From contig CM075995.1 in the NCBI GenBank assembly GCA_038087875.1, forward strand, positions 1,304,001 through 1,368,000: a stretch of DNA of 64,000 nucleotides. The letters run 5' to 3'. A program made the position numbers and the translations under genes. How positions within the stretch are numbered: the stretch's first letter is position 1; the number at the start of each line of letters is the position of its first letter. Under the pieces are notes generated by a model. The model was not told the origin of the DNA and did no database searches. It saw nothing but the letters and a program-made list of their open reading frames with translations. Positions 1-64,000 of this stretch are shown here, piece after piece. The stretch is from Malacoraja senta (Eukaryota).

Positions 1-478
1 GTCATAGATTAATGCAGTGTGGAAACAGGCCCTTCAGCCCAACTCGCCCACACCGGCGAACAATGTCCCAGCTACCCTAGTCCCACTTGGTCCATATCCC
101 TCCAAACCTGTCCTATCCATGTACCTGTCCAACTGTTTATTAAACGATGGGATAGTCCCAGCCTCAACTACCTCTTCTGGCAGCTTGTTCCATACACTGT
201 GTGAAAAAGTTACCTCTCGGATTCCTATTAAATCTTTTCCCCTTCACCTTGAACCTATGTACTCTGGACCTCGATTCCCCTACTCTGGGTAAAAGACACT
301 GTGCATCTACCCGATCAATCCCTCTCATGATTTTGTACACCTCTATAAGATCTCCCCTTATCCTCCTGCGCTCCATGGAATAGAGACCCAGCCTTTTCAA
401 CCTTTCTCTATAGCTCACACCCTCTAGTCCTGGCAACATCCTCATAAATCTTTTCTGAACCCTTTCAAGCTTGACAAT
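1..478 (-). mobile_element. CR1 (HER1-like) LINE 3' fragment
   Basis: Minus-strand ORF ...ERLKRLGLYSMERRRIRGDLIEVYKIMRGIDRVD... is the typical CR1 ORF2 C-terminus, followed by the GGGCTGAAGGGCCTGTTTCC 3' tail. Confidence 0.85.
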
Positions 479-1608
479 ATATGATCTATGTTCACATTCC
501 TGATGTGCTTTGAGCTTGCGCTGTTGACATTCTCAGTGGTGCATTTTTTTGGTTTCCTTTGGACAGAGTTCATTTGTGCAGAGATAGCCTCTGGTAGACA
601 AAATGGCCATGAACAAGACAGTTTGCTTGAAGGCGGCCAGAATTTAAACCTCTGTTGTATATATTTCAACATGTAGATCCTTTGCTTAAAGCTACTTGAT
701 CTTGCGTGTCCTTTGCTTCCATCCCTTGCTGAAGTAGTTGTTCAGGTCCTTTACTACTGGACCTGTCAACACACACCTGTCAGTCATCATCACACACAGA
801 AACATGCCCTTCGGCCCAACTTGCCCCTCCCGTCTAAGATTTCTCAGGAGTTTGGCCCATATCCCTCTACATCTTTCCTATTCATGTACCTGTCCAAATG
901 TCTTTTAAATATTGTAATAGTACTGGAATCGTGCGAAGATCTCAAAGTGCTGGAGTAACTCAGCAGATCAGGCAGCATCTCAACCTGACCCACTGCGTTA
1001 TTCCAGTACTACTACTTCTAGCTACTCTGTCAGTTTCATTTTTTTAAAGAAAAAGATTCACTCGAATTGTTAATCACCTGAGTTCGACACACAATGCTGG
1101 AGTAACTCAGCGGGACGGGCAGCATCTCTGGAGAGAAGGAATGGGTGACGTTTCGGGTCGAGACCTTTTTTGAAGGCCACAGTTTAAGAATAAGGGGTAA
1201 GCCATTTAGAACGGAGAGGAGGAAACACTTTTTCACACAGAGAGTGGTGAGTCTGTGGAATTCTCTGCCTCAGAGGGCGGTGGAGGCCGGTTCTCTGGAA
1301 ACTTTAAAGAGAGCTAGATAGGGCTCTTGAAGATAGCGGAGTCAGGGGATATGGGGAGAAGGCAGGAACGGGGTACTGATTGGGGATGATCAGCCGTGAT
1401 CACATTGAATGGCGGTGCTGCCTCGAAGTGCCGTATGGCCTACTCCTGCACTTCTTGTCTATTCAGACTTAATACACCTGGTTTGGTGGTGATTCGCTGG
1501 GTGAATAACTCATAGCTAGTATAATTGCATTGAAATGGAAGTGGCGTATGTTCTTGAAACAGTTAAAAGAAATGAGACTTGATTGTTTTAATTTGTCCTT
1601 TTTGACAG

Positions 1609-1883
1609 ATTCGGACATTTCAAATGGGACACAGCATGGAGACGATCCGGGCTCACAATTTTCTTACCTATCACCATTGAGCTCATTGAATAACCTTTTG
1701 CAGCAAACTGAAGATCAGATTTCAACGCCCATGGAAGAGGAAGGACTGTTTGTAAATTTGTCCCCGTCACTATCTCAGGAAGATTACCTGTTGAGCATTG
1801 GTGATAAAGCAGGAATCAGCGACCTGTTTGATTGTGATGTTGATAGGTTTTTCTCAGTGGAAGGTTTTTATGTAGGTAATTAA
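1609..1883 (+). CDS. E2F3: Last coding exon of E2F transcription factor 3 (transactivation / Rb-pocket-binding C-terminus)
   Basis: Polypyrimidine tract and AG acceptor (tttgtcctttttgacag) end at 1608. Translation ...[71 protein letters not shown] resembles the recalled human E2F3 C-terminus ([53 protein letters not shown]). CDKAL1 lies downstream, as in human. Confidence 0.93.
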
Positions 1884-2314
1884 GTGCCCTTCAATATTAC
1901 ATCATTGCCGGTGTGGACCTGAAAACTCGATACGAGGTTGGGTGCTGGTGAGTGAATGGAAATCTGCATCAGTTACAGAAATAGTAAAATAACTTTTTGC
2001 TGGTAAACCCACAACCGGATGTGTTGACCGTAAGTCTATATCGGCTACTGAAATGATTTACATTGGTATTTTATATAAATTATGTATAAGCATGAAATGA
2101 AACTTCACTATTGAGCATCATTTCTGTCTGGTGTGTTTTTCTTGTTTTTTTTGGCCTTGGACATACACAATGGAACTAACCATTCAAACATTTCAAATCC
2201 CGGTTAGCAATTTGACCAGTCTTCCAAGGTTGATTGATAAGTTGTGGAAATCCTTTTAATTGAGGTGTGCAAGAAAATAATCTGCGAGAAGGGGCTGTCA
2301 CTGTGCTGGCAATG

Positions 2315-2532
2315 GACACGAAAAGCTGGAGTAACTCAGCGGGTCAGACGGCATCTCTGGAGAAAAGGAACAGGTGACGTTTTGGGGTCGAGACCTTTCT
2401 TCAGACTGAAGGAATCTGAAGAAGGTTCTCGACCCGAAATGTTATCTCTTTTCTCTAGAGGTGAGTTTCTCCAGTATTTTGCATCTATCTTCAGTTAAAA
2501 CAAGCATCTGCAGTTCCTTCCTACACACCCCA
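2315..2532. mobile_element. Short palindromic Penelope-terminus-derived element
   Basis: Two inverted copies of the repeat found at the end of the Penelope element (35508-35630). Flanked by the direct repeat CTGGCAATG (2306-2314, 2533-2541). Confidence 0.7.
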
Positions 2533-2885
2533 CTGGCAATGCTTTGTCCTGTAGCTGTGCTTGAATGTACTGGTGTCAGTGTGTACATGGATTGGTAAAC
2601 CTGCTTTTATTCTGCGTCACCTTAGGGGGGGGGGGGGGGGAAATAAATCTTCAGATGGCAATGAACCAATTTTTTTTTTTAAATTGTGGGTTTGATTATT
2701 TTTAAATATTTAAAAAAAAACTGCAGTTACTGGAAACCTGGAATAAAAATACCAAACTGCTAGCAAAACTCAGCAGATCAGTTAGCACCTGTGGGGAGAA
2801 GAAAACGGTTGATGTTTTGGGTTGAAGACTTTCCGGCAGGTCAGGTATAGTTTCTTTAAAAGGCTGAAGACTTGAAGGGGTTGAG

Positions 2886-3050
2886 GGGCGGCGCAGCGGT
2901 AGAGTTGCTGCCTCGCAGCGGCAGAGATCTGGGTTCGACCCTGACCACGGGTACCGTCTGTACGGAGTTTGTACATTCTCCCCGTGACCTGCGTGGGTTT
3001 TCTCCGGGTGCTTCGGTTTCCTCCCACACACCAAAGACGTACAGGTTTGT
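2886..3050 (+). mobile_element. tRNA-derived V-SINE (HE1-like), 3' truncated
   Basis: A-box-like GGCGCAGCGGTAG, B-box-like GGTTCGACCC and the V-domain GGAGTTTGTACATTCTCCCCGTGACCTGCGTGGGTTTTCTCCGGG. Confidence 0.8.
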
Positions 3051-5324
3051 ACTCTTATCATGTTTGCGGTGCAACTGGCCAAGGAAGAGATAATTGAGAT
3101 AAACCCATCCCACTGAACTCAGCCGAGTGTCTTCCCCAGTCCAAGTGCATGGGAGTATTGCTGAATTTATAGATTGGATTTGACAAAGTGCTTAAAAATA
3201 GCTTGATGAGTAAAAACATCCTACTTCATAGACCCTGTAAATGTGTATATGCAATTTTCAATGTAGATATTGGAATCCTTGGACCAAAGACATGGTTGGT
3301 TAAGAGATCAGTCATCTTATTGCACTTGGAAAGGTTTTTGTAATTTAACCTGACCTCTGTTAACAGGAACCCTGTGCTGCAATAATTCTCCCAAGTCTTC
3401 AGCACCTTGATTTCAAGCTCGGAAGTTGACATGTAGACATGATATTGATCCAGCTAATCAAAATGACATTCCCCGGAGGAACAGGCCCTCATTCGAACAA
3501 TAAATGCAATTACTGCAGATGCTGACACCATGGGTGGTGGAGAAAATAAAGAGAATGGGCTCCCTGCTCTCTTGGGAAGAAGGGCAGTGACTAATGTAGA
3601 ACCAGGTCATGAAGACTACCTTTGAATGCAGTATATTTGACCTGCCATTTGTTAGCTGATGTCAGCTCGGTTGGGAGTGGTGCTATGGCTGTGGCTTTCC
3701 TCATGAAGGAGGGGATAGATCAACTGAGGGTCGACATGAGTGAACTACATTTTTATGTCTGATGGTCAAATTCATACACTACCTTGATGCTTGTATCGCA
3801 GCAGTTTGGGTGGGACAATGAGTCTCCAGCCCAATGAAGCTTAATGCAAAAGTTGCACATGCAAATAGATGCCTTCTGGACTGGACAACTGGAAGTCCAG
3901 TATGATATATGGACTTTGCCATTTGACAGAGTTGTTGGAGAAGGATATGAAGTTTGATGTTAGGAGTAAGAATGTGTTGTTTTTATTTGTGTACTTTTGG
4001 ATGTGGCTTTCTTCATGAAGGAGGGGAGAGATCAACTGAGTTGATCACATCCTGAAAGGAATTACTACAAATATCCCATGCCCTTGGATTGAGAGGGAAG
4101 CCATATTGAACACTATTTTCCTAAAACGTGGTCCTGATCCTACTGATCCCTAGCAGATTTTGCTTGTCTATTAATTTTGCATGTATTGAGTATTTCCATA
4201 TTTTTGTCAAATATTTTGAAGGAGACACCTTTTCCAAAGGAGGAAAAATAAATGAAGGAGACTTTTTTCCAAAGGAGGAAAAATAAACCACTTACCTTTG
4301 AGTTACAACTTTAACATCTTGACATCTATTGTTCGGTCTTATGGTATTCTTGTGCTCATCTTTGAAGCTATCAAATTGGCATGCTTTTCACTCTACCAAG
4401 AAGGGGAGTCTTACAGCATGGAAATAGCCCTTTGTCCCATTCACTTTGTGGCGTCCATCAAGCATCTTCTTGCTTTAATTCCATTTTATTTTTTCTGCAT
4501 TTTCATCATCTTACTTGCCGCAACATCTTCCCCACCACCATTTTTTTCCACTTGCATGCAGGCAAGACAATTTATGAAGTGTTAACCAGAAACAGCATGA
4601 AAACGGGTCCTTCAGCCCGATAAGTCCATGCCGACCATCAATCGCACATTCACATTTGTTCTTCTATTCCACTTTCTCACCCACTTCTTACGAAATAGGG
4701 CAATTTACAGTGGTCAATTAACCTACAAATGTATCTTTAGGATGTGGGAGGAAACTGAGGAAGCCCACACAGTGGCAGAGAGAACATGCAAACTCCACAC
4801 AGACAGCACCCAAGGTCTGGATTGAACTCTGTTCTGTGAAGCAGCAGCTCCTCTATCTCTTGATAAGCACACTTTTGCCTTTTGGGCAAATTTCACACAG
4901 ACAGCACTGGAAGTCAGGATTGAACCTGGGTCGCTGAGGCAGCTACTTTAGAATCTATGCCACTGCTTTGGCAGTAAAGTGTGCTGAACCTTCAGGGGAT
5001 GCCGATGCATTACATCTCTATCCCTGTGTCAACTGTTTACAATAAAGTAATACCAATGAATCACATCATTTGAATTTGAACATTTGAATTGTATTTAATG
5101 CTTTATAAAACCTAACCAAACGTTCCTCCATCTTCAATGCCTCTGCTGTGGAATAAAAGTCACGATGGTGCTGGCACACGGGCATTCTGTCTTTGAGTTT
5201 AACAATGTTAAAATGGTGTGTGTCCTTTTTCTGTCAATGTAGCTTCCTGCTTTCCTCACTCACTATCCATCCAGCCCCGCCCCCAACACCACTGCATCAG
5301 TTCACCAGCTTTGCATGCCCACAA

Positions 5325-5625
5325 GGCGGCACAATGGTGCAGCGGTAGAGTTGTTGCCTTACAGTGCCAGAGACCCTGGTTTGTCCTGACTATCTGTGAT
5401 GTCTGTAGAGTTTGTACCTGCTCCCTGTGGCCGCGTGGGTTTTCTCCGGGTGCTCCGGTTTCCTGCCACACCCCAAAGATGTGCAGGTTTATAGGTTGAT
5501 TGGCTTCAGTAAAATTGTAAATTGTCCCAAGTGTGTAGGATAGTCTGGGGTGATCGCCGGTCGGCGTGGACCCGGTGGGCCGAAGGGCCTGTTTCTGCGT
5601 TGGATCTCTAATCTAAACTACTAAA
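5325..5625 (+). mobile_element. Near full-length HE1-like V-SINE. Further copies at about 21320-21605(-), 22265-22530(-), 46975-47240(+), 49993-50260(+), 52186-52450(-), 55137-55447(-), 57625-57890(+), 62235-62600(-)
   Basis: tRNA head, V-domain and CR1-type tail GGGCCGAAGGGCCTGTTTC...(CTAAA)n. Confidence 0.8.
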
Positions 5626-7019
5626 GCTCCAAGGGTTTACTTCCTTCATGCCATGTTCTTTCTGAGGAAAGCCTTTGGCTGTTTACGATCTCATTGCAGT
5701 AGCTACATGTTCTTCTGCCTAGTACGTAATACAGTATTGGCTCAAGCAAACAGGGATATCCATTATGATTTATTTTTTGTGTGAATGGTTTGATGATTTG
5801 GACAATGTTATTGGTAAACACAAACTGGCGCAGGTTTAATTTTTTGTCCACTACCCACAAAAAAATCGATCTATTTAAAAATGTTAATCTTTACAGGCAT
5901 ATCCAAAAAATGTTTTGGGTTCTGATCCTTTCAGACATGTTCCAACATTCTTCCTTTTGAATAAAGGCCCATAACTTTGGCAACCTTGTTTTATGTTGTT
6001 GCATTTGAAGCTGTACAGTCAGAATCCGACGTCATTTAAGCTGTGTAAATGTGTACAGAAAGATCAGTGTAGGACGATGTAAAAAGGAACTAAAAGCATA
6101 AATGTCCAGCACTGACTCTTGTGAATAGAAATCATGAAAAAGAATGATCTAATATTCTATTTAATTACTTCAGTGGTATTCATTGTTCTGCCTCTTTGCA
6201 CATGTTTATTCACCACCAATGGATTTTCTGGATTTTTCCAAAGTTAAGGTGGTTGCTGCCACTTTGTACCCTTGTAAAGTTTGGGTCACCTACATTTGTA
6301 ACACATTTTTTCAAGAAAAGGTACCGATTTCACCTTTGAGATGGATGTTGGTTAAAAGATTTGTACATAACATTTATAAAGTGTGCATCACACGTTAAAC
6401 CTGCAAAATAGCAGCACAATTCTGCATTGTGGTCGTACATAGAACATGTTAAACTTTTTGAGCTTTGTGGAGAAGCTCCCCTTGAATTTCTAATGTTTAA
6501 ACTTAGATCAGTGTGAATAAAATATTTGAATTTAAATGATGTATTTCTCTGAATTTTGATTAAACATGCATGCATGTTGATGGGCAAAAGATAATTGGGG
6601 ACATCTTGGGGTGAGATTAATTTGGTGCATGTGCCTAACTTGCCTACAGTACTTGGGCACAATATAAAAAGCCAACATGCTGCTGCACCCGCTGAGTTTC
6701 TCCAGCATTTTTGTGTACCTTCGATTTTCCAGCATCTGCAGTTCCTTCTTTAACACATGGCGATTCCTTCGCTGAGTTACTCCAGCATTTTGTGTCGACG
6801 ATGATTCCTTCTTTGGTTGTGATAGTTCAAAGGTTTTGGAAAGATTTGGTGATTTTTGGCAAATATCCTGCTAAAATTACAGACTTCTTATCTTTTAAAT
6901 AACAGTCGGGACATTCTACAGCACCTTGCAAGAAATGGACTAATTTTGAAGTGCACGAATAAAATACGCAGGAGTATTCTGGGTGCGTTGTGATTCATCA
7001 GTGTAGTGGCTGATGCTTA

Positions 7020-7514
7020 AGGGCCTGTCCCACTTGGACGACCTAATCCACGAGTTTAGAAGGCCCTCGACGAGTTGAAAAAAATGTCAAGGTCGTGTTG
7101 ACTCGCCAAAGTAAAAGACCTCCTACGACTGCGACCTCCTACGGCCCCCCTCGACCTCAGTCTTCCACGCCTAAGACCAACTACGACTAGCTACGAGTGG
7201 AAAATGATCATATGATAAAATTATGTCATGTTTGCTTTTTTTTTCTCGGGCCAGTTACAGACCTACGACTACCATCACGACCTACCTACGAGTAAAAGTC
7301 CATTTTTTCCATGCTGACTTTTTCTTTTACTGGTGGCATTTTTTTACCAGGCTGGAAAAAACGCTGCGATCTACTTGAGGCCACGAGTACGCGGAAACCA
7401 CTCACGAGCACGAGGAAGACCTACGACCTCGTGGCGACCGTTCTGCGAGTATTGTGAGTCAAGGGCAAACTTGGCTGAGGTCGCCAATTAGGTCGTGAAA
7501 GTGGGACAGGGTCT
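7020..7514. mobile_element. Harbinger/PIF-like MITE
   Basis: TIRs AGGGCCTGTCCCACTT / AAGTGGGACAGGGTCT, flanked by TTA on both sides (7017-7019, 7515-7517). Internal CCTACGAC repeats. Confidence 0.75.
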
Positions 7515-10500
7515 TTAACTTGCCATATTTCAGCACAATTCCTTTACCCTTAGATGCTGATGGATTTCTGGAGATGCAAGGAAGTACAAATGCTGGAACT
7601 GTGAGCAAATAGCTGATGAGGAAGAGTGAAATGTAAAACTGGAGGAAGGGATATGGTGAGAGGGGATCCTCTTTCTTTATTTGACGCCCTTTTGGCTCCT
7701 TTGCAGCTCTGGCCTCTTGTCACTTCACCCATCTACCAATCACTGTATCCATCTATGACGTGCCTGTCTTTGCCCCATCTCCCCACTCTTGATCAGATGC
7801 CCCCCCACCCCAGAAGGATGGTCTCGATTCAACATCACCTGTCCATTTCCCTCCACAGGTGCTGCCTGACCTGCTCATTTACTCCAGCACTTTGTATTTT
7901 GCAATACATTTCTGAATATCGCTTTCAATAAACTTGAGTGAATCTCAAAGTCTTGTACCTTTTTATCCTGAGATTGCGACTTAGTTCTGGACTCCTTAGC
8001 CAGGGAACCTTGAAGCCCTAGAGGAATGTTGTTGACACAATGAGATCTCGTCTCATTATTCTAACCTGACATGTGAGTCTAATTTACTCAAATTCCCCTC
8101 ATGACAAAACTACCGCTCCTGGACCCAACATCTCAAATATTTATACTTCCTCTGTCACTTCTTGGGTAAGGAGATAATAATAAATGATAGTTTAGATGTT
8201 GGCTCACCAAGGTCTTGTTCAATTGCTGTATGACTTCCTTACCTCTGTATTCAAATCCTCTTGTCATGGTCACAGAGTGGAAACTGGCCCTTTGGCCCAA
8301 CTTGCCCATGCTGACCAACATGCCCCATCTACTCTAGTCCCGCATTCCTGCGTTTGGCCCATATCCCTCTAAACTTGTCATATCCATATGGCCAATTGTT
8401 TCTTAAACCTTGTGATACTACCAGCCTCAACTACCTCCTTCAGCAGCTTGTTCCATACACCTATGTGTAAAAGAATAAAGTTACCCTTCGGGTTCCTATT
8501 AAATCTATCCCCTCCCTCACCTTAAACAAATGCTCTCTGGTTTTTGATTCCACTGCTTTGGGCAAAAGACAGTATATTTACTTGATGTATCCCTCTCATG
8601 ATTTTGTACTCTTTGAAGATCCACCCTTCATCTTTCTGCGCTCCAAGGAATAAAATCCTAGCCTGCTCAACCTATAGCTCAGGCCCTCGTCCTGGTAACA
8701 TCCTCATAAATCTTATCAGTACCCTTTGTCCTGTTTTCACACCTTACACTTCCTTATCTATGTATATCCGTCTACACAGACATCAGTCTGAAGAAGGGTC
8801 TCGACCCGAAACGTCAACCATTCCTTCTCTCCAGAGATGCCGCCTGTCCCGCTGAGTTACTTCAGCTTTTTGTGTCTATCTCCCAACTTCTATACTCCAT
8901 ATTCTGACTGATGAAAGATTGACCACCCTATCTACCTGTGATGCCATTTTCAAGGAACTATGTACCTGCACTCCAAGGCCCCTTTCCTCTACAACACTCC
9001 CCGTCGCCTTCCATTCACTGTAGGTCCTGCCCATGTTAGATTCCCAAAGTTCAACACTTCACATTTCCCGATTAAATTCCATCAACCATTCCTCAGCCCA
9101 AATCTTGTAATAAAGGCTAACGTGCAATTTACTTTCCAGACACTTGTACCTGCACAAGCACGCAGGATTTTTGATATCAATGTTTCCTCATCCCGTAACT
9201 ATTTAAGAACAGAAAACTTGTCTCTTCTGTTTTGTGCATGACATTACTTTTCACAATATATTGATCAGTGCGGGTGTCGGGGATTATGGGGGAAAAGGCA
9301 GGAGAATGGGGTTAGGAGGGACAGATAGATCAGCCATGATTGAATGGAGTAGACTTGTTGGGCCGAATGGCCTAATTCTACTCCAATCACTTATGACCTT
9401 ATTGCCTAATGTGTTGGGATGGATACGAAAATGGGATAAAACAAGTTGTCGATGGTCGGTGTGAACTTGGTGGGCTGAGGGACCAATTCCCATTTGCTAT
9501 ATCTCTAAACTAAATCACCAGATAATTTGGTGAGTATTGAGATTTAAATAGTTTTTACGATGCATGAAGTAGACTATCCTTATGCCATTGCATTGGATAC
9601 CCTGCTCTGACAGTAAATGGGCTGTCGGTCTATATTTCATTGGTTGCTCTCCTGTGAACGAAGATGCGAGAATATAAACATTTGCTTTTAAACTTAAAAC
9701 AACAGGCTTTTGACAATGTGCGCTGGGATTTGGTTGTTCCACTTACAATTCATGGGGCGGAACAGTTGAGATGCTGCCTTACAGCGCTAGAGATCTGGGT
9801 TGGATCCTGACTACGGGTGTTGTGCGTATGGAGTTTGTATGTTCATCCTGTGATAGATTGGAAAGGTTTGGATGAACATGGGGCAAGCGCATTCAAGTGG
9901 AAATGTGGTCAGCATGGATGAATTGGCAGAAGTTTAGGTTTTCTTCCTTTATAGATCTATGACTCTGTGTGGCTGAAAGAACATCTCAGTGAAAGACGCA
10001 CTTTGATCTGCCTTAAGTTCATTGATCTTCCAAGAGACGTTCATGAGGGAATGCTGCCGACTGCCACAAAAGATGTCGACTATTTTCTAAATGGGGAAAT
10101 AATTCAGAAATCGGAGGTACATAGGGACTTTGGAGGGCTGGTGCAGAATTTCCAAAAATTTAATTTGCAATTCAAATCAGTAGTAAGGAAGGCGAATGCA
10201 AAGCCTGCATTTATTTTGAGAAGGCTAGAATACAAAAACGGATGTAATGCTGAGGCTTTAAGGCAAGAACGATTGGGTTAACATATGATGAGCATTTGAA
10301 GGCACTGGGCCTGTACTCACTGGATTTTAGAAGGATGAGGAGGGACCTCATTGAAGCTTAGCGAACAGTGAAAGGCCTGGATTGAGTGAATATGGAGAGG
10401 ATGTTTCCACTAGTGGGTAAAGTCTAGGACCAGAGGCCATCACCTCAGAATAAAAGGACGTACATTTATAAGGAGATGAGAGTGAATTTCTTTAGTCGGA

Positions 10501-12537
10501 GTTCATAACTTCTCGGAGTAGAATCTGGCCACTCGGCCCATCAAGTCCACTCTGCCATTCAATCATGGCTGATCTATCTTTCGTTCTCAATCCCATTCTC
10601 CTGTCTTTGCTCCATAATCCCTGACACCCGTGCTAATCAAGAATCTGTCAATCTCTGCCTTAAAAATATCCATTAACTCGGCCTCCACAGCCATCTGTGG
10701 CAATGAATTCCAGATTCACCACCCTGACTAGAAATTCCTTCTCATATTCTTTCTAAAGGTATGTGCTTTTATTTGGAGGCTCTGGTCCTTGACCCTCCCA
10801 TTAGTGGGGATAATGAATCTGTGGAATTCATCACCACAAACAGCTGTGAAGGCTGTCAATGGATATTTTTAAGATGGAGATTGACAGATTCTTGATTAGT
10901 ACGGGTGTCAGGGGTTTTGAGGCAAAGGCAGGAAAATGGGGTTGAGAGGGAAACTTAGATGAGCTACGATTGATTGGTGGGCTAGGTATGATGGCCGAAT
11001 TCTGCTCCGAGAACATGGACTTATTCCAGCGTACTGCAGTACGTGCTGAAGGACGCACTGAAGTTCAGTGTAGCCGCTGCAAAGGCTCTATGGGTACGGA
11101 CCACTGTCGATGCTCGTTTCTCTACGGGGAATGGAGGGGCTGGTGTGGAGGTCTCTCCAAAGGTTGAATCACCCACATGAGAGGTGATGGTGCTTTTGCC
11201 CGTAAAGATGTGCTAAAATGGGAACCGAAGGATCTGCAGATGCAGGAATCTTGAGCAAAATAAAGTGATAGACTATCTTTGACATCTCTCCCCCTTTTGA
11301 TCTGTCTCCATTACAGGGGACAGCCAATCGACTGATGTCTACTACAAACCCACTTCCCCACCCCGCCTCTTGCAAAGATGCTGTCCCCCCCACTGTCAAT
11401 TTCTGTCTCCGCTGCATCTATTCCCAAGATGAGGTTTATTATTCCAAGACATCTGAGGTGTCCTCTTTCTTGGGCATGTTTTCTTACCTCTTCCCCCCCG
11501 GGTTATAGATGGATCCTTCAACCGTGTCTCCTCTCCCAGACGGAACAAGGATAGAGTTCCCCAGATCCATACCATTGACCCCAACATCCTCTGCATCCAT
11601 AATATCGGCCACCGATCAGCGTCCATATCTGCCACCTATCTATCGTTTACATATGATTAGCTTATTTTTATCACTATTTCTCTCAGAACCCATGCGTTCC
11701 GGGGAACCCTGGTTGAGAAACACTGCTTGAGACTGAAGAAGGGTCTCGACCCGAAACTTCGCCCATCCCTTCACTCCAGAGATGCTGCCTGTCCCAATAG
11801 ATAATAGGTGCAGGAGTAGGCCATTCGGCCCTACAAGCCAGCACCGCCATTTACTGTGGTCATGGCTGATCATCCCCGCTGAGTTACTTCAGCATTTTGT
11901 GTCAGCCTCCAAACCTGTATGTCTTTGGAGTTTGGGAGGAAACCGGAGCACCCGGATATAAACCCAAACTCTGTACAGACAGAGCATCCGTGGCAGTGCT
12001 GGATTTAGATGAAGAGAGGCCCTAAGCTATTCCAATTGTGAGGCCCCTCCCAATCCCCCACCCCCAAGACTAGAGGAAGATGGAAGAGTGTTTTAAATAA
12101 TTTAAATAATTTGAGTAAAGCCAAGGATGATGACAGGTGTTTTAAAATTTCGCAATTCCTTCTCTGAAGGACATAAAATGTTATTGTTAAATACTGTAGT
12201 GATTGAAAAAAAATGCATAAATGTTAAAATCAACACTGAAAAACTTTTGCTATAAACTAATTTGTAAACATTTTGTGGAATAAGCAGGAATTTTTAGGAA
12301 AATAAAATTGTAAGTTTACTGTTATATTTTAAAAAACAAAACAAAAACAAAAACAACAAAAAACCCAAAACGTGAGCTTAAAAATGTTATTGCCTGGGAA
12401 GTGTTAATAAGATGACCATGACTACCTGATAGTGACAGTGTGACACTCTTAGATCCTACTGTATGTTGTCATTAAACAGTTGGTTTTAAAATACATATTA
12501 AGAAATAAAGAAACTACAATCATCAAATACACTTAGA

Positions 12538-14381
12538 CTAAAAAAGTTGTTTTCTCGCCTTCCTCATTGCAAAATCATCCGGACGTTCATCAAAATTTGT
12601 TTGTCTAAGTTTGTCACTCTCAATGCACAGAATGCTCAGCACAGATAACCTCCCTTGAGACATTGTGGCCCTTAACTCATTTTTAATTATTTCGAGTCTT
12701 GAAAAAGACCTCTCTCCCGAGCAGTTAGTGACCATTAAGCTAAGAAACAGCCGCAAGATTGCTTCCACATTAGGGAAGGCCATCTGAATTTTTTCTTTGT
12801 ATATAATTTGATAAAGGTCTGTATGAGACAGAGAGTGCTCTTCTGTATGCCTATGGCTTTGTCTCACATACGAGTGAAAGTGCAAAAATTCATCAATAAG
12901 TTTCACGTCAACATCTTCTGGGTATGCTTCCATCAACAGTTAAACACCTTGCTGAATTTCTTGCTTAGATGCGGTCAGATTAGCAAGAAAGGAAAACATT
13001 TGTGCAACTTTACTGTACACAGTAGCTCTTCTTCTTAAATTGGTTTCAAGTGCATCTAGTATAGGAAAGGATGATTTTTTGCTGCATATCCTTGTACCTA
13101 CCAGCCATGTTGGCAGCATTGTCATAAGACTGCCCTTGGAATTTTGTAAAGTCAATTTCAAGCTCAGTAGTGAGATAGTTAAACACTAAATCAGCCATGC
13201 TTTCTCCTGAGTGTCAAAGAAAGTTACAAATCTCTCACTTGGTAAACCGTCTTCAGGTGATACATATCTGATAAGGTCATTTTGTGAAATGTCAGGGGTG
13301 GAATCTACTGACAAGCTGAAATATCTAGCCTTTTTCAAATCAGCCAGAATTGCATCCTTAACTTTTTTTGCCATGTGTTGAATCATTTCCTCACATATAT
13401 TTTTTGACAAATAAGAGAAATTCCTGATCTGGAGTTTCCATACCGATTGATATGAGCCAGTAAAAATGGATCAAATTTTGCAACTAGCTCTAATAGACCA
13501 AGATAATTGCTGTTATTTGGAGATCCAAATTGTTCATTGTCTCCTCTGAATGGTAAGCCTCGTTCTGCAAGTGTGCATATTACGGCGACAATTCTCTCCA
13601 TGACATGCCGCCAGTACTGCTGTTCTGCTTTTATTTGTTCCTCTCGCTTTGAAGTTAACGTTTGCCCTCGCTTTCTTGTTAAGTAGGTCAACATGGCATT
13701 CCTGTGCTGCTCTGAGTTTTCATGAGTTTGGATAAGACAGGGGTTTTCCCCAATCATCAAACCCTTCAGAAGCTAAAGATGTAGCAGAAGATGCAATGTT
13801 TGGAAAGAGTTTACAAACAAAGCAATATATCCGGCCTTTTGAGGGAGAATACACAAGCCACTCTCGGCTATGTTTCTCCATTGACTTTTGTTGAATTAAA
13901 AAGAGCCTTTGTGCAAACCTAAACTGCTTTTTATACACCCGCTTGGAATTTGAAAATGGTCCACAACGATGCTGAACTTGAGAGGGGCCCCTTTCTACCC
14001 AATAGGATACGTCCTCATGTGATAATTCTGTCCACAAACCAACGTCTGTTACAGTAGATCTATGTTTGGCATCATCAATCAGTTCTATATTTTCATTTTG
14101 AGCTGGCATCATGGCTGCTTCCTCATATTCAGCTTGCTGTTCCACGTCCTGCTTCGCTGTTTCTGTTTCAGGGAGGTTTTCTTCTGGTTGAATGCTAGTA
14201 GTTGGCTGGATAGCTCCACCACACTGATTTCCTTGTGTTAGTATCAATGTATCTGCTTCATCGCTGGCACTTGTTGCCTCCGTCAATGGCTGATCCAAGA
14301 AAGCAGTGATTGGTCTTCATTTTCATTTTCAAGTCCCTTTCTCTTGCGCTTGCTAGCACCACTTTCAAATCTTTTACTCAT
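12538..14381 (-). pseudogene. hAT transposase pseudogene (ZMYM1-like type: TTF-type zinc finger, DUF4371-like region, hATC dimerisation domain)
   Basis: Frameshifted ORF pieces: MSKRFESGASKRKR from the ATG at 14381; WLVYSPSKGRIYCFVCKLF; LAERGLPFRGDNE...NYLGLLELVAKFDPFL; YFSLSVDSTPDIS; FPNVEAILRLFLSLMVTNCSGERSFSRLEIIKNELRATMSQGRL. The central catalytic region appears deleted near 13170. Confidence 0.88.
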
Positions 14382-15023
14382 GATCAGATTAGAATCTGAA
14401 AATAAAAAGTAAAATTAATCTTCAACAGTTATTAGAAAGGAAAACATGAAGGGGTGTTCTCACAAAATGGGATCCACCAATGGATAATATTTGGGAAATA
14501 TTTCTTAAAGAATTGTTCCTTATTGACAATTATATTGTAAAATCTGAATCAAATCTGCTTCCAAAAACAGTTTACAAAACGAGTATGCTTTTTCCTATCG
14601 TTAACAAAGATGATACAAATAAGCTTAGTTTTATTACTGTAGTGCATTCACAGCACTACACAGTAGGTTTCTAGCAACGATTATCAGCTCTACCCCTAGC
14701 ATTGCTCCATGCCAACTTCGTAGTTCAAATATCTTTGCACTTTCCTACTTACCCGAGTTTTGACTTTTGAAGCCTGCAAGTATCCAAAGATGTTCCCCGC
14801 ACCCGCCATCGCTGCTTACTGGAGCACGTGTTAAAGTTGGCCGGACCCCGGTGCCACCAGATTGACACCGATGTGCAGCCGAGCGTGGCCAATGCGATAA
14901 GGGGGCTGGAAAGCTGCGCTTTAATTTTTTTAATTTATTGCAGTGCTAGTGTCGAGTTTTCGGCTTAAAACAGTATTATTCTGAAATGGAGGGCAAGGAA
15001 AATTACTGAAGGATTGTTTAGAG

Positions 15024-15878
15024 CAGGGGTGGGGAATCTGCGGCCTTGAGGCCACATGTGGCCTTCTAGGCCATTAAGTGCGGCCTTTTGAATGAATCCA
15101 AATTTTGTAGAACAAATCCTTTTATTTTTTTTAACATGTTTTTGTTCGTCTTTTATTGTTTTTATTTTAATCTTAAAATGGACGTATTTAAAATACCAAA
15201 GAGTAAAAGAAGATTCAACAAAATAATTGTTGAAGAAGGAACTGCAGATGCTGGAAAATCGAAGGTAGACAAAAATGCTGGAGAAACTCAGCGGGTGCAG
15301 CAGCATCTATGGAGCGAAGGAGATAGGCAACGTTTTGGGCCGAAACACTTCTTCAGACTCTTTTCAACAAAATAATCCTCCCCGACTGACGGCCACAAGT
15401 AAAACATTAGTAAGTCATGAGGGCTTTGTTAACAAAATAATGTACATTTTGAAGTACATCTAATTGAAGTTTCTTGGATGCGGCCTTATAGATACATAGA
15501 AAATAGGTGCAGTAGTAGGCCATTCGGCCCTTCGAGCCTGCACCGCCATTCAATATGATCATGGCTGATCATCCAACACAATATCCCGTACCTGCCTTCT
15601 CTCCATACCCCCTGATCCCCTTAGTCACATCTAACTCCCTCTTAAATATAGCCAATTAAAGCTAACTTAATGCGGCCTTCCGACATGAGGCCAGTTCATT
15701 GGCTATATTTAAGAGGGAGTTAGATGTGGCCCTTGTGGCTAAAGGGGTCAGGGGGTATGGAGAGAAGGCAGGTACAGGATACTGAGTTGGATGATCAGCC
15801 GTGATCATATTGAATGACGGTGCCAACTCCTGCACCTATCTATTGTCTATGTTTCTATGAAAAGGTTCCCCACCCCTG
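15024..15878. mobile_element. Charlie-type hAT MITE nested in the larger hAT
   Basis: TIR CAGGGGTGGGGAA / TTCCCCACCCCTG and a perfect 8-bp TSD GTTTAGAG (15016-15023, 15879-15886). Confidence 0.9.
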
Positions 15879-16231
15879 GTTTAGAGACTACAGTGCGTTG
15901 TGACAAAAATATTATACACCTTGGCCGGAGGCCCTCTCGATTTTGAGGCCCTGGGCTTCAGCCTGCCAAGCCTGTAGGTAAATCCGGCACTGGTCCCGTG
16001 GTCAGGATCGAACCCGGGACTCTGGCGCTGGTTCCATCAAGTGCAGCGACTCCACCGCACTGTGAGCGCAGACACTGAGAGTGGGGAAGAGCTTGGCCCC
16101 CCGCGTACCGCTACTTTTGCAATTATTAAAAACAAAGAAAACAAATGTCGACACAGGTGTTACGCTGAAATTTAAAAAAAAAGAAGAAGAAAAAGCGTGG
16201 CTTACGGAGACGTTGAGGGGATCGATCGATC

Positions 16232-16259
16232 GATGGATGGATGGATGGATGGATGGACG
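16232..16259. repeat. (GATG)n microsatellite
   Basis: gatggatggatggatggatggatggacg read directly from the sequence. Confidence 0.9.
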
Positions 16260-16379
16260 GCTGTTGGGTGGCGGTGCGACCTTGGTGATGGCGGCGGCGG
16301 CGGCGGTTGTGGAAGCGGAAGTGGAAGCGCTCCCAGACCCAGGCCGCTCCGCCCCTCCCCCCCGCGGCAGGAAGTGACG

Positions 16380-16452
16380 CACAGACAGGTCGGAGGTCGG
16401 CGCGTGATGGCGCAGCGCAGTCGGACGACGAGAGAGTGAAACCCCGTCGACG
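16380..16452 (+). other. CDKAL1: Putative non-coding exon 1 of CDKAL1 (start approximate)
   Basis: Consensus donor CG|GTAAGT at 16453, immediately downstream of the promoter motifs and followed by a G-rich intron start. Confidence 0.7.
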
Positions 16453-19400
16453 GTAAGTAAGTAAGTAAGTAAGTAAGTTGGCGGCGGACAGGCCTGGTGG
16501 GGGATAGATGCACTTGGGGCAGCCATCGGGCATGGATGGGACTGCCGGGAGAGTGGGTGCGGAGGCTGGGGACGGGCACGGGCACAGCCGACCGGTGGAA
16601 ATGGGCCCCACCGGGAGAGAGGAGCAGCGGGGGCTGGGGCTGGGGCTGGGGCAAGGAGAGGGGCCGGGAGAGGGGCTGGAGGCAACGGGGCAACGGGGCC
16701 CTGGAGACGCAGCAGGACGGGGACCGTGGAGGGGGGAAACCCTACTATAGTTACCCAAACAGATGCAACTAAATTCAAGGTAACTCTTTCTTCCCAAAAA
16801 ACCCTTCTCTGGCTTAAGTCCTCCCTCCCTCCACCACCTCCAGTTTAAATTCCATTTGGAATATTTTGGAGGACCAAGAAACCAAGAAACCAAGAAAGCG
16901 GCTCTGGGGAGAGGAGGTTGTGAGCGGGCATGGTCAGGGAGAGGGGCTTAGGGGGGGCAGTAGGACCTGGGAGTGGGGGCAACGGGGCTGGGACCACCGT
17001 GGATAGCAAGCAGAGAGGGGCCGTGTGTAGAGGGAGCCATCCCCAGTGGGAGAGGGGCTCTAGCACTGGTCACCACCGGGGAGAGGGGCCGAGGGACCAG
17101 TCACTGGGGCCGGGGGGGGGGGGGGGGGCGCAAGGGGAAATCACTGAGTAGAGGGGCCGGCGGCAGCGAGATCGGGCACAGCCGGGGAGAGGGGCCGAGG
17201 CAATGGGCATGGGAAAGCAGGGGCCGGGTTTTGGGGAGGGAGAGAGACCGACAGGAGCAATGGGCAGGGGCTGGAGCAACGGGCTCCGGGAGAAGTCGGG
17301 GTGAGGCGGGGGACCGAGGAGAGGGGCCAGGACACCATACATGGCTGGGGAAAGGATGATCGGGGGTCCAGGGTACGAGAAGTGGCATTCGGTTAGGACC
17401 GAGACTGATGTTGAGCCAGAGCAACATACATGTCTGGGGCTCGGATGGGAATGGAGTGGGATCGGGCGTTCAGCGAGTTGGATAGACCGACTGGTGCTCT
17501 GCAAAGCCAGGCGCAAGGTCCGGGGTTAATAGCCGCCGCATTGGCTCCCTTGGTTTGTGGGCAAGGAGCTTGTCTATAAATTTGAAGAGGGAAGGGGGGG
17601 AAGTTGCCTCTTACATGCGTGTCGGCGCCACGTTGAGCTTTTAACCTGGTGCTGCCCATCGAGGAAGTGTTGGTTGATGCATGGAGAAGTTTGTGCCGGC
17701 TGCCCTTCTTGCTCCTGAAATCTGTTCATCTTCAGCACACCGCACTATGCAAATTTTGCTCACATTTTCTGCCTGGAAACGTTGTTTTTTCATCTCAGTC
17801 CGGTACTTGGAATTGAAGGAGGAATATTCCATGATTGGAGTCGTAGGGTATGTGCAGTTGTTGGAGCTGATCATCGCAGCCTCAGGATGTCACTGCAGGA
17901 GTTTCTTAGTTAATCAGCGACTTTCCTTTTGTCATAAGCCAACTAGTGGGAATGTATAAGAAGGAATACTGACTGCACAACATTCAATTCAATTCACCTC
18001 TCCTTTGAAATGAATCACTGAATTCCTCTTTGCACCAAGAACTAGGCTGGAATATTAACACACGAGGAATGGCAGATGCCAGAATCTTGCGCGTAAAACA
18101 CAAAGTGCTGGAGTCAGTCAGCAGGCCAATCAGCATCTGTGGATGGAGTGGACAGACGATGATTCAGGTCATGACCCATCTTTGCAACTAGACAACTTTT
18201 ATTTATGGCTGATGAGTTGCAAGTTTTATGAGTAAGTGCCAGAGAAAGTCTTCAGTTGGCTAAGACATTCTATAGACTTCCAGTCCATCGTGGAATCCGG
18301 CTTACCGTGTCACCGACCAGTGATGGCCCTGTACAGTAGCACTATCCAACACACTAGAGGAATCTGGACCATCGTGTTCACAGGGAGAACGCACAGTGCC
18401 CTCCATAATGTTTGGGACAAAGATCCATCATTTATTTATTTGCCTCTGTATTCCACAAATCTATATTGAAGAGGTTGATTTATTAAGTTGTTGAAACATG
18501 CAAGTCATTCCATCATCTTTCTTTGGCAGCAGTGTTAACCGTCCATAGGGTGCGCTTCATTAACTCGTGAAGGCCTTCAATGGGAATCACCCCACCCAAA
18601 ACATGTCTGCTATCTAGAAAGGAAAATACATCTGTTGCCTTGTGGGAAAAGGATGCATTGTCCTGGAGAAACTTAGCAAGTCAGAGAGCATCTGGAATCT
18701 GAAGAAGGATCTCGACCCGAAACATCATCCATTCCTTATCTCCAGAGATGCTGCCTGTCCCGCTGAGTTGCTGCAGCATTTTGTGTCTACATCTGGAGAA
18801 CATAGACCGGTGATGTTTGGTGCCAGGACCCTCCGTCAGACTGATTTTTATCAACCCACATCTCCTGTTATTGCTCCAGTTGCCTAGGAATAGCACTGCC
18901 TCCATGTTACATGTTTGTACGGCACCAATCTTGGAACCTGCCTAAAGGTGCCACGGCAGTAAAAAAAAATTGCTGGAAGGACACAGTGCTGGAGTAGCTC
19001 AGCGGGTCAGGTGGCAGCACTTCTGGAGGACGGGACCCTTCAGATTAAAAATTATGGATATGCTGAGGAGTATAGGCAGCAGCTGTGAAGAAAGAAACAA
19101 TGCTTCAAGATAACTTTTCACTGTGGTATTACTTTGAGCACACATTTTCAACACGTTGGCTTTCATCAGTCAGACTATTGAGTATAAAAGTTGGTAGTTA
19201 TACAAGACATCCCCAGAGTAGGGGAATTGAGAACCACAGGACATAGTTTTCAGGTGAGGGTGGAAAGATTTGGTAGGATCCTGAGAGATAACTTTTTTAC
19301 GCAAAGGGTGGTGGGTGTACGGAATAAGCTGCCGAAGTAGGTTGTTGTGACATGTACTATCGCAACATTTAAGAAACATTTAGACAGGTACATGGATACG

Positions 19401-20108
19401 ATAGGTTTGTAGAGTTATGGGCCATACACGGGCAGGTGGGACTAGTGTAGATGAGACATGTTGGTCGTTGTGGGCATGTTGGGCCGAAGGGCCAGTTTCC
19501 ACACTGTATGACTGACTATGTCACATCTGTAACATAGTTAGTGATGGTTGACAAATCTTATCTGGATTTTGGATCTGATAATGGGAGAACACAGTTGCAT
19601 GTTTACGTTGTAACTTCGCTGAGTTTTTTGGTTCTGGCCAGGACTGCTGCATGCTTTTCTACATTGCTGAATGAGCCAGTGTTGGCCTCGTGTCGTCATG
19701 GTGACAGCAGGGTCAATTATATTTTGGGACGAGGTTACAGAGTGGTGGAATACAAAGTTAAGAAACATTTATTCAGGTACATGGATAGGACAGGTTTATA
19801 GGAGTATGGACCAAATGCAGGCATGTTGGGCTGCAGGGTCTGTTTCCACGTTGTAAGACTTTATTATGACTATAAGTCTGCTACAGATGGCATTGATGTA
19901 CAGCTTTGAGGCTCTGGATCCTTTTGGATTTGATACCATTCAACATGGTGATAGTTTTACATAATATAACAGAAGCCGTCTTCAGTGTGAAGATGACATT
20001 TTCTTACCATTACAAATACGATAACTTGTTTAAAAGTAACTTATATGGACATTAGTTCCAAATGTTTAAAATTTGTAATGAAATTATTGAGGGCTTGTAT
20101 TGCAGAAC

Positions 20109-20269
20109 ATGCTGGCAACCTGTGATTCGTTAGTGGAAGACATTGAAGATATTGTGTCAGCACAAGATCCAACACCTCATGACCGATTGCTGGCGAGGAA
20201 GAGCGTTGTGCCTCGTGTTAGAAAGAGAAATAAACAGGATGAGTTGACGGAAGAGTTACAGGCTGACAG
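20109..20269 (+). CDS. CDKAL1: CDKAL1 (tRNA t6A methylthiotransferase), first coding exon
   Basis: Acceptor tgcag| at 20105, ATG at 20109, donor |gtgagt at 20270. [53 protein letters not shown] resembles the recalled human N-terminus [42 protein letters not shown]. Ends in phase 2. Confidence 0.93.
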
Positions 20270-22974
20270 GTGAGTTCCAATTCCCTCATTTGCCACCTCA
20301 TGTAGAACCCTGTCTGTTGTGATTCTATCTCAACGTTCGCTCTGTGATGTACGTCATCAACATCAGAAATAACATAATGAGACCATTTCTTCTGAACAAT
20401 TTGCAACCATTGATATTGCTTTCCTCTCCCTCCTCTAACTACTCTCTTTTGTCATTCAACATTGAGACTTCCTCACTTCATAATCCACACTCTGCGCAGT
20501 TACTTCAACAAATTCCACTTCTATATTCCCTTTATTAATATTGAAAATTGCCTCATAACATTTCACATGATTAGTACAGGTGTCAGAGGTTATGGGGAGA
20601 ATGGGGTTAGGAGGGAGAGATAGAGCAGCCATGATTGAATGGCGGAGTAGACTTCATGGGCTGAATGGCTTAAATCTACTCCTATCATTTATGACCTTAT
20701 GACATGAGGGTTATCAAACAAATTAACACTGACCCATGTAAGCAAGTATGAAGAGGGGACGACGACTTGAAGGATAGGAAAAGGATGAAAATTTTGAAAT
20801 GGGGGTTTGCATTGCTTAAGCGGAAATTGATGCAAGGCATGAAGTGTGCTGTTGAGAAGTGACATAATTGAACAGGAAGGGGCAGAATACAGAGCTAAGT
20901 GGAGTTGGACTAAGGAATAAAAATGAGTAAAAATTACCACCCCTTTTACTGAATGCAGTTAGCATTCCCTAAGTAGATGAATGCTGGGAATCGGAGTATT
21001 TGACATTCTAGAAGTATAGGCAAAGGGAAAATGGAGTCAGGCAGTTCTGTTCAAGGTTCAGATGGTAAGGAATTACATGGGCTCAGCAATGAAAGATGTA
21101 GAATTATTTTGAATGGGCCTAAGAAATAATGATGGTAAGAAGTCATTGGTGGGCTTAACAAGTATTCTCCTATAGAAGCTATATGAGTCTGCACTGTGGA
21201 AAACATTGAAAATGTTCCAATAATTAAAGCTTATCAACGAGATATAGGGAGGGAAGAGCTTAAATTAATTAATTGCCAGAGAAAAAAGTGCTTGGCAAAT
21301 TAATGGGAGCTAATGTTTAGGATAGAGATACAGCGCAGTTACAGGCACTTCGACTCACCGAGTCCACGCCAACCAATGATCCCTGCACATTAACACTATC
21401 GTACACACACTAGGGACAATTTACAATTTTATCAAGCCCATTAGCCTACAAACTTGTACGTATTTGGTATGTGGGACAAAACGGGAGCTCCCGGAGAAAA
21501 CCCATGAAGGTTGCGGGGGGAGAACATATAAACTCCGTACAGACAACTGCCATGGCCAGGATCGAACCCTGGTCTCTGGCGCTGTCAGGCAGCAACTCTA
21601 CCATTGCCCCTAACGGCTAACATATCCTCAGATATAATAGCTTTCACCTTTGGTTGGGTCGTAAAGGATGCAGCATCAGAGATGGGGAATGTATTGGGTA
21701 TAATCCAATAAAATTCTGAAGATTTTGGAGGAATCCCAGTGAATTGGAAAATGTTAAATTTACTGGCACCGTTCAAGCAAGACAGACAGAGCAGGAAGCT
21801 GTTGGCTAGGTGGCTTTGCGACTGCCATTGGGAAGGTGGGAATCCATTACAGCAACACGTGGAACCGTATAGTAAATGCTTCTGTACTAATTTTAACTGT
21901 TTCCTCCCATTCTTTATTCAACCTCAAATCTGCTTGTGTTTCTGGTGGAGCTTGATTAGTGAGAGTAAAGTTTTTGTAACGAAAATAGGAGAAAAAACAA
22001 GATATTTGGATAATCAGTTACTTTTCCCCCCCGTCTCTTACGTAGTGGATCTCACATTTGTTATATTTTAGTCTGCTGGAACTATTCCGGAATCAGTGAA
22101 TTTTGAAATTCCCAATGATCGTGTAGATTTCTCTGCATCCAACTCTTCTAAAAAGCTTGGGTTTAGGATTATCCAGTTCTGGGAATTTGTTGACTTTCAG
22201 TCCCTTTCGTTTCTCCAGTATTTCCTTTCTTTTTGTTATTTGAAGTTATTCATTTTCATTTATTTTAGTTTAGTTTAGAGATACAGACAGGCCCTTCAGC
22301 TCGCGGTGACCATGCTGACCAATGATCCCCGCACATTTACTCTATATATTATACCAAGCCAATTAACCTACAAACCTGTACGTCTTTGGAGTGTGGGAGG
22401 AAACTGGAGATCCCGGAGAAAACACACACAGGTCACTGGGTGAAAGTACAAACTCCATACAGACAGCACCCGTAGGCCGGTTCGAACCCGTGTCTTTGGA
22501 GCTGTAAGGCAGCAACTACCCCTGTGCCACCCACAAAATGTTTTGGGATTTTCTCAATTTATGATGCATTTGCTGTGTCTGTCTTCAGAGTGAATACAAC
22601 ATATGCTTTAGACTATTATGCAGCAGAAAAATAAAATTTAGGGTTTAACTAAAACCAAGGGTTTAACTAGATAATATGAACCAAATTAAACTAAGGGCAG
22701 GTGAACTGTAGAATGTGTTTTAAATGTAGTGAATGTAATGTCCTCCACCAAATGATCCAGAAAGGTTGAACAATAGCATGTAGAAACAAGAAACTGCAGA
22801 TGCAGATGCTGGAGAAACTATGTGGGTCAGGCAGCATCTCTGAGGAAAGGGATAGGTGACATTCTTCAGCAAAAGTATACTAGTAGAGAATGTTCAGGGG
22901 AATTCTCGAGGATCAGTCAAATTTCAAGAGAAGACTATTTAATGGGTTTAATCCGTAATCTGTTTAATCCCTCT

Positions 22975-25330
22975 GGCACTGGGGGAGCTGCACGCCGTGG
23001 TCAACAAGTACCAGACGGCTTACCCCGAGGCGTTTGCCACCATTGCCGGTGACTTCAACAAAGCCAACCTGAAGAAATTGCTCCCTAACTTCTACCAACA
23101 TGTCTCCTGCCGCACCAGAGGATCAAACACCCTCGACCATTGCTACACGACCATCAAAGACGTCTATCGCTCTATCCCTCGCCCTCACTTCAGAAAATCC
23201 GACCATTCAACGGTGCTGCTTCTTCCTGAATAAAGGCAGCAACTGAAGAAGTGAGGACTGTACAGAGCTGGTCGGGGGAGGCAGAGGAACAACTCCAGGA
23301 CTGCATGGAGTCTGTAGACTGGGCAATGTTCAAGGACTCGGCAACGGCCCTGAATGAATACGCCACAGTGGTTACAGACTTCCTAAGGAAATGTGTGGAG
23401 GACTGCATTCCAAAAAAACCTTCTGAGTGTTGTCTAATCAGAAGCCTTGGATGAACCATGAGATCCGCACTCTTCTGAAAACCTGATCCTGGGCATTCAG
23501 GTCTGGCGATGCAGAAGTCTATAAGAAGTCCAGATACAACCTTGGTAAGGCCATCAAAAAGGCCAAAAGGGACTTCTGCTCTAAGCTGGAGGATGAGACG
23601 GATGTTCGGCAACTGTGGCAGGGCTTAAATGCCATCACCTCCTACAAGGCAAAATCAGGAGGCAGCTCAAACGACAGCGAAGCATCACTCCCTGACAAGC
23701 TCAATGCGTTCTACGCACGGTTCGATAGGGAGAACACTGATGTGCCTTCCCGAGCTCCCATTTGCCCTGACGGTATTAATGTCACAGTCACAATGTCGAT
23801 GTTAGAAGATCCTTCAGGGGGGTGAACCCTCAGAAAGCACCTGGACCTGATGGTATACCCAGTCAAGTTCTCAAGATCTGTGCAGACCAACTGGCGGGAG
23901 TCTTTGCAGACATTTTCAACCTCTCACTTCTGAGGTCTGAGGTACCCACGTGCTTTATGAGGGCATCAATAATACCAGTGCCGAAGAAGAGTAAGGTGAC
24001 GTGCCTCAATGACTATCGACCAGTGGCACTAACGTCTGTGGTGATGAAGTGCTTTGAGAGGTTGGTTATGGTGCACATCAACTCCAACCTCGACAAGAAC
24101 CTCGACCCACTGCAGTTCGCTTACCGCCACAACTGGTCAATGGAGGATGCAATTTCACTGGCTCTCCACTTCGCATTGGACCACTTGGACAATAAAAACA
24201 CTTACGTCAGGCTGTTGTTTATAGACTACAGTTTGGCGTTTAATACCATCATCCCTTCCAAGCTGGTTACCAAGCTCACGCATCCCTTGCAATTGGATCC
24301 TCGACTTCCTCATCCACAGACCACAGTCTGTTCGAATTGGCGGAAACACTTCATCCTCAGTAACAATTAGTAAGGGAGCACCTCAAGGCTGCGTGCTCAG
24401 CCCCCTGCTTTACTCACTCTATACCCATGACTGCGTAGCCGGACATAGTGTAAACTCCATCATCAAGTTCGCCGACGACACCACTGTTGTTGGACGAATC
24501 ACAGATGGGGATGAGTCAGAGTATAGAAGTGAGATCGACCAACTGACCAAATGGTGCCAGCACAACAACCTGTCTCTCAACATCAGTAAGACCAAGGAAC
24601 TGATTGTGGACTTTGGTAGGGGAAGGATGAGGACCCATAATCCTGTTCACATCAATGGGACGATGGTGGAGGGGGTCAAAAACGTCAAATTCCTGTGCAT
24701 GCATATTTCCGAAGATCTTTCCTGGACCCAGCACACCGATGCAATTATAAAGAAGGCACAACAGCGACTCTACTTCCTGAGAAGATTACGGAGATTCGGC
24801 ATGTCAAAGAGGATTCTCCTAAACTTCTACAGGTGCACGGTAGAGAACATTCTGACTGGTTGTATCGTGGCCTGGTTCGGCAACTTGAACGTCCAGGAGC
24901 GGAAAAGTCTACAAAAAGTTGTGACCACTGCCCAGTCCATCACCGGCTTTGACCTCCTCACTGTTGAAGGGATCTATTGTAGTCACTGCCTCAAAAAGGC
25001 AGCCAAAATCATCAAAGCCCCACACTCATTTCACCATTGCCATCAGGAAGAGGGTACAGGAGCCTGAAAACTGTAACATGCATGTTCAGGAACAGCTTCT
25101 TCCCTACAGCCATCAGGCTATTAAACACAACAACAAATAAGCTCTGAGCTCTGAACTGCAAATGACTATATTATTATTGCACTATATTTGTTATTTATTG
25201 AAAAAAAAAATTCTCTTCCCCCGTTATATACTATGTTTACATATTCACATATTCTGTGGTGCTGCAGCAAGTAAGAATGTCATTGTCCCATCTGGGACAT
25301 ATGACAATAAAACACTCTTGACTCTTGATG
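22975..25330 (+). mobile_element. Rex1/Babar-clade LINE, 5' truncated, with stops and frameshifts
   Basis: APE end (IAGDFNKANL...TLDHCYT...SDH) and RT motifs [51 protein letters not shown]. Tail is a hairpin plus TGACAATAAAACACTCTTGACTCTTGA. Confidence 0.88.
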
Positions 25331-26887
25331 CCCCCAAAAACCAACATGTAGCTATTCGGAGGAACTCGTCCAATTTCATTTTGAATTCTTGGGGCATGTC
25401 AGCTCTTTACACTTTCCAATAAACTGTTCCAGACGTCTGTGATTGTGATAAGATTTTTTTGGGCATTTTTCTTATTCCCTGTTTAACAGTAACGCCCATT
25501 TTCCTTAACTTATTTGAATCAATTAGCCTTTCTACGTAGATCAGATCCAATTCTAACATTTTAAAGACCCCAGTTTCCAAAGTAACTTTTAAGTGATTCT
25601 CTCGTTCCCGATCAAAATATAATTATAATGCATTCGGCTCTTGTAATGCAATCAGTGTTCCCTTATTCATGACTCGTGTTATGGAATAGTGCATTTTAGC
25701 AGAGCAGTACTAGAGAAATTAAAGGGATTAAAAGGAGACAAATTCTGATCACTTGATAGTCTGCATCCCATTGTAAGATATATGTCTACAGAGATACTTG
25801 ATCTATTTAGTCACGTATATGTTCATGTTATCAGAGCAGAATTGGGTCATTTGGCCCATCAAGCCTACGTCTGAAGAAGGGTTTCGTCCCGAAACATTGC
25901 CTATTTCCTTCGCTCCATAGATGCTGCTGCACCTGCTGAGTTTCTCCAGCATTTTTGTGCACCTTCGCCATTCAATTGTGGCTGATCTATCTTTCAATCT
26001 CAATGCCATTTTCATGTCTATTCTCAATAACCACTGACAATGTTCTATCCATGTCCCACGTCCTATCCAAATTCTGTAGAATCTGAAATAAGTGTGTACA
26101 CTGCTCTTTATAAAGAATGGGGCAGAGAAATGGCAAGGAGTAAACTACAGGTAGTTCTACTATAATGCAAGTTTCCATATCACAAATTAGATATAATGCG
26201 AGCAATGAATTTTGGAACATTTTGCATAATGCTGGCCTCATTGATTATAGCAAGGTTTCGATCAGGATTTGCACTTATAAGTTACTTTGGAAATTGACAA
26301 GCAGAAGAAAAATACAGAAAAAGTCTAAATGAAAATAATATTGTTTCTGTGCAACCGCTCACCACAGCAATCAGATACCATTGCCTCTTAAGAACACAGT
26401 CTGTCAGTTTCACCGCAGTGACCATTGAAATTGATAAGCCGAAACGTCATCCATTCCTACTCTCCAGAGATGCTGCCTGTCCCGCTGAGTTACTTTGACA
26501 TTTTGTGTCTGTCTTTGATTTTAACCAGCATCTGTAGTTCCTTTCTGCACAGAAATTGATAAACAATTAGTTCCATTGACACTTGTGCAATGATGCTGTA
26601 TTAAACAGTGCAACATAAGGCCTTTGCTATTTTCAGCTTGCAATAACAAAAATAATTTTAAAGCTATTGGCAAGACCTTTTTGTTTTTGAAAATCCTGCA
26701 GGGGGATAAAAAAAGTCATAAGTTCATGTCATAGGAGCAGAACTAGATCATTAACCCATCGAGTCTACTCCACCATTGTCATGGCTGATCTATCTTTCCC
26801 TCCCCGCCCCAGTCTCCTGCCTTCTTCCCATAACCGTTGACACCTACTGATCAAGAACCTTTCAATCTCCGCTTTAAAAATACCTAA

Positions 26888-27657
26888 TGATTAGATTTTA
26901 TTCCTTGTCATTTGAACCTCAAAGAGGCTCAAACAAAACTCCGTTTCCACAGCCATACAAACAAAACAATTCCTACACGACACACAAACAATTCAATTTA
27001 CAGAAAACATCTATCACAGTGAATCTCCTCACTGTGATGGAAGGCAAAGTCTTTTCTCTCCCCTGCACCATTTTTCTCCCGATGTTGAAGCCCCAGGCGG
27101 GCAATGTTAAGTCCCACGGCCGAGCCCAAAAGTCACAAAGTTGGAGCCCCCGGCGGGCGCTGGAATGTCCCGCAGCCATTAAAGCCGCGCCGGGCGATTT
27201 ACGGCCCCGCTCCGGGCCGTTCCAACCCCGCGACACGGGCGGGAGAAGTTGCGTTGCGGGAGCTCCGGAAAGCGGTCTCTCACCCGGACCCGCGAGCTCC
27301 CGATATCATAGTCCACGGGTCTGCAGCTGGAGCTGGAGCTCCGGAGTCAGGCCGCAGCAACGAGCCACCACCACTCTCCCACGCTCCGAGGACGGCCAGC
27401 CCCACGATGGTAAGTCCGCAACTCCACAGGCTCCGCGACTGGAGCCCCCAGGTCGTCCCGGTCGGAGGCCGCTTCACGGAGCTAGGCCCCAACGACAACG
27501 GAGACCCGACAGGGAAAAGGTCGGGTCTCCCGTACAGGGAAGAGATTTTAAAAGTTTCCCCCTCCCCCCCCCCCCGCCGCCCCCCACATATACACAATTA
27601 AAAACAGTACAAAAAAACACAAACAACTACATTTAACTAGACAAAAAAAAAAAGAAA
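26888..27657 (-). mobile_element. GC-rich non-coding retroelement with a Rex1-like tail (family also at 39634-40335 and 60040-60845)
   Basis: Interrupts a CR1 fragment. Shares the stem TCCATCACAGTGA...TCACTGTG and the motif GGACTTACCATCG with the other copies. Confidence 0.6.
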
Positions 27658-29233
27658 AGGTCTTGGCCTCTGCAACCCTGTGGCAAAGAATTTCCTAGAT
27701 TCGACACCTGACGAAATAAATTCCTGCTCATCTTGTTTCTAAAAGTAGGTCCTTTTATTCTAAGGCTGTGACCTCTGGTCCTAGACTCTCCATATATACA
27801 TATCTTCATACATATATATATACATACATACATATCTTCATATGTCATAGGGTGTCCAGCACCTCATTGACTAATATGGAGTGTCCTCAAGACATCTCCC
27901 TTAACCTTCCCAAGTCTAATTGTCTTTTCTGCCTTATTAAACAGGAGAAATATTAATTGTGTTATTTTCTACATCACAAGGTTTCTTCAGAACTATGGCA
28001 TTACAGCAGAACTACTTGTATTTTTAAGATAGGTAGGGGATGGTGGTAATGGCAAACTAGAGGGAAGAAGACACCACTGATTGGAGCAATACCAAGGCAA
28101 AGGAAAATGTTAAAGCTTATTGGAGGCCAATCTTCTGGATCATTTCATAGAACAATGAACAGTACAGCAGAGCAGATGGCCAGGCCCTTCGGCCCACAAT
28201 GTTTGTGCCGAACATGATGCCAAGATCAATCTTATCTGCAGGCACACAATCCATATTCCTCCATTCCCTGCATGTTCACATGCTTATGCAAATGTCTTAA
28301 ATACCACCTTCGTATCTACCTTTACCACCACCCCTGCAGCATGTTCCAAGCATTCACCGCCCTCAATGAAAAAACAAAAATAACTTGCTTCTCATATTTC
28401 CATTAAACTTTACCTTTCAAAGTTATATGGCCTCTTGTCATTCCATCCTGGAAAGTATTTTACTTTTCCATTTTATAATCACAGCATCAGCATTCTCTTG
28501 GTTACCATTGAATGGGAAATTAAAGTGGGACTCTGTTAAGTAAATACACTGGCAATAAGTGCAGGTTGGAGCTTGGTGTGCAGTATGTCTGCACTCCTAA
28601 ATCCTTAAATAATTTTGGTCCTCCACAAAACATGTTGTGAGAAATAAAGAGCACATCTCCAATAATACTTTTGAAGGTGGTTTGAAAATATACTCTTTTC
28701 ATCACCGTAAAAGTTAACCTCTTCCATCATGACCATAGTCTATCTACACTGTCTACATTTTGCACTGGACCAGCTTTAAAGCATGTGATTGTACGAATGT
28801 GCACCAATAGGATTTTTGATTTCAGTATTTCACCTCTGCCGAAATATAAAGATAGCAAGTGCATGGGAACATTTTCATTTAAGTTTCCTTCTAAGTTATA
28901 GACCACTTTTTTGGTAATATATCACCATTTCTCCATTGTCACTGAGTGAAAATACTGAAAGTAACAAATACTGATCGTTGCACATTGATATGATCACAAA
29001 CCATTCAAATAGGTAGTTTAATCAACTTTTGCATGTTGAATTTGCACATAAAGGATGTTTTTGTGATTGTATTTATGGTGTTGCTACAACTGATATTATT
29101 AATAGATTATCTTTTTAATGTTAATGTGACCAGAAATAGAAAATTATCTATGTACATTCGGGGGCATTTACTATAACGATTTGAAATTTTGAGTTTAATT
29201 ATTGTTTTCATTACTTTAAAAAAATATTTGCAG

Positions 29234-29346
29234 TGTTATTCCTGGAACACAGAAAATTTGGGTGAAGACTTGGGGTTGTTCACATAATAATTCAGATGGC
29301 GAATACATGGCAGGTCAACTAGCCGCCTACGGGTACAAAATCACAG
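29234..29346 (+). CDS. CDKAL1: CDKAL1 second coding exon (start of the UPF0004/MTTase N-terminal domain)
   Basis: 113-nt exon between tttgcag| and |gtaaat, in frame with the previous exon (AG+T = Ser). Encodes [37 protein letters not shown] with the Fe-S-ligating TWGCxxN motif. Confidence 0.96.
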
Positions 29347-30116
29347 GTAAATATCAAATAAAGTACATTCTATAATACTCATAATTACGGAATTTAATCT
29401 TAGCAATGTAAACATTGGTTTCTGGTGGTATCTTAAGTTTCCTTTGAAACTACTTCAAAATTGGATTACTGACCAGAATCACTACTTGATAGCTTATGTT
29501 AATTGCTATGTTTTGCAAAGTGTTTTGTCACTGTTTGACTGTGTTCTTCCTGACTCTTTTAAAATAGAATTTTTAAGTTACAGAGAAATTCAGCTTTGTA
29601 AAGTTCTTGATCATCAATAAGAATGGTAGTAATGTAAGAATAAGTTGACACAATTTTTACATTATGTATATCGTCTAGTTTTAACAGTGCTGCAAATAAG
29701 TTGTGCCATTTGTTTTTTATCCCAGCCACTTATAGTTTATGGTGTAGAAAGATGTTCCCTTTGATCTAGCATTTTCTACCAGTACACTACATTATTGTCT
29801 ACCTGTATACTACAATATTGTTCCCATACACTACATTATTGTCAACCAGTTTGATCATTATTATCGAAGATAGTCCCAAAAGGTGAGAGGTCAGGAATAG
29901 GTGATGTTTTGGGTTGAGACACTTCTTTAGTCTGAAGGAATGGGTGACGTTTCGGGTTGAGACGCTTCTTTAGTATCCAGCGATGCTGCCTGTCCTGCTG
30001 AGTTACTCCAGCATTTTGTGTCTACCTTCGGTGTAAACTAGCATCTGCAATTCCTTCCTACCAATAATTATTATCACTCAGAATACTACATAATTGTCTG
30101 CTAGTGTATCACATTA

Positions 30117-31705
30117 GAACATAGAACAGTACAGCACAAGAATAGGCCCTTCGGCCCATAATGTCTGTGCCGAACAGGATACCAAGATCATCTCTTATCT
30201 ACCTGAGCATAATACATATCCCTCCCCCCCCCCCCCCCCCATTTCCTGCATATCTTTATGCCTACATGTAAATGTTACTTAAATGTTACTATTGTATCTG
30301 CCTCGACCACCAACTGCAGTGCAATCCAGGCTTTCACCACCCTCTGTGTAAAAAAAAAAGTTGCTCCACATATATCCTTTAAACTTTGTTTCTCTCACAT
30401 TAAAGCTATGGGCTCTAGTATTTTATTTATCCATCTTGGGTAAAAGGTTCTGACTGCCTATCCTATCTGCCTCTCATAACTTTATATACTTCTATCAGGT
30501 CTTCCAGCAATCTCCATCATTCCAGGGAAAATAATCCAAGTCTGTCCAAGCTCTCCCTGCAGCTAATAGCCTCTGATCCAGGCATCATTCTGGTAAACCT
30601 CCTCTGCATCCTTTCCAAAGCCTCCTTCCTGAAATGGGGTGACCATAACTACGCACAATACACCAAATGTGGCCTAACCAAGTCGAAAAGCTGCATCATG
30701 ACTTTCCAACTCTTATACCCTATGCCCCTAAACACACCATATGCATTCTTTACGACTCTATCCATTTGTGTTGTCACTTTCGGGAAGTTGTAGACTTGGG
30801 CTCCAAGATCACTCTGTACATCATTGCTGTTAAAATTCATGCCATTAGTTGTATTTTTTGCCCTCTCGTTTGACCTCCCAAAGTACAACACCTCATACTT
30901 CATTGGATTAAACTCCATCTGCCATTTCTCCATCCATTTCTGTAGCCCGATCTATATCCCGCTGCATACCTTGACAGTCTTCCTCATATTGTTCGATCGT
31001 CCATGTTTACATTCAAGTTATTTATATATATATATATCACAAACAGGTGAGGCCCCAGCACAGATTCCTGTGGAACTCCACAGGTCACATATCTCCAGCC
31101 TGCATATTGTCCTTCCACCACAACCCCGTGTCTTCTATCAGTAAGCCAGTTCTGAATTCATACGACCGAGTCACTATTAATCCCGTGCATTTTATTCTTC
31201 TGGATCGGCCAACCATGGGGGACTTCATCAAATGCCTTGCTAAAACAACATCCATGTAGACAGCTTCCACCGCCCTACCCTCATCGATCACCCTCGTCAC
31301 CTCAAAAAATAAAATCAAGTTAGTAAGACACAATCTTCTGTGTACAAAGCCCATGCTAACTACCCCTAATTAACCCATTCTCTTCCAAATGGAAGTAAAT
31401 CCTATCCCGAAGAATCCTCTCCCAATCCCAATAGCATCCCTATCACTGACATGAGGTTTGCCGGCCTATAATTCCCTCGATTCTCTCTACTTTTCTTAAA
31501 TAAAGGAACAACATTAGCTGCTCTCCAGTCCTCTGGGCCTCGCCTGCGGCTAGAGATGATGCAAAGATCTTCATCTGGCTCCTGCAATCCCCTCTTGGCT
31601 CTTCAATACCTGGCATAAATCCCATCAAGTCCTGGATTGTATCCGCCTTAAAGCTCCATAAGAGCCCCAATATCTCCTCCTCCTCATTCTCAAACTGCCC
31701 TTGTA
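30117..31705 (-). mobile_element. Degenerate CR1 LINE (RT region to 3' tail)
   Basis: Minus-strand fragments EDWRAANVVPLFKK...GNYRP, LCLTNLILFFEVTRVIDEGRAVEAVYMD, EKWQMEFNPMKYEVLYFG and LVRPHL. Confidence 0.85.
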
Positions 31706-32164
31706 TATTAGTATGTGTAGGAAAGAACTGCAGACGCTGGTTTGCACCGAAGATAGACACAAAATGCTGGAGTAACCCAGCAGGACTGAAGAGTCTGAAG
31801 AAGGGTCTCGACCCGAAACGTCACCCATTCCGTCTCTCCAGAGATGCTGCCTATCCCGCTGAGTTACTCCAGCATTTTGTGTCTATCTTATGCATATTAG
31901 TATTTTGCATACTGATCTCCATATCCTTCTTCTTGGGTTATTAGATTGTTTTTGCTGTTGCCTAATCTTTTTGACATAATCTGATTCAGAGATTAACTTA
32001 ATCTCCACCCATACAACAGTTTTCCCCCCCAAAATAATTGCGTTTGAATTGTCACAATAAATACATGGTCAAGATTGGAGACCATGGACTGAATGTACTT
32101 AGAGCAGAATGGATACAAAATTGGCTAAGTAGCAAATGAGGAGTTAAGGTGGGGGGTTGCTATG

Positions 32165-33098
32165 CAAGGATGCGTACTCAGCCCCTTCTTTACTCCTTAT
32201 ATACCCACAACTGTGCAGCCAAGTACAAATCCAATTTACAAATTCAAAGATGACACCAATGTAGTGGGCTGGATATCAAGTAATGACGAGGCAGACTACA
32301 GGAAGGAGATTGAGAACGTTGTAACCTGATGTCAAGACAACAACCTTTCACTCAATGTCAGCAAGACAAAGGAGATAGTGATGGACTTCAGGAAGTGAAG
32401 TACATACATTGACGGTGCCAAAGTAGAGTTGGTTAAAAGCTTCAAGTTCCAAGGAGTAATTATCACAAGCAACTTGTCCTGGACTAACCATATCAAAACA
32501 ATGGCCAAGAATGCACACCGACACCTCTACTTTCTTAGCAGGCTTGGGAAGGCCAAAGTGTCCCCAACAACTGTCACCAACTTCTTCAAATGCACCCTAG
32601 AAAGCATTTTATCGGGCTGCATCGCAACATGGTTTGGGAACATCTCCATCCAAGACCGCAAGAAATTGCAGAGAATTGTGGACGCAGCCCAGACCATCAC
32701 ACAAACCAACCTCTCTTCCATTGACCATCTACACCACGTGCCTCGGCAAGGCCACAGCCTAATCAAAGACGAGTCTCTCACCCCGTTCACTCCCTCTTCT
32801 CCTCTCTCCCATCAGGCAAGAGGTGCAGAAGTGTGAAAACGCACACCTGCAGATTCAGGGACAGTTCCTTCCCAGCTGTCATCAGGCAACTGAACCATCC
32901 TATCAACAACTAGGGAGCGATCCTGAGCTACCATCTACCTCATGGGAGACCTTTCGATTAACATTAATCGAACTTTACTGGACTTTATTTTGCATTAAAT
33001 GTTATTCGCTTTCTCCTGGACGATTTAATTGTAATCGTATAGTCTTCCTGCTGACTGGATAGCACGCAACTTGGTACAAGTGACAATAAACTAAACTG
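32165..33098 (+). mobile_element. Second, more decayed Rex1-like LINE 3' fragment
   Basis: [11 protein letters not shown] start and VKSFKFQGVIITSNLSWTNH...HLYFLSRL...ESILSGCIATWFGN; tail TGACAATAAACTAAAC. Confidence 0.8.
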
Positions 33099-35507
33099 GA
33101 AGGATGTCATTATGCTGGAAAGAATGCAGAGCTTTACGAGGATGTTGCCATGATTTAAGAGGCTGAGCTATAGGAAGAGGTTGGGCAGGCTACGACTATT
33201 TCTTGGAGTGCAGGAGGATGAGGAATGATTGTACAGAGATGTACAAAATCATGAGAAAAATAGATCGTGTGAATGCACAGTCTTTATCCTAGGGCTGGGG
33301 AATCAGGAAAGCCCATAGTTTAATGTGAGATGGGAAGATTAAATACGACCCTGAAGGGCAAATTTGTCACCTAGAGGGTAGTGGCTATATGGAACAAGCT
33401 GCCAGAGGAGGTAATTGAGGCAGGTACTATAATAGCATTTAAAAGACTCTGGTTCAGGTACATGGATAGGAAAGATTTAGAGGGATATTGGGCCAAATGC
33501 GGGTGGATGTTGGGCCAGGACCGGGCCCGGCTGCTGACTGATCGAGGAGAAGAGAGACATCGGTGAGCGAGCTGGGCTGTCGGCAAGAGTGGAAGGCTGT
33601 CGGAGAGACTTCGCCCACTTGAGTGCCGGCGGTCGGCTGAGGATGGACCCGTGTGAGGCCCGGCGGTCGGTGGTGGACCCGCTGTCGAGAACAAGGAGGA
33701 ACCCAGGGGGGGGGGGCGCCGAGAACAAAGAGGGACCCGGCGTGGAAGGTTGGGGAGATGAAAGCGGGACTATATTGAATATTCTTGTAACTTTGTTGGC
33801 ACCCTTTAGGTGGCGACTCTTACATACTAGTGCTGAAGGCAAACAAAGAATCTCACTATACCTACACGTGACAATAGAGTATCATTCAATCAAATGGGAC
33901 TATCATAGATGGGGCATCTTGATTGACCTACAAATTGGGCTGAAGGCCTCTTCATGCTGTACGACTAAGTGACAGCAAAATTAGAAAACTTTCCACAAGT
34001 ACATGCCCTGCACAGCACTCTTCTCCTTTGTGTGTCATTCCATTGGCATTATCCGTTTACTGAGGCAACAAATGAACGTTTTACTCCCTTCTGTTACAAT
34101 TAGAAGAACATCCTGGTTTAATCGTATTAGTTATAATCACCGCCAAGCAACCATCAGAAAAGGTTGCAAAAGCAATTACTACTCTCAAAAGGGTACGATG
34201 TGAAGCAAACCACCTTATAAACAAAAAATTAAACTGAATAGGTAGTCACAATGAAACTATGTGAATGGCATACTCAAAATCTTGGACGCATGACAGCCAA
34301 CGCCAGCCAGGAGAGTTCTATATTTAACATTTTATAACCAACCCACATGCTTCAACTTTTCAATTTAATCATTTCATTACCAGAGCTTGACCCACAAATG
34401 GCTCCCAGATTCCTTCATCTTTTTTTCTTGCATTTTCAGCTGAATCTTTTCATTCCCAGTCAATGAAGCAGAGTAGGTTTCAGAGTAGGTGGTCAGAGCA
34501 AGACCACTCCCCACCCCATCCCACCACCACCACCACCAACAGCTGATAAAATTTATAACTGGGTTTATTTTCAAGCTGCCAGTCTGATAACAAACAGATG
34601 CTGGGTCAGTCCAACGTAAGCACTTAAAGACACAAGGAGCCCGTTGTCAATGAGAACATGCAAAGGCAAGTTAGAAACGGCACTGTAATGCCATTTCGCC
34701 ATACACTGGTCTCACATTCACCATTCAAGTACATTGTAGGTTAAAATAATCCTGTAATCAAATGCTGCAACAGGATAGCTCACAATGTTGTCACATATCC
34801 CTGACGATGAAGTCAATCCTTGGCTGCATTTTAAAACTGAGATTCCTTTTTGTAACAAATTAACTTTCTCTGTATTCAGGTTAACAAACCAAAATCTACC
34901 TAGTTGATCTTGGCCAAGAATGAATATCTTTAGAATAACTTAAGTGCTCACAAAGCCGACACAGTTGCTTGGTTCTAAATTATGAACATATCTCTCTTCA
35001 TTTTCACTTTTATCATGTTTTTATTCAAAGCTCAGGCTTTGAAAATCCGTCCTATTCCTCTTAAAAAGAATGCCCCAAAATGCCATCAAAGCAATGCATT
35101 TTTTAACCTTTTGCTTTTCATTTACCATTACCATTGGGGTAGTACAGTGGTGCAGCGGTAGAGTTGATGTCTGTACAGAGTTGTAAGTTCTCCCTTGAGT
35201 TCCTCTGGGTGCTCCAGTTTCCTCCCATACTCTAAAGATGTGCATGTTTGTAGGTTAATTGGCTTCTGTAAATTGTTAAGTGTCCATAGTATGTAGGTCA
35301 GCATGGACTTGGTGGGCCGAAGGGCCTGCTTCGATTCTGTATCTCCAAAGTAAAGTAAATTTAACCTACCAATTTTTGTTCCAATCCATGCGAACCAGAC
35401 AAATTTGCAAATTTTGTTGCTTTTTTCCCTTAGTTTGAATTTTCTTTTTTCACATTAACTCTATAAGAGCGATTTAAAAACATTTTTATCTCCAATATAA
35501 TGTTTAA

Positions 35508-37690
35508 GAAGGAACTGCAGATGCTGGAAAATCGAAGGTAGACAAAAATGCTGGAGAAACTCAGCAGGTGAGGCAGCATCTATGGAGCGAAGGAAATAGG
35601 CGACGTTTCGGGTCGAGACCCTTCAGACTAATGTGGGGGTGGGAAGAAGAAAGGAAGAGGTGGAGACAGTGGGCTGTGGGAGAGCTGGGAAGGGGAGGGG
35701 AAAGAAGGAGAAAGCAGGACTACCTAAAATTGGAGATGTCAATGTTCATACCGCTGGGGTGTAAACTACCCAAGCAAAATATGAGGTGCTGCTCCTCCAA
35801 TTTACGGTGAGTCTCACTCTGGCCATTGAGGAGCCCCAGGACAGAAAGGTCGGATTCGGAATGGGAAGGGGAGTTGAAGTGCTGAGCCACCGGGAGATCA
35901 GGTTGGTTATTGCAAACCGAGCAGAGGTGTTGGGCGAAGCAATCGGCAAGCCTACGCTTGGTCTTACCAATGTTGAGCAGCTGACACCTAGAGCAGCGGA
36001 TGCAATAGATAAGGTTGGAGGAGGCGCAGGTGCACCTATAAAGACTGCTTGGGTCCTTGGATGGAGTCAAGGGGGGAGGTAAAGCGATAAGTGTAGCATT
36101 TCCTGCGGTTGCACGGGAAAGTGCCAGGAGAGGGGGTGGTTTGGATGGGAAGTGATAAATTGACCAGGGAGTTACGGTGGGAGCGGTCTCTGCGGGAAGC
36201 AGAAAGGGGAGGAGGTGGGAAGATGTGGCCAGTGGTGGGATCCCGTTGGAGGTGGCGAAAATGTCGGAGGATTATTTGTTGTATGTGACGGCTGGTAGGG
36301 TGGAAGGTGAGGACAAGGGGGACTCTGCCCTTGTCACGAGTGGGGGATGGGGAGTGAAAGCAGAGTTACGGGTATAGAAGAGACCCTGGTGAGAGCCTCA
36401 TCTATAGTAGAAGAGGGGAACCCCGTTCCCGAAAGAATGAGGACATCTCCGATGCCCTGGTGTGGAACACCTCATCCTGGATGTAGATGCGGCGTAGACG
36501 GAGGAATTGGGAATAGGGGATGGAGTCCTTACAGGAAGCAGGGTGGGAAGAAGTGTAGTCCAGATAGCCATGGGATTCAGTGGGTTTATAGTAGATGTCG
36601 GTCAGTAGTCTGTCACCTGCGATGGAGATAGTGAGGTCTAGAAACCGTAGGGAGATGTCGGAAATGGTCCAGGTGTATTTGAGTGCCGGATGCAAGTTTG
36701 TGGTGAAATGGATGAAGTCAGTGAGTTCTGTATGGGTGCAGAAGGTAGCACCAATGCAGTCGTCGATGTAGCGGGGATAGGACCATGGTACGCCTCGAAC
36801 AAGGATTGTTCGACGTACCCTACAAATAGGCAGGCATAGCGAAAAGAGGGAGTCAAACGAAAAGTTGTTAAGGGTAAGGACCAGCTCTGCTAGGCGGAGG
36901 AGAGTATCAGTAGACGGGGATTGGTTGGTTCTGCGGTCGAGGAAGAAACGGAGGGCTTTAAGACCCTCCTGGTGGGGGATGGAGATGTAGAGTGACTGGA
37001 CATCCATGGTGAAGATGAAGGAATGGGTCCTAGAAAACGGAAGTTATGGAGGAGACGAAGAGCGTGTGAGGTGTCTTGAACATAGGTAGGGAGGGATTTA
37101 ACCAGGGGGGATAGGATGGAGTCGAGGTATGTGGAAATATGTTCGGTGGGGCACAAACAGGCAGAAACAATGGGTCTGCCAGGAGAGTCAGGTTTCTGGA
37201 TTTTGGGGAGAAGGCTGGGGAACGATGAGGTTGGAGGCTTGGGAGGGCAAGGAGCCGGAAGTGATGAAGTCAGTGATAGTGTTAAAGCCCTGTCCCACGG
37301 TACGAGTTCATTCCAAGAGCTCTCCCGCGTTTGCCCTGATTCGAACTTGGAGATTTACGGTAATGGCCACTCGTCGGTACTCGGGGCTCTCGTGGACATT
37401 TTCAACATGTTGAAAAATCTTCACGAGTCTTCCCGTACTTACCTGCCATTAGCGGGTCTTCCCGAGTACCTGTCGTTAGCGTTACGAGCCGATAAGAGAC
37501 GTCCCTGAGCTCCAACGTACCCGCTACGTTCATTCTCCGTGCTTACCCCGAGTTTAAAAATAAAAAAACTCGGGAGAGCTCTTGGAATGAACTCGTACCG
37601 TGGGACAGGGCTATTAGAGATAGTGGCCTGGTGCTCGTCTGTGGGGTCATGGTCCAAGGATAAGTAGGAGGAGGTGTCTGAGAGTCCAAT
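35508..37690 (-). mobile_element. Penelope-like element (RT + GIY-YIG endonuclease), disrupted
   Basis: RT motifs MDVQSLYISIPHQEGLKAL and RYIDD, plus LLTDIYYKPTESHGYLDYTSSHP. GIY-YIG region CASSNLIYCIRCSRCQLLNIGKTKRRLADCFAQHL. The terminal repeat at 35508-35630 matches the dispersed mini-elements. Confidence 0.92.
37285..37613. mobile_element. Harbinger/PIF-like MITE inserted into the Penelope element
   Basis: 42-bp perfect inverted repeat (37286-37327 / 37571-37612) and TTA TSD (37282-37284, 37614-37616). Confidence 0.88.
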
Positions 37691-38424
37691 ATTATGTTTG
37701 TGATTTGTGAACTTTTGCTACCCGAATGGCTGTAATGTGGAGGTGCACAGAAGTTGCCAACACGAGATTATTAAATTTGAAGGTGTAGGGAGGAACAGCA
37801 GATGCTGGTTGAACCAAAGACAGATACAAAAAGCTGGTGTAACTCAGCGGGACAGGCAGCATCTCTGGAGAAAAGGAATAGGTGACGTTTCAGGTCGAGA
37901 CCCTTCCCGAAACAACACCTGTTCCTTTTCTCCAGAGATGCTGCCTGACCTGCTGAGTTACTCTATCTTTTTGTTTTTGTCTTTTATTAAGAAATTTGGA
38001 CTTTGATAGGAACATTAAATTGTGAGTAGATGACTGTACAAGACTCTGTGACTAATGACTCAGATATGAGAATTCAAGCCCAGCACAACAGCTGGGGATT
38101 TACATTTGGTCATTTGGATAATTTACCATAATTTGAAATAGTTTGAAGTACTGGTGACCCTGTCACATACAGACTTGTTGTAAACCCCTCTTTCGGGGAA
38201 GGTAAAGAAAATGTGAGGTAAAGTTCATGTTTGTCGACACCAGGTGTTGTTTCGGGAAGGGTCAAGGTAGGCAGTCAGTCGGCTTACAAAAAAAATTTAA
38301 ACCGCGCATGCGCAGATTGTTCTCTCCGTAAAAATATAAAATAAAAATATAAACAGTAACAATTCAATTTGCCCATGGCTTCCTAGTCTCCTTTATTCTT
38401 AATTACTGAATGGGTGGGGGTGAA

Positions 38425-38624
38425 NNNNNNNNNNNNNNNNNNNNNNNNNNNNNNNNNNNNNNNNNNNNNNNNNNNNNNNNNNNNNNNNNNNNNNNNNNNN
38501 NNNNNNNNNNNNNNNNNNNNNNNNNNNNNNNNNNNNNNNNNNNNNNNNNNNNNNNNNNNNNNNNNNNNNNNNNNNNNNNNNNNNNNNNNNNNNNNNNNNN
38601 NNNNNNNNNNNNNNNNNNNNNNNN
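38425..38624. other. Assembly gap (200 N)
   Basis: Run of N bases. Confidence 1.
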
Positions 38625-39633
38625 TAACATTAGATTTAGGTTTATTATTGTCACGTATACAGAGACATAGTGACGAGCTTTGCTTAGAATGATTATCAAT
38701 CATAGTCTTCGAGTCGTAGAGTCATATAGCGGAGAAACAGGCCCTTCGGCCCAACTTGCCCATACCGACCAACGTGTCCCAGCTACACTAGTCCCACCTG
38801 CCTGAGTTTGGCCCTTATCACTTCAAACCTCTCCTATCCATGTACCTGTCTAACTGTTTCTTAAACGATGGGATAGCCCCAGCCTCAACTACCTCCTCTG
38901 GCAGCTTGTTCCATACACCCACCACCCTCTGTGTGAAAAAGTTACCCCTCAGATTCCTATTAAATCATTCCCTCTTCATTTTAACCTTATGTCCTAGAAA
39001 CATAGAAACATAGAAACATAGAAACATAGAAAATAGGTGCAGGAGTAGGCCATTCGGCCCTTCGAGCCTGCACCGCCATTCAATATGATCATGGCTGATC
39101 ATCCAACTCAGTATCCCGTACCGGCCTTCTCTCCATACCCCCTGATCCCCTTAGCCACAAGGGCCACATCTAACTCCCTCTTAAATATAGCCAATGAACT
39201 GGCCTCAACTACCCTCTGTGGCAGAGAGTTCCAGAGATTCACCACTCTGGTCCTCGATTCCCCTACTCTGGGCAAGAGACTCTGTGCATCTACCCGATCT
39301 ATTCCTCTCATGATTTTCATCATCATCATGCGCTCCAAGGCTTAGAGTCCCAGCCTCCTCAACATCTCACTATAGTTCAGCTCCTCTAGTCCTGGCAGCA
39401 TCCTCGTAAATCTTCGTTGCACCCTATCCAGCTTGACAATTTATTTCCTATATGATGGTGCCCCGAACTTAACACAATACTCTGAACGTGGCCTCACCAA
39501 CATCTCATACAACTGCAACATGACCTCCCAGGTTCTATACTCTGATCTATTCCTCTCATCTTTAATATCAGATCAGATGATGCTATCCAGATGCCTCATC
39601 TTTTACACGTGTTTGATTTTTGCGTTTAAAAAT

Positions 39634-40335
39634 AACAATACAATACAATACAATACTACTTTATTAGCCAAGTATGTTTTGCAACATACGAGGAATTTCA
39701 TTTGCCACACAGTCCTACCAATAAAAAGCAACAGTACACTCAAAATACATTTTAACATAAACATCCACCACAGTGACTCCTCCACATTCCTCACTGTGAT
39801 GGAAGGCGAAAAAAAATTCAATCTCTTCCCTTCTTTGTCCTCCCACGGTCGGGGGCCTCGAGCCTTCCGTTGACGGGATGATCTTGGCTCCCGTAGCCGG
39901 CGGTCGAGCCCTCCTCGTCGGGGCGATCAAGCCCCTGCATCGCGGGGATCTCAGCTCCCCTGCGCCGGGTGATCGACCCCGGGTCAAGGCTGGTCGAACC
40001 TTCTGCGTCGTTGGAGCTTCCCGTCATCGGTCTCTACCCGAGACTGCGAGCTCCTCGATGGTGACATCCGCACCAGGCAAGGGATCGGCTCCGATGGTAA
40101 GTCCACGTCCCCGCGGTGGGGCTCAAAGTCAGTCCCGAGCAAGGCCTCCAGCTCCACGACGTTAGGCCGCAGAGCGACCAGAGATACAATCCGGAAAACA
40201 ATCGCATCTCCGGCAAGGTAAAAAACGGAATAAAAGTTTCCCCCGACCCCCTCCCCCACCCACCACATAAAACAAACCAGAGAACATTAAAACAAATTTA
40301 TAAAACACACTAAAAATAACAAAGAGAAGACAGAC
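39634..40335 (-). mobile_element. GC-rich non-coding retroelement (second family member)
   Basis: Same conserved stem and GGACTTACCATCG motif; tail CATACTTGGCTAATAAA followed by (GTATT)n on the minus strand. Confidence 0.6.
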
Positions 40336-40814
40336 ATAGCCTTAATGGGACGCACTAGTTCCTTAATACTAATGCTTGATATATCTCTAAGCTTAAATAA
40401 ACTAAACTAAAGTAGAGCCTGATAACAGAGAGGCAGCTTGTCAGGTACATATTGCTAGGCTGTTCTTACTTACCATTCTCATCTAGCCATGTCTGCAGCT
40501 GATTTTTCCCCCTATGATAAGCAGATGGCAATCTCTGACTGTGCGTTACCTGTCAGATTGAGCATCAGGGGTACCATGCTTCTCATCACACCCGTGATTC
40601 AAGTTAGCAGAACTAATCACCCCCACCTCACATGGAGTAGCAAGCTGAATAAATAACCTGTGTGGGAAGGAACTGCAGATGCTGCTTTAAACCGGAGGTA
40701 GACACAAAATGCTGGAGTAACTCAGCGGGACGGGCAGCGTCTCTGGAGAGAAGGGATGGGTGACGATTCGGGTCGAGACCCTTCTTCAGACTGAGAGTCA
40801 GGGGAGAGGGAAAC

Positions 40815-42940
40815 AATAGACAATAGACAATAGGTGCAGGAGGCCATTCGGCCCTTCAAGCTAGCTCCGCCATTCAATGTGATCATGGCTGATCATCCCC
40901 AATCAGTACCCCGTTCCTGCCTTCTCCCCATATCCCCTGACTCCGCTTTCTTTAAGAGCCCTATCTAGCTCTCTCTTGAAAGCATCCAGAGAACCTGCCT
41001 CCACTGCCCTCTGAGGCAGAGAATTCCACAGACTCACCATTCTCTGTGAGAAAAAAGTGTTTCCTCGTCTCCGTTCTAAATGGCTTACCCCTTCTTCTTA
41101 AACAGTGGCTCCTGGTTCTGGACTCCCCCAACATCGGGAACATGTTTCCTGCCTCTAGCGTGTCCAAACCCTTAATAATCTTATATGTTTCAATAAGATC
41201 CCCTCTCATCCTTCTAAACGAGAGATATACAGATGATGATGTGGAGAGATAGAGACCAAATGAATGAATGATATGAAAAAAAGTAACGATGATGAAGAAA
41301 CAGGCCATTGTTAGCTGTTTGCTGGGTGAGAACGGGAACCTGGTGCGACTTGGGTGGGGGAGGGATGCAGAGAGAGGGAATGCAGGGCTTTTGAAGTTAG
41401 AGAAATCAATATTCATACCACTGTAAGCTGCCCAAGCGAAATATGAGATGCTGTTCCTCCAATTTGCGATTAGCCCCACTCTGACGGTGGAGGAGGCCTC
41501 GGACAGAAAGGTCAGTGTGGGAATGGGACGGGGAATTAACATGTTTGGAAACGGGAGATCAGTTAGGTTCCAGGCGGACTAAGCGGTGTTAATAGACAAT
41601 AGACAATAGACAATAGACAATAGACAATAGACAATAGACAATAGGCGCAGGAATAGGCCATTCGGCCCTTCGAGCCAGCACAGCCATTCAATGTGATCAT
41701 GGCTGATCATCCCCAATCAGTACCCCGTTCCTGCCTTCTCCCCAAATCCCCTGACTCGGCTATTTTTAAGAGCCCTATCTAGCTCTCTCTTGAAAGCATC
41801 CAGAGAGCCTGCCTCCACCGCCCTCTGAGGAAGAGAATTCCACAGACTCACAACTCTCTGTGAGAAAAAGTGTTTCCTCATCTCTATTCTAAATGGCTTA
41901 CCCCTTCTTCTTAAACAGTGGCCCCTGGTTCTGGACTCCCCCAACATCGGGAACATGTTTCCTGCCTCTAGCGTGTCCAAACCCTTAATAATCTTATATG
42001 TTTCAATAAGATATCCTCTCATCCTTCTAAACGAGAGATATACAGATGATGATGTGGAGAGATAGAGACCAAATGAATGAATGATATGAAAAAAAGTAAC
42101 GATGATGAAGAAACAGGCCATTGTTAGCTGTTTGCTGGGTGAGAACGGGAACCTGGTGCGACTTGGGTGGGGGAGGGATGCAGAGAGAGGGAATGCAGGG
42201 CTTTTGAAGTTAGAGAAATCAATATTCATACCACTGTAAGCTGCCCAAGCGAAATATGAGATGCTGTTCCTCCAATTTGCGATTAGCCCCACTCTGACGG
42301 TGGAGGAGGCCTCGGACAGAAAGGTCAGTGTGGGAATGGGACGGGGAATTAACATGTTTGGAAACGGGAGATCAGGTAGGTTCCAGGCGGACTAAGCGGT
42401 GTTAATAGACAATAGACAATAGACAATAGACAATAGACAATAGACAATAGGCGCAGGAATAGGCCATTCGGCCCTTCGAGCCAGCACAGCCATTCAATGT
42501 GATCATGGCTGATCATCCCCAATCAGTACCCCGTTCCTGCCTTCTCCCCATATCCCCTGACTCCGCCATTTTTAAGAGCCTTATCTAGCTCTCTCTTGAA
42601 AGCATCCAGAGAACCTGCCTCCACCGCCCTCTGAGGCAGAGAATTCCACAGACTCACCACTCTCTGTGAGAAAAAGTGTTTCCTTGTCTCCGTTCTAAAT
42701 GGCTTACTCCTTATTCTTAAACTGTGGCCCCTGGTTCTGGACTCCCCCAACATCGGGAACATGTTTCCTGCCTCTAGCGTGTCCAAGCCCTTAACAATCT
42801 TATATGTTTCAATGAGATCCCCTCTCATCCATCTAAACTCCAGAGTGTACAAGCCCAGCTGCTCCATTCTCTCAGCATATGACAATCCCGCCATCCCGGG
42901 AATTAACCTTGTAAACCTACGCTGCACTCCCTCAATAGCA
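40815..42940. repeat. Tandem duplication, ~813-bp unit ((TAGACAA)n + CR1 3' end + Penelope 3' fragment)
   Basis: Penelope fragments at 41220-41592 and 42033-42404 are nearly identical, and the chimeric ORFs starting at 41542 and 42355 are offset by 813 bp. Confidence 0.85.
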
Positions 42941-43435
42941 AGAGTGTTCAGTGAAACGATTGCCCAGTCTACGTTTGGCCTCACCGATGTACAAGAGTCC
43001 ACATCTTGAACAACAGACACAGTAGCTAACAAGTCACCTGTCCATTTCCTTCCACAGATGCTGCCTGACCCGCCGAGTACTTCCTGCACTTTGTACGTTG
43101 CTCAGGATTCCGGCATCTGCAGTCTCTTGTGCCTTCGTGATATTGATGGTGCTGTTTACAAGTGGTTTCGTTTCTTGCCTTGATAACGATGCAATAAACA
43201 AAATTCATTATTATTGGCTTCGAAAACATGTCCCAAATTTATAGGGTCACTAGACTAAGAGGGACCCGTTGGGTCCCATGTTCACATGGGAGGGCTGGTC
43301 CCCCAACGCAATATTCCATCTCTCCACCAGTTCCAATATTGGTGGCCAGTGGGGGCCTTTCTGGAGTATGGGTGTTGTGGGCCGAAGGGACTGATTTCCA
43401 GAGGGCTAGTATGAACATTGTGGGCCGAATGGATT

Positions 43436-43545
43436 CTTGGGCTGGCAGCTCAGTCACTCAGGCCTGGTGGGCTGGCAGCTCAGTCACTCAGGCCTGATGG
43501 GGTGGCAGCTCAGTCACTCAGGCCTGGTGGGATGGCAGCTCAGAA
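43436..43545. repeat. 30-bp tandem repeat (about 3.5 copies)
   Basis: TGGGCTGGCAGCTCAGTCACTCAGGCCTGG repeated. Confidence 0.9.
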
Positions 43546-43971
43546 ACTGCCAGAAATTCTGCCCAAAACAGGTGAGAGAGAAGGGGGAGAGGATGGAGAA
43601 TCAATTTTAGAAATTTTTCATCATTTTCTACAGATCACAACAATGTAGGAGGAAAGTCTATCCTGGCCTGGATCTCATAGGGAGCCAATGGAGGGAGAAA
43701 AATACTGGGGTGAGGTTTAATACTTGCAGGGGGAATACTTACTGATGGGCTGAAGGAACTCCTCCTAGGCTAGTACTGGCCTGATGGGCTGAAGGGTCTC
43801 TTTAAAAAAATCGGAGTCAAATCTCAGTGAAGGGCACTTTTTCTGGACTTTTCCTAGCCTGGCAGGAGCCTTTTGGGCCAAAATGCTCCTCCTGGGCTAA
43901 TATGGGTATTTTGGGCAAAAGGGAATGGTTTCTCGGCTAATAGGAGCCTTGTGGGCCAAAAAATAGTGGTT

Positions 43972-45300
43972 TCAGGCAGGCCAAACAACTTATTTCATTT
44001 CATTTCCATTTCAATTTCAAGCACAGGGCAGACCGAACAGCTCATTGCATTTTCATTTCATTTCCATTGCCATTGCAGTTTCTAGCACAGGGCAGACCGA
44101 ACAGCTCATTGCATTTTCATTTCACTTACATTGCAATTGCAGTTTCATGCACAGGGCAGGCCGAACTGCTGATTGCATTTTCATTTCACTTCCATTGCCA
44201 TTGCAGTTCAAGCACAGGGCAGGCCAAACAGCTGATTGCATTTTCATTTCACTTCCATTGCCATTGCAGTTTCAAGCACAGGGCAGGCCGAAGCTCATTG
44301 CATTTTCATTTCCTTTCCATTGCCATTGCAGTTTCAAGCACAGGGCAGGCCAAGCCAAACAGCTCATTGCATTTTCATTTAATTTCCATTGCCATTGCAG
44401 TTTCGAGCACAGGGCAGGCCAAGTCAAACAGCTCATTGCATTTTCGTTTCATTTCCATTGCCATTGCAGTTTCGAGCACAGGGCAGGCCAAGTCAAACAA
44501 CTGACTGCATTTTCATTCCACTTCCATTGCCATTGCATTTTCAAGCACATGGCAGGCCGAACAGCTGATTGCATGTTCATTTCACTTCCATTGCCATTGC
44601 AGATTCAAGCACAGGGCAGGCCAAACAGCTGATTGCATTTTTATTTCAATTCCATTGCCATTGCAGTTTCAAGCACAGGGCAGGCCAAACAGCTGATTGC
44701 ATGTTCATTTCATTGCCATTGCAGTTTCAAGCACAGGGCAGGCCAAACAGCTGATTGCATTTTCATTTCATTTCCATTGCCATTGCAGTTTCCAGCACAG
44801 GGCAGGCCAAGCCAAACAGCTCATTGCAATTTCATTTCATTTCCATTGCCATTGCAATTTCAAGCACAGGGCAGGTCAAGCCAAACAGCTCATTGCATTT
44901 CCATTTCATTTCCATTGCCTTTGCAGTTTCTAACACAGGGCAGGCCAAGCTAAACAGCTCATTGCATTTTCATTTCATTTCCATTGCCATTGCACTTTCA
45001 AGCACAGGTAGGCCAAGCCAAACAGCTCATTGATTTACATTTCATTTCCATTGCCATTGCAGTTTCAAGCACACAGCAGGCCAAGCCAAACAGCTCATTG
45101 CATTTTCATTTCATTTCCATTGCCATTGCAGTTTCAAGCACAGGGCAGGCCAAGCCAAACAGCTCATTGCATTTCCATTTCTTTTCCATTGCCATTACAG
45201 TTTCAAGCACAGGGCAGGCCAAACAGCTGATTGCATTTTCATTTCATTTCCATTGCAGTTTCAAGCACAGGGCAGGCCAAACAACTCATTTCATTTTCAT
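43972..45300. repeat. Minisatellite, ~60-69-bp unit, about 20 copies, inside the Helitron
   Basis: Unit GCACAGGGCAGGCC(AAGCC)AAACAGCTCATTGCATTTTCATTTCATTTCCATTGCCATTGCAGTTTCAA. Confidence 0.95.
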
Positions 45301-45734
45301 TAAGGGCTAACAAATCATTTATTGCAAGTTCATTTCAGACTCACAGTTCTGTTGGTTCACAGCCTATAATGAGAGACGTGGCCTCTCCCTCGCGATCTTG
45401 CAGAGTGAATGAGTCATGTTCAGGCATCTGGGGTTTTATAGTCCTGCCCCCACCCCCCCCCCCCCCGGAAGGGGCGTTACCTTCATCACGGTGATTGACA
45501 GGCGAGAGGACTTAAGGTTTTTTAAACACTCATAACATTTTTATTTTTCATCTTTGGGAAAAATCCTCTGAGCCTGCTCAGCGGAGGAGGACTGTGAGTA
45601 AGATGGCCAAAAATCATAGCGATATATGTTAGCATTGTTTCTAAAATCAATATACAGCGCAGACAGGAAGTGGTCAAGATGAGACTTTTAATTATATAGA
45701 TAAGGTCATAAGGAATAGGAGTAGAATTAGACCA

Positions 45735-48700
45735 TTCAGCCCATCAAATCTAGTCTGCTATTCAATCGTTGCCTGATCTATCTCTCCCTCCTAACCCCAT
45801 TCTCCTGCCTTCTCCACATAACCTCTGACACCTGTACTAATCAAGAATCTATATATCTCTGCCTTAAAAATATCCACTGACAGCCTCCACAGCATTCTGC
45901 GGCAAAGAATTCCACAGATTCACCACCCTCTGAATGATGAAATTTTTCCTCATCTTCCTAAAAGAACATCCTTTAATTCTGAGGCTATGACCTCTACTCC
46001 TAGACTCTCCCACTAGCGGAAACACTCTCTCCACACCCACTCTATCCAAGCCTTTCACTGTTTTGTATGATGAGGTTGGAGGAGGTGCAAGTGAATCTCT
46101 GGCTAGCCTGAGGTAGCAGGCAAGCTATCCGCCCTGCACAAGATAGATATTAAAATACACTTTCTCATCGTGTCCCCGGAGTCTTGTCGGGTGCTGCGTT
46201 GCCCAGTGATGAATGTGTTGCTGTTATTCTAGCCTCCACCACTTGCTGACGGCTTCCAGCAGCCTCGGTCCCTGAGCTCCAGAACTCCCTCCATAATCGT
46301 TTACCTCTTTTGCTCATTCAAGACGTGATATGGAGACGATGTTTCCTCTAGTGGGAGAGTCTAGGACTAGAGATCACAGCCAGAGAATTAAAGGATGTTC
46401 TTTTAAGACGGAGATGAGGAGAAATGTCTTTAGTCGGAGGGTGATGAATCTGTGGAATTCTTTGCCACAGAAGGCAGTGGAGGCCAAGTCAGTGGATAAT
46501 TTTATGGCAGAGATGGTATTAGTTCGGGTGTCAGGGGTTATGGGGAGAAGGCAGGAGAATGAGGTTAGGAGGGAGAGACAGATCAGCCATGATTGAATGG
46601 CAGAGTAGACGATGGGCCGAATGGCCTAATTCTACTCCTGTCGCTTATGACCTTATGACCTAAGGCTTGCCAAAGCCTTTTCCCACTTAGGCGACTCTTT
46701 AGGCAGCTCTCAGGGGTTCACCTACGACACCTGGCTGCAACCTACGACAACTTTTTCTGCAGTTGCCTGTGGTCACCTAAAAAATCGCCTAAGTGGGACA
46801 GGCCCAAGTCTTTCTTTGCTTGTACCAACATCTCCAATGCAGCTCAGACACATTGTATTCGACATGATTTCATGGAGTCAGAGAGTCCAAAGAAACAGGC
46901 CCTTCTGTTCACCACACCCGTTGCTGTCCCATCCACACTAATCCCACTTGCTTGGTTTATAGCCTCCATGGCAGGGCGGCGCGGTGGCGCAGTGGTAGAG
47001 CTGCTGCCTTACAGCACAAGAGACCCAGGTTCGATCATGACTATGGGCGCTGTCTGTATGGAGTTTGTACGTTCTCCCCGTGACCTGCGTGGGTTTTCTC
47101 CGAGATCTTCGGTTCCCTCCCACACTCCAAAGTTGTCCCTTGTGTGTTAATGATAGTGCTGATGTGTGGGAATCTCTGGTCGGCGTGGACTCGGTGGGCC
47201 GAAGGGCCTGTTCCCACACTGCATCTCTAAACTAAACTAAATTAAATTCCTTCCCAGGCGATATCCTGGTGAAGACAAAATGTGCAGAAAGGAACTGCAA
47301 GTGCTGCTTTATTCCGAAGATAGACGCAAAGTGCTGGAGTAACTCACCGGGTCGGGCTGCGTTTCTGGAGGAAAAAAGGATGTGTGACATTTCGGGTCGG
47401 GACCCTTCTTCAGACGGTGAATCTGGTCCTGGTGAAGCCGGTCCTGGTGAATCTCCTCTGCTACCTTCCTTTATTGTGGTGACCAAAACTTCCCGCAATA
47501 CTCCAGCTGTGGCTTAGTCAAAGTTTTATGAAGTTGTACCATAATCTCCCTCCAGTTATATTCCACACCACAGTTAATGAGGACCAGGAGCACTTATTCC
47601 TCTGACCTGAAACGTCACCTGTCCATGTTCTCCAGAGATGCTGCCTGACCCGCTGAGTTGCTCCAGCGCTTTGTGTCTCTTTTCATCACCTGTGCTGCCA
47701 TCTTAGACAATAGACAATAGGTGCAGGAGTAGGCCATTCGGCCCTTTGAGCCAGCACAGCCATTCAATGTCATCATGGCTGATCATCCCCAATCAGTGCC
47801 CCGTTCCTGCCTTCTCCCCATATCCCTGACTCTGCTATCGTTAAGAGCCATATCTAGCTCTCTCTTGAAAGTATCCAGAGAACCGGCCTCCACTGCCCTC
47901 TGAGGCAGAGAATTCCACAGACTCACCACTCTCTGTGAGAAAAAGTGTTTCCTCATCTCTGTTCTAAATGGCTTACCCCTTATTCTGAAACTGTGGTCCC
48001 TGGTTCTGGACTCCCCCAACATCGGGAACATGTTTCCTGCCTCTAGCGTGTCCAAACCCTTAACAATCTTATATGTTTCAATGAGATATCCTCTCATCCT
48101 TTTATACTCCAGAGTGTACAAGCCCAGCCGCTCCATTCTCTCAGCATATGACAGTCCCGCCATCCCGGAAATTAACCTTGTAAGCCTACGCTGCACTCCC
48201 TCAATAGCAATATCTTCAGGGACTTTGAACTGGTACACCAAGTTTCCTCCCTCTCTCAATACTCCCTGGGGTTCTGCTGTTCATAGTGCATGTTCCAACA
48301 GTTTTATACTTCCCAAATGTGTCGCTTATGCTCTGGGATACTTCACTATGTCCAAAATGCGATATAAAAGTAGATTTTTCTTGTGGTAGCAAAGTTTCTG
48401 GCATAAATTGGTAAGTTATCGGAGCAGAATTAGGCCATTGGGCCCATCAAGTCATTCAATCATGGCTGATCAATTTTTCCCACAGCCCCATTCCCCTGCT
48501 TTCGCCCCATAACCTTTGATTTTAGAATTTGGAGATTCAGTGTGGAAACGGGCCCTTCGGCCCACCGAGTCCGTGCTGACAATGATCACCCCTACACTAG
48601 TGTGTAGGAAGGAGCTACAGATGCTGGTTTAAACTGAACATAGACACAAAATGCTGGAGTAACTCAGCGGGACAGGCAACATCTCTGGAGGGAAGGAATG

Positions 48701-51700
48701 GGTAACTTTTCGGGTCGAGACCCTTCTTCAGATCCTTCTTAGGACCCGTACACTAGTTCTATCCTACCCACCAAGAACAATTCAGCCCATCAAATCTACT
48801 CTGCTATTCACTCGTTGGCTGATCTATCTCCCCCTCCTAACCCTATTCTCCTGCCTTCTCCACATAACCTCTGACACCTGTACTAATCAAGAATCTATAT
48901 ATCTCTGCCTTAAAAATATCCACTGACAGCCTCCACAGACTTCTGCGGCAAAGAATTCCACAGATTCACCACCCTCTGAATGAAGAACTTTTTCCTCATC
49001 TTCCTAAAAGAACATCCTTTAATTCTGAGGCTATGACCTTTACTCCTAGACTCTCCCACTAGTGGAAACATCCTCTCCACACCCACTCTATCCAAGCCTT
49101 TCACTGTTTTGTATGATGAGGTTGGAGGAGGTGCAAGTGAATCTCTGGCTAGCCTGAGGTAGCAGGCAAGCTATCCGCCCTGCACAAGATAGATATTAAA
49201 ATACACTTTCTCATCCTGTCCCCGGAGTCTTGTCGGGTGCTGCGTTGCCCAGTGATGAATGAGTAGCTGTTATTCTAGCCTCCACCACTTGCTGACGCGT
49301 TCCAGCAGCCTCGGTCCCTGAGCTCCAGAACTCCCTCCATAATCGTTTACCTCTTTTGCTCATTCAAGACGTGATATGGAGACGATGTTTCCTCTTGTGG
49401 GAGAGTCTAGGACTAGAGATCACAGCCACAGAATTAAAGGATGTTCTTTTAAGACGGAGATGAGGACAAATGTCTTTAGTCGGAGGGTGATGAATCTGTG
49501 GAATTCTTTGCCACAGAAGGCAGTGGAGGCCAAGTCAGTGGATATTTGTATGGCAGAGATGATATCAGTACGGGTGTCAGGGGTTATGGGGAGAAGGCAG
49601 GAGAATGAGGTTAGGAGGGAGAGACAGATCAGCCATGATTGAATGGCAGAGTAGACGATGGGCCGAATGGATTAATTCTACTCCTGTCGCTTATGACCTT
49701 ATGACCTAAGGCTTGCCAAAGCCTTTTCCCACTTAGGCGACTCTTTAGGCAGCTCTCAGGGGTTCACCTACGACACCTGGCTGCAACCTATGACAACTTT
49801 TTCGGCAGTTGCCTGTGGTCACCTAAAAAATCGCCTAAGTGGGACAGGCCCAAGTCTTTCTTTGCTTGTACCAACATCTCCAATGCAGCTCAGACACATT
49901 TTATTCGACATGATTTCATGGAGTCAGAGAGTCCAAAGAAACAGGCCCTTCTGTTCACCACACCCATTGCTGTCCCATCCACACTAATCCCACGGTGGCG
50001 CAGTGGCGCAGTGGTAGAGCTGCTGCCTTACAGCACAAGAGACCCAGGTTCGATCCTGACTATGGGCGCTGTCTGTATGGAGTTTGTACGTTCTCCCCGT
50101 GACCTGCGTGGGTTTTCTCCGAGATCTTCGGTTCCCTCCCACACTCCAAAGTTGTCCCTAGTGTGTTTATGATAGTGCTGATGTGTGGGAATCTCTGGTC
50201 GGCGTGGACTCGGTGGGCCGAAGGGCCTGTTCCCACACTGCATCTCTAAACTAAACTAAATTAAATTCCTTCCCAGGCGATATCCTGGTGAAGACAAAAT
50301 GTGCAGAAAGGAACTGCAAGTGCTGCTTTATTCCGAAGATAGACGCAAAGTGCTGGAGTAACTCACCGGGTCGGGCTGCATTTCTGGAGGAAAAAAGGAT
50401 GCGTGACATTTCGGGTCGGGACCCTTCTTCAGACGGTGAATCTGGTCCTGGTGAAGCCGGTCCTGGTGAATCTCCTCTGCTACCTTCCTTTATTGTGGTG
50501 ACCAAAACTTCCCGCAATACTCCAGCTGTGGCTTAGTCAAAGTTTTATGAAGTTGTACCATAATCTCCCTCCAGTTATATTCCACACCACAGTTAATGAG
50601 GACCAGGAGCACTTATTCCTCTGACCTAAAACGTCACCTATCCATGTTCTCCAGAGATGCTGCCTGACCCGCTGAGTTGCTCCAGCGCTTTGTGCCTCTT
50701 TTCATCACCTGTGCTGCCATCTTAGACAATAGACAATAGGTGCAGGAGTAGGCCATTCGGCCCTTTGAGCCAGCACAGCCATTCAATGTCATCATGGCTG
50801 ATCATCCGCAATCAGTGCCCCGTTCCTGCCTTCTCCCCATATCCCTGACTCCGCTATCTTTAAGAGCCATATCTAGCTCTCTCTTGAAAGTATCCAGAGA
50901 ACCGGCCTCCACTGCCCTCTGAGGCAGAGAATTCCACAGACTCACAACTCTCTGTGAGAAAAAGTGTTTCCTCATCTCTGTTCTAAATGGCTTACCCCTT
51001 ATTCTTAAACTGTGGTCCCTGGTTCTGGACTCCCCCAACATCGGGAACATGTTTCCTGCCTCTAGCGTGTCCAAACCCTTAACAATCTTATATGTTTCAA
51101 TGAGATATCCTCTCATCCTTCTATACTCCAGAGTGTACAAGCCCAGCCGCTCCATTCTCTCAGCATATGACAGTCCCGCCATCCCGGGAATTAACCTTGT
51201 AAGCCTACGCTGCACTCCCTCAATAGCAATATCTTCAGGGACTTTGAACTGGTACACCAAGTTTCCTCCCTCTCTCAATACTTCCTGGAGTTCTGCTGTT
51301 CATAGTGCATGTTCCAACAGTTTTATACTTCCCAAATGTCTCGCTTATGCTCTGGGATACTTCACTATGTCCAAAATGCGATATAAAAGTAGATTTTTCT
51401 TGCGGTAGCAAAGTTTCTGGCATAAATTGGTAAGTTATCGGAGCAGAATTAGGCCATTGGGCCCATCAAGTCATTCAATCATGGCTGATCAATTTTTCCC
51501 TCAGCCCCATTCCCCTGCTTTCGCCCCATAACCTTTGATTTTAGAATTTGGAGATTCAGTGTGGAAACGGGCCCTTCGGCCCACCGAGTTCATGCTGACA
51601 ATGATCACCCCTACACTAGTGTGTAGGAAGGAGCTACAGATGCTGGTTTAAACTGAACATAGACACAAAATGCTGGAGTAACTCAGCGGGACAGGCAACA

Positions 51701-51799
51701 TCTCTGGAGGGAAGGAATGGGTGACTTTTCGGGTCGAGACCCTTCTTCAGATCCTTCTTAGGACCCGTACACTAGTTCTATCCTACCCACCAAGACCAA
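45735..51799. repeat. ~3 kb direct tandem duplication (45735-48780 and 48781-51799)
   Basis: ORF-track pairs offset by 3046 then 3019 bp (46330/49376, 47232/50251, 47783/50802). Scattered substitutions and a net 27-bp length difference near 46945-46980. Confidence 0.92.
46674..46805. mobile_element. Short Harbinger-like MITE (duplicated near 49720-49851)
   Basis: TCCCACTTAGGCGA...TCGCCTAAGTGGGACAGGCCC termini; the TSD is not clean. Confidence 0.6.
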
Positions 51800-53008
51800 T
51801 TTGCAGAAGGCAATTAACCTACAAACCTGCATGTTTATGGAATGTGAAAGGAATCCAGGGCACCCAGAGAAAGCCCACATGCTCACAGGGAGAACATGCA
51901 AACTCCACACAGACAGCACCCATAGTCTGGATCGAACCCAGGTCTCCGGTGCTGTAAGGCAACAACTTTACAGCTGCTTTAGAGAATACAGAAATGGGAT
52001 TGTGTTTGAAACAGAGCTTGGATGAATATTACCCAAATAGAGAATGGAGAATGAGATGAGGAGAGATTTCTTTTGGCAGTGGCTGGCAAATCTGTGGAAT
52101 TCATTGTCGCAGACGGTGATTGAGGCCAAGTTAGTGGGTATTTTTAAACTGGTGAGAGAAATGTCCTTGATTAGTAAGGGCTTCGTTTTAGTTTAGTTTA
52201 GAGATACATCGCAGAAACAGGCCCGTCGGCCCACTGAGTCCACGATCCCCGCACATTAACACTACCCGACACAGACTAGGGACAATTTTACATTTTACAT
52301 TAAGCCAACTAACCTACAAACCTGTACGTCTTTGGAGTGCGGGAGGAAAACGAAGATTTGGGAGAAATCCCACGCAGGTCACGGGGAGAACGTACAAACT
52401 CCGTACAGACAGCACCCGCAGTCAGGATCGAACCCGGGTCTCTGCCGCTGGTTTAAAAGTGTGGAGTGGGTGTAATACGTGATTGCAGATTCACTTTTGG
52501 CATCAGCCTGTCTCGGGCACCATCGGTGAAAAGTAGATTGGAAATTAATGCTGCTATTTTGATGATCCAGTTTTTTTATGGATTAGAGATCAAATATCAG
52601 GAACGAACAGTGTCATACAGCGTGGAAACAGGCCCTTCGGCCCAACTTGCCCACACCGGCACCATGTCCCAGCTACACCCGTCCCACCTGCCTGCATTTG
52701 GCCCATATCCCTCCAAACCTGTCCTATCCATGTACCTGTCTAAATGTTTCTTAAAGATCGCAATAGTACCTGCCTCAACTACCTCCTCCGGCAACTCGTT
52801 CCGTACACCTATCACCTTTTGCATGAAAAAGTTACCCCGCGTGTTCCTATTAAATCTTTCCCCCCTCACCTTAAATCCTCCAGTTCTCGATTCCCCTCCT
52901 CTGGGCAAGAGACTCGGTGCGTCTACCCGATCTATTCCTCTCATGATTTTGCGCACCTCTATACGATCGTAGATATTGTCCAGTGTATTCACGGGCTTAG
53001 AAACTCTA

Positions 53009-53266
53009 GCCCTGCAGTGGGGGTGACTCTAAACAATAGCGTTACTGAGTGAAGCAATGCCACTTTAATTGATATTTGGATTCAGCACAACAATTTATCA
53101 TGTCCCCAATTAGAGCTTCTTGTGCATTCACATCACTGGTTTGTTGTGATCGCTCTGCGTGCACTAATTGAGAGCATGATAAATTGTTGCAGGTTGAATT
53201 AAAATACCAATTAGGGTGATATTACATAATTCAATAAAACTTTGCGATGGATTCCTCACTGCAAGC
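53009..53266. repeat. ~255-bp imperfect palindrome
   Basis: Perfect core arms CAACAATTTATCATG (53088-53102) / CATGATAAATTGTTG (53175-53189). Pairing extends out to TGCAGTG / CACTGCA and in to about 53138. Confidence 0.85.
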
Positions 53267-55908
53267 CGGTCCATATGAGGCTCTTCTGCATGTATATATA
53301 TATATACATTGGAGCTAGACACTTAATGCTGGAGTAACTCAGCGGGACAGGCAGCATCTATCTGTGGATAGAAGGAATGGGTGACGTTTCGGGTCGAGAC
53401 ACTTCTTCAGACTGAGAGTCAGGGGAGGGGGAGACACAGAGATAAGGACGGGTAAGGTGTGAAAACGAGATATCAAAGGGGACGGAGGGTAAACCAGCAT
53501 CTGCAATTCCTTCCTACACGTACCGTATATATAAAGGGATCACTTGGTCATAACTACTTCACCAAGCCCAGTATACTTGAGTTTAGTTTAGAGATACAGC
53601 GCGGAAACAGGCCCTTCGGCCCCACCGGGTCCGCACCGACCGGCGATCCCCCTACATTAACACTATCCTACACACATCCCAAGCCAATTAAACTACAAAC
53701 CTGTACATCTTTGGAGTGTGGGAGGAAACCGAAGATACAGTCAAAGGGTGATACAGTGTGGCAGCAGGCCCTTCGGCCCAACTTACCCACACCGGCCAAC
53801 ACGTCCCAGCTACACTTGCCACACTTGCTCCCCGTTTGGGCCATATCCCATCAAACCCGTCCTATCCATGTACTTGTCCAAACATTTCTTAAACATTGTG
53901 ATACTGCCTGCCTCAACTACCTCCTCCAGCAGCTCGTTCCATACACCCATCACCCGCTGTGTGAAAACGTTACCTCTCAGGTTCATTCTTAAAGTGAAAT
54001 GAATGAAAACGCTCAGAAAAGAAGCATTTACCTTTCGAATGGAGACGAAGAGATACAGCGCGGAAACAGGCCCTTCGGCCCACCGGCTCCGCGCCAACCA
54101 GCGATCCCCGCACATTAACACTTTCCTACACCCACTGTGGACAATTTTTTTTATTATTTAGCAAGCCAATTAACCGACAAACATGTACGTCTATGGAGTG
54201 TGGGAGGAAACCGAAGATCTCGGAAAAACACACGCAGGTCATGGGGAGAACGTACAGACTCCGAATAGACAGCACCCGAATGGAGACGAGGAGGAATTTC
54301 TTTAGCCAGAAGGTAGTGAATCTGTGGAATTCACCGCCGCAGACAGCTACAGAGGCCACGTCAATGGGCATTTTTAAAGCAGAGAATGGCAGGATTAATA
54401 AGGGCATTGTGACAGGAGAATGGGGTTGAGAAGGAAAACCCGATCAGCCATGACGGAATGGTGGAGTAGACTTGATGGGCCGAATGGCCATAATTCTGCT
54501 CCTATGTCTTACGGTCTAAGCCAAAAATTACAAGCACGAAATTTCCATCCTAGTTATTTTGACCAACCACTGGTTAATGTACCTAACAACAAAAGAGGAC
54601 TGCGCAAAAATCACTATCTAAGGACAGTAGAAATAATGGCATCTGGAGGAATCTCAGCCCTACTGACTGTATTCAAAGGTACCACATTATCCATTCACTA
54701 AGAATTTTCAAAGTCCGATTTTTTTTTTTTTAGTTTAGTTTCGAGATACAGCGCGGAAACAAACACACAGACCATCTTTTTAGGATCGGCATTAGTCAAT
54801 AGACAATAGACAATAGACAATAGGTGCAGGAGTAGGCCATTCGGCACTTCGAGCCAGCACCGCCATTCAATGTGATCATGGCTGATCGTCCCCAATCAGT
54901 ACCCCGTTCCTGCCTTCTCCCCATATCCCCTGACTCCGCTATTTTTAAGAGCCCTATCTAGCTCTCTCTTGAAAGCATCCAGAGAACTTGCCTCCACCGC
55001 CCTCTGAGGCAGAGAATTCCACAGACTCACCACTCTCTGTGAGAAAAAGTGTTTCCTCGTCTCCGTTCTAAATGGCTTACTCCTTATTCTTAAACTGTGG
55101 CCCCTGGTTCTGGACCATCAGCAGTAAATCAGCAGCTTAGTTTAGTTTAGTTTAGTTTAGAGATACAGCGCAGAAACAGGCCCTTCTGTCCACCGGGTCC
55201 GCGCTGACCAGCGATCCCCGCACATGAACTCTACCCTACACACACCAGGTTAATTCACATTTATACCAAACCAATTAACCTACAAACCTGTACGTCTTTG
55301 GAGTGTGGGTGGAAACCGAAGATCTCGGCGAAAACCCACGCAGGGGAAAACGTACAAACTCCGTAGACATGCACCCGTAGTCAGGATCGAACCCGGGTCC
55401 CTGGCGCCGTAAGGCAGCAACTCTACCGCTGCGCCACCGTGCCGCCCAGTTTAAAATGACTGCAGGTGAAGGCTAAAGGGTATTTTTCATTACATTCACA
55501 AGATTGCCCAAAGGAACACAAGGAAGAGCTTAAAGTTAACATAACCGCCACAGATTGCCAGTTGCGTAAGTTTGGCCAAGAGTGAAGCAAAAAGCTTTGC
55601 TAAGTGTTGCCAGGTGCGTGTGATGTTCATCGCCAATTAGCGCAAATGGCAATATTCTAATTTGTTGAACTAATTTCCAGCACTCAAACCTGAAAAACAA
55701 AACCATTTCATCTGCTTCAGAAGTGCCCTTCAGAACTTGCATTTTTTGTCTTTAGAAATATAGAAAATAGGTACGGGAGTAGGCCATTCGTCCCTTCGAG
55801 CCCGCAGTGCCATTCAATATGATCATGGCTGAATATCCAAAATCAGTAATCCGTTCCTGCTTTCTCCCCATATCCCTTGATTCCGTTACCCCTAAGAGCT
55901 ATATCTAA

Positions 55909-56451
55909 GGGGGCTGTCCCACTTGGGCGACCTAATTGGCGAGTTTAGAAGAGTATAGGAGAGTTTGAAAAAAAGTAATGTTGAAGACCTCCTTCGACTA
56001 TGTAAAAGACCTCCTTCGACCTCCTTCGACTATGTTGAAGACCAGCTTCGACCAGCTATGACTAGTTACAACTAACTTTGGGGAAATTGGACACCGAATA
56101 GTGGAGAGTGAAGACGGCCTCCTTCGATCTCCTTCGACCTCCCTTCGAATATGATGAAGACTATCTATGACTATCTTTGACTACCCTCAATTACCTACGA
56201 CTAACATGCCGACCTACTACGACTAAACCTACGAGTAAAAAAGTATCGTTTTTTTCAGTGGCGATTTTACTCGCAGGCATTTTTCAACATGTTGAAAAAT
56301 ACGCCGTGACCTAGCTGAGGCTTTGAGTACGCGGGGACCACTCTCGAGCATGAAGGAGAGTTACAAAGACCTCCTACGACCTTGTGTCGACCATGCTGCG
56401 GGTATGAGTCGAGGACAAACTCGCCAGAACTCGCGGATTGGGACAGGCCCT
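55909..56451. mobile_element. Harbinger/PIF-like MITE inserted in a CR1 tail
   Basis: GGGGGCTGTCCCA...TGGGACAGGCCCT termini with TAA TSD (55906-55908, 56452-56454). Removing it restores host ATATCTAACTCTCTC. Internally related to 7020-7514. Confidence 0.85.
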
Positions 56452-59047
56452 TAACTCTCTCATGAAAATGTCCAGTGATTCGGCCTCCACTGCCTTCTGT
56501 GGCAGAGAATTCCACAGATTCACAACTCTCTGGGTGAAAACGTTTTTCCTCATCTCAGTCCTAAATGGCCTACCCCTTATTCTTAAACTGTGACCCCCTT
56601 TCTCTGCTTCCAGCCCCGACTAACCATAATACGGCAATGTTGTAACGTGGTTAAGTAGTGTTATGATGGGGCAGTGCAGTAGATGTGGTTCAGTAAGGTT
56701 TTCGACAAGGTATCATATGGGGCACTAGTCCAACAGAGCTGCGCCAATGCGTTTTTGGGTAGCTTGATAATTAAATCCCGGATAGACACAAAACGCTGGA
56801 GTAACTCAGTGGGACAGGGAGCATCTCTGGAGAGAAGGAATGGGTGACGTTTCGGTTCGAGACCCTTCTTCAGACTCACTTTGGCTTGGTAATAGCAGAC
56901 AGATGGAGATGGTAGGGCATTGCTTTTGTGATTGGATGCCTCGGACTAGTAGTATCTCACTTATCGTGTATCTGTACACTGGGGGCAGCTCGATTGTAAT
57001 CATGTATAGTCTTTCCGCTGACTGGTTAGCACTCGACAAAAGCTTTTCACTGTACCTCGGTACACGTGACAATCAACTGAACAGAACTCAACTCAATTCA
57101 AGTTCATTGGTTATAGGAGCAGAATTAGGCCATTTGGCCCATCAAGTCTACTCCGCCATTCAATCATCGCTGATCTATCTTTCCCTCTTAACCCCATTCT
57201 CCTGCCTTCTCCTTATAATCCCTGACACTCGTACTAATCAAGAATCTGTCAATCTCTGCCTTGACTCCATCAGACACTTTATACGGGGCCTGTACTCGCT
57301 AGAGTTTAGAAGAGTGAGGTGGGACCTCATTGAAACGTACTGAACAGTGAAAGGCTTGGATAGAGTGGAGGTGGAGAGGATGTCTCCACTAGTGGGAGAG
57401 TCTAGGACCAGAAATCATAGTCTCAGAATTAAAGGATGTTCCTTTATGAAGGAGATGAGGAGGAATTTCTTTAGTCAGAGGGTGGTGAATCTGTGGAATT
57501 CTTTGCCATTGAAGGCTGTGGAAGCCGTCAATGGGTATTTTTTAAGGCAGAGATAGATAGATTCTTGATTAGTGCGGGTGTCAAGGGTTATGGGGAGAAG
57601 TTTTTTATTTAGTCGTAAACCAGCGTCAGAGACCCAGGTTCGATCCTGACCATGGGTGCTGTCTGTACGGAGGTTGTACGTTCTTCCTGTGTGGGTTTTC
57701 TCCGAGATCTTCGGTTTCCTCCCACACTCCAAACACGTACAGTATTGTAGGTTAATTGGCCAGGTACAGGTGTAAATTGTCCCTATTGCGTGGGATAGTG
57801 ACAATGTGTGGGGATTGCCGGTGGGCGCGGACTTGGTGGGCCAAAGGGCCTGTTTCTGCGCTGTACCTCCAAACTAAAACTAAACTAAACAAATCAAATG
57901 ACTCATTATCGTTGTTTGCGAGACATTTTGTGTTTGCATTATTACGACAGAGACTTCAGTGCAAAATGGTGGTTCGTTGGCTTTGAGGTGCCCTTGGATA
58001 GTGTGAGGTTGCAAAAAAATCGAGGTGGCTGCCAGTTTCAATCCATTATTCTTTAATTGTGCCTCTCGTCTGGGGGAAATATTGAAGCTTTCATCTTACT
58101 GCGATCAAAATACGCTCGCCATCATAAAAGAAGTGACAAACCGCACATGACCAATTATTTCATTCATTGAACCTCAAAGCATTATTTTATTAATTACCCT
58201 CAATGCAAGTGAGAATTCCGTGAATGTTCGCAACAACAGTCAACATTTAAAATGCGTTTTCCAAATCCAGTTTATTCGTCTCTCTGTTTGGGCCGGGAAC
58301 CATATTTCCCTCGGGCTTTGAGCAAATCCCTCTGAAATTCATTATGATGTGGCTTGTGTTTCATGCTGGTTAGATGACAGCTTGAACAACATGCCTGGGC
58401 TGAAGATTAAAGGAGGGACCATTAGGAGACTGGAAGGGGATTTGTGAAACTGGCTGGAGGAACAAATTGGAGGGGGGAATAAAAAAATAGCATAACATCA
58501 TACAGTACAAGATTGTTCATCTGAGAGGACTCGAAGAAAGGAATTTGCCTCCCAGCTTGGCTTCTGACTGGAGAAGCAGGCAACACTGAGCACAAGGGCT
58601 CGAGGCACAAAATAATTCATTGCGGGTCTACTTGGAAATTAGAAGGTGATTAAAGCAGCGTATGAAGTTTTCACAAACTGAAACGATAGGCACAGATCGG
58701 ATAGATGCAGAGAGTCTCTTGCCCCAGAGTAGGTGAATCGAGGACCAAAGGACATGGGTTTTTTTAGTTGTGGTTTTAGAGATACAGTGTGGAAACAGGC
58801 CCTTCAGCCCACCGAGTCCGCACCGACCAGCGATCCCCGCACACTAACGCTTTCCTACACACCCTAGGGACAACTTACACATACACCAAGCCATTTAACC
58901 CACATACCTGCACGTCTTTGGAGTGTGGGAGCAAACTGAATATCTCAGAGAAAACCCACGCGGTCACAGGGAGAACGTATGAACTCCGTACACACAGCGC
59001 CCGTAGTCATGATCAAACCCGGGTCTCTGGCGCTGCACGCGCAGTAA

Positions 59048-59443
59048 AGGCCCTGTCCCACTTAGGAGAACCTAAACAGCAACCTCTGGTGACCTTGCCT
59101 GCCACCCAAAAAAAAATCATGGTCGAGGTGACCGGCAACCTCCTACCACCTCCCACACATATGTTGAAAACCTTCCTCGACTATGAAGAAAACCGGCTTC
59201 GACTAGACCTGCGACTAAAAAAATTATTGATTTTTAAAACGGCAACCTATTTTTAGTCGAGGCCGGTTTTAATCATGATGAAAAAATAGCAGCAACCTAG
59301 ATGAAGCCTCGACCACACGGAAACCACTTTCAACCATTAGGGAGAGTGACCAAAACCTCCGGTGACCTCATGGAAACCTTGGGTGGCGGGCGGGCAAGGC
59401 CACCAGAGGTTGCTGTTTAGGTCTCCTAAGTGGGACAGGGGCT
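59048..59443. mobile_element. Harbinger/PIF-like MITE inserted in a V-SINE
   Basis: ~60-bp imperfect TIRs starting AGGCCCTGTCCCACTTAGGAG; flanks are TAA and TTA. Confidence 0.8.
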
Positions 59444-59599
59444 TTAGGCAGCAATTCTACCGCTGCGCCAATGTGGCCGCCCGGGGAAAAGATTTAACAG
59501 GAATATCTCGTGTGTAGAAAATAGGAATTCCTACACATGAGATAAAGACACAAGGAGCTGCAGGTGCTGGAATCTTGAACAAAACGTGCAAAGATTTAC

Positions 59600-60035
59600 G
59601 GTGTGAGGATGTTGGCAAGACTGGAGGGCCTGAGGTCTCATGAGAGGTTGCGCAGGCTAGGACTCTATTCCCTGGAGCGCAGGAGGATGAGGGGTGATCT
59701 TATAAAAGTAAACAAAATCATGAGAGGAATAGATCGGGTAGAGTCTCTTGCCCGGAGTAGGTGAATCAAGGACCAGAGGACATAGGTTTAAGGTGAAGGG
59801 GAGAAGATTTAATAGAAATCTGAGGGGTAACCTTTTGACACAAAGTGTGGTGGGTGTAGCTGCCAGAGGAGGTGGTTGAGGCTGGGACTATCCCAACATT
59901 TAAGAAACAGTTAGACAGGCACATGGATAGGTCAAGTTTGCAGGGATATGGACCAAACGCAGGCCGGTGGGACTAGTGTAGCTGGGACATGTTGGTCGGT
60001 GTGGGGAAGTTGGGCTGAAGGGCCTGTTTCCACAC
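59600..60035 (+). mobile_element. CR1 3' fragment. Many others are present, e.g. 1174-1462, 8265-9090, 38705-39540, 47705-48210, 52610-52965, 54800-55115
   Basis: GLYSLERRRMRGDL-type coding remnant and the GGGCTGAAGGGCCTGTTTCCACACTGT tail. Confidence 0.8.
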
Positions 60036-60039
60036 TGTG

Positions 60040-60845
60040 TGCACACTCCGGAAGTGGCGGCGCTGTTAATCGGCTGCGGCTCGCCTGCAGTCCGTCTGTT
60101 TTTACTTTTTTCTGTTGTTTTTTTTTGTCTTGTTTTGTTAAGTTTTCGTTTGTTGGGTTGTGTTAGGGGGGGAGAAACATGTCCTCTGTCTCCTCCTTCG
60201 GGGGAATGCGACTTTTTCGTGTCGTATCCCCCTTCCTTGCCTCCGTCTGCGGTGAGGCCTAATGGCGGGGCTGGCCACCTCCATCCTGCGACCGACCCCG
60301 AGGCTACGGAGGCAGAGCCAGCCAGGACTTACCAACGGGAGGCTGGCCGTCTTCGGGGCTGAGGCAGCGGTGGCCCGACTTGCTGGTGCGGCGTTCTGGC
60401 TTTCGGCGGCAGCCTGGAGCTGATGCAGCGGGGTCCGGAGCGGAGACTGTGGGACCTGGAGCTGGTGCAGCGGGGTCTGGAGCGGAGACTTCGGGACCTG
60501 GAGCTGATGCTGTGGCGGGCCGTCTCGGAGCGGAGACGGCGTTCCGGCTTTCGGCGGCGGCGACATCACCACGGAGGTCCGCTGGACTGGAGGGCGGCAT
60601 CTTCGGCCTGGATCGATCGCCTCAGCACAGAGGGAGAACAAGGAGGGAAGAGACGGAGACTAAGACTTTGCCTCCATCACAGTGAGGGTGTGCTTGGTGA
60701 ACTCACTGTGGTGGATGTTTAATTTGTGTTTATTGTATGTTTTGTTATTATTGGTTCTGTGTATGACTGCAGGCATCACAATTTCGTTCAGACCGAAAGG
60801 TCTGAATGACAATAAAGGAAATCTTGAATCTTGAACTTGAACTTG
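60040..60845 (+). mobile_element. GC-rich non-coding retroelement, apparently full length (third family member)
   Basis: Starts CACTCCGGAAGTGGCGGCGC and has internal 42-bp repeats (60414-60520). Conserved stem at 60673-60715, GAAA hairpin at 60787-60806, tail TGACAATAAAGGAAATCTTGAATCTTGA. Confidence 0.65.
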
Positions 60846-63800
60846 TATGACTCTGTATGTGTGTGTGTGTGTGTGTGTAGAGGGCGTCAGCTCTGGACAG
60901 TTCTCCAGTGCAAAGCTGACTCTATATTCATAAATTCCACTGACTTGCAAACAGCGTTACGTATAGTGAATCAGAGGGGATGCTGTGTTATAATCAAACC
61001 CATTCTCAACCCCCCCACGCCAAAATAAAATCCACTAGAAACAGTTCCCAAAGTCCTGGCATATCCGACGCAACATAATTCCTTTCTTTCTGACTCACTG
61101 AGGCTTCTTCAGCAGCAGCACCCAAATAAACAACCTATCCAGAAGGATAAAAACAGCAAGTTACATTAAAAAAAGATAGACAACAAAATGCTGGAGTAAC
61201 TCAGCGGGACAGGCAGCATCTCTGGAGAGAAGGAATGGGTGATGTTTCGGGTCAAGACCCTTCTTCAAAAAGCATTCTTTCTAAGTCGTGTTCCATGCTG
61301 GTTTATTAAAATAATAGACAATAGACAATAGGTGCAGGAGTAGGCCATTCGGCCCTTTGAGCCAGCACCGCCATTCAATGTGATCATGGCTGATCAGTCA
61401 CAATCAGTAGCCCGTTCCTGCCTTCTCCCCATATCTCTAGACTCCGCTATCTTCAAGAGCCCTATCAGTGGTAAACAAATGATACAAAGTGCTGGAGGAA
61501 CTCAACGGGTCTGGCAGCAACTCGTGTTTATAAGTCATGTGATAGGAGCAGAATTGGGCCATTTGAATTAGAATTTGGCCAGAATTAGGCCATTTAGCCC
61601 ATTATATCAATACCCTGCCATTCAATCATGACTGATCTATCTTTCCCTCGCAACCCCATTCTCCTGCCTTCACCCCATAACCCCATGGCACTCGGAGAGC
61701 GTTTTGGGTCAGGGCTCCACCCTAAAGTGCCTGACCCACTGAGTTACTCCAGCACTTTGTGTCTTCTTTTTTTGTAAACCAGCATCTGCAGTTCCTTGTT
61801 GCTATTTTGTTTGTGAATTTGATACTATGCATTAACGATCACTTTGGGAAGGGAGTTGGTCAGAAAGAAACATTATGGTAGCTTTACGACCTGTAAGTGT
61901 AGAATGTTTACTTGGAACCAAAGAGTCATACAGCATAGAAACAGGCCCTTCAGCCCAGCCTGCCCATGCCAACCAAGAGATCCTATCTAAACTAGACCCA
62001 GTTACCCACAGAAAAAGACACAGTGCTGAAGTAACTCAGTGGGTTACGCAGCATCTCTGGAGAACATGGATGGGTGATGTTTCGGTTTGAGAGTCTGAAG
62101 AAGAGTCTTGACTCGGAACATTGTCTATCCGTATACTCCCGAGATGCTGCCGTATCTGCTGAATTACTCCGGTACTTTGTGTCTAATTTTGTAAACCAGC
62201 TCTGCAGTTCCTTGTTTCCCCATTCACCAATTTACTTTAGTTTGGAGATACAGCGTGGAAACAGGGCCTTGGGCCCTCAGAGTTTGCACCCACCAATGAT
62301 CACTGGTGCTGGCTCGAAGGGCCGAATGGCCTACTCCTGCACCTATTGTCTATTGTCACCCCGTACACTAGTTGTATGTTATCCCAGTTACGCATGCTAC
62401 ACACTAGGGGCAATTTACAGAAGCCAATTAACCTACAAACCTGCGTGACTTTGGAATATGGGAGGAAACCGGAGCACCCGGAAAAACCCATGCGGTCATG
62501 GGGAGAATGTGCAAACTGCACACAGACGGTACCCGTGGTCAGGATTGAACGTCAGTCTCTGGCGCTGTAAGGCAGCGATTCTACCGCTCCGCCACCATGC
62601 CGACTTAATCCATGTTTGACCCATATCTAATATCGAACCTTTCCTAGCATGTACTTGCCCAAATCTCTCTTAAATGTTCTTATGGTACGTACCTCAACTA
62701 CATCCTCCTACCTCTCTGCGAAAAAAAAAATGATCTGAAATATCTCCACGGGTGCTCAGAAATTCCCTTGGCTCAGCTGAAGGGTCTCGTGCCTTTGGTA
62801 CGTCTGACTGCATTGGATACATACAGTAATAAGTACTCACGGAATGCTGGAGTTACTCAGCGGGACAGGCGGCGTCTCTGGAGAGAAGGAACGAGTGACG
62901 TTTTGGGTCGAGACTGAAGAAGGCTCTCGATCTGAAACGTCACCCGTTCCTTCTCTCCAGAGATGCTCCCTGTCCAGCTGAGCTGCTCCAGCATTTTGTG
63001 TCTACCGTCGGTGTAAACCAGCATCTGCAGTTCCTTCCTCCACAGTGTAGTACGTAGTCGTCCCTGATGGAATTAAGCAACTCTCAGCCCGCCATGTTTG
63101 TCAAATAAGCACTTCAAGGTAAATAGGAAGAAAAGTAAATTGCATGCCCCACTGATCTTTGACACCTCTGGAGATGGTAGAGAGTAAATTGTTGTAGGCA
63201 TAAGTTCTTGTTCACATGTAAAATGTTCATGGGGTAAAATGTCCTTTCACACACATGACCAAGCAACTTCCTGTCATGTGACAACCCCTTATGGTCATAA
63301 AGTCATAAGGTCATAAGTGATAGGTGCAGAATTAGGCCATTCGGCCCATCAAGTCTACTCTGCCATTCAATCTCACCCCCAATCTCACCCCCATTCTCCT
63401 GTCTTAGAAACATAGACATAGAAACATAGAAAATAGGTGCAGGAGTAGGCCATTCGGCCCTTCGAGCCTGCACCGCCATTCAATATGATCATGGCTGATC
63501 ATCCAACTCAGTATCCTGTACCTGCCTTCTCTCCATACCCCCTGATCCCTTTAGCCACAAGGGCCACATCTAACTCCCTCTTAAATATAGCCAATGAACT
63601 GGCCTCATTGGCTATATTCAGGTCTTCTCCCCATAACCCCTGAAACCCGTACTGATCAAGAATCTATCAATCTCCTCCACAGCCTTCTGTGGCAATGAAT
63701 TCCACAGATTCAATACCCTCTGACTAAAGACATTTCTCATCTACTTTCTATAGATTCATTTCACTTGCACTTTATAATAACTTGACTTGACCATATGTCA

Positions 63801-64000
63801 AGTTATTATAAAGGCTATGACATCTGGTCCTAGACCCTCCAGCCAGTGGACACTTCCTCTCCACATCCACTCTATCTATCCAGTCCTTTCACTATTCGGT
63901 AAGCTTGAACGAGGTCCACCCTCATCCTTCTAAACTCCAGCGAGTACAGGCCCAGTCTGTACAGACCATTCCGGGGTGACGGACAATTGTGGCGGATTTG

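Follow-up and report, generated by a model that had tools for sequence, protein, structure and literature searches.

The window analysed here, a 64,000-nucleotide stretch of Malacoraja senta DNA (contig CM075995.1, positions 1,304,001 to 1,368,000), holds exons of a host gene together with many repeat copies. A MiaB-like methylthiotransferase exon at 29235-29347 (+) sets the host strand as plus, and the gene is one that we take to be CDKAL1; a putative first exon lies in a CpG island at 16380-16453 (+) and is followed by a GTAAGT donor. CDKAL1-like exons lie out of order and on both strands at 1.33, 1.94, 2.02, and 2.57 Mb of G000:C19—likely through mis-oriented contigs, or else through rearrangement. 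Other features of the window include broken LINE RT frames plus a transposase-like fragment, presumably of hAT type, at 23780-25067 (+) and 13720-14316 (-); a tandem array with a unit of ~810 bp (40813-42951) in which a Penelope endonuclease end is joined to a LINE RT fragment; a minisatellite of 20 units with a period of 69 (43992-45301); and a 3.05-kb direct duplication with 97% identity (45731-51801), which is either a tandem duplication or a pair of unmerged haplotypes.

The feature of interest is a 28-mer that resembles a hammerhead ribozyme core. A sequence-only reading of this DNA had reported intact copies at 8788-8815 (+) and 31795-31822 (+), and both are exact. Within three mismatches there are 15 matches in the window, on both strands, against none in 100 shuffles. 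The variants that had been listed with one to three changes all exist, on both strands, but four descriptions needed correction: the copy near 2377 carries a 1-nt insertion, that at 35602 has a 3-nt deletion within CUGAAGA, that at 25871 belongs to the GGGUUUCG subfamily and has more than three changes, and the one at 62897, which has no CUGAAGA, forms the inverted arm of the 62914 copy. A profile of the pLTR repeat that carries the motif, built from 27 of 30 exact loci plus four young copies (three loci with rearranged 3' parts were omitted), has 44 matches in the window.

The core at 8788-8815 reads as a minimal type I hammerhead, with CUGAAGA, a bulged A, a 4-bp helix II closed by a CUCG loop, GAAA, a CG/U palindrome, and a predicted cut after GUC. 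It sits in a 5'-truncated 3' end of a Penelope-like element (PLE) at 8716-8885 (+), made up of ~72 nt of pyrimidine-rich 3' UTR, the ribozyme, and a short 3' end, with homology starting at 8716; in another copy this upstream type lies 207 nt behind the endonuclease end. The second exact core belongs to a mini-insertion in a CDKAL1 intron (31715-31893, +), where an inverted arm (31715-31788) is followed by a copy that starts from A(-3), the whole being flanked by a 10-bp direct repeat (31705-31714 and 31894-31903). A further window copy, at 35501-37281 (-), is a 5'-truncated and frameshifted RT/GIY-YIG copy that ends in a pLTR with tail, its hammerhead (35602-35626) bearing the 3-nt core deletion.

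The remaining copies are short. Two are head-to-head pairs, one at 2313-2488 (2409 minus and 2412 plus, both cores mutated) and one at 62833-63005 (62910 plus, 62914 minus). On the plus strand lie a mini at 11728-11795, whose core reads GAAACUUC with a broken palindrome, and two minis in CDKAL1 sense orientation: 18696-18790, with helix II and palindrome mutated, and 25868-25959, a mutated member of the young subfamily. On the minus strand are a young-subfamily mini at 15265-15361 that has a 14-bp target duplication and, ahead of AGT, extra bases of which the last is G; a copy at 40698-40794 with A15.1 changed to U; four copies (47416, 48733, 50435, and 51752, within 47319-51752) that represent two insertions doubled by the 3.05-kb duplication; a copy at 53315-53415 with ~70 nt of upstream UTR and a helix II mismatch; a mini at 56782-56877 that begins at A(-3) with G before it and likewise has a helix II mismatch; and a mini at 61183-61267 in which C3 and the palindrome are mutated.

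The very high copy number claimed for the motif is borne out: across the 1.94-Gb genome the exact 28-mer occurs 18,728 times (9,309 forward, 9,419 reverse), and the reversed-pattern control occurs 0 times. Profile matches number 395 in 864 kb (five genes plus the window); evenly spaced stretches totalling 399 kb hold 155, or 3.9 +/- 0.5 per 10 kb, which extrapolates to a genome total of ~750,000 pLTR fragments when both arms of inverted insertions are counted. A minimal-hammerhead descriptor has 26 matches in the 864 kb and none in each of five shuffles; a scan for Rfam hammerheads, suggested by the sequence-only reading, returned zero hammerhead matches even at E<=5. A search for divergent hammerhead families that required a pyrimidine at N7 gave 1,651 matches, and the first 100 resembled variants of this family. 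At G000:C1:322079904-322097238, four identical variant cores lie on one strand at a spacing of ~5.77 kb—a tandem array of this kind could put several hammerheads on one transcript.

The proposed Penelope origin stands, with the pLTR repeat joined to an ORF that carries RT, a CxxxxCxxC linker, and GIY-YIG; as had been stated, the same repeat terminates the RT/GIY-YIG fragment at 35501-37281. This fragment is 80% identical to a near-intact copy, and a search with its RT leads to copies with open frames of up to ~1,190 aa. Pfam matches to PF00078 (RT, E=7e-6) and PF01541 (GIY-YIG, E=0.0014) are both under cut-off, and the linker CNRKRCNTC precedes the EN. A CX2-5CxxC linker marks Neptune and Nematis elements (PMC8557442); judged by linker and domain layout, the element would be an EN+ PLE of Neptune type, the linker itself being common to Neptune and Nematis. 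The hammerhead lies ~119 nt past the stop in long copies, and in tandem copies it lies additionally 291 nt ahead of the ORF-start motif, so that hammerhead-bearing pLTRs flank the RT-EN ORF in a tandem pLTR-ORF-pLTR layout with a unit of ~3.9 kb; near-intact tandem copies exist. The ATG is ~165 nt downstream of C3. In two copies (L148 and L164), the pLTR-ORF junction holds a 41-codon upstream ORF that begins past the cut site, within the pLTR, and runs across the main ATG in a different frame.

Partial tandems, inverted 5' copies, and an optional tail are all present in this family. The 3' ends cluster at about +91-96 and +124-132 from C3; in PMC11167929, the optional tail is tied to two internal RT start sites. 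Several subfamilies have a common core and differing 3' UTRs, and an endonuclease end lies upstream in 78 of 317 copies checked, the UTR type of the 8788 copy included. Two long copies are 98.9% identical, and to judge by such sequence identity the family is recently active. Two other long copies, L043 (4952-10000) and L044 (5825-9900), have inverted 5' arms of at least 1.6-2.1 kb at 98.6-99.7% identity and appear to be very recent insertions. The pyrimidine tract and CAG upstream of every long copy (e.g., window 35627-35700, -) resemble a splice acceptor; UTR-bearing sense copies could be exonised.

The dispersed minis had been read as a separate, non-autonomous family, but the data can do without one: longer copies of every upstream type have an endonuclease C-terminus at a distance of 68-220 nt upstream, and by their sequence the minis are short insertions of pLTR ends, perhaps with some self-copying. 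A self-propagating family, SINE- or retrozyme-like, in which an internal promoter and RT start sites let minis beget minis, is a reading that we consider improbable. Discrete 95- and 135-nt units do dominate, 24 same-strand pairs lie within 400 nt of each other among 335 core-bearing matches, head-to-tail joints back to the -3..0 boundary occur in sequencing-run contigs of three other organisms, and pLTR-related tandem retrozymes have been reported, one chondrichthyan among them (bioRxiv 10.64898/2026.07.22.740005). On the other hand, each of the upstream and downstream types examined can be tied to endonuclease-bearing copies, a subfamily made up of minis alone was not apparent, and the window has no hammerhead-bearing tandem array beyond one 1.9-unit repeat. 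None of the 26 strictly intact cores in 1.26 Mb has a same-strand intact neighbour within 500 nt, whereas retrozymes consist of tandem units that each carry an intact hammerhead; rare arrays may lie elsewhere in the genome.

Turning to the motif itself, its sequence makes it a minimal type I hammerhead belonging to the pLTR of a Neptune-type PLE. The core has CUGANGAH, helix II, and GAAA with G10.1-C11.1, while the 15.2/16.2 palindrome has no loop 3 and the NUH triplet is present (ACGU, with C or U as the next base). Given the loop variants among copies, a helix II of 4 bp (GGGU/ACCC), closed by a tetraloop of CUCG or UUCG, seems to us a better description than one of 5 bp with a 2-nt loop. 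Helix I had been called weak, and it is: generally 2 bp, with U-A in 96 and U-G in 28 copies at one pair, G-C in 120 of 151 at the other, and A-C at the third position, but only 1 bp at 8788, because C1.2 there reads A and the second pair is lost. The earlier description of a minimal core in which an ACGU palindrome replaces helix III agrees with the published minimal consensus (PMC4209133). Helix II changes are one-sided (U-A to U-G in 13 of 151, with no two-sided compensatory change), the subfamilies being close. Three subfamily majorities retain the core and differ in loop II, two U-A/U-G pairs, and N17; the exception is a four-member cluster with CpG-type changes.

Folding predictions disfavour the hammerhead, with a helix II probability of at most 0.04 and a helix I probability of 0, and a self-dimer paired through helix II is predicted to exceed the hammerhead dimer scaffold in stability by 8-16 kcal/mol. 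In three copies folded (window 8790-8835 and L148 among them), the purine-rich 5' core is predicted to pair with a pyrimidine stretch past the cut site, a possible off state. Intact cores make up 27 of 212 core-spanning copies (~13%), and two CpGs in the core are altered in ~28% of copies. Genome-wide, single-change variants number 593 at the invariant A6, 622 at the free bulge, and 1,056 at N7; only N7 is higher, so free and invariant positions are not cleanly separated. Both the intact fraction and these counts fit largely neutral decay after insertion.

Greater conservation of core than of flanks had been proposed as a sign of function. Among internal cores, 2.1% of core positions are changed against 4.5% of flanking positions (16/769 vs 171/3,836, P=0.002; 78 of 96 sequences, in clusters of at least four); the difference is there, but subfamily variation and base composition could explain it. 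A larger difference among all spanning copies (4.3% vs 13.5%) was set aside, since both the exact-core seed and the alignment ends bias it. From the sequences, the hammerhead probably works in source elements and probably does not in dispersed copies. That most copies are inactive, as had been suspected, is likely; for family identity and inactivity of the copies taken jointly, our confidence is high.

The sequence-only reading had gone further and suggested that sense copies are latent self-cleavage sites in host pre-mRNAs, with CDKAL1 as the example. In favour of this idea are the exact core at 31795, sense within a CDKAL1 intron, and the ~13% of core-spanning copies that are intact. The copy at 8788, however, is ~7.6 kb upstream of the putative first exon and is therefore outside the gene, and the 31795 copy is predicted to pair with its own inverted arm, locked in a -70 kcal/mol hairpin; no dimer partner is nearby, helix I is only 1-2 bp, and published monomers did not cleave (PMC4209133). 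Introns also lack a loss of sense copies: across five genes (an alpha-catenin-like gene, three glypicans, and CDKAL1, with assembly gaps in four of the regions), 185 copies are sense and 198 antisense (P=0.54). The confidence interval on the sense share, 43-53%, allows a small effect, and the intact cores, 15 sense and 11 antisense, give low power at a total of 26. Taken together, we find latent cleavage of host transcripts very improbable; a vertebrate genome tolerates ~390 such fragments per Mb, and strand selection is not visible in the sampled introns.

A further observation concerns where short copies begin. Starts were analysed in 3'-anchored matches, 358 of 395 genic and 135 of 155 evenly spaced, of which 473 of 493 were re-located; counts include both arms of inverted insertions and duplicated segments. 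Among copies that reach +4, 204 of 288 start within -10..+4 from C3, and the stop rate per nucleotide is 7.2% in this interval against 0.9% downstream and 0.6% upstream. The pile-up recurs in separate samples (genic 153/358, evenly spaced 58/135) and persists in non-inverted copies only (108/180). In 69 of 73 non-inverted copies, the flanks are unlike the pyrimidine-rich element UTR, so the pile-up is not a gap in the reference set. Direct repeats of at least 8 nt occur in 38 of 274 cases against 3.6 expected, a tenfold enrichment of target duplications. There is no start excess at the cut site, where 5 of 473 copies begin (0.43% per nt), nor do long copies show a cut-site excess (2 of 42 start at +24..+30).

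The start boundary coincides with TCAGT, an initiator (Inr) consensus. The CAG was also considered as a splice acceptor; however, the minis have no common upstream exon and target duplications abut the start, so splicing is not the cause of the pile-up. Internal Inr/DPE promoters have been reported for Penelope (PMC2377424), and an Inr-like motif is reported in PMC3846280. In several rows of Fig. S3 in PMC4209133 (Nematostella 2, Nasonia, Ixodes 2, and Trimeresurus), UCAG stands a few bases ahead of helix I, which would fit a shared Inr or acceptor.

Ordinary 5' truncation of cDNA primed at the 3' pLTR could give a similar boundary with no RNA 5' end involved, if the TCAGTCTGA near-palindrome folded back and the upstream pyrimidine tract stalled synthesis. 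Inverted segments at the junction are common (199 of 473 copies), the stop rate is higher in inverted than in non-inverted copies (10.4% vs 5.6% per nt), perfect palindromes centred on the TCAGTCTGA 9-mer are common, and the start peak is broad, spread over ~6 nt; moreover, both 5' truncation and inverted arms are characteristic of PLEs (PMC8557442, PMC3846280). Against a truncation hot spot stand the non-inverted copies that stop at the same place, an excess of G before A(-3), and the long copies described below, most of which pass the same sequence. In 12 of 19 unique-flank copies, the base before A(-3) is G (P=0.0009), against 3/22 and 3/14 at other starts, as cap copying would give. The signal is mixed: a base tally by hand of the first 100 of 1,657 genome matches with non-T at -5 and non-C at -4 gives G 40, A 42, and T 18, G is found in 5 of 16 unique-flank loci of such matches, and target-duplication cases with a single extra base number only three (G, C, G). 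We regard a truncation hot spot as unlikely, though it is the most serious of the rivals.

Long copies were sampled from 70 of 155 loci that have a 21-mer from the 5' part of the ORF (the first 71 listed, less one already included). Of 37 that reach the ribozyme edge of the 5' pLTR, only three stop there (2/16, then 1/21 in a second batch), and among those that extend at least 900 nt into the ORF the figure is 1/30. The share of 3/37 differs from 204/288 overall (P=1e-13) and from 11/20 in the same young subfamily (P=2e-4). Since 34 of 37 long copies pass the same sequence, what decides the stop is less the sequence than the template. This pattern suggests that short copies come from the uncut, capped 5' end of an RNA, and long ones from circular or end-joined templates. 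Our preferred reading, which we hold to be probable, is that the motifs are fossil pLTR insertions of a Neptune-type PLE whose hammerhead likely cuts only as a protein-assisted dimer, most copies deriving from the front end of uncut capped RNA.

The steps might run as follows. Transcription would start at the Inr-like TCAGT just ahead of the core, leaving 2-3 nt for helix I, and the element's RT would begin synthesis at an internal position, ~94 or 131 nt further downstream, in the way demonstrated for the anole element. If the template were a linear capped RNA, RT would run off at the 5' end and give a 95- or 135-nt mini with a whole, uncut ribozyme and often a fold-back arm. Where the template extended further upstream—in a circle closed after cleavage at both hammerheads, an RNA with its ends held together, or a tandem read-through RNA—RT would give long or tandem copies. 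Lone inserted copies, without a partner, would then decay, chiefly at the two core CpGs. The scheme draws on the observed family, tandem pLTR-ORF-pLTR layout, two 3' ends, target duplications, start pile-up, decay, and absence of intronic strand bias; we give the steps up to the long copies, taken jointly, a little better than an even chance.

The nature of the long-copy template admits several answers. A circle, ends held by a hammerhead dimer, or a tandem read-through RNA would each explain the passage through the start site, and selection of processive complexes would explain it in part: passage in long copies may reflect pre-selection for such complexes, or descent from tandem masters. A circle after double cleavage is the model of PMC4209133, while PMC11167929 reports internal RT starts, protein-assisted cleavage, and use of uncut RNA. 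A stronger version, which we put forward tentatively and would not yet bet on, is that the several hundred thousand minis are strong-stop-like cDNAs from the internal primer site to the cap, and that full-length and tandem copies arise from circles ligated after a double cut. If true, the ribozyme would be a switch from capped messenger to circular transposition template, and the insertions would be in vivo evidence for a hammerhead function so far only proposed.

The link between ribozymes and PLEs is already published, and the family described here is a further member with an ordinary motif. What is new is that short copies usually start right ahead of the motif and long copies run through the same spot. 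Neither this family nor cap-terminated PLE minis turned up in a literature search; Repbase, Dfam, and some supplements (supplementary file 1 of PMC4209133 and those of the preprint), which lay outside its scope, may hold the family. The start-site pattern is a useful and testable lead on PLE copying, and the family gives exact predictions: an RNA start at -5..-1, a cut at +28, RT starts near +94 and +131, and a unit of ~3.9 kb.

The family can be compared with known systems. With the minimal type I hammerheads of Cervera and De la Pena (2014, PMC4209133) it has in common CUGANGAH, G10.1-C11.1, GAAAN, a palindrome, NUH, and the absence of loop 3, and with the PLEs in that study a hammerhead in both pLTRs, mostly single dispersed motifs, and a pyrimidine-rich 5' flank. 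Helix I is 2 bp here, like the D. virilis, Culex, and Oikopleura rows, and helix II is 4 bp; no chondrichthyan is among the rows covered of Table S1 and Fig. S3. The 18,728 exact copies of one variant compare with ~4,000 motifs in coelacanth and ~9,000 in Xenopus (PMC4209133). Common to Neptune/Nematis-type EN+ PLEs (Craig et al. 2021, PMC8557442) are the single ORF with RT, CX2-5CxxC linker, and C-terminal GIY-YIG, as well as partial tandems, inverted 5' copies, and an optional 30-40-bp tail. Non-LTR retrozymes (PMC7229834; bioRxiv 10.64898/2026.07.22.740005) are likewise short, non-coding, and pLTR-related with a type I hammerhead, but they form tandem arrays with at least two intact ribozymes, whereas copies here are single or head-to-head. 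In the Anolis Poseidon element PAc (Frangieh et al. 2024, PMC11167929), the ORF begins inside the ribozyme rather than downstream of it as here, and short copies that end at the RNA 5' end are not described in the parts of that paper covered. In common with PAc, there are two 3' ends ~38 nt apart that match two internal RT starts, no trace of cut ends, and uncut RNA as the likely template.

Follow-up and report, generated by a model that had tools for sequence, protein, structure and literature searches.

Three GC-rich elements lie in the 64,000-nucleotide stretch of DNA analyzed here (the whole of which we refer to as the window), and they raise the questions of whether they belong to one family, what parts they are built from, and which machinery has copied them.

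Three copies of one dispersed element

Self-BLAST shows the window to be repeat-rich vertebrate DNA, and alignment shows that the three elements have one order of modules in common. They are located as follows.

60039–60845, forward strand: the 60k copy, complete, sitting in the 3′ tail of a CR1; positions 60039–60046 are eight extra bases that precede the 5′ boundary of the family.
26891–27661, reverse strand: the 27k copy, 5′-truncated within the T-rich leader and inserted in a CR1 (hairpin H1 at 27530–27500, conserved motif at 27417–27405, stem S at 27041–27010, tail hairpin at 26933–26911, all on the reverse strand).
39639–40310, reverse strand: the 40k copy, 5′-truncated, with a tail of a different type (hairpin at 39689–39672, then AATAAA and (GTATT)n, reverse strand).

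These limits, with the 60k copy starting at 60039 or 60047 depending on whether the extra bases are counted, refine those of the initial annotation, which had described three elements with the same layout, a shared motif, a shared stem with unrelated loops, and divergent bodies; on all four points the description holds. The motif GGACTTACCA(T/A)CG occurs exactly three times in the window, once in each element, against a chance mean of 0.09 (allowing up to one mismatch), and none of 100 shuffles reaches three. The pattern of stem S likewise has exactly three matches in the window (chance mean 0.00), with loops of 6, 14 and 15–17 nt, and GGACTTACCAWCG is found three times in the 64 kb, one match per element. 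When the copies are scored against each other block by block, relative to 100 dinucleotide shuffles, the hairpin block (pairwise z 5.5–6.6), the motif plus 30 nt (4.3–8.8) and the stem S block (7.8–8.5) stand out, the leader scores 0.1–3.9, and the variable middle has 59–64% aligned identity and z values of 0.2–3.5. All three elements have a GC content of 53–57% and a CpG observed/expected ratio of 0.87–0.98. The element family is real, and consists of conserved anchors surrounding a divergent middle.

The 60k copy interrupts the 3′ tail of a CR1: CR1 reads and contigs depart from the window at 60038 and resume with bases from 60847 (four runs, 631–839 loose ends per run), the trinucleotide TGT is present at both junctions (60036–60038 and 60844–60846), and the junction motif is read through by five CR1 copies in the window with at most three mismatches. 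The 27k copy splits another CR1, with a junction motif that is read through by eight window CR1 copies (four mismatches or fewer). On either side of the 40k copy lies one unit of a T-rich direct repeat of 12 bp (40322–40311 and 39638–39627), a candidate target-site duplication. The 5′ boundary of the family as a whole is marked by 795 RNA loose ends just before 60047, since their flanks are mixed (agreement 0.32). Both the 27k and the 40k copies start within the T-rich leader, as expected for retrotransposed copies that are truncated at their 5′ ends.

For an estimate of abundance, four of 24 listed sequencing runs (contigs of three species and one RNA run) were compared with 59985–60856 at 80% likeness. 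Summed contig depth over the head, H1, motif, stem and tail is 0.07–0.29 of that of the adjacent CR1 tail in the three species, and 0.002–0.01 over the tandem-repeat bin that was sampled. Summed contig depth is not copy number, and the single contigs listed have depths of 19–862, mostly below 130, but as a rough guide these values suggest a family of thousands of copies or more. The ratio of head to tail contig depth is 0.77, 0.34 and 0.36 in the three species, so that many copies must be full length; this suits a short element better than a long and mostly 5′-truncated LINE, the head of which should be far rarer than its tail. The family is thus multi-copy, dispersed and of fixed structure, with three copies in the window, two of them splitting CR1s, and depth in three species. 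A scan of viral contigs returned no match to the stem pattern and no Rex1 relative, and five matches to the stem pattern in metagenomes were discarded as unrelated hairpins or repeats, none having a BLAST match to the window.

The ends of the element and the Rex1 LINEs of the window

The two ends of the 60k copy, and the two Rex1 LINEs that the window offers for comparison, are as follows.

60047–60160, forward strand: Rex1-like head (likeness judged by eye), with a start motif, GCTGCGGCTCG at 60073–60083 and a T-rich leader.
60740–60845, forward strand: Rex1-type tail, with a hairpin at 60787–60806, TGACAATAAA at 60807–60816 and (CTTGAA)n.
22976–25330, forward strand: Rex1 LINE, 5′-truncated and frameshifted, with RVT_1 and PF09004; the partner type for the 60k tail.
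32159–33100, forward strand: second Rex1, more divergent and 5′-truncated, with a different tail ending in GTGACAATAAA(CTAAA)n.

The first LINE can be aligned with full-length proteins of Rex1 type (from about residue 230 onward). For its endonuclease part, the relatives ranked highest come from little skate (79%) and a catshark (70%), which points to a cartilaginous fish, likely a ray or skate, as the host of the window; Rex1 coverage in rays is among the highest according to the available part of PMC13343379. Over its final 107 nt the 60k copy matches the 3′ end of this LINE (25131–25330) with z = 4.5, above all 200 of 200 shuffles, and the earlier observation that the one tail mirrors the other is therefore correct. 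Both ends are composed of a hairpin, TGACAATAAA and TCTTGA repeats, and the two hairpins, which differ in sequence, both fold (z −3.3 and −2.7).

Three broader statements about the tails hold in part. First, a Rex1-type tail had been attributed to all of the elements, but those of the 27k and 40k copies have no significant match to either window Rex1 3′ end (z −0.8 to 2.4). Second, each element was said to end in a short-repeat tail, but the 27k copy ends with ATCTAA and runs straight into CR1 without a real repeat tail. Third, the tails were thought to have been swapped, and this applies to the 40k copy, the tail of which is of another type (z = 1.4 and 1.6 against the other two) and has no partner in the window, but not to the 60k and 27k tails, which are related to each other (z = 4.2). 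The 40k tail hairpin is not favored (p = 0.03 in the full-length sense fold, z −1.06 in a 71-nt fold), and across four tails the hairpin is 44% paired but 76% paired with a slide of +2, the structure being out of register with the MAFFT alignment.

At the other end, the 60k copy begins with the ETS-like CCGGAAGTGGCGG at 60048. This had been noted as the start of the complete copy, but it is only one variant, as 862 RNA reads show that other copies have a YY1-type start, CCAAGATGGCGGCGC. The sequence CAAGATGGC is described as a YY1 site at the 5′ ends of mammalian L1 in the available part of PMC5381506. In the 60k copy the order is TGGCGGCGC at 60055–60063, then GCTGCGGCTCG 9 nt further on, then the T-rich leader. 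The set used for comparison was the first 400 nt of about 1,000 CR1-group consensus rows in the supplement of PMC13343379, as far as available. Among 19 little-skate Rex1 consensus sequences in it, 12 start with A(A/G)ATGG(C/T)G, one has a different start, and six, all of them short, begin within the ORF. The sequence AAGATGGCGGCGC has 12 matches in these rows, every one of them at the 5′ end of a Rex1, and in nine of them GC(A/T)GCGGC follows after 7–8 nt, mostly with a T-rich stretch behind it (by eye). In layout the head appears to match the 5′ ends of full-length Rex1 elements, with a YY1-type start, GC(A/T)GCGGC and a T-rich stretch, as judged from short motifs compared by eye rather than from an alignment statistic. 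The YY1-type start is not unique to Rex1, being present in some L2 consensus rows of the same supplement, and the head is kept in only one of the three window copies, the 60k copy.

In Rex1 itself the counterpart of the head region is coding and specifies a protein that starts with Met-Ala and a hydrophobic leader, with MA[APL] in 33 of 48 leaders among 240 proteins. Full-length fish Rex1 proteins (P0062, P0067, P0073, P0078, P0108 and others) have a Met-Ala start, about 20 hydrophobic residues and then Tyr-x-Arg/Lys-x-x-Leu-Leu, an N-terminus resembling a signal peptide, of which our literature search found no account. As a separate observation, the first 150 nt of ScyCan_Rex1-3 (supplement of PMC13343379) contain an apparently complete sense 3′ splice site, with TACTAAC, a polypyrimidine tract and CAG.

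The non-coding core

The Rex1 similarity of the 60k copy stops near the G-run at 60166. The features beyond this point are listed below.

60166–60198, forward strand: G-run and GAAAC, forming hairpin H0 by predicted pairing with the pyrimidine stretch after it; the pairing varies among copies.
60200–60232, forward strand: hairpin H1, covarying, absent from the initial annotation.
60256–60276, forward strand: possible hairpin H2, GGCC-TA..-GGCC, present in all three copies.
60325–60337, forward strand: conserved motif GGACTTACCA(T/A)CG; the opposite strand reads TG/GTAAGTCC.
60413–60541, forward strand: GC-rich 42-bp tandem repeat in 2.3–2.9 copies (TRF), in the variable middle, with low contig and read depth.
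60628–60667, forward strand: purine-rich stretch before the stem (pairwise z 1.4–4.5).
60673–60715, forward strand: stem S, invariant in sequence with a variable loop (fold z −2.8 to −3.7; loop changes and indels at 60688–60693 in the compared runs).

The elements are 0.67–0.81 kb long and contain neither reverse transcriptase nor endonuclease, whereas an autonomous Rex1 has a single endonuclease-RT ORF of about 3 kb. Pfam finds no family in any of the seven element frames tested, and tblastn of 241 proteins (240 Rex1-type relatives and the endonuclease fragment of the window) against the three elements gives weak matches only (best E 0.002); those to Rex1 proteins are antisense and confined to the 27k copy, and we treat them as chance. 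An open frame of 102 codons does run from the head (60054–60362, forward strand) and has a signal-peptide-like hydrophobic start like that of Rex1 leaders. It has no homolog among longer proteins, no usable Atlas match and two weak matches off its N-terminus, and its comparison with 12 Rex1 N-termini is not significant (0.7 bits, with 125 and 290 of 500 shuffles as high). Since the head frame has no homolog and frames are not kept between copies, we reject a coding role. Rfam returns nothing at gathering score for the three copies (weak and unrelated E-value matches number 4, 0 and 2), and a known RNA or ribozyme identity is rejected on these grounds.

Hairpin H1 has the marks of a selected RNA structure. 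First, four of its 11 pairs are changed on both sides among the three copies, 32 of 33 cells are paired, and only 8 of 500 shuffles score as high; this count comes from three sequences only, with the structure derived from the same three. Second, slid controls have zero or one double-sided pair. Third, its pairing probability is 0.99–1.00 in the full-length sense folds of all three copies. RNA reads also contain an A-U version of one of its G-U pairs, together with loop deletions. Selection of H1 for RNA structure is supported at this sample of three.

Stem S folds but without covariation. Across the three copies 11 of its 13 pairs are invariant, none is changed on both sides, one has a one-sided change and one is broken. 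The proposal that this stem is structurally selected, for which covariation had been named beforehand as the test, is not borne out (0 of 13 pairs), and it is the sequence that is conserved instead. Both stem S and the GGACTTACCA motif may have been selected for sequence, most likely as binding sites. In the arms of stem S, CACAGTG and CACTGTG face each other 8–19 nt apart (27015–27036, 39769–39798 and 60678–60710); such facing pairs occur only these three times in the window, with a chance mean of 0.02. They correspond to the RAG recombination-signal heptamer, but are probably not recombination signals because inspection by eye finds no nonamer at a distance of 12 or 23 nt from them.

Transcription, mobilization and origin

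The RNA data derive from about 6% of the run of a single poly(A) library, made from a related species, in which strand was assigned on the basis of the usual library chemistry. On the inferred sense strand, reads outnumber antisense reads by 15.5:1 at 60075–60104 and 18.9:1 at 60225–60254, compared with ratios of 5.4 for the stem, 2.8 for the tail and 1.8 for the CR1 flank. Relative to contig depth in the same species, RNA at the head is 12 times that at the stem and 27 times that at the tail, although divergent bodies would escape mapping. A few loci may dominate the signal, as groups of 851–1069 reads have an agreement of 0.74–0.87. The head-heavy and sense-biased RNA fits a promoter at the head; however, many head reads extend into the upstream flanks and there is no pile-up of read starts at the head in this run, so that read-through could also account for it.

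We think it probable that the family is a bipartite non-autonomous LINE (SIDE) of about 0.7–0.8 kb, with a Rex1-like 5′ end of about 110 nt, a non-coding core of about 550 nt and a Rex1-type 3′ end of about 105 nt; Pol II would transcribe it, and the Rex1 protein would copy it in trans. The GC- and CpG-rich core would replace the ORF, and comprises the G-run, H0–H2, the GGACTTACCA motif, variable tandem repeats, the purine stretch and stem S. The initial annotation had proposed a SINE-like passenger family, and in being non-coding, multi-copy and furnished with a Rex1-type tail the elements agree with it; since the head appears Rex1-like, however, the class of bipartite non-autonomous LINEs, here with a foreign core, suits them better than that of SINE-like families with an unknown head. 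Membership of the SIDE class is likely, in that the elements have no coding capacity, are multi-copy, and have a LINE-homologous 3′ end, directly in the 60k copy though not in the 27k and 40k copies.

Mobilization would begin with Pol II transcription from an internal promoter in the YY1/ETS-type head, aided by the CpG-rich core, of which the sense-biased poly(A) reads may be a product. Rex1 protein made by an autonomous copy would then recognize the 3′ hairpin and repeats and carry out target-primed reverse transcription, as the tail match and known stringent LINE-SINE pairs suggest. The outcome would be dispersed insertions, full-length and 5′-truncated, with short or no target duplication, as is seen for the three copies. 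Lineages would subsequently have drifted to about 60% identity in the middle with the anchors kept, and at least one lineage, represented by the 40k copy, would have acquired a different LINE tail, perhaps by template switching.

Could the core be Rex1-derived as well? The family would then be a plain internal-deletion derivative with nothing foreign in it, and the source of the entire element would be a single Rex1 lineage of elasmobranchs whose N-terminal linker was long and GC-rich or whose 3′ UTR was long and structured. Long GC-rich repeated stretches do follow the leader in LeuEri_Rex1-7, LeuEri_Rex1-15 and ScyCan_Rex1-3 (consensus rows as above), and the depth of the stem and tail is 2–3-fold above that of the head in two of three species. 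Furthermore TACCATCG, a part of the motif, corresponds to Tyr-His-Arg codons at the ORF start of the stingray consensus rows HypSab_Rex1-11 and -7, but this match spans only 8 nt. We consider such an origin unlikely, as five core motifs (GGACTTACCA, CCATCACAGTGA, GTCGGGTCTCC, TCACTGTGGTGG and GACTTTGCCT) have no match in the first 400 nt of the CR1-group consensus rows, the tblastn resemblance to Rex1 proteins is confined to the weak antisense matches in one copy, and stem S is missing from the 3′ UTRs of both window Rex1 copies, which are the two covered by the comparison of core and stem. A 17-nt identity between 60299–60315 and the consensus row LeuEri_Rex1-8 was set aside, most of the family depth having another base at 60306.

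The GGACTTACCA motif may represent a splice donor on the antisense strand, a remnant of the Tyr-x-Arg codons of Rex1, or a binding site. If the conserved words were splicing signals, the motif would supply an antisense 5′ donor (TG/GTAAGT) and the 5′ arm of stem S would hide a sense 3′ splice site (pyrimidines-CAG), and the element would act as an exon trap or alternative first exon; this is compatible with the bipartite LINE but in our view quite unlikely. The full donor word is kept in all three copies (three of the 11 occurrences of GGTAAGT in the window are within the elements), and the raw RNA depth in the poly(A) library is 4–9-fold higher at the head than at the stem and tail. Against this, the invariant bases of the motif reach past the donor consensus, and ACTTACC cannot serve as a mark of Rex1 either, as its 50 matches in the available consensus rows include CR1, L2, Rex1 and other rows among the 24 listed. 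No RNA joints are present among the 15 of 50 rows listed, and antisense depth does not rise on the exon side of 60330; given the lack of joints and of an antisense step in the reads, a putative sequence-specific binding site is favored with low confidence.

It is improbable that the family is a Sadhu- or EhSINE-like retroposon with only its tail derived from a LINE, the head and core coming from a host CpG-island promoter or non-coding RNA and the Rex1-like start being convergent. ETS- and YY1-like words are indeed present at a host CpG island near 16300–16455, the protein test of the head frame is not significant, and GGAAGTGGCGG of the 60k copy has no match in the first 400 nt of the available CR1-group consensus rows. 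However, three features stand in Rex1 order and at near-Rex1 spacing exactly at the 5′ boundary of the family. A conventional Pol III SINE with a tRNA, 5S, 7SL or snRNA head, or three unrelated sequences alike by chance as the low identity of leaders and middles might suggest, is scarcely credible and already contradicted by anchor motifs far beyond chance, by the high depth of the family, and by the structure of its head. A tRNA search of the elements finds none, and the earlier statement that A and B boxes are lacking stands: no B box is found in the three copies, and an A box is missing from both the 60k and the 27k copy, the sole A-box match (40k copy) falling in its G-run. All three copies have T-runs of 5–11 within their first 90 nt, and Pol III stops at T-runs of such length. 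Because of these early T-runs and the lack of a small-RNA head, full-length Pol III transcription is unlikely, and the elements are probably not Pol III transcripts.

As a probable bipartite non-autonomous LINE, the family most resembles elements described from other clades, the following comparisons being with the available parts of the papers cited. The lepidopteran SIDE Persaeus, partnered by the CR1-group LINE Zenon, has a LINE 5′ end, a variable center without obvious LINE similarity, a LINE 3′ end and a high copy number (PMC6740152). It differs in its partner (Zenon rather than Rex1) and in its noted lengths of 271–352 bp rather than 0.7–0.8 kb (PMC6740152), and the family described here has conserved structured anchors and a tandem repeat in its core, and one copy with a different tail. 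Bov-A, RTESINE, RIME, NARTc and the Vingi and R2 derivatives have likewise kept the LINE 5′ and 3′ ends and lost the ORF, and are probably transcribed by Pol II, but unlike the present family they have little or no foreign middle; exchange of tails is described for SINEs derived from bipartite non-autonomous LINEs (PMC5786205). That account covers the RTE, Ingi, Vingi and R2 clades only, with Rex1 unmentioned in its available part.

Sadhu and EhSINE1 may be regarded as looser analogs. Sadhu of Arabidopsis is long and non-coding, with members less than 75% identical, a shared 5′ motif, a polypyrimidine stretch, no small-RNA head and sense transcription, but it has a poly(A) tail and target duplications of 7–16 bp, is present in 39 copies, and has no LINE known as its partner (PMC2848041), in contrast to the hairpin-repeat tail and LINE-like head of this family. 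EhSINE1 of Entamoeba histolytica is 500–600 bp long, with no small-RNA precursor, internal tandem repeats, an overlap of about 70 bp with its LINE, and polyadenylated transcripts; it belongs to another host and another LINE clade, and no covarying GC-rich core is described for it in the available text (PMC2996970). HE1 V-SINE/HER1 and SacSINE1, both of sharks and rays, and the pair SINE2-5_NV/Rex1-24_NV come from the same host group or involve the same partner clade and have LINE-derived tails, but HE1 V-SINE, SacSINE1 and SINE2-5_NV are all tRNA-headed (PMC3747384), unlike this family. The family is also unmentioned in the available parts of PMC7245038 and PMC6274825. A literature search found no description of this family or of a Rex1-derived element of such a kind; a repeat so abundant may well be held in Repbase or Dfam under an automatic name. 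Primate SVA, also a composite non-autonomous element transcribed by Pol II with a GC-rich variable tandem repeat in its middle, differs in being mobilized by L1, in its poly(A) tail and in being made of Alu and ERV parts.

The ORF-less bipartite LINEs on record belong to RTE, Ingi, Vingi and R2 (PMC5786205) or to the CR1-group Zenon (PMC6740152), as far as the available parts of these papers go, and a Rex1-based one in a vertebrate would add a clade. With a contig depth that is roughly one tenth or more of that of the neighboring CR1 tail, the family is relevant to the annotation of ray genomes, and its conserved structured middle and exchanged tail make it a natural test case for the idea that bipartite LINEs give rise to SINE bodies. 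Should the head prove to be a functional promoter, the copies would supply dispersed CpG-island promoters and may act as mobile promoters. We tentatively suggest, while regarding it as a doubtful extension, that the core of the family could be to Pol II elements what the conserved body domains are to SINEs: a structured RNA of long standing, kept across lineages only about 60% alike, which would have moved from one LINE tail to another behind a promoter head from Rex1 and seeded thousands of active CpG-island promoters or first exons in ray genomes.

Several other features of the window deserve mention. Self-BLAST pairs at an offset of 3019 bp (about 46400–49400 against 49450–52400) point to an apparent tandem duplication, either real or an artefact of assembly, and a run of 200 N bases occupies 38425–38624. 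A GC-richer, coding-like repeat at about 35700–37700 (reverse strand), presumably a Penelope-type element from its resemblance to these, is interrupted near 37290–37610 by a short element with long inverted ends. Finally, a CpG island with GGAAGTG words lies at 16000–16460 on the forward strand (GC 0.58, CpG observed/expected 1.13), where a likely first exon ends at a GTAAGT donor near 16453 and is followed by (GTAA)n; a host gene probably starts at this position, and the downstream copies would then lie in or near its transcript.
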